The position numbers and the translations under genes are program-made. A stretch of DNA of 60,682 bases, the filler included, from Fonticula-like sp. SCN 57-25 (Eukaryota), in assembly GCA_001724245.1 (NCBI GenBank). It is 10 parts of 10 records of this genome, joined end to end, with 100 filler letters (N's around TTAATTAATTAA, not from the genome) between each part and the next. Parts side by side here need not be neighbours in the genome. Positions count along the whole stretch, not along the records: positions 19,943 to 25,685 come from MEDX01000523.1; 9 more parts are not named here. One strand, written 5' to 3'. The notes under the pieces are model-generated. The model saw only the letters and a list, made by a program, of their open reading frames with translations. It was not told the origin of the DNA and made no database searches. Below, one piece after another: positions 1 through 60,682 of this stretch (the first letter of the stretch is position 1; every line of letters starts with the position of its first letter).

Positions 1-806
1 ACCGAGTGGACGCACGGCACAAAGTCGTCGTTGCCGAGGGCCTTGAGCACGTCGTCGCCGATGCGGGTCATGATGCTCATGTTGAGCACGACAAAGGGCG
101 AGTCGGTGATCTCGACGCCGATGCGCGAGAGCTTGCCGCCGACGGGGCCCATCGAGTACGGGATCACGTACATGGTGCGGCCCTTCATGGCGCCGCTAAA
201 GCTCTTGTTGAGGCGCTCGCGCATCTTGGAGGGCTCCTCCCAGTTGTTGGTCGGGCCGGCATCAGACTGCTTCTCAGAGCAGATGTAGGTCTGCTGCTCG
301 ACGCGGGCGACGTCTCCGGGATCGGTGCGCGCGAGGAAGCTGTGCGGGCGCAGCTTCTCGTTGAGGGGCTCCATCGTGCCATTGGCGACAAGAAGCTTCT
401 CGAGCTGGGCGCGCTCGGCGGCAGAGCCAGAGACAACAACCACGCGGTCGGGCTGCAGGAGCTTCTCCTTCTCGCTGATCCACTCCTTGAGCTTGGCGTT
501 CTGGAGGGCGGCGAACGCGCGAACGCTCGCGGCCGGCGAGGCCAGGGGGGAGGAGAAGCGCGTAGCGCCGCTCACACTAGAGATCGCGTAGGGAGGGAGA
601 TGGGCAAGAGACCGGGATCGTGAGCAAAGGGGCGTGGGAGAAAAAGGGACCGATGGAGGAAAAGAGAGGATAGAGAGGCCAAAATCAAGGCACAGGAAGA
701 ATACATGAAATGGTTAAGAAAAAAAAGGAAATAAGACACGTGGATATCACTAAAGACGCTAGATCCCTCGCTCGATTTCTGCCACGTACCGCAACACCGA
801 CAACAT
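1..806 (-). CDS. PCK2: GTP-dependent phosphoenolpyruvate carboxykinase, probably mitochondrial; 3' end runs off the window
   Basis: Not in ORF track. Exon1 806-790 (MLSVLR), intron GTACGT..CTAG 789-577, exon2 reads ...NAKLKEWISEKEKLLQPDRVVV...FLARTDPGDVARVEQQTYICS...AGPTNNW...MKGRTMYVIPYSMGP...IGVEITDSPFVVLNMSIMTRIG, the PEPCK-GTP N-domain. Arg/Ser/Ala-rich N-terminus resembles a transit peptide. Confidence 0.93.
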
Positions 807-1128
807 CGAGGCCAGATCCTTTCGCTCGACGAGGAGGAAAAACCAATAGAGACCATAATTGGACTTGTCCGGAAAGGAAAGTCCCCTCTGGAATCGAGCC
901 CTGATTATGGTCGGAACGATCGGTGCGTCCTTGATTGGTTCAGCCCCACGTTTAGATCACGTGACTGTAAACTGCAATCTGCAAACTAAACGCGCAAACT
1001 GCAAACTGAGAATGACATCATTCTCCCGCCACGGGCTGGCCACGGGCGCCAAAACAGCAGTNACGGGCGCCAAAACAGCAGTCAACCGGTCCCTTGGCCC
1101 CACTTTCTTCATCGCGTGCGCGTGTATC

Positions 1129-2822
1129 ATGTGGCGAGCGGCATCGGCGCGCTGTCTATTCGTGGCAGCGCGCTCATATAGACCTAGTGTTTCCCCGGCG
1201 CCTCGTTCTTTTTGGGGGGTTTCTCGCGGCCTTTCGAGTCATGCTTCACGCCCCCTTCTCATGAGCCCTGTGTCGGTATCGACCACGACGACGCTCACGA
1301 CGATGACGACTTCTAACGACGCGCCGTGCGACGCGCCCGTCAGCGAAGACGACCAGGTCGTCATTAACCCCGACGGAACCATCTCGCACGTGCAACATGT
1401 CCACGGCGGCGATCACGCGCATCATCACCATGGGGCGTCATCGACGACGACCACGCTGACGACCGTGGTGGAGGCGCAGACCTTTTACCGCCGCCCGCTG
1501 CCACCAATGCTGACAAGCTTCCAGTCGACCGAGGGCAAGAAGCTCTTTCGGAGGGCGCTCGAGGCAAACTACCTCGAGGCGTACTTTGCCCTGGCCAGTA
1601 ACTTTGTGACGCAAGCCGAGCCTGCATGTGCGCAGGGGATGATCAAAAAACAAATGTGTTGGCTTACATATTTGCGTAGATTGCGGTCTGTCGTGCCTGT
1701 CGATGGTGCTCAACACGCTTGAGGTCGATCCCGGGCGCAAGTGGAAGGGCATCTGGAGATGGTTCTCGGAAGAGATGCTCTCATGCTGCGCGCCGCTTTC
1801 CGTACGTGTAGAATGGTGTTATTTTTGGTTGTTTTTGGTGTCATTTTGTGCCATTTTTTAGCACTTTTTCCGACTTTTTACTGACATTTTTGCTCAGCGC
1901 GTCGTTTCCACCGGCATAACTTTCCTCGAATTCGGCTGCCTCGCCCAATGCAACGGCCTCGACGTCGAGTCCTTCCTCGCCGACCAGTCCTCCAAAGACT
2001 CCTTCCGCGACGCCATCCGCGCCTCCTGCTCGCGCACCGACTCTGTCCTCGTCGTTTCCTACTCGCGCGCCGCGCTCGGCCAGACCGGCGGCGGCCACTT
2101 TAGCCCCATTGGCGCGTACGACCCAATCAGCAACATGGTCCTCATCCTCGACGTCGCGCGCTTCAAGTACCCGTCCTATTGGGTGCATATTGACCGCCTT
2201 TGGGACGCACTGCAGCCGGTCGATGCGGAAACGGGACGGCCACGTGGATACTTTTTGCTGAAAAAGGCAGGTGGGAACGGCGGCGGCGGCGAGCAGAACC
2301 CGCCGGCGCTTGATCAGCTGGGCGTGTCACGTGACACGTGGCCGGCGGTGGCGGCGGCGCTGCGCTCACTTCGCGCGGGAAACGACCATTCAAAAGAAGC
2401 ACGTGCAGCAGCATGACGTCATGAGGGGTCTGCTTGGCCGCACTGCGTCACATGACGGCATTTCTGCGACCGTTTCAAAGTTGCGCGCAGTGTTGCCAAA
2501 AACAGCAACAATTTCCTTGAGCGATCACGCCAAGGCAATTATGTCTGAAGCAGCGCTTCACCCACTCTATTCCGTTGTTCGCTCACTTTCAACGGAAAAT
2601 AAAAGTGAAGATGCCGACGCGTGGATGACTGTGCTGCTGCTCGGCATGCCCACGTGGTTGAATTCGGCTGCACTTGCGCGGGAAATGGAGATGTTTGCGG
2701 CGGTGCCGACGAGCGTGAGGCTAAAGGGTGAGATTGGAAGGATGAGGCAGAGGATTGCGACTATTGAGAATTTGAGTTCGTGTAGGAATTGTGGGCCGGC
2801 TGCGTCGGGCGAGGGCAAGTAA
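1129..2822 (+). CDS. PCS1: Phytochelatin synthase (glutathione gamma-glutamylcysteinyltransferase)
   Basis: FYRRPLP, TQAEPA|YCGL (Cys, across an intron), [30 protein letters not shown] (His), [11 protein letters not shown] (Asp). C-terminal region continues in another frame after ~2410 (weak intron or frameshift), so the end could be 2416. Confidence 0.92.
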
Positions 2823-3066
2823 ATTGTATATTATGTATTTTTAGATATGTTGTATAGCAGTAGAATGTTTAATGAATTTGTGCAATTTAATTATGGAATC
2901 CAATGGGTCATCAAGGGCAATATTCACTAAATACTCAAATGGGTCAGTATTCAGTACTGGATCATGTTCATATTGGCTGCATATTGGCCATGATTCCATC
3001 ACGTGATTAATATGGCCAATATGGTTCTGATTGATACTGTCAAATATTATATTATAGTACAACCCA

Positions 3067-5213
3067 CTACCTTCTTGTAACCGCACAGTGCCTGCAATGC
3101 CACACCCCACTCGGCGGCCTCGCCAACTTTGGCACATGACAATACGTATGGAACCCCCTATCACAGCTATCGCATATCAAAAGCAGCGCCTCATCTTCCG
3201 GATTGCTACACGCGACACACCTCTTGCAGTCATAACACTCCCACTCGTACCGCCTCACTTTTGCCAGCAGCTCATCTTTCAACTCCCAGCACTTTAAATG
3301 CCCGCGACGCTGACACCTCGCGCAGTTGACGGCATCAGAAAACGCCATTTCTTCATCGCAGCGAAAGCACGCCACAGTGCGAATCTTGTGGCGCATGCAC
3401 CGCTCGCTGCTGCCGCCGACGCGCACAGCGCAGGGTAGACCGCCGCGGTCGTCGCTCGGCTCGCCGCACAGGTATGAAACGCCGTTAAAGTGCGCGTCGC
3501 AGCGGCCATTGGCGCGCGGCACGGGGCGGCCGCACAAACCGCGGTTCATCCGCGTGGTGCACACGTGGCCGGCGAGTGATGACGTGGATGATGACGTCGG
3601 CGTCATCGCCATCGTCAGTGTTGACGTCATCGATGACATGGGTGATGACGTCATTGGCGTCGGCGGGCGGTGCTGACGGCAGAGCTCGCCGCGGGAGGAG
3701 ACGACGGCCTGGCAGGGCTTGCCGCCGACCACGTGGGCGCAGAGGGTGGGGGCGCCGCGGGGGGCGGCGGTTTCCTGGGCGAGCGCGGCGTACACGTGGG
3801 CGGGGTACGACGTTGGCAGGGTGGGGGCGGGGGCGGAAGGGGGGGGGGCAGAGGCGAGGCGGCGCTGAGCGGCGACGGCTTCAAGTGTCTGAAGGTCTTG
3901 GTAAACACTAAAGAAGAGTCAGCAAAGGAAGCAGAGTGTAAACACGCTTGAAATGTACAATATAATGAAAGTATCATCAACAACAAAATCACGAATCAGT
4001 ATCAAACACACATAATCATTAATTTTGTAACCCTTCTTGACGTCATTTTCCACTTGCCACACACAAAATATCGCTCCTTTTTCAGCTTTTTTCCCTTTTC
4101 TTTCCCCCTTTCCTATCTCGTACACTTGAGGGAATCTCTCCTGGTACTGTCCCTTGACGACCGCGACCGGGTACTTTCCGGGCACGTGGTCCCTCACCCT
4201 CGGCACGCCACCCAGCCGCACGTGAATCGTGTTCGTGTGCAGCTCGGCAAAGGTCGGCTGCTCGCGCCGCATCTCGAGCAGCATGCTGTTGAACGCCTGC
4301 GCGCCCGAGCACGGCGACACGGTCGACGTCGGCATGCGCGCACGCGCGGCAGCAGCGGCTTCCTGGGCACGCGCGCGCTCCTCGTGGTAGCGGGCGCGCT
4401 CTTCGGCCTGGCGCGCGCGCACGCCAGAGATGAGGCGGTGCGCGTTCGCGAGAGGGACGACGCCGATCTTGCTCGCGCGGAGGACGAGGCGGTTGAAGAT
4501 CTGGCGCGAGATCAGATCGCGCGCCTGGCGGATCGTGATGCGGCGGAGGCGAAGGGCGGGGTAGTCGATGAAGAGCTGGCGACCGCGGAGGCCGACGGCG
4601 CGCGCGAGGTCGAGGTGGGAGACGTAGAGGGTTCCGCTCTCGTCGCCTTTGAGGGTGAAGGAGGGGATCGACACGGCGGCGGCGGCATCCTCGGCGGAAA
4701 CTCCGTCTTCGGAATAGACATCCGCAGGCCACTTTGAGATGCCAAGCGGATCATCTTCTTCGGGCAAAGGCTCCTCTTCCTCGTACTCTTCTTCATCGTC
4801 TTCCTCTTCCTCTCCTTCCTCCTCTTCTTCTTCCTCTTCTGCTTCCTCCTCCTGCTCGACAACCCGCCCGTCCTCGTCATCGTCATCGGCGCCCGCCGAC
4901 ACCGACCGCGTGTCATCGCCATCATCCGCGAGGGAATCATCAAGGACGTCCGCATAGTTGTACCTCACGGCGGTGCGGCGACGAACGCGGCGGCCGCCGG
5001 CATCGCTCGACTCGCCATCACTCCCAGACTGGCGGGCAAAATGAGAAAAAGAAAGGGCTTACAAAAGAGGGGGGGTTGCGTACATTTAGGCGAGAGAGCG
5101 AACTCGACGCACTAAGCCGACGCTTCCCATATCGCTAAGAAACACAAAGAAGGTCAAAAATGTTAGTAAACAACGCCGCTTCGCATGCGCATAGCGGGCC
5201 GTACCGGCGCCAT
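3067..5213 (-). CDS. PHF10: PHF10/BAF45-like SWI/SNF subunit (SAY-like region plus tandem PHD fingers)
   Basis: Spliced: MAP|RYGKRR..|SGSDGE.., acidic tract, AQAFNSMLLEMRRE..ELHTNTIHV..YPVAVVKGQYQE (PHF10 SAY-like), C-terminal double PHD (CARCQRRGHLKC..WECYDCKRCVAC..LLICDSCDRGFHTYC..WHCRHC). Confidence 0.8.
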
Positions 5214-5442
5214 GGCGCGTCCACAATTTTGGCGCGTAATAGTCACGTGATTTCGAAAGTCGAAATCTTTTGAATCTTTGCAAAAGAACGACTGGGGACT
5301 TTCAATATACCCAGAATGTACCCAAAAGACGAACCAAAAAAGCAGAAAAAAATGTTAATAATATTCAATTGGTCACATATATTGTTTCTTCGTCAGAACT
5401 TACATATTCATTTTTCGCATTTTCGCTTTTCGCATTTTTCGC

Positions 5443-7647
5443 TCACAGCTCGTCGTGGTTGACCTCCTCGCCCTCGATCTCCTCCTCCTCGACCTCGCGC
5501 GCCACCTTCTTAATCTCGTCCTCGGGCGCCTCGGCGTCGAGCGGAACACCGAGCGTGCGGCGCACGATGACCTCGACGCGGTCGGCAAACTCGTTTGCGT
5601 TCTTGAGGTCGTACCCCGAGCGGAGCGCGGCCGTGCTGTAGAGGATCTCGCACATCTCCTTTGCCTCCTCCTGGTCGCCGCCCTCCTCCTCCTGCTTATC
5701 GAGGCTCTCGGCGAGCGCGATGATGATTGGGTGGTTGGGGTTGACCTCGAGCACCTTCTTCTGGTTGAGGAAGTGGACGGTGCTGGGGTCGTTGACGTTG
5801 CCGTACGCCGACGAGCGCATGATGCGCTCCATGTTGGCCGTCACGCCAAACTGCGACGCGACGAGCGCGACGGGCGACTTGACGAGGCGGTTCGAAACGG
5901 TCACCTTTTCGATGCGGTCGGCGAGCGTCTTTTTGAAAAAGCCCGAGAGCTTGGTCATGCGCGCCTCGGCGGCGGCGTCGGCCTCGTCGTCCTCAAACTG
6001 GATCTTGTCCTTGCCAATGTTGATGAAGCGCTTGCCCTCAAACTCGCCGAGGTTGCGGACGACGTACTCGTCGATGGGGTCCGACATGTAGACGACCTCG
6101 TAGCCGCGCGCGAGGAGGCGCTCGAGGAACGGCGAGCGGCTCATCTCGTCGACCGACGTGCCCGTGAGGAAGTAGATGCCCTCCTGGTTGTCCTTCATGT
6201 CGGCCACGTACTGCTCGAGCGAGCGCCACTCCTTGGGCGACGAGCTCGTCTTGAAGCGCAGCAGCTTGGTCAGGCGCTTGCGGTTGCCAGAGTCCTCCAT
6301 GACGCCCATCTTGAGCGCCTGGTGGTACTCTTCAAGGAACTCTTCGTAGCGCTCGTCGTCCTTGGACAGGTCGTCAATCAGCTCGAGCACCTTGCGCGTC
6401 AGCTTCTTCTTGATCACCTTGAGCAGCTTGGACTGCTGCAGCGTCTCGCGCGACACGTTCAGCGGGAGGTCGTCAGAGTCGACAAGGCCGCGGATGAAGG
6501 CGAGGTAGCGCGGAAGCAGGTCGGAAAGCTCGTCGGTGATGAACACGCGGCGGACAAAGAGCTTCACGACGTTGGGGATGTTTTCGGCGGTGAAGAGGTT
6601 GGCGGGGCCGCGCTTGGGGATGAAGAGGAGCGACTTGAAGTCAATCTCGCCCTCGGCCGAAAAGTGCGTGTGCGCAATCGGGTCGTCGGTCGTGGAGGAA
6701 ATGCCCTTGAAGAAGGCATTGTACTCTTCGTCGGTGATCTCAGAGGGCGAGCGCGTCCAGAGCGGGCGGTTCTTGTTCACCTGGACGTACTCGGTGATGA
6801 CCTCGGGCTCGTCATCGTCATCGTCATCGTCATCGCCGTCGAGCTCGGTCTCGGTCTCGTCGTCGTCCTCGGCGCCAAAGACCTCGGCATCGCCAGCATC
6901 CTCGTCGTCCTTCTCCACAACCGTCGTCGTCCACAGGTAGATCGGGTAGTTGATGAACTCGCTGTACTTTTGGATGAGCTCGCGGAGCGTGCTCTCCTCC
7001 AGGAACGAGTCGGCGTCCTCCTTGAGGTACAGCGTGATGCGGGTGCCGCGCTTGAGCGTGTCGCCGTTCGGATCCTCAGTGATCGTAAAGCTCGAATCGC
7101 CGGTCGACTCCCAGATCCACTGCTTGTCGTCGTTGTGCTTGCTCGTCACGGACACAAGGTCCGCCACGAGGAAGGAAGAGTAAAAGCCAACACCAAACTG
7201 ACCAATCATGTTCAGGTCCGACTTTTCGAGCGCGTTCACAAAGTCGGACGTCCCGGACTTTGCAATCGTGCCGAGATTGCGCATGAGGTCGTCGCGGGTC
7301 ATGCCGACGCCAGTGTCGGTAAAGTGGAGAAGGCCAGAGGCCCGGTCGGCGCGAATTTCAATCTTGAGGTCCGGTGTCGCTACTAGCGCAGAGTCGTCCG
7401 TCAATGACTGGAAGCGAATCTTGTCGAGGGCATCCGACGCGTTCGAGATGAGCTCGCGGAGGAAAATCTCCTTGTTCTTGTACAGCGAGTTGATAATCAG
7501 CTTCATCATGCGGTTGACTTCGGTCTGGAACTGAAAAGTGTTGGCATCAGCCGACGGGGCGGCCTTGGCCTCCGAGGCACCGGCCACCGCCGCGACGGCC
7601 AAAAGGCCGAGAAGGCACACGACCACCGCCTTGCGCACCGCAGACAT
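5443..7647 (-). CDS. HSP90B1: Endoplasmin/GRP94 (ER HSP90), intronless
   Basis: Signal peptide MSAVRKAVVVCLLGLLAVAAVAG, YKNKEIFLRELISNASDALDKIR, IGQFGVGFYS, LPLNVSRETLQQ, C-terminal HDEL. Confidence 0.97.
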   Translation of the reverse strand: MSAVRKAVVVCLLGLLAVAAVAGASEAKAAPSADANTFQFQTEVNRMMKLIINSLYKNKEIFLRELISNASDALDKIRFQSLTDDSALVATPDLKIEIRADRASGLLHFTDTGVGMTRDDLMRNLGTIAKSGTSDFVNALEKSDLNMIGQFGVGFYSSFLVADLVSVTSKHNDDKQWIWESTGDSSFTITEDPNGDTLKRGTRITLYLKEDADSFLEESTLRELIQKYSEFINYPIYLWTTTVVEKDDEDAGDAEVFGAEDDDETETELDGDDDDDDDDEPEVITEYVQVNKNRPLWTRSPSEITDEEYNAFFKGISSTTDDPIAHTHFSAEGEIDFKSLLFIPKRGPANLFTAENIPNVVKLFVRRVFITDELSDLLPRYLAFIRGLVDSDDLPLNVSRETLQQSKLLKVIKKKLTRKVLELIDDLSKDDERYEEFLEEYHQALKMGVMEDSGNRKRLTKLLRFKTSSSPKEWRSLEQYVADMKDNQEGIYFLTGTSVDEMSRSPFLERLLARGYEVVYMSDPIDEYVVRNLGEFEGKRFINIGKDKIQFEDDEADAAAEARMTKLSGFFKKTLADRIEKVTVSNRLVKSPVALVASQFGVTANMERIMRSSAYGNVNDPSTVHFLNQKKVLEVNPNHPIIIALAESLDKQEEEGGDQEEAKEMCEILYSTAALRSGYDLKNANEFADRVEVIVRRTLGVPLDAEAPEDEIKKVAREVEEEEIEGEEVNHDEL

Positions 7648-7965
7648 CGCCGACGCGCAGAGGAAGGGAAACAAAAGGGAATCGCGGTGGCATCGCCCTA
7701 TTGGCCCAGCGGCAGGAGAATTGATCCCATTGGACGAAATGGACCAATCAGATCTTTTGTTCGCAATGGAACAGAATGGAACAAAAAGGAACAAAAAGGG
7801 CGGCGGGGCGGTGTAAAAGCGCGCGCGAGCCTATTGATATTGAATTCCTTGCGTGGGAAAAATAGTATCGGAATATTTATAAACAAAGGACATTTGCCCC
7901 AATAATAGCGCGACCAAAAATGCCACAAGTACAACTAAAAGTCTATATGTACAACACTCGTTTGC

Positions 7966-8140
7966 CTAGAGGTCGAGGTCGGCGAGGCTGCGCCTTTCCT
8001 CCTTGGCGACGTCACGCACGTCAAACGCGCTCACATAATCGGTTTTGAGCGCAAACACCCTCGCAAACTGAAAGTGCGTCCGCGCCACCGGGTCGGCGTA
8101 CACCGCCTCGTACGCGAGCCCCTCGACCGACCCGCGCGGG
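7966..8140 (-). CDS. 3' end of an unidentified protein gene (truncated by spacer)
   Basis: GC-rich open frame PRGSVEGLAYEAVYADPVARTHFQFARVFALKTDYVSAFDVRDVAKEERRSLADLDL* followed by an AT-rich 3' region. Confidence 0.5.
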
Positions 8141-8240
8141 NNNNNNNNNNNNNNNNNNNNNNNNNNNNNNNNNNNNNNNNNNNNTTAATTAATTAANNNN
8201 NNNNNNNNNNNNNNNNNNNNNNNNNNNNNNNNNNNNNNNN
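8141..8240. other. Artificial contig spacer (N44-TTAATTAATTAA-N44); also at 13995-14094, 19843-19942, 25686-25785, 31525-31624, 37361-37460, 43193-43292, 49025-49124, 54857-54956
   Basis: Identical 100-nt N blocks with a six-frame stop linker; genes are truncated at these points. Confidence 0.99.
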
Positions 8241-9992
8241 GAAATTGAGTCACTCAAGACAAGTCACGTGGACGCAATTGCCTCGTTGAATTCTGACCAC
8301 GTGGCCAAGATCTCGTCACTTGAGGAGCAGCACGTGGCTGCACTTGCTCACAAGGACAGCGCGCACGCCGATGCTATCGAGGCCATCAAATCTGACCACG
8401 TGGCCACATTGTCATCTCTCCAATCAGACCACGAGGCCGCCCTTTCCGCCCACGTGGCCGAAAAATCGTCTCTTGAAGCTGCCATTGAGCAGCACGCGCG
8501 GGAAAAAGCGTCTCTCGCAGCCGACATGACATCAACAGCGGCCGCAGCGGACCAATCAGCGCGCCGCATCGCCGCCGACGCCGCCCAAATCGACCAATTA
8601 ACTGTACGTACATTGTGTTTCCCGCCATTTCTAATGTCTATAAATAGACGTCTGTTTCGGAACTCCGCGCGGCACTCGACGCCTCTATGGAAAAAGAGTC
8701 AAAGGCGCGCAGCGACCTCGCCGCGTCACGTGACGCACTCGAACGCGCTCAAAATGACCACGTGGACGAGATGAAGCGCCACATGGCCGACCACGAACAA
8801 GCCCTTTCCAACCACGTGGCCCAAGTTGCATTGATCAAGACTGAACATGAGGCGGCTGTGGCGAGGCTAGAGGAAAAGATGGAGATGGCGTCACGTGACG
8901 CAGAGGAAAAGATGGGCGAGATGAGGGGCCACGTGGAGGAACAGGAGAGGTTGGCGAAGTCACGTGTTGAGGAGGCTGTTCAGGAAAAGTTGGCGGCAAT
9001 CGAAGCTGCCCAAAACGTACGCATATGAGGTTTATTGTATGATTATTGAGTAATTATTGTATGATTATTGTATGTTTATTGATGGTTTACTGTGACATTT
9101 TGTGTCATTTTGTGTCATTTTATGTCATTTTTGTGTCTTTTTTCACCATTTTTATTACTTTCATGCCATCTCTCCCGCCCTTTTTTTCCTTTCCCTCATT
9201 CTCCCATATAGGAAATCGCTTCCCTTCGCGCCACTTTCACCACCGAACGCGACTCACTGACGTCATCACTTTCCGCCACGCGACTTTCCCTTTCCGACCT
9301 CACATCATCTCACTCCCTCTGCGAAGCCTCCTTTTCCACTTTTCGCGCGCAAATTGCCGCCCTCGAACAACGCCTATTCGCCAGCGAAGAAGAACTTAAA
9401 GCTGCCCAATTGGAACACGGCGAGCAAAGTAGTGAGGCAAAGTCACGTGAGGCGCAGTTGAGGGCGATGAATAGGTCTTTGCAGGATGAACTTAGAAAGG
9501 CGGAAAAGGAAAAGAAGGTGAGTGTGGAGAGTGAGAGTGTCGATCGGATTAATTATCACTATTTGAAGAATATTGTGATAAAGTTCCTTGAGACGCCGGA
9601 GCTGAGGGTGCGTTTTGATTGGTTGGAATTAGGGGAAAGTGATTGCTGATTGGTTGGATTACCTGGGTATATTATGCTGATTGGGTGATGATTGTGGTTG
9701 TTATGCTGATTGGGTGCTGATTGTGATCATTTTGGGTATATTATGCTGATTGGGTACTGATTGTGATCTTTTTGGGTATATTATGCTGATTGGGTATGTT
9801 GGATGCTGATTGGTTGATGATTGTGTATACTGGATGCTGATTGGGTATATTTTGTTATTACCGGTTGCTGATTGGGTATATTTTGTTGTTACTTGTTGCT
9901 GATTGGTTGAATAGAGCCAATTGATCAAGGCGATTGCGACGGTGCTGCACTTTACGCCAGAGGAGCTCACGAGGGCGCAGTCGAATGTTTGA
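8241..9992 (+). CDS. GRIP-domain golgin (trans-Golgi coiled-coil), 3' part
   Basis: Long coiled-coil exons; INYHYLKNIVIKFLETPELR|SQLIKAIATVLHFTPEELTRAQSNV* is a GRIP domain split by intron ~9608-9914. Confidence 0.88.
9640..9910 (+). repeat. Degenerate intronic tandem repeat built on (T)GCTGATTGG(GT)
   Basis: Roughly ten copies of CTGATTGG/TGATTG units such as tattatgctgattgggt inside the last golgin intron. Confidence 0.85.
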
Positions 9993-10242
9993 TAAGAGAA
10001 TTAAATAGGGAAAAGGAGACAATGTTTGTACACAATATGAAATACATGTTTATTCGAGACAAGGCAATGTTAGTTGTTTATATATAGTTGTTTATATTAG
10101 ATATACTATGTAGTGCTGTGAGTACACGGTGGAATTTGATACGATACATATTATACTATTGTGTGGCATAGCGTAGCCATGTGGCCGCGCAATATGCAAA
10201 CTGCTTCTAATAGACATTTATATGATAAACTAGGCAATTACA

Positions 10243-10593
10243 CTAGCTACTTTCTACTATTTTGTGGCACGATGTTCCTTGTACTTTTCTAGCCGCGGGC
10301 CATGTTGTTGGTGGATCCGCCATCGCGCTGCATGTCGTGCGGTGTCGTGTAGAGCAGCACGGGATCGTGCTTCTGCCTAAAATGCTCGCGTCAGCACAGA
10401 AGGTTAATAAATAGAGCAAGCGTACCGCGCTTCCTTGGAAAAGTTGTCGCCGCCGAGATCCTGCCGATGCTCATCCTGATGATGCTCTTGGCGAATCGTC
10501 TGCGTGTTGGACAGCTCGAATTCGTGCTCGTGCATCTTGTGGCTCTCGTCGTGCTCAATGGTCGCTTCCACTGCGTTCGCTGCCAGGTCCATG
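10243..10593 (-). CDS. Small His/Glu-rich hypothetical protein, one intron
   Basis: MDLAANAVEATIEHDESHKMHEHEF.., GTACGC donor, CTGAC..TTTTAG acceptor, TATATAAAG ~55 nt upstream. No recognised family. Confidence 0.4.
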
Positions 10594-11043
10594 GTAGGCA
10601 AGTGTGATGGTAGTAATGCTGCGAAGGGCGTCGACGCCCACCTGCTTTATATAGACAGTCACTTACGTCATCCATGTCAATCGCGTTTCAAACATGTCGG
10701 CTTGCAAAAAGGAAACTGAAAGAAAGGAAAGTATAAATAGCATTCATATAGCCTCTTTTATGTATTCATAGCATTTTTTCTGCGCATCCTTCGCCGATTT
10801 CTTATAGCCATTCATGCCATTCAATGCACCGCCGCCTTCCCGCGCACGTCCACGTGGCCATCACTCTTCCTCTCCACCCCGGATTCCGGGGTCAACCATT
10901 GTTTATTTACCCCAGACTCCGGGGTTCCTCTCGACCAATCAGCGCAGGCCAGGTCAGCTGTCTCTTTGCGTCTTTTTCCGCCGCCTTCCGTCCGCTTCTT
11001 ATTTGTTGTCTTCTCCCGCCCGCCCCCCCACCTCTGCTTGATC

Positions 11044-11343
11044 ATGGTGCGTCCCGCGGCGACAGCCATGCTCGCCAATGCGTCGACAGTTGGCTAACAG
11101 TGCTGTTTTGTGATAGGCTTCTTCTCCCCAGATTCGTGCCAAGGCTGCTCAGCATGCCAAGAACATTGACAAGCGCGGCCAGATCGTCAAGAAGAAGCCC
11201 GCTGTGACGAGCAATGTGGCGCCGGTGGTTGTCGGCTTCCTGCTCTTTGTCCTTCTTGGCTCTGGTGCGTAGCGCAGTCTTTATTTTATCTTGCTGACGC
11301 GTGTCTGTCATCAGCTCTGTTCCAGATGACCCAGGGCATGTAA
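11044..11343 (+). CDS. SERP1: Stress-associated ER protein RAMP4/SERP1/Ysy6 (about 60 aa, two introns)
   Basis: Absent from ORF track. Spliced M|ASSPQIRAKAAQHAKNIDKRGQIVKKKPAVTSNVAPVVVGFLLFVLLGS|ALFQMTQGM*: basic N-terminus plus tail anchor typical of RAMP4; both introns begin GTGCGT and end in YAG. Confidence 0.88.
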
Positions 11344-11617
11344 GCGGCATCCCTTGAGACGCCTTTCGGTGTCGTTTCACACAGTAGGCAGTTTTATTAC
11401 GCCCGCTAGTTTTGCGTGTCTTTCTCTTTGCTTAATTATGCTTTCTCCCGCCTAAAACCCCTTTGCCTATTCGATCGAGTCGGCTTTGCTGTACAATCAA
11501 GGGACTGTTTCTTTGCCTGCTGCCTGCGCACATTTGCCGATCTCGGACACATTTGTATTTGCGAATGTTTCATTTAATGTGTGAATAGAAATACAATTAT
11601 TACTCATTTAAGCGACG

Positions 11618-12586
11618 TTAAGCGCGAAATTTCTCTACTTTGACCACGGTGACTGCGCCGCTGTCGTCATCGACCGTGTAGTGGGCGATGATGCTGTCGA
11701 GCCGGACGCTGTGCGTCTCGTGCATCTCGCGGCGATGCGCCGATCTGATCTCGAGCGCGAGCACCTGCTTCACGAGCGTCTCCATCTGCTCCGCCGTCTC
11801 GTACATCTCAAACTGCCCTTGCAGATCCCGCATCTCTTGCGCGGCATCCGGCGCAATCTCGACGCGCGCATAGTCGACCGCCTCCCTGGGCGTGAGCCAG
11901 TGCGCGCCGCGCACGGGATCATCGGCGCTGTCCGTCGACGGGCAGTACGGCTTGACGTCCAGAATGGGCGTCCCGTCGAGCAGATCCGCGCCGAGGAAGA
12001 AAAGTGTGTCGCCTTGGACGCGATCGAGCCGGACGAGGCTCAGGCCGATCGCGTTCGGGCGATGCGGCGATCGCGTGGAAAAGAGACCGACGCGCGAATC
12101 GTGGCGCGGCGGGCGGACTTTGGCCTTTAAAGAGGCGCCGTGCTGGTTCGTGTTGTCGTGGAACTCAAAGATGAGCCACACGTGGGAGAAGGAGGAAAGG
12201 CCATCAAAGGCATCGGCGCCGTTCAGGCCGACCGAGCGGGAAAGCGTGAGCGAGGAGACGGCAGAGGGAACAACGCCGGGCTGGCGAGGCGTTCCATTTC
12301 GCGTCTAAAAAATGTTAAAATAAAAAGAAAAAGAAGGAAAACGCACTTTAAAACACGATTTTAGGTAGCCGATCGGCGCCATGCGCTTACTGACAACGCG
12401 CGGGCGATCACCGCCATCGCGAAGCGCCTTTTCAGCGCGAATGCGACCCGTGCGATCTTGAGCACGCAGCGCCTCGGCACGCTCTCTCAGCGCGCGCTCA
12501 TGGGCCAATTGCGCATAAAAGTACCGCCAAGAGATCAGCGCAGCTGCCACGGCCGCCGCCGCCGCCGCCGCCACCGCGCGGTCCAT
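11618..12586 (-). CDS. TRMO: tRNA (adenine37-N6)-methyltransferase TrmO/TsaA family
   Basis: PIGYLKSCF|..RNGTPRQP, FSHVWLIFEFH, KVRPPR, GLFSTRSPHRPNAIGLSLV, GADLLDGTPILDVKPY; N-terminal hydrophobic helix plus coiled coil; intron ~12305-12346. Confidence 0.93.
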
Positions 12587-12926
12587 CAAACGCTGACTGC
12601 AGAGTCAGTTTGCAGTCCAGTTTGCAAGAATTCAGACCAAGGCCTCTGATTGGTTAATTAGCTGTGACGTCATAGAATAAGGAGCGATGATTGGTCAATA
12701 GCACGCGGTTAAAAATTATTATCGGTAACGCAAACGGGTTGTGCGTTCGAGTCCCTCAAAAGCACGGACACTTTTGATTGGCTCACTATCCGGACTCAAA
12801 TCCATGAATCTGATGACCGGACCTGCATTGAAACGTTTATATACCACTCTACACTCTTCTACCCATACATACTTCTTACAAAACATCGTACTTGTATATT
12901 TATTTCACATTAAAACATGACTGGAC

Positions 12927-13175
12927 CTACACTGCCAGTCGTTCCTTCTCCGCCAACCGCGCCTCGAGCATTCCGTGCTGATCTGGAAGTGCATCATGCG
13001 TAGAGGCAGAACGCCAGAAAGAGGACAGAGCGCTTCCGCACGCAAGCCATGGCCCACGAACGCCAGCGCTGGGTCGCGTAAAGGGTTCAGGTACATGACG
13101 ACCACGTCGAGCGTCTGCCCTCGGCTTTTGTGAATGGTGAACACCCATGCCAGCGTCAGCGAACCTTTCCGCAGG
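12927..13175 (-). pseudogene. Degenerate PIF1-family helicase C-terminal fragment (possible Helitron-like relic)
   Basis: SLTLAWVFTIHKSRGQTLDVVVMYL..PALAFVG matches PIF1 motifs V/VI (LAWAITIHKSQGQTL..GLAYVALSR); frame breaks and no rest of gene. Confidence 0.65.
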
Positions 13176-14094
13176 TGAAAACATCACCATTAAGACACTC
13201 TCAGCAACCTCTGTGCCTCCTCTATGCTCGGGATTGTCAGACATTGTGGTTCAGGTAGATGCCACATGACCTTTTCCAGACCACCTACTCTCGCGTGGCG
13301 CGCGCGCCGCGCGCGCATGCCCGCGCGTGTAAGACTGAATAGCAATTATGCGCGACGACGCCAGTCGCGCTGCAAACAGTTTTAATGGTCGCTGAAATGT
13401 ACGCATGTGCGGGAATATGGTAATTGAATATATTAATTACCTGGAAAGAAGGTGGGGTATGGATGCCGTCCATCGATGCGACGATGCGTGCTCACCCACC
13501 GTGCCGCCCAGCGGCCCGGGCCTGCACGCGACTCAACGGCGCGCGCTGGCGCGCGCGCAACTTTGTAAGTATTGTGTCAAGTGCAAGCATGCCATCCGCC
13601 CCATATGTGGTGTATATACACCAATGCCGCTTTTGCCGTCAGTCGAACGTGCCAACCTGATCCCTGAGGCACAGATCGATGCAACAGCACGAAATCCGCC
13701 GCGGTCAATCTACTATAAAGAACCATGTAGGCTGAAGTGGCGCCAGTCATTGTTGTGTACGGCGACGATCCGTTTGTGTGCGGTGCTCGTTGGTGCTAGA
13801 TCGGCGGCAGGGTAGGGTGGTTGGAGGCATCTTTTGGCGTCCCCTGCGTTTCCCGCGGATTTACTGAAGAAATCGCATGCGATTTGTTCGTCCGAGGACC
13901 CATTTTTTCTTTTGCTCACAGCTCTATCAAATATTTTTTAAACGCGAAACCCTTGCTAGAACCAAAAGTTCTCATGGTACTCTATGTCCTGTGANNNNNN
14001 NNNNNNNNNNNNNNNNNNNNNNNNNNNNNNNNNNNNNNTTAATTAATTAANNNNNNNNNNNNNNNNNNNNNNNNNNNNNNNNNNNNNNNNNNNN

Positions 14095-17000
14095 TGCCAG
14101 GCGCCAGCATCAAGCAGAGCGCAAGTGACATTCACCTCATCCCGCGAAAGGATAGAAATGATCAACGCCGTGTTGCCGTCCGTGTCCCGGGCGGCGGGGT
14201 CTGCGCCGGCGGCGAGCAGCCGAGAAATGTCATCTACCGTGCCTTGGCGCGCCGCCCGGTGAAGCGGAGTGGTGCCGGCAGGCTCGGCGGGCTGCTGCTG
14301 CTGCTTAGGACCGGGGGTTCCCGCGGCCAACGCTGTCGGCGCCGGCAAAGACGCGCTTGGGAACGTCGGGTTTGCGGTAGAAACAGGTGCGCTGGACGAT
14401 TGGATAGACGCGGTTGCCAAAGAAGGAGGCACAATGTTCATGGCAGAGCTAAACTGCGACGCCAGATTGGTAACAGATGCCTGTCTGCGCTGCAGCTCGT
14501 CAAACGCGCCATCATGGAGCGCGCGCGCTGCATCATCAGAACCGATGAAAGCCTTGAGCTCCTGAACAATTGTTCTGAGCACAACCGGAGGCTGCCTCGC
14601 GAAACTCAGCGTGTCGCCTCCCATCATTCCGCGGCACATAATAAGGGTAAGCGCGCATTGATCGACGCCGGGGCCCTTGCGAGCAAGCTTGGCGGTGCGC
14701 TCCGCCTTGAACCACTCCCGCGTGCTTAGATAATCCTGAGCAAGCAACGCGCGCGCCACTGAAAGTCGCGCGTCGCCGCTGACCCACCACGAGACCATGC
14801 GCTCAAGACGTTTTCGCGCATCGGCAGCCTTGCCCGCGGCCGCGTCGCGCGCATAATGCAGCGATATCAGCTCAATGTCGCGGTCGATCAAAGTGTCGGT
14901 GCAGCACAGCGCGCGCATGGGGCTCGGGGGACACACGCCACCGTCCGAGCAGGGGTGATTGCCGGTGCAGACGACGCCGTGCTCGCATGTGAGAGTGCAC
15001 TTTTCGCTGCAAACAGAGTGTGCCTTGAGCGCAGTGCAGTCGTTGCACGTCGACTTGCACGTGTGGCCGCAGTCCATCGTAACGCCGCAGACCGCGGTGC
15101 ATGCGCCAACCTGCGGCGGCGATGCACCACAAGACGCCATGGCAGTGTGACGAACCGTGGCGCCGCATCCTGAGATTTCCTTCTTCACCTTGACCTTGCA
15201 GTCAGTAGGAAGGGTACATATGTCGGAGCAGATTTTGGCGCAGGCGTGTCCGCACGCTAGCTTCTTGCGGCAATTTTTCTTGCACACAGGGTCGCCTTGG
15301 TCAGCACACTTGACGAATGCCTTGTGGCCGCACGTGAGCGGCTTCATGATGCCATCCGTGCACCCTCCACAAACGTCGCCGCATTTCTTCTTGCAAGGGT
15401 GGCCGCAGGGATGCATGCGCTGGCAGGGCTCGTTGCAGTAAATCGCCAAGGCGGGAAGGTGGCCGGCACCGTGACACGTGGCCTTGCAAGGGTGACCGCA
15501 GGGAAGCGGTGCCCCACATGTTGCGCTGCAGGACACCTTTGCGACGTCGTCGCTGCACCTGACGCTGATGCGATGGCCACAGGCGGGGCGGTCGCGCATC
15601 ACCTTGGCAGGGCAAGGCGGGCATACATCGCCGCAAGAGGCGCGGCAGGGGTGCGTGCATGTCGGTGGGCGAGGGCGCATGCAAGGGTAACTGCATCGAA
15701 TACCTTCCTCGCCGTGAGGGGTCGGGTGGCACGTGAGCTTGCACGTGTGGCCGCAGTCGGGGAATGTTGCCAGGCAGAGCTTGCCGCAGCCGCCGAGGGG
15801 TGCGTTCAAAAAGTCGTCTGCATTGGTCACCTCCAGTTGCGAGTCATCGTGGGTCTTGCATGGCTGCAACACAAGCGACGGCCCGAGCAGGCGGCGCGCC
15901 TCCGCGTCGCCGCAGATCTTGTTCCAAAGCACCGATTTCTGGCGCAGCATGTCCATGTTGCCGATAACAAACATGCCATTGCGAGCGCGCGAGAGCGCCA
16001 CGCAAATGCGGTTCTCGCGCTTAAGGAAGCCAATATTACCCTCCTTATTGGATCGCACAATCGAAAGAATGATAATGTCGCTCTCCTCGCCTTGATAGTT
16101 ATCGGTCGTCACCACGCGCACATCCGCGATCGGGGAGAAATCCTTGTGTTTTAGCATCGACCTGATCAGCCTCACCTGACCGAGATACATGGTCAAAATA
16201 ACAATGTCTTTGACCTTGTACTTGTGGTACGTCAAGTAGAGCGCGAGGCGCGCAGCGATGCCCGCCTCGTGCTTGTTAATCTTGCTGCTGCTGACCTCGC
16301 CGCCGGCATTGTCCTCGGGCACTTGATGCGTCATGAAGAAGAGGCGATGGCACATGCCACGCACATCGGGGTGATTCAACGTTGAAGGGTCATCCTTAAG
16401 ATCCTTGTAAATGGACGGGCGAATAAGTGACGAAATGTCTGGATGCATGCGTCGCTGCGTCGTGAGGGTGACGTGCGGTAAACGCATATTGACAAATCGC
16501 TCAAAAAGCGACACGTCCAGCGAGTACGTTTGTGCGAGGTGAAACTCGCCGACCTGTGGCCGCAGCTGCAGGTGATCTCCAATGAGGATGACGTGCTTGG
16601 TCGCGGACGTCATGCACGCAACGACGTCAGCCTCACGCACTTCGGCCGCCTCTTCAACGATGAGCACCTCTGACCCAAGTTCTTTGAGCTGCTTGCGGTA
16701 CTTGGCGGCGCCGTTTGTTGTCAGGCCAATCACCCTGGCCGATGACAACAACATGGCGTCGCTGCGCGCGCGATGCGATGAAATGACATTGGCAATGTCC
16801 GCTGCCTGCTTGCGCAGCTCGGGCATCGCCAGCGCAGCATCGCGCACAAGAAGCTTGCGCCATGCCTTCACCAAGTGAACGCGGTCGCCCGCTGGGATGT
16901 CGCGGGCATGCGGTGGGTGATTTTGGCGCAGAGCGCGGACTTCATCGTCGCTGAGATCTGCGCTAATAAGAAGATCCGGCGATGTGCTGCGCTCGTTGAC

Positions 17001-19842
17001 GCGCTGCGCGAGTTGCTTTGCCTTGTCAATGTCATTTTGATAGGACGACAGCGGATCGTTGCCTAACCCAAACATATCGCGATGATAGGCGTCGTCATCG
17101 TCGTCAAGCTGGCGGCGCCTGATCTCCTCCAAATCTTCCTCTTCTTCAAAGTCATTGTCCGGCATTATATCATCCTTCTCAAAGGACTTTTTCGAGCCTG
17201 CTTGGCTGTCAAGTGAATCCTTCATCTCCTGAGCCTTTCTTCTGCTGTTCTTGGACTTGCGAACATCCTGCGAAAGCCAGTCGTCCACGATAGTCTCGTC
17301 CATGTGCGATATTAATGGATTGAATGAAGACATGAAAAGGGCAATGTCTTCAGGCGATAACTTAGCCCATTCGTCAAAGCCGCCTTGTTCGGGTGCCCAC
17401 TTCAAATAGCGATGCTCATCTGTAAATGAAATCGCGGCTTCAAGTGCCGCTTTCCAGGCCAAAAAACGTGTATCTTCCTTAGTCTGCTTGATAACCGAAA
17501 GCAGCACATTCGCCGCCTCTGTGCCAAATTCCTTCTTAATAATATAATAGGCGCGGTAGAGGAGGGCGTTGGAGAACGAGAACAGCGGATCGGCTAGACG
17601 GGACGCCCCGATACATTGCCGAATGGCATCAAACACTACGTCCTTGGAGCGCATTGCTTGATAAAACTCTTCCGGTGGGCGCAAGCGAGTCTTCTTGCCG
17701 TCCCTCGCGCGCTCAGCCATCGACAGCTTCTTCATCGTCTCCGAACTGGAGCGGCCACCAACGCGAATAATATCTTGCTCAAACTCATAGACGCGCTCCA
17801 GAATAGAGTCGAGAGCGTGATTGGTGAGGCACACAAACACGATGGGACGATCGCTGCGCAGCCCGGCGTTTGCGAGCAGAATGCGAGTCAGCAGCACGCC
17901 GATGAATGTCTTGCCCGTGCCCGGGGGGCCCTGAATAAGGGCAATACGCTGGGAAAGCGCCATCTTGATCGCGCTGCGTTGACTGGAGTCCAGCGAATAC
18001 AACCCTGACCTTTGCGGCAGCGCCGCTCCGACACCCCAGTTGTGAAGTCCGGGAAAGAGAGACGATAAATCCCATCCACGGCGTTCGCCGCCCTGCGAGA
18101 GGTACAACGGCGGCGGGATTTCCTGCTGCCGGCCAAGCAGCAGGTCCTCAAACGGCAGTCCACGGCTCGAGAATTCCTTGAGAGCCTCGAGGACGGGGCG
18201 AATCGAGTCAAAGAACACTGGTGACTCTAGCATGACGTAAGAGTGCGAGTCGCTAAATTCTTCCGTGTTCTCAACATTGATTGTGATCGCTGGAGCCTTG
18301 CCCTTATTTTTCTGGAGAGCCACGGCGTCAACCGACTTGACAACTGTCGCAAGAATGAGCTGCTCCGGAGAAAGCCCGACTCGATACTTGGGGCTGCTCG
18401 CCTCAGTCTTTGACTTGCCGTTATTCTTTGCAGGCAAAATAGCTGCCGGTGCAACGATGTCTAACGGCAAAAGGACCAACAGACTTCCCGTCATGAAACG
18501 CCTCGAAGCCGACCAGTCAACCTTGCGACCCGGGGTGACGAACGTCACTTCGTAGCCGACACCTGTACGGACGTCCTGCAGGGCGTTGATCTGCACGTCC
18601 AGGTAGACATTAATCCTGTCGTTCCCTCCGCCCGACATGGCCGCCGCCGTGTGCACAAGGTTCTCCTTTGTAATATCGCCTTCGGGCAACATATCCTTGA
18701 AACGCTGCAGCCCGCGACGCAGCTGCGCAATCGCCTCCTCTCGAAGAAGCTGAAAGTGCGTGTTGATGTAGTGGTGGGCGCTGCGGTACGTCACATCGGC
18801 CGCAGCCGGGAGGACCTCGCTGTGGTGCATTGCAGCCATGCTGGTATCCGCCGCCGCCTCGTCTTCTTCCTCGTCGCCATCGTATCCGCTTCGGGGCGGA
18901 AGGCGAGAACGCGACAATGCCGCGAGGATGGCAGGCAGCGCAGCTGGGGGGGGCGCAAAGAGCTCCTCGGACGTTGGCACCACGGTGAGCGCTTTGTAGT
19001 CCTCGTCGTGCAGGGGGTCATCAAGAATGCCGCGGCGTGACTGCTGAGCCGCGACGGACGTCAAGTCTGTAATCACCTTCATATCAGCCGAGCTCTTGTC
19101 CATCCGCGCGCTCTCCGCCCGCCGCATCATGATTTCAATCTTCTCCTGTAGTTCGGTGGCGCGCGCTGTGGTTTCGGCGCCAAAGGACTTGGAAAGCAAT
19201 CCCCACCGATCATCAATCGCCTCGATGGACAATTGAAAGCGCAACGGCGCGTCCGGGTAAAGCTCCAGAATGCGCTCCAAAGTCAGCACGGCATAGGACA
19301 GGCTCTGCGCAAGCTTTGGCCACTCTTGCTGCGTGACATCCATCCTTGAGGCGGAGCGACAGGCACCCTTCGAAACAGCAGTTTGGCAAAACTGCTCCAT
19401 AACCTTGCACCCTGCATCGTTGTTGAGTTCCTTGAGGGCGCTTTGCACATCAATGTGCGACAGAAACTGGCGGTCGCTAATCAGCTCAAGCAGCCGTTCG
19501 GCAATCTGGGCAAAATTCCCTGCCTCGCGAATAACCACGCGCCAGTTGTCGACCGAAGGACCACCGAGCTCGTGCACCATCTTGCTCGGCTCCCACTTTT
19601 TTACCTTGTCCAAGTACTTGAGTATGCTGGCCGGGTCTTCTGCCACAGCATCTCTCGTGGGGGGTGCGCGAGGAGAATCAGAGCGATGGGGCGACGATGC
19701 TGCTGCATCGGAGCGTCGGTACGTGATCGCAGCGTCAGAGCGACGAGGCGCGGGCGATGCTGCGTCAGAGCGACGAGGAGCGGGCGATGCTGCGTCAGAG
19801 CGACGAGGAGCGGGCGATGCTGCGTCAGAGCGACGAGGCGCG
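14095..19842 (-). CDS. ZNFX1: ZNFX1/Hrr1-like SF1 (Upf1-like) helicase with NF-X1 zinc fingers and C-terminal ankyrin repeats; truncated at both ends
   Basis: HFQLLREEAIAQLRRG, IQGPPGTGKT, CLTNHALD, IVEEAAE, IGDHLQLRP, SLFERF, DNYQGEESDIIILSIVRSN, NRICVALSRAR; multiple CGHxC..C repeats; GTTPLHRAARQG..GADPAARDTDGNTAL. Frame stays open upstream of the tracked GTG to the contig end. Confidence 0.9.
19676..19842 (-). repeat. 30-bp coding tandem repeat (AASPAPRRSD)n
   Basis: gcgtcagagcgacgagg(c/a)gcgggcgatgct about x4 plus degenerate copies, in frame with the helicase ORF. Confidence 0.9.
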
Positions 19843-19942
19843 NNNNNNNNNNNNNNNNNNNNNNNNNNNNNNNNNNNNNNNNNNNNTTAATTAATTAANN
19901 NNNNNNNNNNNNNNNNNNNNNNNNNNNNNNNNNNNNNNNNNN

Positions 19943-21508
19943 AGTCGAATTCACCTGAACCATAGTCAAAATCCAAATCGCAGTTGATTGAGAGAGTGTC
20001 GGTATCTTTAAAAAAATTGACCCAATTTGAAAACACTTTCAGGCTGGCGATACTGCAAACTATACGTGTACAGATGTGTTAACCGTGGCAATACAAAAGT
20101 ATCATAAACGGATACGCACTAGAAATACCAAGACGGCGAAGTTTATCATGTTTGCATAACAAAGATAAGGCATCACATAGCGCGGATGCGACATGCGGAT
20201 CCGATATATCGCCTATTCCAAAATTAGATGCATTGGCATTAAACTGCCCATTCTGTACCAATTCTCAACGTGTTCAAAGTGCGAAGCGTAGCGAGGGATT
20301 GCGCCAAAGAATGCATACTATAGCCAGTAAACCGACAATCTACCAGCAATGTAAGTATCAAGTACTAAAAGAGGCAATGAAAATTTCGTACCGCTCATAT
20401 TTAATTCCCGAATAGATGGGTGGTTGAGCAATCCTGCTGCAAATCCATCCATCGCATGATTCGTAATTGATCGGTTCCCTGAAATATAATAGTAAGAAGT
20501 GGGACATGTCAACCGCAATAACGTACCAGAAACATCTAGTTTTCGAAGCGACTTACATTTCTCAAGCACGTGACCCAGTCCACTTGAGCTCCAAGCAAAG
20601 TCGCAGCCTAACCATAAAAAATATAAGAAATATACGAAAATAAGTAGAAATATGAATACCGCTAAGATCCAACTCTGACAGTGCACTGCAACGAGCCAGG
20701 CCGTCAGCAAGCGCCGCTAAGCACGCGGGGGACATTTTGACACCTATATGGCAATTAGAAGCAATAATGACAAAGCGACAAACGTACCATAAAGGTCCAA
20801 AGAGACCAGCGAAGTGGGTAGAGACTCGCAAAGCGCGGCGCCGTTATTGAGACAATAACCTAAATCGTGTCAGTACAAAGCACAGCGAAGAAAACGCCGC
20901 ACAAAATAAACGAAAATGCGTCACTGAGCAACGCTGAAAGCAGGCAATAAGAGATTCAACCACCATAGGATGCACCTCAACATCATTTTGCATGTCGTCG
21001 TTTTCTGCGTGGTGGCGGGTTAGGATATGTCGATGGCGACCAAACGGCGCTCCGCACCCAAAGTGATCTCTTCCAGGCTGTTGCACATGCCCAGTAGAAC
21101 ACAGAGACTCTCGTGCACCTCCAATGACTTGGGCACTACTTTGGCGTTAGCAATATACAGCTGAACGAAAAGCGGGTACCTTTCACGCGGAGGCGAAGTA
21201 TTTGTGAAGGGTTTGGCGAACGGAGCACGGAATCCACATATTCCTTCATCAGTACAGGGTTGTCTTTGGGTTTCCCAAATTCAAGCGACAAATCTTCAAC
21301 GAAACGATTTTCACGTAGGCAATCGGCCAGTTTGCCCAAATCACCCATTTCAAATGAACGAATAAGATCTACCTTCCACGTTAGCAGCCGCTCGAAACCA
21401 CGCGAGCGCCGTACTGACTGCAATTTTCTTGGCGCTGGACGCCCTGGCCCAGTCAACGCCACTACTTTCCCCCCTCCATATAAAACGAGACTGCCGCTCC
21501 TGCGCCAT
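19943..21508 (-). CDS. RNI-like leucine-rich-repeat protein, multi-intron, 3' truncated
   Basis: Exons LADCLRENRFVEDLSLEF, LAALADGLARCSALSELDLS, LEKCKSLRKLDVS|GNRSIT..GLLNHPSIRELNMS, LCKHDKLRRLGIS, separated by short GT-AG introns, roughly one repeat per exon. Start codon tentative. Confidence 0.75.
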
Positions 21509-23020
21509 CGGAATAAACCTCTTAAAAAAGACCGAGAACGATTCGAGCAACACTTGGTTTGTAGGCTGTTCGGGGAAAAGCAGGGGAAAAGACGTTGGCG
21601 CAGTCTGGACGGACGAAAACGAAGAGCCGGTAACCAGGGCAGAGTCAGATGTGTTTTTACGGTGACGTCACCGTGGATCGTGCTCTTTCTTCCCACGTGG
21701 CCATTTCAAACCCACCCATCACCACAACCGTTGATCAGCGGGTGGCACAGCGTGACAGCGGTACCGAGCTACGTCATCATGCGACACAAGTGGTCACGCA
21801 CATCTTTCCATGTGTGCGTACACTGCGGCAACAAGTTAGGCTACAAGAGCTGTCTCGATCGCTACTTGCTCGACTGCTTGTAAAGCGCGCATCTCCCGAC
21901 CAGCTCCCGCAAGAATGTCTGGATTGCAATTAGAGACTTACCTGGCGCGAATTTTTATACGCCCAATTTTTTGAACACCTTGAGTTCACTTGAACTGGGC
22001 TGCCGGTATTTCTTATGGCGCGCAGTCCGAGCTCCGGAATGTCCCCTTCGATGGAAGTTTTCGCTGATGAGAGCGATCATCTGTGCGCCGCCGCCGCGCT
22101 TGTGCAGGCAAGCCAGCCCACTAGTTCACTAGTGCTCACTTTTCATTCCTGTGCATTCAAGTGCCGCTGCGGACGCTTTCGACTAGACGACGTTAGGCGA
22201 TGAGAATCGGTGGAATGCCTCGCTCCGTCTGCGCCGGCAACTTGCGATCCCTTATGACCGACGCGTAATCGCTCTGTGCTCGCTCTCTTGAGACGAGCTT
22301 GTTATCCGCAGAGGTATTTGAGGACGCCTTCAACCAGCTTGTTCTTATCTGGACGCTTTCTTGGCAGCGAGCGGCTTGCGGCGTGTTCCCCGGCAGCCAA
22401 CGAGCGGCTTGCGGCGTGTTCCCGTGTCAGCCAACGAAACTTGCCTCTTTGCCGCTGTGTTTCGCACGACCGACCTGGCAGTCGAGCAGCTGGTGCAGGC
22501 AATGAAGAGCGCTATGTGCACGTTCGACGTTTAACAAATGAACCCCACGCTGCGTAACGCCGATCCGAGGCGGCTTCAGCAGGAGGCAACCACGGTTGTC
22601 ACGCGGCGGCTTCCAATTTATATGCGTGGTAGTGCACGCGCTTCCACACACCTTACCCCCAATTGCGTTCATTGAGCGATTTCGCTTTTCGTGCTTTGAG
22701 GCGCGAAGGCCGATGGACTGCGCATGGTTCGCAAGCGCCTTGTAAACAGGCTGGATGTCGACGGATGAATCCGAGTTTTCGGCAGCGACGAGTCTGGATT
22801 ATAGTACTATGGAGCGGTCATTTGTGTACGTTGTTCTGTAAATGGAAATTGTATTTTATGAAATTGTAATGTATTGAGGTACATATGTCAATCGCGTGAT
22901 TACTGGTTCACTGCAAATACTCGTAACCACCAAAAGCATGGCCAGCCAATAAATAGACATACCGTATCCGTATGATACTGGTTTTGGTTATTGCATCATT
23001 GTCGAGAAATACAACAAAAA

Positions 23021-25685
23021 TTATTGTGCATTGCCAATGGGGGCAGGAAAATCAACCATCTGCGCCGTCACCAACTTGGATTCACGAATATCGCTCGTCG
23101 AAACGCTCGAAAGTTGCACTCCCTGCAGGGTTCTCAGACCCACCTTTTGGATGCGCCTTACTACCATGTCCACTAGATCGCTGTCAAGTGTAACCTGGTC
23201 ACTTCGATAGCCTGAAATACGGAGCGCTTTAACCAAAGTACTGCGTTCGGTAAAATAAGACGAAGCCGCGTCCCCCTTCGCATTGCGGACGAAATGGCCG
23301 TCGACCTTTTTATAAGGCACACCATCGGTATCAATTCCGTAGAACACCGGGATGATAAGCGGATACGACACGTCGCAAAACTTAAGCCCGCGTCGTCGAA
23401 GAATTTCCATTGCTCGTTGTATCTCGGCATTAATTGGACCCTCCATGGCCTTCCTCCAACGATTCCGACGTTTTGCAAAAATTGCTGCTTCTCGACAGCA
23501 CCACTTGCTCTTGTAATATTCCTCGGACAACACCATCACACAAATGGGCGCGGTCAAGCACAAGTGATCCATCTTGGCGTGCGGATCGGTCCCTGCGTCG
23601 CAATTTTTCTCATCAAGAAATGTACTAAAACCAGCCGCTTTCAGTAAAGAATCCAAGGTGGACGCAAAATTGCTCTTTTGCGGGCCCGCGTGACTGATAA
23701 ATACATCGCAGCCGGTATGCTCTGACTTGGGAGGGTCAAGCAACCCAGCGCCCTCGAGAACTAGATACCATTCCCATCCATGCATACACGTGTACTTTGG
23801 ATCTATAAGTACGAGTTAAGCAAATGCTTCAATTGAGATGCAAGCGTACCATCGTCGTGTTTAATGGGCGTGCCACCCCGCAAAATAACCAATTTGTCCA
23901 TCTGATCGCGCTCAACATCTCGACGAAGTAGCCAATCATCACACGGCACTGTGGCCGTTCCATCCCCATTCATGTAAATAGCACGCGGCTTGCCCTTGTC
24001 ATCCCAATTTTCCAGCGTACTGCAAGACTGCAGAATTTCGTCGAACAAAATGCCTGGGTAACCTTTTAAACATTCACGCACAGCGTCGTTGATGAGTTCC
24101 AATAGATCCACAGAACACCGCCTAAATAACGTAAAACCACGAACATGTATCAAAAGCCGTTGTATTTCACCAAATTTCGTAGAAACCGTTTCCGTGTGGA
24201 TTCGCGCGTGCGTTTGTAGGTGTATCTTCGAAAACATAACTGCTTCGTTGCGATATGGCGTAAGGTCTGACACCTTTCCTGACAGCATCCAAGTGAGCAC
24301 ACCAATTATCCCCTGAGGAAGCATATCCATTTCAAAGCCATATGCGAGCTCCAAGTCAATTGCATGCGACTTCGCCGACCATTGTTTTCCATTCGTTGAA
24401 TCATAACTTAACAGAAAATCAGGAAACAATAGCTTATTCTCCTGTTTCATTGCGAAGCACACCTGCATACCCTCCAAATATTTAACCATGTCGTCAAATA
24501 TATCGCCCAATCGGTCGTTCGATTCAGAATTGGATACGTTAAATAAATCCCCCGTTCCCTTAAACGATGTAGACCATACGATCCTTAAATCCTTGACTGA
24601 AAGTTCGCCGCATGTACTCAGACTGGTGGCATCCGGAAGGCAAAGCTGACTGAGTGCACACTGAGTCAAAAACGTCGGCTTCAAAACCACGTGATCATTT
24701 CCATCAATGTAAATGGCGCGTCCCCAGGAACCTAGTCGATGCAGCGCAATACCCATATCACCATCACTCATTGATTCTTGTTCTAAAGAGGGGTTTAGAC
24801 GGGAAACCAGCTAATACGCCAAGCATAACAATGACCATACCTTTTAAATCCTTCAGCGAAATCATTGGCTGACTGCACGTTGATACCGCCCTTAGCACAG
24901 TAGCATGCTTCTTGCTCATCAGCACTGAAACACGCGACAGAGCGAGGAGACGCTTGCTCAAATTCCTGATAATGTCCGAAACGGCATAAGGGGTTCGTTC
25001 AAGTTTGATCGCCTGAGCATCCTTCGAGTGGTCAAACCGCACCGCGTCCAATGTCGACGCGCTCATTTCGAAATGTTCCCAATCGTAACCAAGCATGGAC
25101 TCATCAATACACTTTCGGACATCACTCTTACGAAACGCCAATTGAACGCGGAGCGACACACCTTCCGCATCCAAATGTGTACCCACGACATAAATGAATG
25201 TGCGCTGTTTCACTTCTTCCTCGAGATCTTCCGCCTTGGGAAGGTGCGCCTTTAGAGTGCGCAGCCAATACATCAAATAAGTGCAAATCTCCTGTCGGCT
25301 CTTGCTCGCATCATATACTATCATGTAAACTGATTGGTCGTGCAGAAACGATGCGCGTCCACTCGCAAAATGCTGATGATTTCCAAAATAGGCACGCTGA
25401 CCAGCGAAATCCCATGCAGAAACAGAAACGCCCTCAACATAGTGCGTCCGAACATCAATGCCGTGCGTGCGGTGGGGCAGTGGCTTCTTGACAACAGCAT
25501 CTGCATTGGCCGTTTCGGCAGCGCATGTTTCAACAATTTCGCGAAGCATGTCATGCCACCGCTTGGCCTCCTGCTCATTGGAAAACGTGACATTTGTATC
25601 GCCAATCCACATCGATTTGCCTTGCAGCGATAGCGACAGCTCTGCATCCAAAGTAAACGTGGGATTCAACCACCCTTGCAATTGC
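23021..25685 (-). CDS. ROCO-type protein: Roc GTPase - COR - TIR; 5' truncated
   Basis: RTHGID (switch I), WDFAGQ (G3), VVGTHLD (G4), COR-like HVVLKPTFL and LPQGIIGVL, TIR DVFISHAG..FLD..VLSEEYYKSKWCCRE. Three tracked ORFs join in frame through introns 24840-24783 (GTATGG..TTTAG) and 23849-23803 (GTACGC..GCTTAAC..TATAG). Confidence 0.88.
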
Positions 25686-25785
25686 NNNNNNNNNNNNNNN
25701 NNNNNNNNNNNNNNNNNNNNNNNNNNNNNTTAATTAATTAANNNNNNNNNNNNNNNNNNNNNNNNNNNNNNNNNNNNNNNNNNNN

Positions 25786-28700
25786 TGCTTCTACAACGGG
25801 ACGTGGTCGGAGGTGACCAACCCGTGCTCGACAAACCCGTGCGTTGCGCTGACCAACGACCAGCACGCGAACTGGCCAAAGGCGGAAGACGTGAACACGG
25901 TTGTGAACGGCACCTGCGTGGGCGGCTACTCCTCGACCGGGAGGCCGTCGCGCCTCTGCATGAACGACGGCAAGTGGGACACGACGATCACCAACCCCTG
26001 CACGCCAATCTTCTGCACCAAGACGACGCCGGGCTACCTGCCGTTCAACGCTGACTGGCCGGAGACGCTGCAGGCGGGCTATTCTACTTCGGGAACGTGC
26101 GCCGCCGGCTACACGGGCACGACGACGCGCAGCTGCTCGCTGACCGGCCAGTGGAACACGCCGTCGCCACTCTGCAGCCAGATCGTGTGCCCTTCGATCC
26201 CGGATGACGGCGCGCACGCGTCGTGGTCGTCCACCGCGGCCGGTAACACGGCCACGGGTACGTGCCTTGGCGGTTACGAGGGGACGCCGCAGCGCGAGTG
26301 CTCGATCACGGGTCAGTGGGGCGCTGTTACCTCGCCGTGCGGCCCCAAGAAGTGCGGCGCGCGTTCGGACGGCAACGCGGACTGGCCCGAGACGCTCGGC
26401 GGCGTGACTGTGTCGGGCGTGTGCCAAACCGGCTTTGCGGGCGTTGTGACGCGCACGTGCTCGTCGGACGGCGTCTGGAGCCAGATCTCGGGCTCGTGTG
26501 ATGCGCTCGCGTGCCCTGCTGTGACGATCAACAACGTCATCTGGCCTGTGACGTCGTCGGGGTCGTTTGCTGTTGGCGAGTGCGCGGCCGGTTATGGGCC
26601 GTCGTCGCCAGGCCCATCGCGCTTCTGCACTGCCAGCGCGACGTGGGACGCGCCGACGGGTTCGTGCACGCGTCGCCGCTGTGCCGCGGGGACGTACCAG
26701 TCTGCGACGTGGCCGTTGGTTGACTCGATGACGGACGATGTCCGCGGGACGTGCATTGAGGGCTGGCAGGGCGTGCCGCTGCGCAACTGCTCTGCGGATG
26801 GGACGTACTCGTCGACAGTGTTGAGCCCATGCACGCGGATTACGTGCCCGGCTGTGGATGATGGCGCGAGCGGCTCGTGGGATTCTACGGATAGCGGGAC
26901 GCCCAACGTGCCCGGCACGTGCCCTGCCGGCTCGACCGGCTCGCCTCTGCGCGACTGCCGCTCGGACGGGTCTTGGACTGGCATCGTGGGCTCGTGCACT
27001 GTGCTGACGTGCGCGCCGCAGTCGCTGGACCACGTGAACTGGCCTTCGACGCCTGCTGGCGGTGTTGCCGCGGGCGTGTGCGACACTGGGTACGCGGGCA
27101 GCCCTTCGCGGTCGTGCGGACTGGACGGTTCGTGGGGCGCGGTGAGCAACCCGTGCGTTGCGCTCCAGTGCGCTGCGCTGGAGGAGGAGAACGCCGACTG
27201 GCCGCTGTCGGCCGCCCTGTCGAGCCCGGTGCACGGCACGTGCATCCCTGGCTACATCGGCTCGCCGACGCGCGGATGCGAAGCGACTGGCGTGTGGGGT
27301 CCTATCCACAATCCGTGCACAGCGGTGATGTGCCCCGCCGGTCTGGCGGACAACGCCAACTGGGTCGAGACGCGCGCCGGTGACGAGGGGTATGGCGAGT
27401 GCGTGAGCGGGCTGACGGGCGTGCCGCGGCGCGCGTGCCTGCTGTCGGGCGCGTGGAACACGACGGTTGTCGACCCTTGTCGCATCAAGTACGACAACTG
27501 CCTGAGCGAGTCGCTGGACGGCATGTTCTTCCCGGAGGCAGAGCCTGGGTCGTCGAGCGTCGGCTCGTGCGGCTACGGCTTTGGAGAGTCTCCTGCTGGT
27601 CCGCCGACGCGCGAGTGCTTGGAGAATGGCACATGGGAGGAATCGTACAGCAATGCCTGTGTCTACGGTATGAAATCTGATACTCAATCGCACGCGTTGA
27701 CTAATTTTTGCCTTTCAGTTCCCATTTCGAGCGAGGACGGTGTGTACAATCTCACAATTGTGAGCAAGACTTCAACCAGCGCCATCTTGATTTGGAATTC
27801 CCTCAATATTACAGTCAACACCACGTTCCGCGCCGAGATTTCCCTGGGCTCGAGCTCCTATGTGATTGCCAATGCCAATTGTGCGCCATGATGCAAGTGG
27901 AATCTGCGCTAACTCTCCCTTTAGCCGCCGTTGATTTCACCGATACCCGGATTGAAATCCGCGGTCTGTCGCCCAACACGTTCTACTACTTCCGTGTCAC
28001 GAGGGGCGAGCGGAACTGGGGAGGATACAATGATGACTCCGGTGCCATTATCTCTACGACCACGTATATTCAGCCCGCCACAGCATTGCGCCTCGAAGAC
28101 TCGACGACGACATCTCTCACTTTTAGCTGGACGCCGTCTGCGCAGGCCGAGTTTTACGCCGTGTACACTCGCCCGATTGATGCCACGCGCGACGTCACCG
28201 ATGGTTTTGATTTCCATTCTCAGGTCGACTCGTCGGTCGGCCAGGTGGAGGTGTCCGGCCTGTCGCCGGGCAACGTCTATGAGGTGCTTGTGCTTGCCGG
28301 CAAGGATAACCAGACGGAGCAAGTGGGCGCGCGCATGATCATCACGACCAAGTCGTCTACCGATAACGTCGTGGTCGACCCCGGACTTGGCACGAGCGGC
28401 ACCGTCATTGCGGGCGCCAGCGCCGCCGGTGTCGTCGTCTTGATTGTTATTCTCGTTGTAGTTGTGGTGATCATTCGCCGTCGGCAGCGGGAGACGCTCA
28501 AGAGGCTGGACGAGTTTGGCGGCTCCGACGCGATGACCGCGTTGCACGCCTATCGCAACACGCTGGCCAACTCGCGGAGCAGCATGCGCCACGCCGACTC
28601 GACGACGCACCTGTGGCAGGCCGACAAGACCGTGGTAAACACGGCGATGGAGATTGCCCTGCCGGGCTTCTTGCTGGTTGACTATGCGACGACGGTGCAG

Positions 28701-29549
28701 CCCGGCGAGCTGGCCCATACGGGCACGGGCGAGACCGAGTACAACGCGACCGTCATTGACCCTCACGTCGCTACGCGCGTCGGCTTTACGCATGTTATTA
28801 TGCGTGACTATGATGACCACCCGCAGCTCACCGTCAAGGAGAACGACGCCCGCTTCCACCGCGAGGTCTCGATCATGTGGTCGCTCTCCTTCCACCCCAG
28901 CATTACCAAGCTCTTGGCATACACGGAGGAGCCGCGCACGGTGATGACACGCGCGTATTTGTTCAACCTCACGCGCTTTGTGCAGACGTCCCCGCGTCCA
29001 TTGCCCGAGCACCAGCTGCATCGCCTCGCCGCCGACATTTCTTCCGCCGTCACCGCCGCGCACTCGCTCGGCGTCGCCCATCGCAACATCCAGTCCGCCA
29101 ACATTTCCATCGAGCAACCGACTGGCACCTCGCAGCTGTTCACGGCGGTTCTTGGCGGGTTCAGCCAGGCGCGCTCGGTGGACGACGGCATTGCGTACCT
29201 GCCCCCTCAGCACATCAACGTCCGCTTTACCGCGCCCGAGGTGCTCCAGGCGCTCGAAGACGAGGAGCATATCGATCCCGGTGTGACGACCGAACTCGCC
29301 TCGGACATCTTCTCGCTCGGTGTCGTGCTCTACGAGCTCTCTACTGGGTCGACGCCGTGGGACTCGCTCCCCGACGAGGCCGTCAAGAATGCCGTCCTCA
29401 GCGGCAAGTTGCTCGTGCCCGAGGCTCTGATGGACACTGCGCTGCACCTGGCCCTTTCCAGCGTCGTCCAGGCGGCGCTCATGTTCGAGCCGAGCAGCCG
29501 CCCGGCGGCGGCGTTGATCAGCGCCAAGATCGCATCAGTTTTGGAGTAG
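25786..29549 (+). CDS. Single-pass receptor: Cys-rich Sushi/HRM-like repeats, FN3 domains, TM helix, TKL-type (pseudo)kinase; 5' truncated
   Basis: About 11 repeats WPxT..GxC..GYxG...RxC...GxW....C; FN3 (GLSPNTFYYFRV, GLSPGNVYEVLV); TM VVVLIVILVVVVVII-RRR; kinase subdomains RFTAPEV, SDIFSLGVVLYEL. Introns 27668-27718 and 27881-27924. Confidence 0.88.
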
Positions 29550-29918
29550 GTAGGTGTAATTTCGACCAACAGGTGTGTGGTTTGGCCGCGACTCCGCGAT
29601 TAAGTGTAACTTCCATAGTATAGTAATAAAGGTTAATGCATGAGTCCTGCTGTGGTGTTTGTTCGAGGAAGGGCTTGCCATCATATATCATATTGGGCTA
29701 GGGTGGGACACTGAAATCGTCATCCACAGTATGGATAGATATGAGCCTTGCTCCTGCCTCGCTCATGCGAGATTTCATGGTTCGATCGAGATTAGCCATT
29801 TTAAGCAGCCAATCAGGGGCCGCCAGGAGAGCTGTCAGTGGTGGTTGGTGCGCGGCCTTGTCACCAGCCCTTGCTTGGTGTCGCCGTACGTAAGGGCAGG
29901 CCGAGCCAGCTGCTTAAT

Positions 29919-31524
29919 ATGGGCGCAAGCGACAGTAAGCTGACGTTTCGCCAAAACTTTTACAAGCTGCAGGTGCGGCCCTTTGATCGCGCGCTGCCGG
30001 CTATTTTGCTGATTGCCCTTTTGCGTAGGACTCTGCAGCGCTGCCCGACGATGAGAGCTTTTGGAATTCTTTCCTGGAGCTTCCGCAGGGAATGCAGGAT
30101 GTTTTCGGTTTAATTACGCCGGCCGACGTGCGCGCCATTATCAAAAATGCGCCGCACAATTTTTCGGCATTGGTCTCCCGGGTGCGCTGGAACAACCTCG
30201 CTGAATGGCCGTGGGCTGACGTGACGCAATAGTGTGCGCACGTCGTCATCTCGACCGTGGGCGATGGCCTCGTAATTCCCGATGCCGCCGGAGTGCAGCG
30301 GCTCTCAAATGCGGTCCGCGTGCTTGTCCGCGTGCTCCCTTTCTTGTTTGAGGACAAGTCGCGCAACTGGTTTGACACTATTTTCAATATCCCGCCGCCC
30401 TCTGGTGAGGGCGACCGTACCGTGGCGCAGCAATTTGCCTCGGCCGCGCTCCACCTCTTGTTCGTGCCTAATTACACGCTACCTGCGTCCGTGAGCGCTC
30501 GCAAGGACGGGACGTATACGACGATCTGGTGCGTGCTGCCGTGTGGCACAGACTTTTCGCTGACACTGTTGTTCATAGGGCGACGGGAGTCGGCGCCAAA
30601 ACGGCCCCTGAATCGACCTATGAGATGGATGTGAACCGGTATGTTGTTTTGCTTGACAGCCCGGGCGCGCGCTTACTTTTGTGTCTTTATAGGACGGAAG
30701 CCCTGACTCTTATCCTCGTCCTGGCCTCGACGTGCCTGTACACCCCCGCCGGCGTCATGCGGCAGGAGGGCAATGTCTGGCATTCATTGTTGGTGTCGCA
30801 GACAAAGCCCAACCTTGTTATGGCCATCCTGAGCTCCCTTATCAACGTGGTCATGCACTATGACCCCGTCGGCATGGGCGTGCCGTACAACTACCTCATG
30901 TTCGCCGACACCAAGGAAGCCCTCGCGGAAGCGGCGCTGCAGACCTTTTTGATTCTGATCGATTACTCGTACCCGCTCGGCGAGCTCAGCGAAGTGCACG
31001 TGGCTGGGCTGCAGGCCGCCGACACGTCTATGCAGCACGGCGAAAGCACGATTGGCGAGCACTCGTCGCGCGCCTCGGAGCACCGCGGCAGGTATATTGT
31101 CTTTTAGCGGCTGATGTTTTGCTGACATGCGCGCGCCTAGTGACGGTAATGTGTCATCGTGCGAGGACGCTGATCAGCAGGATGAGAGCAGGCACGACGC
31201 GGGCCATGCGGTACGGCGACCACTTTTCGCTTCCTGTGCATACTAACTGACCCTGATTCCGCCCAGCATTCCAATATTTTCCAGGTTTACTTTACGCGCA
31301 TGCATCGCGACAGCGACTTTTCCTTCATGCTTGAAGGCCTTGTGCGGCTGCTGAGCAACCCGGTGCAGTCCAACAACACGTACCTTCCTGGGTCGCGCAA
31401 GCGTATCCGGTTCAGCTCCGAGCTGGTGCTGTTTGTGTGGCGCCTGGTGGACCTCAACAAGCGCTTCATGAGTTTCCTGCTGCAGGACAGCCGGCTCATG
31501 GACCTTGTGATGCCGATCCTCGCC
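29919..31524 (+). CDS. HID1: HID1/Ecm30 family Golgi protein, 3' truncated
   Basis: MGASDSKLTFR (myristoylation-type start), DVFGLI..DVRAI, VRVLVRVLPFLFE, YDPVGMGVPYNYL, RLLSNPVQSNNTYLPGSRK; several short introns. Confidence 0.92.
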
Positions 31525-31624
31525 NNNNNNNNNNNNNNNNNNNNNNNNNNNNNNNNNNNNNNNNNNNNTTAATTAATTAANNNNNNNNNNNNNNNNNNNN
31601 NNNNNNNNNNNNNNNNNNNNNNNN

Positions 31625-33109
31625 TCACCATGTCGTGCCCCGACAAGTACAAGACGATCGGCAACTTTTACGAGTACTACACCGGTGCGCGCGTTGCGCC
31701 GATTCCGACGATCTTTATCGGCGGCAACCACGAAGCCTCGAACCATCTCCACGAGCTGTGCGCACAATCTCAACTGCCCTTTCACCACTGATCTTCCTGC
31801 ACAGTTTGTACGGCGGCTGGGTCGCCCCCAACATCTACTATCTCGGCGCGAGCGGCGTCGTCACCTTTGGCGGCGTGCGCATTGGCGGCCTTTCCGGCAT
31901 CTTCAAGTCGCACGATTTCCCGCGCGGCCATCACGAACTGTCCCCCTACCACGATGGCGCGATCCGCTCCATCTACCACTCGCGCGAGATCGACGTGCTC
32001 AAGCTGCACCAGCTCACCGCCCCACTCGACATTATGATGTCTCACGACTGGCCGTCTGGCATCGCCCAGTACGGCGACATGCAGGATCTCCTCCGCCGCA
32101 AGCCATTCCTCGGCGGCGATGTACGTAAAATTTTCGTTTGTACCGGCATCTGACCTGATGCCCCGCCACAGATCATGTCGGGCGCACTTGGAAGCCCTCC
32201 CGCCATGAGCTTCCTCATTCAAAACCGTCCGGCCATGTGGTTCTCTGCTCACCTGCACGTCAAGTACGCCGCGCTCGTTCGTCACCCGCCGCGGCAGCCG
32301 GGCGACGCCGAGACGTCAACCCGGTTCCTTGCCCTTGACAAGTGCCTTCCGCGCAGGCAATTCCTACAGGTACGCCGCGTGGATGACACAATAAATGAAT
32401 CTGATTGGACAATAGGTGGTGGACATTGAGGAGCGCGGGCCAAAGCGGTTCGAGTATGACCCAGAGTGGCTGGCCATCACGGCGCACACGGCGGGGCTCA
32501 TGCGCACGCAGTACCCAGCTCAGCAGTTTACCCCGTACGTAAATAAAGGAAGTTTATTTGTGACGTATTGTATGTAATTGTACTGTTTTTTGAGTAGATA
32601 TATATATCTAAAAGTTTATCTTTTGTGTCTATCTTCTCCATTATATCTGTCATGTACATGTCACTGTGCCTCTGTCTCTAATTTGATTACTTACCATATT
32701 TGTTCTATTTAGACGTGATCTTGCGCCCACGATAGAGCGCCTTGCCAAGTCACGCACCGATGCCGGCATTCCTTCCACTGACACGTGGGCAATCCCGCAC
32801 AACTTTGTTATGACAACGCCGCCGCACAACCCACAGCAGCGCATGTCACGTGATGAACTGTTCCTCTATAGCCAGGCGCATGATAACCCGCAGACGGCGG
32901 CCTTTTGTGATTGGCTGGGCATTGAAATGCCAATGCTGAGGCATCCCAGTGGGCCACGTGGTGGAAGTCACGTGGTGCCTGTTGTGCAGGGGAACCCGGA
33001 GGAGATTAGTTTGGAGGAAGGGGAGGGGAACCCGGAAGAGATCGCGTTGGATGAGGAGGTGGAGCACGTGGCCGTGAATCCAGAAGAAATCAGTCTTGAC
33101 GACGAGTAA
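31625..33109 (+). CDS. DBR1: RNA lariat debranching enzyme, 5' truncated
   Basis: [67 protein letters not shown]-terminal NPEEIxL repeats. Confidence 0.96.
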
Positions 33110-33465
33110 TGCATTGTACAATAATATACATTCATACTATTTGATATGGCGTGTAGGGATAGTAAGTGACGTATATGTTGACTATTGGGCAATAATGGTG
33201 AACTAAGGTCAGCAAATATGTGTTTTTCATAAGATTTGTTCATACCCACTTTGAGAGTATATTTACCATGATTATGGCACTGATATTACCTACACGTGTC
33301 TTTGTGTATTATGAGTGTTTCTTTGTGTTTGCAAGAGATTTGACTTGTCTGCCTAGCGAGATCCTGGATTTCGAATCGACCAATCACAAGCCTTTATCTT
33401 GGGAATCCCCCAATGGGATCACCCCAATACACGCAAACATTGCACTTGAATTGCCGACGACGACC

Positions 33466-36028
33466 ATGGGCGACGCGCCGGCCGACGACGATCTGACGCG
33501 GAGCGTCATCGTGTGCACGTCAGACGAAGACCCATCATTTATGAAGATGCGCGATCACGGAAGCTTTACAGTGGTGGAAAAGGCTACGGATGCCGAAGTT
33601 ATGGACGATGCCGACTGGGAGATTGACGCCAAGGGTACGTCACCATGGGGTTGGTAGGTGCGCATGCTGACGGGCATCGCAGGCGATGCGGGCGATGCAG
33701 CAGGACATCCTTTTTATGTCGTACCAAAGGACCCGGAAGAAGACATGGGCGCAAGCGTGTACGTGACCTCAAGCGCGGCGCCGGTGATGGTCGAGGTGCA
33801 GATGGCTGAGGAGGCGTCGATGCCGCCGGCGGTGCAAAGGGGATCGACAGCGCCGCCGAGCTCAAGTAAAGCACCAAATAGCGTACTTAATACAAAGGTG
33901 GTGTCCCCTGTGGTCGCGCAGTCGCCGCGGGGATCATTTGGTGAAGACTATCGCGCCGTGATGCCCGACCGCAACTTTGCCCTCGAGCAGTGTACGTGTC
34001 ACTTTTCGATGTCTGGGCGCGAACGTACTTGTCATTGCAATTTGCCGTTAACGTACATATCTGTGATAATGTTGGGTATTTATGTGTATAGCATGGTGAT
34101 AAAGTGTTAATTCCTTGTTTGAAATTGCCTTTTTTCCTCGTTTTTGCTCATTCTAAGGCGGTGTTTTCTTCGTTGTTGGTCCATTTCTGCACCATTTCTA
34201 CCTTATTTTCACCTTTTTTCATGCATTTTTTCTTTTTATTTAACTTGTTTTGTTTCCAGCAATTGTAAATGACCGCGGCCTTTCAAATGACGCCGGCGAG
34301 AACAACTGCTTCCTCAACGGCGTCCTCCAGGTCCTCTGGCACAACCCGCCCTTCCGCCGCGCCGTTCGCGAATCACGTGACCACAAGTGCCGCTCGCCAC
34401 GTGCATGCGTCTTTTGCAGCCTAAGGCGGCTTTTTGAGCAGTTTAATGAGGACGGCGAGGGGGCGCTGTCGCCGCTGCAGCTCAGGCAAGTTCTAGCAAC
34501 ACTTGGGCAGGGAGATGTACGTACATTGTTATGGAAGAAAGTCAAACAATAGTGTGATAATGGGGTGAATGTGTATTGTTTTATGATCATTTTAATTATA
34601 TTTTGGTGTTAATTTGTGCCATTTTGTTCCATTTTGTTCGATTTATGATCATCTTTCGTCATGTTTTGATTGTTTTTCCGATAGTGTTTTGTACATATCT
34701 AATTGATTGTGCCTCTTTTTAATCACTTTTACTGACATTTCTCCTTTCAGTTTGCCTCTAATACGATGGCCGATGTGGTTGAGGCCTTTGAAGCCATCCT
34801 CAACTGCGTCCACGATGACGTCGGCGGCTCACCGTACGTCACCCTCCACATACTCAGCCATACTAATACCTGTCAAATAGAAATGGTCCATGTGACCCGC
34901 CTTGTCTTGTTCATAGTGTGTTTGCCACACAGGTATTGGAGCAGGCTGAATGTGGCGCATGCCATTGGACGAGCGAGCCACGCCTATCACAGCCACTCGT
35001 CACACAACTATTATCTTCACAGGTACGCACAATACTGTGACAACACTGTTCTATTTGGTGTATTTAGTAGTCATATTTGTGGCATTGTTATGTGTATTTC
35101 TATCCATGGCATTACCATTTAATCTTGTGCCTATGGTACTTTCAACACTACTTCCCTACAGCATTGTGACAACCATGTACTAACTTTTCCTAGCTCATGG
35201 AAACCTCCCTGAGCCCTTCCCTTCTCCAATCCATCCACGTGGCCACCTACGACGCCTTCCTTTCCTCCCCCTCCCCCCTCGCCACCGTCATCCGCGAATC
35301 ATCACGTGTCACCATCCAATGCGAAGCATGCAAGCGCCAAGCACCCGTCCACGTGACCGCCTTATCAGCCCCGCCTTCCCTTGCCCTCGCCATCAATTGG
35401 CCATCTGACCACGTGGACAAGTTGAAAGAACTTGATCCGCTGCTGAGGCTGATTAGGGCTGATTTCAGTATTGATGGGATGTATAGGAATGTGGCGGCGG
35501 GCGGTCGCTATTGGTTGGGGGCGATCGTGTGTTTTTGGGGTAATCATTACTTTGGTACGTCATTGGATATGGGATGTATTGTGGGTGAATGTATGGGTTG
35601 AATAGGGTGAACATATTCATGAACATCTGTGTTTGTTGTTTGTATGTTGATCTGTTTGGTCATATATGGTGGATGATCATGTGTGTCTGATATGATTGAT
35701 AATGCGATACAATATTGTGTATTTGGTCAATGAATGTGTATCATCTACATGTGTATGTGTATCTCTGTTGTATATACTCGTCATTGTTTGATGCCCTATT
35801 GTGTACACATTGGTGTCCTTTCCTCTCGTCTATCTGCTCTTTAATTACCTTTTGCTGACTGTTCATTTCTTTATAGCGTATCAGCTAAGTAAGGCGAGTG
35901 GTCAGTGGATTCGCCTCGACGACACAATTGTGCGCCGCGTGGGCACATTGGCCGACTGCCTCGTGGAAATCAGGAGCAACGGATATCAGCCATCACTCCT
36001 CGTGTACAACAACATTAGCGCACTGTAG
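33466..36028 (+). CDS. USP53/USP54-like ubiquitin-specific protease
   Basis: GLSNDAGENNCFLNGVLQVLWH (Cys box), HKC..ACVFC, MADVVEAFEAIL, IVCFWGNHYF (His box), WIRLDD..GYQPSLLVY; long AT-rich introns. Confidence 0.85.
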
Positions 36029-36253
36029 AGCAGCGTTGATTGGTTAGACGTTGAGACGTTATTGGGTTGTTATTGAGATGATTTGTAGGTGGAGATGAAT
36101 GTTATCTTCCAGAATGTTATTAAAAGTGCATTACCATTGTTGGGCAAAGAAGACAGTAAAGTTAAATAAGAGCAAATGATTCAAATATCATAATGAAAAA
36201 GTGCAAATATGCACCAAACAACACCTTAAAAGTAGGCTAAAACTAATACTTCT

Positions 36254-36949
36254 TTAGTCCCAGTCGCTCTCGTCGGCGCCTTCCATCTTGTCTTGAGGAA
36301 GCGGCTCTGCATCATCAGTTCTCTTAATGTTCTCCAGCCACGACTTGCCGCCGCTTCCTCCCGCAGCAGCAGCACCGCCAAGTGTGTTGGCGTCGTTCGA
36401 TGCGTACACACTGCGCTGATCGACGCGGCCGATCGTGTCGATCATGTTGCCCTTGCCCTTGGTCTTGATGCGCACCCACTGCCCATCCTCGATCTCGACA
36501 CCGACAAAAGAGTCCTCGGGCATCCACAGCTCAACGCAGTTGGCCGGCGCGCCGCATCCCGGCAGCGATGACGCGAGGGATGCCCGCGCCTGATCTAGGG
36601 GCAGCTCGCCGGATGCCTCGGTCTCCTTGGTCTGATGCGACGTGCGGAGATGGCCAGTGCGGTACAGCTTGGTCTGGCCGGTCGAAAACTCGATTTCGTC
36701 GCCAGAGGGAAGGTAGCGGCGGGTGTAGGCGCGGTCGGGGATGACGCGCAGGACGGCGAAGCGATGCTTGGTGCCGGCCGAGTCGGTGATGGTGTGGCGG
36801 CTGCGGCCTTGATACTGGCCCTCAAGAAGGATGCCGCCGGGGGTGGTGCCCGAGATGGCGGCAGGGGAAAAGACAGAGGGCCACGTGCTGGTGGTGGACT
36901 TTAGGGCAGAGTGCGCCTGCGGCTTGTAGATGGCATGCTCGCGGCTCAT
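36254..36949 (-). CDS. ARPIN: Arpin, Arp2/3 complex inhibitor
   Basis: GILLEG..SRHTITD, LWMPE..VEIEDGQWVRIKTKGKG, GKSWLENI, acidic Arp2/3-binding tail EGADESDWD; collinear with recalled human Arpin. Confidence 0.9.
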   Translation of the reverse strand: MSREHAIYKPQAHSALKSTTSTWPSVFSPAAISGTTPGGILLEGQYQGRSRHTITDSAGTKHRFAVLRVIPDRAYTRRYLPSGDEIEFSTGQTKLYRTGHLRTSHQTKETEASGELPLDQARASLASSLPGCGAPANCVELWMPEDSFVGVEIEDGQWVRIKTKGKGNMIDTIGRVDQRSVYASNDANTLGGAAAAGGSGGKSWLENIKRTDDAEPLPQDKMEGADESDWD

Positions 36950-37515
36950 GTCGGGGATTGTCGCAGGGGATGCCGTCACGTGATGTGGTTTTTTGGATTC
37001 ATCACGTGAGAAGTTAGAAAGGAAGAGCACTAATGGTACCTATGCATGCTGGGTCAAAAAAAAGCATAGAAAAAGAAGTCAAGGCATAATAGTAAAAGGT
37101 CTAGGTGTCACACAAAGCAATTATTTTGCTTGCACTATATTTGATAAAGTTACTTTGCGCCGTTCTCATTTTCGCATTTTGCGGTGTTTTGGGTCAAAAG
37201 CGTAAATCACGTGACGAATCAGGCAGAGTCCCGGTGACTGCGCACAGACGCGATGCCCGACCCACGGTGCGCTCACCTATGATCATCCGGCCACGTGGTT
37301 CAAATTCCAAAGTGAACTGATCAAATCAAGTCAGTTTGTACCCGGCGACGAGCGGATGTCNNNNNNNNNNNNNNNNNNNNNNNNNNNNNNNNNNNNNNNN
37401 NNNNTTAATTAATTAANNNNNNNNNNNNNNNNNNNNNNNNNNNNNNNNNNNNNNNNNNNNATGATGAGAAGGAATGCTGTGAGTGTGCTGTGTATGTTCA
37501 TGTACCGCTGCCGCC

Positions 37516-38660
37516 CTACTCGCACTGTACGACGACGCTCTTGTCGATGAGGTCTGCCACGTTGACGTTGCCCGTGACGACGTTGGCCTCTTGAAGCGTC
37601 CTGACGCACTGTTCGAGCACCGCAATTGACACATTTCTCACGTCGCCCGCGTACTTTACCGTCTTGAACCACTCCTCGACGTCCTCTGGCCGCTGCGCAA
37701 ACGTGCTCGCGACGTACTCTTGCGACTTTCCAGTGTCGCGCTCCTGCATGAACACGCCGCACGCCTCGGACACGGCGTCCCCGAGCCGGCGAACCTCGTC
37801 GGCGCGCTCGCCAATCATCTGCGTGCGCGCGGCGAGCATAAAGGCCGGCCAGGGCGTCGTGATCTGACCGACGCGCTTGATGACGCCACCGTCGTGGAAC
37901 GGCTTGGAAGTAAACGTCTCCCACATAAAGGCGTCCGCCTTGTCGGCGTTGACGCCGTCGCGAAGGCCGGCAAAGTCGCCAAGGATGACAAAGTCAAACG
38001 GCTCCGCCCGCGGCGCCGCGACACTCTGGCCGACAGCGGTGTCGGACGCGAGCCACCCGCGCTGCTGTGCGAGGACAATGCTCATAATGTGGCTGCCGCT
38101 GCCCATGCGCGACACGCCAATGCGGCCGCCGCGGAGCTCGCCGACGTCGGAGACGGGAGAGGAGGCGCCGGCGCTGATCGCCCACGTGAGGGGGGCGTCA
38201 ACGTACGTGCCAATGATCCGAAAGGCATCGTCATTGTCGCGCGCAAGCACTGGAGGAAAAAAGAAAAAAGGGGGAAAAGAAGAAGCACAAGCGAAAATGA
38301 CAAACAGAGGTGGAAAAATAACGAAAAAAAAAGAGAAGCACGGGTTAGCGGCAAGGTACTTTGCGATCGTGCGTCATCGGCGTACTGGCGACAAGGCCTT
38401 CGGTCAAGGCGCATGCGACATCAAGCTCGCCATTCCGAAGCATCTTCACCATCTGCCAAAGAGAGCGCGCAAAGTCAGCAAAGCGGCTACACAGGGGAAG
38501 CACCCGCGTGCGTCGAGATGCGCACCTGGCCGGTGCCACTCGGACACGTCACCAACTCGACCTCGACGCCATGCTTGGCGTATAGGCCGCGATCATGGGC
38601 AAGATGAAGCGGCGACGAAAAGTGCTCCGGGACACAACCCACGCGGATAGCGCGCCCCAT
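37516..38660 (-). CDS. Ca3427-like type-2 periplasmic-binding-fold protein (NMT1/THI5-like superfamily)
   Basis: MGRAIRVGCVPEHFSSPL, CPSGTG|QM..GELDVACALTEGLV, IGVSRMGSGSHIM, ADAFMWETFTSKP, ITTPWPAF; two introns. Confidence 0.88.
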
Positions 38661-39029
38661 TGTGGTGGTTTGTAGAAAGATAAGACGCGGTAACGCGGCC
38701 CGCCAAGCGACAGAGATCAGCCGCTCCTACCCCACACCAAACAGCAGCGCCGCGCGGCGCGGCGTGGAAATTTTCACGTGATCGTGTAGTGTGTCAGCGT
38801 TTGATCGACGAGCCAGCAGGCGCGCAGTCAGCGTTGTGGTGAAGACCCAGCTGGTGAGGGGGCAAGTAGCGACGTGTAGTCGAGTGCACGGCAGGCCAGG
38901 AGACTACAGACAGCGTGCTCTGCGCCTGTCTTACCAGGGTTGATAAAGGGGTGGTGTGATCGTCACCCTGCTCTAATTAAAGGGTGTACCCCTCGGTCCA
39001 TTGCATTGTCAGCAGAAGGTGTTGGCGTG

Positions 39030-40178
39030 ATGAGCGGGGCGATGCGGTGCTTGCAGGTGGCGGGGCGCGTGATCCCTCTCGTTGTCGTGAGCATACTTAT
39101 ATTGAGTACTGCGGTAATGACGATAGTGTCGGTCAGCGGTGCGTAGGCCAAATCTCTCTTTGCCGTGCTGACGCGCGCTTGGCAGTCCGCGGCATCGGCC
39201 TCTACGACTACCCCACTAGCAGTACGACGTGACGCATCTCTCTCGCTCCATTGCCAATTGACCAACTATTTCTTCCTTTTTGGTCTTTCATTGCGACTGA
39301 TCCCTTCCGATAGTATTCATATGCGTCGTGACCCCCCTGCTCATGCTGTTCACGTTCGTTTCGTTCCTTCAGGCTGCACTTCGGCGACCGCACGGCGCGC
39401 CTGCAGAGTTCCGCTTCCCTCTGGACGAGTACCGCGACCTTGATAATTCTCCTGCGTCGGTGCAGGCGATGATATGCGATCGCCTCCAGTATCCGATTGA
39501 GCTCGTTGAGGTGCACGAGGACGGCCGACTACGGTACTGCGTAAAGTGCGAGGCCGTGAAGCCTGATCGCGCGCACCACTGCAGCATGTGCGACGTGTGC
39601 GTGCTGCGGATGGACCACCACTGCGGCTTTCTTGGGAACTGCGTCGGCGCGCAGAACCACAGATACTTTTTGCAGATGACCGTGTACGGGTCCTTGTACG
39701 CGATCTTTACTCTCGCAGCCATCGGCTACGCCATGTCGATCAGCAATGAAGTGCGCCGCTTTGCCTATTTCCCTGTGAAATTACGCATAAAACGAATGAA
39801 TTAACCAGTTGTGTCTGCTCAGCGCACGCCATTGATATGGATCCTCCTGCTCGTGTTTGCGTGCGTCTTTTCAATCACGCTCCCGGGATTCTCCGGGTTC
39901 CACATCTACCTCATCTGCCGCAACCGCACGACGCTCGACAACATGTCAGAGTCTTCGTCGGAGAGGAGCGCCGTCGCGAGGTGCGCTCGCTCGTGTGCCG
40001 CTCATTGCCACTGACACAAAGTAGGTACGATCTGGGCGCGGCCAAGAATTGGCGGCAAATCATGGGGGACAGCCCGCTTATGTGGTTCCTACCGCTGCCG
40101 CTGCCCGGGGAGGGTAAGCGTTTGGCGGGCGTTGCGTTTGAGACACGCCTGCTCAGCCGATTGCAGAGCAATCCGTAA
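39030..40178 (+). CDS. DHHC palmitoyltransferase (ZDHHC2/15/20, Pfa3-like)
   Basis: RYCVKCEAVKPDRAHHCSMCDVCVLRMDHHCGFLGNCVGAQNHRYF, NRTTLD, YDLGAAKNWRQIMG..WFLP; four TM segments. Confidence 0.93.
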
Positions 40179-40721
40179 ATTGTAGTTTGTTTACATTCTT
40201 TAGACGTTCAATAGACACGTATTCCGTGCTTCTGTGTGCGTCTACACGGAGAATTGGAATAATTAAAATATACGAGGCGCCTTTTGCGGTAATTGAACAG
40301 ACGGTTACACGCAAAGAGTTTCTCCGAGCCGCCAGGGGCACAGCTACCTCCAAACCATTGGGAGACATGCCAATTAGTACTCGATTGAACCGAGAATCAG
40401 GGCATCCGAGCACACGGGCGGCATCGCTCAGCATCATTTGACGGATGCGGCTGTTTCTCTTGCCTTGCAAGCGCCACGCGCAGCCTTTTGCCTCGCACGC
40501 CTTGCCGCAACCGACGTCGGCAGGTATGGCGTCGGCGTCGGCGTATTTATGTCATTGTTTATGTCAGCAAAGCGTGTTTCATTCGACAAATCGGCGTTTA
40601 GCAGAAAGCATGACACACGTTTCAAGCAGGGGTCTCGCCCAGGGGCCAGGGTCCTTGTTGATGCCAAAGAACTCGCGCTTCTGTTTGTCAGCGGTACGTT
40701 TTCTAATGCGCGGGCTCGTCA

Positions 40722-43192
40722 ATGGACGACCATGAGATCGCGCTGTTTGAGCCGCAGGTGATTGTGGTCAAGAGAGAATGCGCCATCGCGGCAGGGGTGT
40801 TTGCCGCCACGGCTTCGTGGCTGCTCTCGGGCAGCCCCGAGGCGGCGGTGATGATGCTGGCCGCGACGGTGCCGCTCTGCGCTGTGGGCGCTTTTTACAA
40901 GAAAGGAAGTATTAATTGTTTTTTGGCCTTTGTGGCTGCGGTTGGGCGAGCGACTTTTGTTGTCGCGCTTGCCTTGCATGGGGCCGGCCTGCATGCCATC
41001 TGGGTCGCTGGCTTGCTGGCCAGCCGAGTGGCGTCGACCGCGCTCATTCTGCGCGGTGGAAGGGGGCGGGGCGCGTCGATAGCCGCCGCCTTGGAAGTCA
41101 CATTTGACTGTGTCATCTCTGCGGCCATTCCGCTTGGCGGCATCGGGGTTGCCGTGCAGATCTCATCTCTGCTCCAGATATTGGTGCTGCTCGAAATGGA
41201 GCGGCGCACCGTCGACAAAGCAAAGGATCTTTTAGTGAATGAGCGGAAGGTGGTCGACAACCGCACTTCCTATCTAAACTGTTTTTCGCACGAACTGCGG
41301 CTGCCGCTTCAGAGCATCACTGCTGCGTCGTCGCTTCTCGCCCTCCAGCGGTATGGGCAAATATTGTCCTTCAGTTTGCTTATTGAAAGATTATGATAGG
41401 GAGAGCGAGCGTATGTCTGTGGAGAGCCGCGTGCTGCTTGGCACCCTGCAGGCCTCGAGCGAGAACGCGATGGGCCTCCTTGACGAGTTCCTCATCATGT
41501 CGCGCATCCGGGAAGGCAAGCCGTCGCTCGTAGAGATCCGCGAATTCGACCTGTTCATTCTTGTCGAGTCGGTGGTTTTCACGATGGGCACGCTCGCCGA
41601 CGCGCGCGACATTGACCTCTCCGTCTACATTGACCCCGCGCTCGAGCCGTACCAGATGCTCGTCGGCGACGACACCCGCGTCGGGCACATCCTGACCAAC
41701 CTCTTGTCAAACGCCATAAAGTACACCGAGCCGGGCGGACACGTGGTCGTCATCGTTGTCCCGAACGTCGCCAAAGAGGAAAGCGCGCCGGGCGATCCCG
41801 TATCTATCAACTTTATCGTCTGCGACACGTACGCAGCTTGTTCATTTGGGTATGTTCATTTGATATGCTGACTATCTTGATTTCGATCAGAGGGCGCGGC
41901 ATCTCGCCCGAGTTTTTCCCGCACCTCTTCGACGCCTTTTTCCGCGAAGTTCCGTCGGATTTGAGCCGCGTTCCCACCGCGTCGACCCCCACGCCCAACT
42001 TTCTTGCGGAGCCGAGCGAGTGCCCCCTCTCGTCCGAGCTGCGCGGCATGCTCAACATGCCGATCCTGATGCGGCCGACGGCGGCCCCCCCGGTGGAGAA
42101 GAAGCCCACAGCGAGCAACAATCACCTGCCGTATGAGCCGCAAAGCCACGGCTACGGCCTCGCGATTGTGTGGCGGCTGGTGAGCGTGCTGGGCGGCAAG
42201 ATCAGCGTGTGCAGCCGTGTCGGAGTCGGGAGCTCTTTTATGGTCAAGGTGCCGCTGCTGCGCGCGCCGGCGACCGAGGACGCCCCACAGGCGCACCCGG
42301 CGCGGGACGGCGAGCCGGCGCCGTTCATGAGCAGGAACTTTGCCGAACACGTGCGCCAGTTCTCCGCCCACCGGGCCGTCGTGGTGGCCTTGCGCCTGCC
42401 GCTCATCGGCGGCCTCGCTGCAAACTGCGCTGCAAACATGAAAGCATGGGGGATCGATGTCGCGCTGCTGCCGCATGACTGCCCCGCCAACGTGATCCCG
42501 GCGGCGGACCTCCTCGTCATCAGCGACATTGAAATGTTTTCCGTGCTCGCCCGCATGGCTCCCGAGAGGCGGCCCTGCCACTACGTGCTCCTGCTCGCGT
42601 CCATGCGCCAGCTCGCAAAGCTTGACCCGTCGCTCGCGCGCAGCAGGATGCCAGCGACGCTCACAATGTCGCTGCCGATGGGCGCCGCCACGCTCGCGCG
42701 GTGCCTCTTGAGGCTTTTTCTCGAGATGGCGGGAAGGATGGGCGACGCAAACATTGCGCTGCCGCTCAACGCGATCCACCAGGTGCGACTCATGTCGACC
42801 TTTGGGAGACGACTTTCCTGTGTGGCCGACGGCGAAGATGGCGACAATGAGGAAGTTGACGACATTGGCGATGAAACTCGAGACGCTGCCGCCAGTCAAA
42901 AGAGTAAGGCCAAAGAGGCTGGGCTCAAGCGGCGACATGCGCCGTCATCGCCCCCCACGGCGGCAGCACTTGATGAAGCGGGCCACCAGAAAGAGGCCCA
43001 CCTGCCGGCCGCGCTCGTGTGCGATGACAATGACGTCAACAGGCAGCTTCTCGTCAAGGTCCTGGAAAAGATGGGCCTGCGGGTGCTGCAGGCCGTCAAC
43101 GGCCGCGCCGCGCTGGAGCTCTACAAGGAGCGGTCCGCGTCGATAGAGCTCATCCTGATGGATATCCTGATGCCCGTCATGGGCGGGCTCGA
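40722..43192 (+). CDS. Membrane hybrid sensor histidine kinase (HisKA - HATPase_c - receiver); 3' truncated, start uncertain
   Basis: Hydrophobic helices, H-box FSHELRLPL, N-box ILTNLLSNAIKYT, CDT|GRGI, GYGLAIV..LGGKISV, receiver VCDDNDVN..LILMDILMPVMGG. Confidence 0.92.
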
Positions 43193-43292
43193 NNNNNNNN
43201 NNNNNNNNNNNNNNNNNNNNNNNNNNNNNNNNNNNNTTAATTAATTAANNNNNNNNNNNNNNNNNNNNNNNNNNNNNNNNNNNNNNNNNNNN

Positions 43293-43386
43293 AAAACGCG
43301 TTCAGCAGCGCGCTACCCACAAAGGCAAATACAAGCAGGGCCGTCAAGCGGGCAATGGGCCCACGAGGGCTCAGCCGCTCCATCAT
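43293..43386 (-). CDS. 5' end of an unidentified type II membrane or secreted protein
   Basis: MMERLSPRGPIARLTALLVFAFVGSALLNAF runs into the spacer; CCAATCA boxes upstream. Confidence 0.4.
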
Positions 43387-43882
43387 CTTTGCCAGAGGAC
43401 CACACGGCGACGGTCAACCTGCCACTTTCCGTATCGCCCAATCATCCGTCATGCTCAATTTGGCAGGTTGAAGAGTCAACCGACCAATCAGATCGCTTTC
43501 CCAGGCCTAATCTGCGTCGTCGATTGCGGTAGGCTGAAATTGTCAAAAATGGTAGCCCTTTTCTCGTTCAAGCATTACCATTTTTGGCAGGCCTTTTTTT
43601 TTCTTCGCCACGATGCCGATTGACTCGCGCCCAGCAACTTGTTTGTCTCATGCCAAGGACTGTGGCAATGCTATCAGATTGTGTACATCTGCCCGAAAGC
43701 AGGCACGCGGCGCCCTGCAGGCACCTCATTGTGAAACACTGTACAATTAACGAGAAGCGTCGGCTCGGCGATTTCTCGGAGTCACAGGAGTCGCGGCCCC
43801 CTCCCCTTGAAACGTCCTGCCGCACGCATAATTATGAAAGTGCCATCCAACGGGCCCCTGACAGGCAGATCACGTGGCCACG

Positions 43883-45701
43883 ATGAAGTTTGCGGGGGCG
43901 GCGCTCGTCCTCGCGCTGCTGACAGCGTTTGTGGTGCACGGCTACGTTGAATTTTCGGTAAAGATCCGCTCGCCGCACGTTGCTCGAGTGGTATGTCACA
44001 GCTTGGGCAGGGTTTGTTATGGCGCGATGGCTAATCATTTGCGTAGCCCGAGACATCAGTGGAGGGCAGCAAGGAGCTGACCGAGCATGGGGCCGAGTTT
44101 GCGCGCCGGATCGAGCGTGTTTCGGAGAACGTCGTCGTTGCTGTCGGCTATGCGCTTGCCAACAGCATCATGATTGAGGGCGACGACGGCGTTATTATTG
44201 TTGACACGACAGAGACGAACCAGCTTGCGCGCGCCGTCAAGGAAGATTTTTTGGCGCTCGTGCCGGGCAAGCCGATCAAGGCCATTGTCCTCACGCATAA
44301 CCACGCCGACCATGTGTACGGTGTCCAGGAGATGATGCGCGGAGCCCCTACGCCGCCCGAGATTATCGCGCACTCTTCGTTGAACGAGCTCGTTCGCCAC
44401 AGCCTGAGTGTTGTCTCGCACATTACCTTTACGCGCAGCATGCGCCAGTTTGGCGCGCTCCTTCACAAGGATGACCAACTGAATTCGGGCATTGGACCTT
44501 CACTGGAGGACGGCCGCCACGGCGAGTTTGGCATTGTCCACCCGACGATCACCTTTGATGACTCGCTCAACATTACGATCGCCGGCGTCGAGCTCGAGCT
44601 CTTCCACTGCCCCGGCGAGACCAATGACCAGATCTGCCTGTTCATCCCGTCGACCAGGGTGCTCGTCGCGGCCGACAACTACTACAAGGCCTTTCCGAAT
44701 CTCTACGCTATCCGCGGAACGCCGACGCGCGACGCGATGCAGTGGGCCCGCTCGCTCGACCGCATGCGCCGCTTCAAGGCCGCCGCGATGGTGCCGTGCC
44801 ACAGCGCGCCCATCACTGGTGCCGCCGAGGTCGAGACGCGTCTTCGCAACTACCGCGATGCCATCCAGTACGTGCACGATCAGACGGTAACCGCGGGCTG
44901 CAGCCGCTCGACATCGCCGCCAAGGTGACACTGCCGCCGCACCTGCGCGACCTCCCGTACCTGCGCCCCTTCTACGGCACGGTCGAGTGGTCCGTCCGCG
45001 CAATCTTTGACTCTTACATGGGCTGGTTTGGCGGCGACGCCGTTGACCTTTGGCCGCTGCAGCCCTCTGAGCGAGCGCGCCGCCTGGCCGAGCTCCTTGG
45101 TAGCGAGCGCGCCCTCAAAAAGGCCGCGTTGGACGCTTTCGACCCCAAGGACCCGCAATGGGCGCTCGAGCTCGCAACAACGTTCCTCGCCCTGCGCCCC
45201 GATGACGCCGACATCCGTGACCTGCGCGCGCGCTGCCTCAGCGCCCACGCGGCGCTTCAGATTAGTGCCAATGGACGCAACTACTTTACGACGCAGGCGC
45301 TCGAGGTGAACTCTGACCTCGACATCAGGCCGTCGAGGGCGCAGGTGCGCGTGAGCATTCGCGACGCCGAGCCGCAGGACATTTTCCGCGCCATGGCGGT
45401 CAATCTCATTGCCGAGCGCGCTCTCCTCGTGGACATGACTGTTCAGATTGTGTTTACAGACCGGGGCGAAAAAATCCGCCTGCATATCCGCCGCGGCATT
45501 TGCGACGTGCAGTCGGGCCCGTTCGAGGAGCCGGACCCCGAAGAGCAGGTCATCACAACGCTCGACGGCTGGAGGGCCATTGTGGCCGGCGACGCGTCGC
45601 CTATCACTGCCATCGCATCGGGTCAGCTGAAGACCACCGGCTCGTCGTCCCAGCTGCTGCGCTTCCTGACGCTCTTTGACAAACCCGATGTTCGTCCCTA
45701 G
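43883..45701 (+). CDS. Alkyl/aryl sulfatase (SdsA1/Bds1-type metallo-beta-lactamase with SCP2-like C-domain); frameshift at ~44888
   Basis: Signal peptide, intron ~43991-44046, THNHADHVYG, CPGETNDQ, AFPNLYAIRGT, YRDAIQYVHDQT, LRPFYGTVEWSVRAIF..YMGWFGG, SANGRNYF. Confidence 0.9.
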
Positions 45702-45828
45702 ATTTGTACTTTAATGAATTCCCTTTGTGCTGATTGGTTGATACCCACCTCGTCGCGCTTTTGATTGGCCCATCTGAAGGAATGCTCAGTTCGTGTTTTC
45801 GCCTGCCCCTTCAACTTTGACCGGCAGC

Positions 45829-47434
45829 ATGGTGAACTACTGCCCAAAGTGCGGCGATATCGTCAAGGGATCGTGCTCCAAATGCGCCTCCGCTGGCCTT
45901 GCGCAAAAGGCCGACAGCTTTGCCGCTGACGGCGATGCGCCGGTCTCGGTTCAGTACACGGATGCGTACGTTTCGTCCGGCCTCGAGGAGGACATGGACA
46001 CTGGCCTGCGCCGCATGGCCGACGTCCGTCCCGAGTTGCAGGACAAGGACTGCTACCACTGCAACCGCAAGTGCACGGGCGGCGCTGTCGCCGGCCCGTA
46101 CGGCCCCAACCGCGGCAAGCCCTTCTGCCAGACGTGCTTTGCCAACATTTACGACCGCGAAAAGTGCGAAAAGTGCGGCAAGTCGATCCTCGGCTCCAAC
46201 GAGGAGTGGGTCGAGCAGGACGGGAAGAAGTACCACGGCAGCTGCTTTGAGGACAAGGACTGCGAGTTCTGCCACCAGCCGATCATTGGCAGCGGTCTCG
46301 AAGCCAACGGCAAAATGTACCACCCCAACTGCTTCACCTGCGAGGAGTGCCAGAAGCCCATCGCCGGCGGCGCCTACGCCATTTTCCGCGGTGCGCCGTA
46401 CTGCCAGCCCTGCCACTCGGAGGTGGCCGGCAAGCCCAAGGCCAGCAGCGTGTCTTCGTCAAAGACGTATGCCGCGCGCACCCTAGATCTCCCCGCTAAC
46501 CTTACACTCCCAGTGTGGTCCCCGACAATGAGGAGAACAGGCGCATCGACAGGAACAATGCTGCCGTGCAGGACCGCCGCAGCGAGCTCGATGAGCTTCG
46601 TAAGCAGATCCACGTTGGCCTCAACGAGCACTGCGCGCAGTGCCAGAAGGAGCTTCTCGTACGCTCGCTTTATGTTTCTCAATTTTCTCTGACGGCTTTG
46701 TAGACCGGCGCCATTGTCATGAATGGTCTGCGCTACCACCAGGAGTGCTTTGTGTGCGCGCACTGCGGCAAGGATTTCCCCGATCTCTCGTATGTTGAGG
46801 AGGACGGCGAGCCCTACCACGAGGAGGTGTGTTTTTGTTTGGACTGCCCGCGCCTCTGCTAACACCCTTCCGCAGTGCATTGACAAGTTGCACGAGTCGT
46901 CGGCGCCCACGTGCGGCTTCTGTAACAAGGCGCTCAGTGGAAAGTATGTTGATATCAATGGCTCGCGCATCCACTCTTCGGTACGACGCTTCCTCTCGCC
47001 TTTTCCGCCGCTAACCGTCCTCGCAGTGCTTCAACTGCACTGGCTGCAAGAAGAACCTTGTTGGCGTCGCCTTTGGCGAGGTCAAGGACCAGCCCTACTG
47101 CGATGCCTGCATGGTCAAGGCTGCCCCGCGCAACAGCGCGACGCACACGAACCAGTTCACGCCTGGCTTCACGGTGAACCCGCTCACGCTCGAGAAGCAG
47201 GAGCGCGCCTTTGGCGGCGCCCGCCTCGGCGGCCGCCCTCCGGGCATCGGCGGTGGCGACAAGTGCCAGCGCTGCGAAAAGGTCGTGTACATGTCCGAGA
47301 AGGTGCCCGGCCCGGTCAACACGGTGTACCACCGCAAGTGCCTGACATGCAAGACGTGCAGCAAGCCGCTGGATAGCAACGCGCCCGTCAAGAACAACGA
47401 GGTGTACTGCCGCGGTTGCCTGCAGCGCGCCTGA
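45829..47434 (+). CDS. Multi-LIM-domain cytoskeletal protein
   Basis: About five to six LIM/half-LIM units (CEFCHQPI..YHPNCFTCEEC..YCQPCH; final CQRCEKVVY..YHRKCLTCKTC..YCRGC) over four short introns. Confidence 0.9.
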
Positions 47435-47514
47435 GCGAGTCAGCCGGAATAGCCATAGCCATTTGCATTTAAGAAATTTTATTTGAAAGCCAGAAATACA
47501 CTTTGATTGACATT

Positions 47515-49024
47515 TTATGCGCTGGAAAAGGCCGCACTGATTACTACAATGATGGAAATGATGAGGGATGCAGAAACAAGGCCGTAGACGACCGAAAGGG
47601 GCTTTTCGTATGTGCGCTTGACGTCGCCCCCGCTCGACGGCGGCAGCGCGTGGTACGCAACGTCGCTATCGTCGTTAATGGAGCTTTGCTGCTCGGATGG
47701 CGACCCCACGTGCAACTCCATGGCGATGCCGTAGATGAGCGTCGCGCCGACCCACGCAGACAGAAGGATGTAGGACGTCGTGCCGGCCCCGATGTGCGCA
47801 AGCCCCAAGTAAAACTCGGCGATGACCAGCAGCAAAAGAGCGCGCCCGATGAACCAGTGGAGCTTGTCGGGGAAGAGGCGCGGGCCGACACCAGCTTTCC
47901 AGGTGGCGTTCGAGACAACGCCGAGAATCACCTGCGTGACGGTCAACGCCATGATGGTGATGCCGACGGCGGCGTGCGCGGTTGGTTGGTACGAACCCAC
48001 GTCGACAAAAATGATGATAAATGCCGCAATAGTTAAGGCAAAGGAGGCGCTGAGGGCCGCGCGGTGAATGTAAAACCACTTTGGCAGGAGCACTTTGAGG
48101 TGACGGGCGATAAAGACGCTCGGGAAGGCGATGAGGGCCCACGACACGAGCATGATCACCGCGTGAACGAGAGCGAGACTCACGCCACTAGCCGACACTT
48201 CCACGGGCGGCGGCACGATCACGGCGTTCTCCATGAAATTAACTTCCACTTCGCCCACCGAGCCGGGCGAGTGCTTGGAAATGTCGCTACCGTCGGCGGC
48301 CAGGTTTCCCCACGCATAGGCCAAAAAGATGGTGCGATTCTGAATGTCGTTGTCGTGAATGTCGCCTGTCACGGCCTTGCGCGAAAACTGGAACCGAGTG
48401 TGGGTGCCGTTGACCACCGAGCCGCTCGTGGCAAAGAGGTCGTCGGTACCGCCGAGGCTCACGTCCGACACGGGGCGCGTTGCATCGCGGCTGGCGCTAT
48501 TCGTCCGGTCGCTAATAACAAGCTGTCCCGACGCGTCGATCCAGCCGATGACAAAGTCGCCGTCGCCCATGATCGGCTTGAGGTTGAGGCCAATGCCCAC
48601 CCAGCCGAGACCCTTCCCAGTAACCTCAAAGGTCGCCTCGCTGAGGTCGTCGCTAAAGCCCCAGCGAGCTGCGTAATCCCCGGTCGCAAGGCTAAATTCT
48701 GACGGAAGCGGGTCCTGAACGTCCACCTGCGCGGCCCACGACGCGCCCTCGTCGAGCGAAACAGAGATGCTTTGGATATCAAAGGCATCAACAAAGTCCT
48801 CCATGTTTGCGCGGCCAGGGAGCGATGCGGTCAGCACGTTGCCCACAAGGGTTGCAGACACGCGCAGCGCGCGCTTGCTGCTCCCAAACACCCAGCCACT
48901 AATATCGCCATTCTCCAGCAAGATTCACGACACCGTGTTCTCCGCGGCGCTCGTGGTTTTACCAATTGCAAGCAAAACATGATTCAAGGGGGCGCCAGCT
49001 GGAAGGTTGACCGACACTGTCAAA
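47515..49024 (-). CDS. DOMON plus cytochrome b561 protein (FRRS1-like ferric reductase); 5' truncated
   Basis: GWVGIGL..MGDGDFVIGW..FQFSRK..AYAWG..KH (DOMON heme ligands); HAVIMLVSW, WFYIHRA, HAAVG, LHWFIGR (four b561 His). Confidence 0.9.
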
Positions 49025-49227
49025 NNNNNNNNNNNNNNNNNNNNNNNNNNNNNNNNNNNNNNNNNNNNTTAATTAATTAANNNNNNNNNNNNNNNNNNNN
49101 NNNNNNNNNNNNNNNNNNNNNNNNTGATGTCCGTATCTCATTATCACTTTCAAGTGATACTGTTGTCCTTTTCACTTTGCCCACGATACATTACCCGCAT
49201 TGTATTAATTTACTCGCTACTCACTTG

Positions 49228-51993
49228 TCATACACTCTCTGCGTCATCCAAATAAAAGTCGTTTGGCATAATGACACTCATTCGCGTCGACGGCGGGCGC
49301 CGCTTCGCATTGCCCTGCACGCGCCGCTTCGTCAGGCTCGGAAGAAGCGTCTTGGGTGACTCGGCGATCGGCGTCTCAAGATCGATCCCGGGCTAAGATC
49401 AGACACAGATCAGCAAAAAAACAGTGGCCACGTGGTGAGGAGAACGAAAGAGCCATAAAGGGAAAATAATGCATTGAGTAATCTCCATAAATGGAAATAC
49501 ACGACCCAAATTGAATTCGATTTCGGACCAAACGACCAAAAATGGAAATAAACGACCCAAATTGAATTCGAATTCGACCAAAAATGACCCAAATTGAAAT
49601 TGGAACCGACCAATCACTCATCGAATAAATCCCAAACAAAACAATTTCCGCCCAATCACGTACCGACGGCATCGACGCTGCCTCTGCTGTGTCGACGACA
49701 ATGGCGGGCACCTGCACACCACACTCGTCAGCAACCACCAAAAAAGACATTTTCCCGCGTACCGGTCCCTTGGGCGGCCGCGCGCCCGGCATAACAAAGC
49801 CCGGCGGCGGCGCTCCGCCAAATGGCCCAGCGCGAAGCCCGCCGCCAATCGTGCCCATAAGAGAGGCAAGTTTCTCGCCGGGTCTGCAAACTGGTTAGCA
49901 AACTGAAAACTGGCGTGCAAACTGAGAGATACACAATGCAATGCACAAGATAATGAAGACAATGAACTGATAATGCAAACTGCAAACTGACAACACACAT
50001 AAACCAACAGCAAACACTACACACTACACATTAACAGACCAATTCTAACAAACGCAAACTGCAAACTGACTACGCACTTTTTCACGGCAAAGCGCGGCTT
50101 CTCGGCCGGCACTGGCGCCTTTTCCGCCTCCTCTTCCTTTTCCTTTTCCTTTTCCTCTGTCTTATCCTCTGTCTTATCCTCCGCCTTTTCCTTTTCCTCT
50201 GCCTTTTCCGACGCCTGCTTGAGGGTCAGCGCCGCGTCGGCCGACTTGAACCGCCGCTTTGGCCCGACGCCAAATGTCACTTGCTCGGTCGGCGCCTCGG
50301 CCGGCAGCGCAACCGGAAGCTTCTTTGGAAGCGGCTTGGGCGCAGCTGATTCGTCCGCTTCACTTGGCGCCTTTTCGCTGACGTCAGCAGAAAACACGGA
50401 TGCGACCGAAAGCTTCTTGGGCATCGGCTTGGGCGCCGCTGATTCGTCCGCTTCATTTGACGTCTTTTCGCTGACGTCAGCAGTAAAGACGGAGGCGACC
50501 GAAAGCTTCTTTGGCATTGGCTTGGGCGCAGGCTCAGCAACCGCAGGCGTTTCTTCCTTGGTCTCTGAAATCGCATGCGATTTTTCAGTCTGTTCAACGG
50601 GCGGCACGACAATGCCCGACACGGACGCTTTCCTCGGCATAGGCTTGGGCGCGGTCGTCGGCTGCGAAGCGGAAGCGTGCGACGAATAGGAAGGCGGCGG
50701 CGCGCCAAACATTGCAATGCGATTGGCTAGACCAGTCTTTTTGGCCGCCGCTGATTCGTCCTTGGCGGCGTCCTTGGGCTCGTCCTTGGCCGGCTCGGGC
50801 TCCTTCTCCTTGGGTGTGTCCACGTGGGAGGCGGTGATGTCCTTGGCGGGCTCGGGCTCCTTCTCCTTCGGGGCGTCCACGTGGGCGGGCTCTTTGGGTG
50901 CGTCCACGGGGGCGGCGGCGGTTTCCTCCTTTGCCTCGGGCTTTGGGAACGAAAACTTGCGCGCCGATCCCGATGTCGATGCCGAAGATGCGGGTTTTGG
51001 TGAAGCGACGGGCGCGGCCGTGGCGGCAAAACGGTTCTTGAGGGCAGAAATGGACGAGGTGGCGGCGGGGGCGGCGGTGTCCTTAGCGGGGGACGTGGCC
51101 GCAGCGGCGACTTCGGGTGCGGCGGCGGGTGCATCAGATGCCGCGTCGGTAGTCGGCTTGGCGTCGGCAGCGTCAGCGGTCGGCTTCTCGGCCGTCGACT
51201 TCTCGGCTGTCGGCTTCTCGGCCGCCGGCTTTTCAGCGGCGGTCTTTGCGTCGGTGGGCGCGGCATCGTCGCGCGATGCCGCGGCCGGGGCATCAGACTC
51301 GCCGCCCGATGCCGCCGCATGCCGCCGCGCCAAGATCGACTCGAGCTCATTCCCCTTGAGCTCGCTGCCCTTCTTAATAACAACCGTCTCTGTCTTGGTA
51401 ACCGTCTCGGTAATCGTCACCGAATCCTTTGTCGTGACAGACTCTGACGTTGTCGATTCGGTCATGATTGTGGTGCCCGACGGGGTTGATTCGAGCTTGA
51501 CCGTCTTGACGACCTCGACCTTCTCGGCCTTGGAACCAAAGCCCTTGAAGCCCATAAACGGCTTGGCGGCGGCGACGGGGGTAGAAGTGGGTGCGGCAGT
51601 GGAACCGGCAGCGGATCCCGCAGTGGAACCAGCAGAGGATCCCGAAGTCGTTGTCGGATCGGGGGATGGCGACGCGGCATCGGCCGCCTGCGGCGACGCC
51701 TTCTTGGTCAAAAACGACGGCTTGGCGGTCGACGCCACAGAGTCAACGCCTTTGAAGCCGCCAAAGGAACGAACGGCGCTCGGCTTCACGGATGACGAAA
51801 GATTGTCGGTGGGCACTTCAGGGGATGGCGTGGCAACATCAGGCGCATCGGAAGATGCCTCTGGCTTTGTCGCCGTCGGGTCGGTCGGCAAAGACATGGT
51901 AGAACTCGGCGCGGAAGCGGACCCCCTCTGCCATGGCTTGGTCGTCGACGGCGCCGTCGACACGGGGGGGAAGCCCGTGAATCGCCCCGCCAT
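49228..51993 (-). CDS. Large disordered Ala/Pro/Ser/Lys-rich protein with C-terminal capping-protein-interaction (CPI)-like motif
   Basis: Low-complexity ORF with PKPMPKKLSVASVF repeats; last exon LPSLTKRRVQGNAKRRPPS resembles CPI consensus LxHxTxxRPK..RRPP; several introns. Confidence 0.6.
49495..49620. repeat. Intronic degenerate repeat (ACGACCCAAATTGAATTCGA-like)
   Basis: Three to four imperfect copies of gacccaaattgaa / gaccaaaaatg. Confidence 0.7.
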
Positions 51994-52342
51994 CACACTC
52001 GGAGGGTTTCACCCGGGCAGGAAAAAGTCAACTTTGGTAATCTTACGGAAATGCACAGTCATCGTTACGGAAAGGAAACAATCAAAGGGCGATCAGAGAG
52101 AGGGCGGAGCCGGTTTTGAAGGTGGTTTTCACTGTATTAAAGCTGAAAAGGACTGTATAATAGTCTATTTGGTAATTATATTTGATATGTGTGTTTATAA
52201 ACAGCAAAAACAACACATGAAAATGACTTTTTTTTGAGTGGGCAAATGAACCAAAACTAGGAACTATGGTATGATCTATTAAAACTGGCTACATTGACGG
52301 GGCGATCGCGTGGATAACTACGAGCAAAACAAAGAAATATGC

Positions 52343-52946
52343 TTAAAACTTGATCTTGCCGATGTAGACGCGGTAGAGCTGAAAATAAATAGGGAATGGT
52401 GAGCTTCTGAGGGGATCAAGGTTGATCATCGCACCATGACATAGTCGCCCATGAGAGACCAGATGGGGTGCTTGAAAGTGGCGGGCTTGTTCTTCTAATA
52501 ACGCAAAACAAAAAAAAACATGTAAATATAACAAAAAAACATATGAAAATTGCTGAATATCCAGCACGCACCTCAAAGACAAAGTGGCCAACCTGCACAT
52601 GCCGATGATTAGCAAACGCACATGAGAATCAAAGAGGCAAGAGTACCCAGGCAAAACCGTAGCCGATGACGGGCGTGAAGAACAGGTAGAAAAAGTTGCC
52701 GCTGACGAGGAGCAAAAGCACAACCAGCATGAACAGCGTCGTGCCAATCACTGCACATCAGAAAGAAAAACAAAAAGGCATGAGCAAAACGACCCAGAAT
52801 GCGCCTCGAAACATACCGTGAAGGCGGCGGTTCGTGCGGTTCGAATGCTCCCTAAGGTAAAACGGAAAGAACTCTTCAAAAGACTGGAAGCCCTCCGTCT
52901 TGATGGGGCGGTTTCCAGCGGGGCGCTTCATGGTGGCGGCCTTCAT
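52343..52946 (-). CDS. DUF962/Mpo1-like small membrane protein
   Basis: FQSFEEFFPFYLREHSNRTNRRLH|VIGT..GYGFAW|VGHFVFE|KNKPATFKHPIWSLMGDY; four introns. Confidence 0.9.
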
Positions 52947-53456
52947 GGCGTCGGCTCTGTCGGGGTCGAACAAGAAACGGACTGAATCTGGGGTGGATTC
53001 AGGCCCAGTTTGCGGGGTCGATTGGATATTTTGGACCAATCACGATGCAGGAAGGGGAATATCAGTGTATTTGAGGGATAGGGGAATAGTTTGATATTAG
53101 AGAAGGGTACTATAGATACAAAAAAGCATGAAGAATAATAGTGTGATAATAAGAACGTAAAAGAGAATTGAGACCCGCGCGAAGAGGAAATATGTATATC
53201 AAAATGAAGTAATATACCTTGTATGGTTCAAAAGAGAAGTACTGGGTATATTGGTTTCTTTCAAATAGGGAAAATTGTGTTTTTTGCAGTCGCTCGTATT
53301 TCTTTTCATTTTTCTTATCTTTCTTGTCTGTTCAGTCAGCCTTTGTATAATTATTACTTTTTTCGGCTTTTTTTCCTTGCTCTCACATTGCTTTTCTGAT
53401 GATCTTGAGCCGTGATTGGTCGAATTATCGCATGCGATTTTACACTCCACGTGGCC

Positions 53457-54615
53457 ATGGACTGGCGCGTCGGACATGGCGGGCAGCTCGTCGAAGTGTA
53501 CCGCGCCAATGATACGACAAATGTGCTTGCCATCGAGGACGGCGTGACGCATCGTGCGCTTTTTCTTTTCTTTCCTTTCTTTTTCCATATTAAATGCGTG
53601 ATGCAGTGCGTGATCATGTGCGCATTACGACCAATGTCGATGCCATCTTTGCGTGCGCCGGCTACGCCGTCCTATCCCGCAGCGCCTACCTCTTCACCAT
53701 CATCGATGCCGATGAGATCCTCTTCCGCGGCCTCCCCCTCTACCGTGCCCGCCGCTGCCGATCCCTCCTCTGCCGCGGCACCCCCTCCCCCGATGACCTC
53801 ATCCGCGTCACCGGCATCGAGTCCATCCTCAACAGCGGCTTCATCTACTTTTCGCCCTCCTTCGATCTCACCCGCCGCCTCTCCGAACACCCCCTTTCTT
53901 CCACCCTCCCCCCCCTCGACCGCTTCCTCTGGAACGCGCATCTCCGCACGGCCCATCCCCCCCCCCCCTGCCATCCCCTCATCACCCCCCTCATCTACGG
54001 CCACATCGCCCACGCCGCCCGCATCCCCACCCACACCACCCACGTCGACATCTTCCTCATCTCGCGCAGATCACGTGACCGACCCGGCCTGCGCTACACC
54101 CGCCGCGGCATCGATCGTCATGGCCACGTGGCCAACTTTGTAGAAACCGAGCAGATCGTGATCGGCCCGTCGGGATCTCTCTCGTCATTCGTCCAAACGC
54201 GCGGGAGCGTGCCTGCCTACTGGCATCAGCGTGTCGATCTTTCCTACAAACCGCGTTTGCGCATGCTGGATGTGCGAGATGCGGCATCACGTGATGCTGC
54301 GATGCGTCATTTTGGGGATCAGGTGGGGAGATATGGGGAGGTGGCGGTGGCGAATTTGTTGTCGAGGGGTGGGTTCGAGAGGGATATTAGGGCGGCGTGT
54401 AAGGAGAGTGTCGAGGGAGTAAACAACGAAAAGTACGTACATTTGAGGGGCAGTAAAGTGTGTATATATGAAGTGATTATCTGCGTATACCAGAGTATAT
54501 ATCTGAGTATATATGTGTGTATATCTGTGTATCAATCTGAGTATATCTGTGTATATATCTGTGTATCTGTGTATCTATCTGTGCATCTGTGTCTATCTAT
54601 CTACTGTATCTATCA

Positions 54616-54657
<42 letters not shown>

Positions 54658-54856
54658 TCAATTCTATCTATCTATCTATTCAATTCTATCTATATATTCC
54701 ATTCTATCTATCTAACCAATCTACTAGAGTGTCGTATTATGAGTTCTCTGTTAATGAAGAATGTGGTCACGTGCACTACGATCGCATTTCCCGCCTCATC
54801 GACCAATTGCGTCCCTTCCTCACCCGCAGCGGAACAACTCTCATTGGTCCCGATGG
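53457..54856 (+). CDS. SAC1: SAC1-family phosphoinositide phosphatase, 3' truncated
   Basis: YFSPSFDLT, RFLWN, LISRRSRDRPGLRYTRRGIDRHGHVANFVETEQIV, SFVQTRGSVP. Confidence 0.9.
54480..54715 (+). repeat. Intronic (TATC)n microsatellite with degenerate TATCTG flanks
   Basis: Near-perfect TATC run ~54607-54656 inside the SAC1 intron. Confidence 0.95.
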
Positions 54857-55181
54857 NNNNNNNNNNNNNNNNNNNNNNNNNNNNNNNNNNNNNNNNNNNN
54901 TTAATTAATTAANNNNNNNNNNNNNNNNNNNNNNNNNNNNNNNNNNNNNNNNNNNNGCGCCGACAAGTAAGACGACCCTGCCATGTTATATCTAATTCTA
55001 ATCGTGTTTTTCATCTTTTTGTTGTTGTGTTGATTGTCGATAAGCATACAAATGATTATACAAGCGCTGTCACAATGTGAATTCCAGAGAGGTAGTCATA
55101 AAACGCTTCGCTCATGCTCTGATTTGTCGCTGATTGTTCTGATTCTGCTGATTTGAGCTTTGCACTTCTGCTTCCGCGACC

Positions 55182-56621
55182 ATGGTCGGCCGCAAATCGC
55201 GGGTCAATGTGTACGAGGCCGACGACGAGTATGACGGCGCCGGCGCGCCGCTTCTAGGCGGCCTTAATGGCGATCCTGTGAGCATGTCTTCTCTTGTCCC
55301 GCCCACCAATTCATTGGAAAGCAAGCCGGCCAAGAAGCCTCGCCTTCTCTCGCTCGACATTCTCCGCGGCTTCACCATGGCGGTGATGATCCTCGTTAAC
55401 AACGGGCCTCAGCCTCCGTCGACGCCGTCCTGGTGGGCGCACGCGACGTGGAACGGTCTTCACCTAGCCGACATTGTGATGCCCTTCTTCCTGTTCATGG
55501 TGGGCATGTCTGCGCATCTCTCTGCGTCGTCCCTGCGCGCGCGGGGATGGAGCCGCGGCCGGATCGCGCTCCGCATCTTTATCCGCTCCTGCAAGCTCTT
55601 TCTTTTCGGCCTTCTCTGCCAGGGCCTCCGCTCGAGCGTTTACCCGTGGCCCTACGCCGATCTCGCGCTGCTGCGCATCATGGGCGTCCTCCAGCGCATC
55701 GCCATCTGCAATCTCATCATAAGTCTCGTGTTCCTCTTTGCGCCCATCATCGAGAGCAGCCGCAGCGAAGAGGACTATTTCGCAGAGCAGCACCCGCTTG
55801 ATGACGTGCTCAGCGCGTACGCTCCCTCGCGCGAACTCTCGCCGCGCGAGCGCATCATCCACGTCGTCCGCCGTAATGCGGCCACGTGGGGTATTGCGGT
55901 GGTGTTTCTTTCCGTGTACCTCGCGCTGCTGTACGGCGTGGCCGTTCCCGACTATGAGTCTGGCGGCTCTATCGTGGCGTGCGGCGGCGTACGCGGCGAC
56001 CTCAGCCCCGCGTGCAATTCGCTCGACTACATTGACCGCATCCTTCTGACGCCCGCGCACATGTACACGCCGGTCAGCGAGCCCGAGGGCCTTGCCTCTT
56101 CGATCTCGGCCGTCGGCAGCGTCTTTGCCGGCCTCTACTTTGGCCTCGTCCTGGCGGCATTCAAGGACCACAAGTGGCGGCTGGTGCACTGGGCGGGCGC
56201 GTCGGTGGTGATGGCGGCCATCGGCGGGATCGCCGCCATCGGGATGCCCCTCAACAAGACGCTCTACACGACGAGCTACGTGCTGGTCACGGCGGGCATG
56301 TGCGGCGCAGTGTTTACGTTCGTCTACGTGCTTGTCGACGTGTTTAGGCTGCGCGCGGCGCGCGTGATGCTCGACCCGTGCAAGGTGCTCGGCATGAACG
56401 CCATCCTCATCTACATGGGCGACATGATCGGGTGGGCAACCATCAGCGTTGTCTACTATGAAAAGCCAGAGTGGAACCTGTACGCAGTGCTCAAGAGCGC
56501 TTTCGTGTCGCCTTATTACCCGGAATACGTCGCGCTGCATATGTGGGCGTTGACGGACCTCATCATGTGGACGCTCATCGCGTACGCGCTCTTCCGGTTT
56601 GGCATTTTCTTTAAAGTGTAA
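55182..56621 (+). CDS. HGSNAT: Heparan-alpha-glucosaminide N-acetyltransferase family
   Basis: RLLSLDILRG..MILVN, HATWNGLHLADIVMPFFLFMVG, RIMGVLQRIA, EPEG, PLNKTLYTTSYV, GMNAILIY; polytopic. Confidence 0.93.
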   Translation: MVGRKSRVNVYEADDEYDGAGAPLLGGLNGDPVSMSSLVPPTNSLESKPAKKPRLLSLDILRGFTMAVMILVNNGPQPPSTPSWWAHATWNGLHLADIVMPFFLFMVGMSAHLSASSLRARGWSRGRIALRIFIRSCKLFLFGLLCQGLRSSVYPWPYADLALLRIMGVLQRIAICNLIISLVFLFAPIIESSRSEEDYFAEQHPLDDVLSAYAPSRELSPRERIIHVVRRNAATWGIAVVFLSVYLALLYGVAVPDYESGGSIVACGGVRGDLSPACNSLDYIDRILLTPAHMYTPVSEPEGLASSISAVGSVFAGLYFGLVLAAFKDHKWRLVHWAGASVVMAAIGGIAAIGMPLNKTLYTTSYVLVTAGMCGAVFTFVYVLVDVFRLRAARVMLDPCKVLGMNAILIYMGDMIGWATISVVYYEKPEWNLYAVLKSAFVSPYYPEYVALHMWALTDLIMWTLIAYALFRFGIFFKV

Positions 56622-56794
56622 GATTACAGTATGAAGCGTTTTGTATTACAATAGAAAGTTTATTTGAACCAGTGGAAAAGAGGGATTCGGCTTATATTAT
56701 TAGCGTTTGTTGCGGAACTGCTTCAATTTACTTTATATTGAATGTCAAACATGAATGCACACAATCATTTTGCTGACGTCATCAATCTGTTGTG

Positions 56795-57781
56795 ATGGCC
56801 GAGATGGAGGTGTCGGTGCCCGTGATTGATGTCGCGACGCACACGTTTGTCGTTCCCGGTCGCGCGCTTCGCAGCGACGAAGACATGCCGCAGTGGTTTC
56901 ACAGCGAGGCGCTCTCGACCGTAATGAACTTTATCCAGGCGCTGAATCATTCCGTTCTTAATGTCGACAATGATGCTCCCTGTGCCTCCTCGCCTCTGAT
57001 CGATCGCCTTGTCGAGATCCTCGCCGAACTTGAGCACTGGATATCCGACTTTCCCCCTCACGAGCGCGCGCAGCGCTACGGCAACACTGCCTTCCGCGAC
57101 TGGGCAGCCCGCCTCTCCGATCGCGCTCCTGATCTCCTTTCCTCCCTCCTCCCCGCCTCGCATCACGCCGCCATCCCCGAGCTCGCCGGCTACCTCACCG
57201 AGTCCTTTGGCAACCGCACGCGCATCGACTACGGCTCTGGCCACGAGCTCACCTTTGTCGCCTTTCTCTGCTGCCTCTCGCTGCTCGGCCTGCTCGAGCC
57301 GCCGCAGTTCACCGCCGCCGTCACGCGCGTCTTCCGCACCTACCTCACCACCGTCAGGGCGCTGCAGCGCGCGTACGGGCTCGAGCCGGCGGGCAGCCAC
57401 GGCGTGTGGGGCCTCGACGACTACCAATTCCTGCCGTACCTGTGGGGCAGCGCGCAGCTCGTCGACCACGCATCGCTCAAGCCAAAGGCCGTCGTCGTCA
57501 AGGACACGGTCGCCGCAAACGCGGAAAAGTATCTCTACTTTGCGGCAATTCAGTACATTTACGCAGTGAAAAAGGGAAACTTTTTCGAACATTCGCCCAT
57601 TTTGCACGACATTTCGGGCGTTCCCACGTGGTCAAAGGTCAATGCCGGGCTGCACAAGATGTACGTGGCAGAGGTGCTCAAAAAGTATCCCATTGTGCAG
57701 CACTTTCCGTGCGGGTCTCTATTGAGAATTGCCCCGACAAAGCGGATCAACGACTACGTGCAGGCGGCAATCATGCGCTAA
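56795..57781 (+). CDS. PTPA: PP2A activator (PTPA/Rrd1/Rrd2)
   Basis: RYGNTAFRDW, SFGNRTRIDYGSGHEL, LEPAGSHGVWGLDDYQFLP, FFEHSPILHDIS, EVLKKYPIVQH. Confidence 0.97.
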   Translation: MAEMEVSVPVIDVATHTFVVPGRALRSDEDMPQWFHSEALSTVMNFIQALNHSVLNVDNDAPCASSPLIDRLVEILAELEHWISDFPPHERAQRYGNTAFRDWAARLSDRAPDLLSSLLPASHHAAIPELAGYLTESFGNRTRIDYGSGHELTFVAFLCCLSLLGLLEPPQFTAAVTRVFRTYLTTVRALQRAYGLEPAGSHGVWGLDDYQFLPYLWGSAQLVDHASLKPKAVVVKDTVAANAEKYLYFAAIQYIYAVKKGNFFEHSPILHDISGVPTWSKVNAGLHKMYVAEVLKKYPIVQHFPCGSLLRIAPTKRINDYVQAAIMR

Positions 57782-58103
57782 TTAAAGTAGCTTGTAAAAT
57801 TTTCATATTCGTGCATTAATATACACTCAGTATTAAGACACTCTCTTGATGTCCTCTATGTCACAATGATGTCCCCTGTGCCCATCTAAAAAGTGTATCT
57901 AATATCAAATATCCTCTGATCTGTACCTATCTGCCAACATATCTGCACCGTAAACACCAACTCCCACCTCTCGAATCACTTATTCCTCGTTGTTTTATTT
58001 ATTAAAACTGCAACATTCCATACCGAAACATCGACAATCCCCTCTCTGAGGAAACCAAACCCATCAAAATATAAACCGACACTGACAAAGAGACATTTCC
58101 TGC

Positions 58104-59742
58104 TTACTCGTTGGCCGACGTGGGCGTCTCGACGGCCGTCTTGTCCCTCTTCTTCTTCTTCTCGCGCTCCGTCCCATCGGGATTCAACTTCTTCTCCTTC
58201 TTCTTCTTCTTCTTCTCGCCCGCCTCGCCGTCGGCGTGCTGCTCGTCCTCGCCATCCTCCTCGCGCGGGGTCCCCTCGCTGGGCGACACCGCCGCCGCCG
58301 CCGCCTGCGACACGGCGATGGGCGCCGGCACCGCCGCCGTCGCCGCCGCCGAGAACGACGTCGCCGAGCCGGCCACCGAGCCGATCGCCGGCGGGTTCGG
58401 GTTGATCGGCGTCGGCAGCGACGGCTGGCGCTTCATCGCCTCCTGCGCGGCGCGCGCCGCCTCGACGCGCAGCTCAGATTCCCTGCGCTCGTGCTGCGAA
58501 TTGTCCTCGCGGCGGCGCTCGCTCTCCTCGCGCTCGCGCTCTTTCCGCTCGAGGCCGGCGCGCTCGCGCTCCTGCAGCTCCTGCTCAATCTTGAGGTGGT
58601 CGACCACGCCGACGCGCTGTAGGCTCTCAACGCGGTAGTTTTCATAGTGGTAGTCGTTTGTGATCTCCTTGAGGATGTGCAGGTGCGACAGGAAGAGCAT
58701 CTCGGACAGCTTCAAAAAGTCAGAGTGCGAGGGGTCCTCCACGTTGACGGTGCCCCAGAGGTAGCGGCGGCCGTGGAACTTGCGGCCGTCGGCGCCGTCG
58801 TACGTGTTGTCGCTGCCGACAACGGCGAAGGGGAGGAGGCTTTTCAAGAGGGCGTTCTCCTCAACAATCTCGTCATCGTCATCGTCCATCGAGGGGAAGT
58901 CGTAGATCTCGATCTTGTGGTGGGCAATGTCCTCCATAACGCGCTTCTTAAAGGCCGCGAGCTCGGCCTTGGAGAGCGAGTCCGACTTGGCGACGACCGG
59001 CACGACGTTGCCGCGCTTGCAGAGGCTCTTCATGCACACGACGTCGATCTCCTTGAGCCTACAATCATCGCCATCGGCATTAGCCATCCTGTTCAAATCG
59101 ACCAGCAAAAAGCAGCAAAAATGACGTACGCATGGCCCGACGGCGAAATAAAGTAGAGGACGACGTGGACACGCGAGTCGAGGAACTTGGGGTCGCGCTT
59201 CATGCGGCTCTCCTCATCGAGGAAGCGCTGATCCTGCTCCTCCATGTAGTTGAGGATCGACTGAAAGTGCTTCGAGTTGTCGAGCTCGCCGCCAAAGCCG
59301 GGCGTGTCGACGACAGTCAAAATAAGCTTCTGGTCAAAGAGCTCGACCTCCTCTGTCTTCTTGACGATCTCGATGGTCTGGCGATCATCGGTCGGCGGCT
59401 GGGCATCCGTCATGTCGCGGCCGACGAGCGAGCGAACAAAGGTCGACTTGCCGAGACCAACGCTTCCGCAAATCAGGATGTTGAAAGCAATGCCCTTCTT
59501 GGCGTGCTTGCGACCAACCTCGCGCTGCATGCTGCGAACACCAAGCGACTGGAGAGGGGAGGAAGTAAGAGGCAAGGAAAGGAACGCAACGTGTGAGAAT
59601 GCATGTCAGGCGTTCAGAGGGTAGGAAAGCGACAGCGGAGAAAGCCAAAAGGAAAAGTGACAAGACACGCTCGTCGGGCGGCATATAGACAAAAAGAAAA
59701 GAGAGAAAACAGCAGGAAAAGGCGACGTAGACGTACCGCCAT
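58104..59742 (-). CDS. Septin
   Basis: GSVGLGKSTF (G1), VDTPGFG (G3), VAKSD (G4), PFAVVGS, GRRYLWG, HYENYR, C-terminal coiled coil; micro first exon MA| and an intron near 59061-59129. Confidence 0.96.
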
Positions 59743-60682
59743 GGCGACCCGAGGCTACCCAAAACACCGAGGCAAAGGGGAAAAAATGTGAACAGAAAAA
59801 CGGTTTGATGACGTATGATGTGACGTCACTGTTGAGGAATGTCTATGGATTTGATTGAGAATCAAAGTAAAATCAACAAAGGTGTCACTGGGGCAGTGCA
59901 GGGGCAGTGGACGCAGGAAGAAAGGTTCGTGCCATACAGGATACCGGTAGCGAGGAGGACAATAGTACGCATAAAGGACATGAAAAGGGTGAAGATAGAG
60001 TAAAGTTCGAAAGAATGATAGAGAAAGGTAGCAGATAGGAAAGGTAATATATTATCCATGCCAACCGTCGGTCTGCTTTCTGAAGTCGCGACAGCTGGGA
60101 GGACACCTGCAACGAGGACACCTGTAACAAGGACACAACGACGTAATCATGCATCTTCTCCGCGCATCCCTATGTCTTCTCTGTTTCGTGGCGTCCGCCA
60201 CCAGCCAGGTGTTGATTGCAACGCACCGCTGTACGCAGAAAGGACTTGGTTGGCTGCTCGAGTACTAAATTCTTCGCCGTCCAGGGGACACCCTCAATGC
60301 TTCGGCGTCGTGTCTGGCGTTTGACAGCTTTCCCGTTGCGCCTGTGATTGAATTCACGATGAGGTGGGGCTGCGATCTCTTTTCCTCTGGATGCAGGATT
60401 AGCGCACCCCCATTCTACGGCTCGGAATCAGACACGTGCCTTCCATTTCAAGATGACAGGCCTCTCCGCTATGCCAACGGGACCTACATCATGCTCCCCA
60501 CGTTTCCGAATGAGAATTGCAGAGGATCCGTAATCTCCGTAGTGGGCTATTTGTCAGGTCGTTGTGTGCGCATGCAGTCAGGTTCGATGGTCGTGGCACC
60601 TTCCCCGGGCGCTACCACTTCCACCACTTGCACTGATACTGAGTGCCGGGTCGGTTGCGTTACAACTGAATATCCGATCTTT

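Follow-up and report, generated by a model that had tools for sequence, protein, structure and literature searches.

Plants couple their TIR NADases to STAND ATPases, in SARM1 the partners are SAM and ARM domains, and bacteria employ many different partners. The use of Roc-COR as a switch placed before variable effectors, including TIR, has a precedent in the bacterial LRR-Roc-COR conflict systems, in which TIR is one of at least 24 domains that serve as C-terminal effectors (PMC8195603). In eukaryotes, a TPR-ROCO-TIR protein of the red alga Chondrus crispus is mentioned in PMC11378527; the same source treats the brown-algal LRR-ROCO proteins as candidate immune receptors encoded by multi-copy, shuffled genes, and notes insertions inside some ROC domains. 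Aplysia californica has ROC-COR-containing TLR-, MyD88- and TIR-domain proteins (PMC9334734). Since ROCO-TIR proteins are already on record in bacteria, Chondrus crispus and Aplysia, the architecture is not new. The sequence-only reading of the locus described here, which described LRR-Roc-COR-TIR as best known from prokaryotes, overstated the novelty in the light of these precedents.

A spliced ROCO gene truncated by a contig end

The window, that is, the whole stretch of 60,682 nucleotides analyzed in this work (Fonticula-like sp. SCN 57-25, assembly GCA_001724245.1), consists of 10 metagenome contig pieces separated by 9 linkers of the form N44-TTAATTAATTAA-N44. The contig of interest occupies positions 19943..25685, and because it ends at 25685, sequence to the right of this position is unrelated to the gene. 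As judged from its sequence, this contig carries the 3' portion (2.6 kb) of a genuine nuclear ROCO gene with spliced introns. The gene is represented by three ORFs, all on the minus strand, at 24764..25729 (running into N), 23803..24810 and 23021..23815. The sequence-only reading had joined these ORFs into one frame through two introns, and this is borne out: exons 25684..24841, 24782..23850 and 23802..23024 together give 2559 nt, divisible by 3 and without an internal stop, encoding 852 residues that are followed by TAA at 23023..23021. What that reading overlooked is the contig break and, with it, the missing P-loop. The gene is truncated at its 5' end by the end of the contig, which places the P-loop and any N-terminal repeats outside the window. 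The neighboring frames are free of stops over 281, 311 and 259 codons in DNA of ~48% GC; as each of these three adjoining frames is also kept at the protein level in independent contigs, the ORFs are not a product of chance.

Exon 1 (24841..25685, 5'-truncated) covers the end of a PH-like insert, Roc from switch I to G5 and the start of COR-A. The rest of COR-A, COR-B and a linker are assigned to exon 2 (23850..24782) by a family profile and relatives, while exon 3 (23021..23802) contains the TIR domain, recognized by Pfam TIR_2 and phmmer against PDB, followed by a poorly constrained tail and the stop codon. Both introns are of the GT..AG type and in phase 1. Intron 1 (24783..24840, 58 nt) has borders GTATGG...TTTAG, read from 24840 to 24783, and intron 2 (23803..23849, 47 nt) has borders GTACGC...TTATAG, read from 23849 to 23803.

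None of the six sequencing runs matched to the gene is an RNA run, so the evidence for splicing is comparative. The relative L001 shares 62% protein identity (388/626) and has introns at both of the same sites. Its intron 1 (240..297) agrees in site and length, with 34/58 identical positions as compared to 71% identity in exons. Its intron 2 is 48 nt long (1207..1254) versus 47 nt here, and both versions splice in frame; because of this difference of one nucleotide, the second and third ORFs lie in the same frame in L001 and not in the present gene. Two further proteins, P0001 and P0002, read through the intron 1 site as hydrophobic junk, and P0005 holds COR and TIR in one uninterrupted ORF. 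For intron 2, position 23761 was considered as another acceptor and rejected, as its use would remove YTCMHGWEWYLVLEG, residues that are conserved in L001 and P0005. Neither intron coincides with any of the 8 contig joints listed in DNA runs X1, X3, X4 and X5, and these joints fit diverged paralogous contigs. Comparison with relatives therefore supports one spliced gene, as had been proposed, with the same intron sites in L001 and the frame maintained despite the 1-nt indel in intron 2.

Eukaryotic origin of the gene

By its sequence features the gene is attributed to a microbial eukaryote that occurs in metagenomes from bioreactors and wastewater. The earlier argument that host-type introns speak against bacterial contamination gains from the conservation of these introns and from retrotransposons on the contigs of relatives, one of which carries a Ty3-like polyprotein. 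Other pieces of the bin encode HSP90, septin and other eukaryotic genes. Two pattern scans of 185,579 prokaryote genomes, of a kind that detects close relatives only, returned no relative: 0/29 pattern matches were confirmed in the scan with the Roc alignment and 0/28 in that with the TIR alignment. Among 1.84 billion representatives searched by HMMER with the COR exon, only 5 proteins matched at E<=0.001. P0004 (2903 aa, E 2.2e-20) was discarded as a relative, since its match is a tandem-repeat artefact that repeatedly covers query residues 129-167 only.

It is very improbable that we are dealing with a bacterial LRR-Roc-COR-TIR conflict gene, mis-binned or recently transferred, whose apparent introns are frameshifts or assembly errors. 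Such a reading would accord with the best documented occurrence of the architecture, which is in bacteria (PMC8195603), and with the nature of the window, which joins short contigs of a metagenome bin and in which GC content varies between 0.455 and 0.653 in 2-kb steps. However, the interruptions are bounded by GT..AG, independent contigs show them at the same sites and with differing lengths, and they are likewise not closed in the identical contig pieces of DNA run X1. The failure to confirm any pattern match in the prokaryote genomes and the retrotransposon polyprotein also count against it, as does the absence of a bacterial-looking protein among the five COR-exon matches, bar a repeat-protein artefact. 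With two conserved GT-AG introns, the gene is unlike a prokaryotic one.

The Roc domain

Exon 1 matches the Pfam Roc profile with E 6.9e-7 and 30 bits (cut-off 27), although only over profile positions 30-108 of 119. The ENA protein P0011 is identical to exon 1 over 306/306 residues (P0011 residues 94-399), intron read-through included, and extends it by the P-loop GFAEVGKTT; P0011 itself scores 39.2 bits for Roc. The G1 motif is accordingly taken from this overlapping protein of another assembly, while G2-G5 come from the gene itself. From switch I to G5 the G domain spans 25034..25486, with the threonine of HRTHGID at 25468..25466, WDFAGQ at 25414..25397, GTHLD at 25183..25169 and SAS near 25063..25055. 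These motifs are all intact, and they are shared unchanged by 8/8 aligned sequences.

PDB sequences matching Roc numbered 27, including 25 of LRRK2, one archaeal Roco-like 'Leucine-rich-repeat protein' and one ARL3; the LRRK2 count comprises 24 chains so named and 8smc_C, which bears a generic kinase name and is the same 1201-residue construct. With 26 of the 27 belonging to LRRK2 or Roco, the G domain resembles Roc more than it does other small GTPases. P0011 begins with a pre-Roc linker, and this aligns with 4wnr, a Roco chain from a prokaryote (E 1.3e-5). LRR-like ORFs occur upstream of the relatives in loci L009 and L010, where Pfam recognizes only LRR_6, below its cut-off (E 0.0024). In the paralogue P0001 the P-loop reads GLSEVGTTT and has lost its lysine; GTP binding therefore need not hold for every family member. 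Pfam found neither NB-ARC nor NACHT in the three exons and P0011, only Roc and TIR. The protein may work like a TNL, though it is not a member of the STAND NLRs.

A PH-like insert within Roc

The sequence-only reading correctly assigned Roc, as Pfam confirms, and overlooked that this domain is split. Roc is interrupted, after the P-loop helix and before switch I, by a predicted PH-like fold of ~90 residues that is retained throughout the clade. Its C-terminal ~63 residues (25496..25684, minus strand) lie within the window and correspond to P0011 residues 94-156. The AF2 model of P0011 gives block pLDDT values of 75, 69, 61, 44, 72, 92, 89, 80 and 65 over residues 61-150, and DSSP assigns strands at 62-68, 71-78, 81-86, 102-104, 111-114, 117-120 and 123-127 and a helix at 130-154. 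These elements make up a beta sandwich of seven strands with a capping helix at the C-terminal end, as in the PH superfold. All 50 matches listed by a VIA-align wide search have this superfold (Z 8.4-9.7, 74-100 residues aligned), with PH, PTB, EVH1, Ran-binding and FERM F3 types among them. Pfam identified no PH family in P0011. The insert is also visible in the phmmer alignment of P0011 to LRRK2 Roc, which splits in two around it; the stretch from the P-loop to switch I measures ~105 residues here versus ~19 in LRRK2. A literature search of titles and abstracts found no PH domain inside Roc. On the strength of the model, this predicted PH-like domain at a fixed site within Roc is a new feature.

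A divergent COR domain

The COR domain extends over approximately 24010..24919 on the minus strand and is split by intron 1; its extent was mapped through the alignment to 3dpu, 3dpt and 6hlu and through the alignment of P0012 and P0013 with known Pfam COR-A starts. The HMMER check suggested for the locus recovered Roc, TIR_2 and TIR and missed COR in the gene's own sequence, where exon 2 has no Pfam match at E<=0.1. Pfam misses the domain because it is highly divergent. When the family profile A1, built from 5 sequences, was compared with PDB, the top four matches (3dpu, 3dpt, 6hlu and 8r4b) were all COR regions, with E 9.6e-7 to 5.8e-6 over ~178 positions. The chains annotated as 'Rab family protein' are Chlorobium tepidum Roco. 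Among aligned relatives, P0006 scores 40.6 bits for COR-A (cut-off 35.3) and 29 bits for COR-B (cut-off 27), and COR-A is also above its cut-off in P0012, P0013 and an ORF of L010 (35.4 bits in the last). Both the profile and the relatives place COR directly C-terminal of Roc, and the domain in the present gene is on this sequence evidence a divergent COR-A/COR-B. A homodimer prediction for two copies of exon 2, run with no alignment (score 0.00), speaks neither for nor against COR dimerization. The proposed order of Roc, COR and C-terminal TIR thus holds, with Roc and TIR recognized by Pfam and COR through the family profile and relatives.

The C-terminal TIR domain

Exon 3 matches Pfam TIR_2 (E 2.8e-14, 54.1 bits, cut-off 28) and TIR (E 2.3e-10, 41 bits, cut-off 21.3). 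The domain is located at 23147..23716 on the minus strand, on the basis of two stretches, query residues 16-93 and 135-205, that align with the AT1G72930 TIR (3jrn). The W-C-C-R-E motif (23489..23503) has its tryptophan codon at 23503..23501 and its glutamate codon, GAA, at 23491..23489. This glutamate aligns with that of WCLDE in AT1G72930, in agreement with the earlier claim of an intact WCxxE, and it is invariant in 5/5 family sequences, while the tryptophan is kept in four and replaced by tyrosine in P0005. In the TIRs of SARM1, plants and bacteria, the glutamate of W-x-x-x-E acts as the catalytic residue. At E<=1, 28 PDB chains matched the domain, of which 20 are TIRs from plants or bacteria with E<0.01; seven weaker matches (E 0.31-0.46) comprise one further plant NADase and six SARM1 TIRs, and one match, 8i9j, is not a TIR. 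No TLR or MyD88-type adaptor was found among the 28. The Foldseek matches listed are all TIR domains, including those of SPARTA, RPP1, RUN1, RPS4 and AbTir. An AlphaFold check had been recommended for the spliced model; AF2 models gave TIR folds here and the PH-like fold in P0011, with low overall confidence for both (mean pLDDT 51.4 for TIR and 52.4 for P0011), too poor for reading active-site geometry. Taken together, the sequence matches mark this domain as a putative enzymatic TIR of the plant and bacterial type, with the W-x-x-x-E glutamate.

The TIR could instead be a non-enzymatic adaptor that recruits partners by homotypic contact, as in animal TLR/MyD88-type TIRs, with the ROCO protein being an ordinary signaling GTPase. 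We consider this rather unlikely, given the lack of adaptor-type PDB matches at E<=1 as opposed to those with plant, bacterial and SARM1 TIRs, the retention of the glutamate throughout the family and of the tryptophan in all but P0005, and the fact that no second TIR gene was seen on the contig. Two observations fit an adaptor: Aplysia proteins that combine ROCO and TIR are filed among TLR- and MyD88-like signaling proteins in PMC9334734, and the ~30 extra residues of the present TIR, between the catalytic-glutamate helix and the next strand, could disturb an active site.

Relatives and selection

Selection on the gene is moderately purifying. Relative to L001, dN/dS equals 0.41 overall, 0.32 in the COR exon and 0.34 in the TIR core, and is ~1 in the C-terminal tail. 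The ROCO family is multi-copy and mosaic, with diverged copies present in the same sequencing run. A tblastx comparison between 11 loci and the 3 kb downstream on the contig gave no match (E<=1e-3), and no second ROCO copy was detected in the window. Relatives carry other, non-TIR C-termini behind the same Roc-COR core, including three such JGI paralogue types. For the C-termini of P0013 and P0006, Pfam gave nothing meaningful, the only match being Bac_transf at E 0.24 for P0013. In the ESM Atlas, the P0013 C-terminus matched PARP clusters at 0.77-0.78, which is a lead only because it falls below the bar of 0.9; the P0006 C-terminus yielded no usable lead at that bar.

A fast-turnover family of this kind raises the question of whether the locus is a decaying copy whose ORFs are relics and which yields no full-length protein. 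The multi-copy, mosaic family with its diverged copies, the neutral tail, the loss of the P-loop lysine in P0001 and the want of an RNA run among the six would all be compatible with decay. We nevertheless judge it improbable, as 852 codons remain free of stops after splicing, intron sites and frame are kept at 62% protein identity in spite of the 1-nt intron indel, both COR and the TIR core have dN/dS values of 0.32-0.34, and none of the G2-G5 or TIR motifs is disrupted.

Proposed function

On balance, we lean towards a eukaryotic ROCO protein with a PH-like insert, in which Roc-COR would switch a NAD+-cleaving TIR for defense or cell death. The Roc-COR tandem would serve as a nucleotide-dependent dimerization switch, as in other ROCO proteins. 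The switch might be thrown by an altered nucleotide state, or by a signal received through an N-terminal repeat region beyond the contig end or through the PH-like insert beside switch I. Rearrangement of the COR dimer would then bring two TIR domains together, and the self-associated TIRs could cleave NAD+, acting through its depletion or through ADP-ribose-derived signals, with cell-autonomous defense or cell death as the output. The protein would thus operate like an NLR with a Roc-COR GTPase in place of the STAND ATPase. The contig carries only one other gene, which is unassigned, and nothing in this context points to immunity. A literature search for Roco combined with NADase found no relevant paper.

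More speculatively, the LRR-Roc[PH]-COR chassis might represent a family of ROCO-switched, NLR-like receptors in an uncultured eukaryotic lineage, with swappable effectors, recombination between paralogues and a PH-like domain that couples membrane or ligand binding to nucleotide state. The effectors would be TIR, an unassigned domain in the three types of JGI paralogue and, in P0013, perhaps a PARP-like domain that uses NAD+. This broader proposal is doubtful at present. To our knowledge, a PH-like domain beside switch I that couples binding to nucleotide state is undescribed for Ras-like GTPases.

If a eukaryotic Roc-COR does precede an enzymatic-type TIR, it would provide a natural experiment on the control of TIR assembly by a different nucleotide switch. 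A true Roc-COR-TIR family would offer an independent case for a logic of cell-autonomous immunity shared by prokaryotes and eukaryotes. If real, the PH-like domain by switch I would be a new structural solution for the control of ROCO GTPases, and it may inform the regulation of Roc-COR, the core of LRRK2.

Comparison with known systems

The bacterial LRR-AP-GTPase(Roc)-COR systems (Kaur, Iyer, Burroughs, Aravind 2021, PMC8195603) resemble the present gene in having Roc-COR followed by an effector slot that can hold a TIR. In contrast, the gene described here has spliceosomal introns, a PH-like insert that splits Roc and a COR domain invisible to Pfam, and N-terminal LRRs are not seen on its 5'-truncated contig. 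The Chondrus crispus TPR-ROCO-TIR protein likewise combines ROCO and TIR in a eukaryote; in the present gene no TPR is evident, and the insert has a PH-like fold at a fixed site. The Aplysia californica proteins, found in silico, also unite ROC, COR and TIR in one eukaryotic protein, and in PMC9334734 they are read as signaling adaptors or receptors, with MBT, EF-hand and Death domains. The present TIR, in contrast, finds its sequence matches among the enzymatic TIRs of plants and bacteria.

Among solved structures, Chlorobium tepidum Roco (3dpu, 3dpt, 6hlu, 8r4b) is the best sequence match for COR, and human LRRK2 (2zej, 6ojf and others) for Roc, with G3 (DxxGQ) and G4 (THxD) in common; LRRK2 differs in its kinase, which is absent here, a TIR taking the C-terminal position. 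The top sequence and fold matches of this TIR are plant TIR-NLRs (RPP1, ROQ1 and RUN1) and the bacterial TIR NADases (AbTir, BtpA/TcpB, PdTIR and SPARTA TIR-APAZ). These have the glutamate in the same helix and an oligomerization module coupled to the TIR, whereas the present protein has no NB-ARC/STAND ATPase, carries its TIR at the C-terminus rather than the N-terminus and has extra residues after the helix.

Gene structure and introns

Comparison of relatives' DNA and proteins with the window has shown, at the level of sequence, a spliced eukaryotic gene predicted to encode Roc[PH-like]-COR-TIR. The gene lies on the minus strand and comprises three stop-free frames (24764..25729, which enters an N linker; 23803..24810; and 23021..23815) interrupted by intron 1 (24840..24783, 58 nt, GTATGG...TTTAG) and intron 2 (23849..23803, 47 nt, GTACGC...TTATAG). 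When both introns are removed, 2559 nt form a single frame of 852 residues ending with TAA at 23023..23021, in agreement with the three-ORF gene, coordinates and W-C-C-R-E motif of the sequence-only reading, which made no mention of the minus strand, the contig break or the 5' truncation.

The introns were tested comparatively. When metagenomes were scanned with the family alignment of exon 2, 69 stretches matched, and 11 of them were confirmed as loci (L001-L011). L001, an independent 3,082-bp contig, bears the same three-ORF gene, and the spliced products are identical at 388 of 626 positions (62%). Intron 1 occupies the same codon phase and measures 58 nt in both genes, with an identity of 34/58 as compared to 71% in the exons. 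Intron 2 is 1 nt shorter in the window (47 nt) than in L001 (48 nt). The second and third ORFs consequently occupy separate frames in the window, whereas in L001 they share one frame and are split by a stop; the spliced frame is intact in both. Intron 2 thus varies in the manner of a non-coding spacer and not of a frameshifted pseudogene. In two related protein records, P0001 and P0002, the intron-1 site is translated through as hydrophobic junk beginning with G/C-M-V. Another relative, P0005 (471 aa), contains the COR-like region and the TIR within a single uninterrupted ORF. An alternative intron 2 acceptor at 23761 was ruled out because P0005 keeps the residues immediately following the proposed acceptor. 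Set against L001, the window's gene gives an overall dN/dS ratio of 0.41; the COR exon has 0.32, the TIR core 0.34 and the last 85 residues about 1.

Composition of the window

The window of 60,682 bases is not one continuous genome stretch: nine copies of TTAATTAATTAA, flanked by 18 runs of 44 N, divide it into 10 pieces of ~5.7-8.1 kb. The artificial N44-TTAATTAATTAA-N44 linkers occupy positions 8141-8240, 13995-14094, 19843-19942, 25686-25785, 31525-31624, 37361-37460, 43193-43292, 49025-49124 and 54857-54956. The Roc-COR-TIR gene is found on the piece 19943..25685; since the linkers join short contigs, the sequence beyond 25685 is another contig of the bin and not a neighbour of the gene. 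The GC content varies from 0.455 to 0.653 per 2-kb step, and adjacency across linkers in such a set of linked contigs carries no meaning. DNA runs labelled bioreactor metagenome and wastewater metagenome contain the Roc-COR-TIR stretch, and two runs labelled fungus metagenome contain identical 151-nt pieces of it. The source of the gene is eukaryotic.

Several frames on other contigs of the bin are eukaryotic in character, namely HSP90 (5443-7830, minus strand, E 2.1e-184), DOMON with cytochrome b561 (47515-48924, minus strand) and a septin (58104-59213, minus strand). HSP90 is a possible phylogenetic marker, provided that the bin is trustworthy. An uninterrupted minus-strand frame of 1,915 codons (14097-19841), which fills its whole contig, combines a ZNFX1-domain superfamily-1 helicase (AAA_11/AAA_12) with C-terminal ankyrin repeats. 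The contig placed after that of the gene carries, on the plus strand, a long frame with Cys- and Trp-rich repeats (25786-27891) and a frame encoding fn3 and protein kinase domains (27705-29549), which may constitute one receptor-kinase-like gene.

Roc domain and its PH-like insert

Exon 1 was recognized as Roc by Pfam (E 6.9e-7, 30 bits with a cut-off of 27), covering profile positions 30-108 only. The missing 5' end is supplied by P0011, a 399-aa protein encoded on a 6,454-bp contig from a different assembly, which is identical to the exon-1 ORF at 306/306 residues, translated intron included. P0011 adds 93 upstream residues with a pre-Roc linker, which aligns to the prokaryotic Roco chain 4wnr (E 1.3e-5), and the P-loop GFAEVGKTT. 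Within the window, switch I (HRTHGID), WDFAGQ, GTHLD and SAS are present, and 8/8 aligned sequences agree in all of these columns. Altogether, G2-G5 are intact in the window's gene and the P-loop in the identical overlapping record. In the paralogue P0001 the P-loop GxxxxGKT is replaced by GLSEVGTTT (residues ~40-50) with loss of the Lys; this member may be deficient in nucleotide binding, or the change may stem from an error in sequencing or assembly. A phmmer search of P0011 against solved structures retrieved 27 sequences, of which 24 carry the name LRRK2. Another, annotated simply as a kinase, is the same 1201-residue construct, and the remaining two are a Roco-like 'Leucine-rich-repeat protein' and ARL3.

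The alignment of P0011 with the LRRK2 Roc falls into two parts, residues 37-65 (the P-loop region) and 171-265 (switch I onward), and the distance from the P-loop stretch to switch I is ~105 residues in P0011 as compared to ~19 in LRRK2. The AF2 model of P0011 is poor overall (mean pLDDT 52.4) but at its best in this insert, where block pLDDT reaches 92 and seven strands lead into a long helix. A Foldseek-independent fold search over 48,161 chains assigned all 50 matches listed for the insert to the PH superfold (PH, PTB, EVH1, Ran-binding and FERM F3), with Z of 8.4-9.7. The insert, at P0011 residues ~53-156, has its last ~63 residues in the window (25684..25496, minus strand) and was found in the L010 ORF as well as in 8/8 aligned relatives, some of which share just 27-29% identity. 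The model and its fold matches point to a PH-like fold that interrupts the G domain of Roc after the P-loop helix and ahead of switch I, and the insert is conserved clade-wide. Literature searches listed no paper with a title or abstract on a PH domain inside Roc; in PMC11378527, some brown-algal ROC domains are said to contain unspecified insertions.

COR and TIR domains

Exon 2 has no Pfam match and is very isolated in sequence. HMMER with exon 2 against 1.84 billion representatives returned 5 proteins at E<=0.001: the window's own ORF, P0004, and three real relatives (P0001, P0005 and P0006). P0004 was dropped as a tandem-repeat artefact. The five-sequence family profile matches the COR part of 3dpu, 3dpt, 6hlu and 8r4b over ~178 positions (E 9.6e-7 to 5.8e-6), and no unrelated structure outscored these chains in that search. 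Among relatives aligned end to end, P0006, P0012, P0013 and the 903-aa L010 ORF exceed the Pfam threshold for COR-A, and P0006 also exceeds that for COR-B. The profile matches and these relatives identify the region between Roc and TIR as a divergent COR, although the window's copy by itself is not callable as one. The proposed domain check by HMM profiles was positive for Roc and TIR_2, while COR was negative on exon 2 itself and positive via the family profile and relatives.

Exon 3 matches TIR_2 (E 2.8e-14) and TIR (E 2.3e-10) in Pfam. The best TIR sequence match is AT1G72930 (4.8e-6), followed by TcpB/BtpA, PdTIR, AbTir, RUN1, RPP1, RPS4, ROQ1 and L6, so the predicted product resembles plant and bacterial TIR domains. 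Six SARM1 TIR sequences and an additional plant NADase match weakly (E 0.31-0.46); one weak match is not a TIR, and the 28 sequences at E<=1 include no TLR or MyD88-type adaptor. WCCRE aligns with WCLDE so that their Glu residues coincide. This Glu is present in 5/5 family sequences and the Trp four positions ahead of it in 4/5, and the catalytic helix is followed by ~30 extra residues. The AF2 model is weak (mean pLDDT 51.4), and all Foldseek matches listed are TIR domains. The earlier assignment of Roc, COR and a C-terminal TIR with a catalytic-type Glu is borne out by Pfam, the COR family profile and the invariant Glu. The interpretation built on it is partly supported, with the function, the GTPase gating and the protist host as candidate features.

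Relatives and apparent effector variation

The TIR-bearing clade comprises the window's gene with P0011, L001 with P0007, P0001 with P0008, P0002, P0009, P0010 and P0005. The remaining loci, L002-L011 on JGI contigs, form three more distant paralogue types that all share the Roc[PH]-COR core and in which a related, Pfam-less C-terminal region replaces the TIR. Examples are located at 4759-7470 of L010 (plus strand, 903-aa ORF, intron-free in this part) and at 9818-11515 of L009 (plus strand). In the ROCO relative P0013 the C-terminal end (residues ~700-895) has a YGMGIYFS motif and no Pfam match; the sole lead is a PARP catalytic domain (Atlas 0.78, below the acceptance bar). If this lead is true, the chassis would carry a second effector that uses NAD+.

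Compared in 30-residue windows, P0009, P0010 and P0011 show a mosaic relationship: P0009 equals P0010 across the first ~120 and last ~95 residues and P0011, the record of the window's gene, in the middle. Either chimeric assembly of the metagenomes produced this pattern, or paralogues or alleles have undergone recombination or gene conversion; the DNA run best matching the stretch also contains diverged copies. A Ty3-like polyprotein occurs on contigs of relatives. By reading the translation, a 1,569-aa retrotransposon polyprotein frame (12983-17692, minus strand) and a transposase-like ORF (7077-7913, plus strand) adjoin the ROCO relative on L009.

Downstream of the Roc-COR-TIR gene, on the same contig and strand, short ORFs at 20083-21705 show ribonuclease-inhibitor-like LRR motifs (...LSELDLSG..., ...LRKLDVSG...), intron-like breaks and a weak Pfam match (LRR_4, E 0.038). 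These ORFs might encode the N-terminal repeats of another ROCO gene that lies in tandem and leaves the contig; the region has no similarity to L001-L011.

Proposed mechanism

In ROCO proteins COR dimerises and the nucleotide state of Roc alters the dimer, while TIR enzymes require self-association for activity and use a catalytic Glu. By analogy with this established knowledge, a signal would alter the Roc-COR dimer, the changed dimer would draw the C-terminal TIRs together, and the assembled TIRs would cleave NAD+.

Comparison with known systems

The Roc-COR-TIR architecture is not new. Bacterial LRR-AP-GTPase-COR proteins carry at least 24 alternative C-terminal domains including TIR and are described as counter-invader systems (PMC8195603), a TPR-ROCO-TIR is mentioned in Chondrus crispus and brown-algal ROCOs are proposed as immune receptors (PMC11378527), and ROC-COR occurs within TLR-, MyD88- and TIR-domain proteins of Aplysia (PMC9334734). 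Compared with the bacterial, Chondrus crispus and Aplysia proteins as described, the family of the window's gene differs by a PH-like insert beside switch I, an extremely divergent COR, and an apparent exchange of effectors inside a single uncultured eukaryotic lineage.
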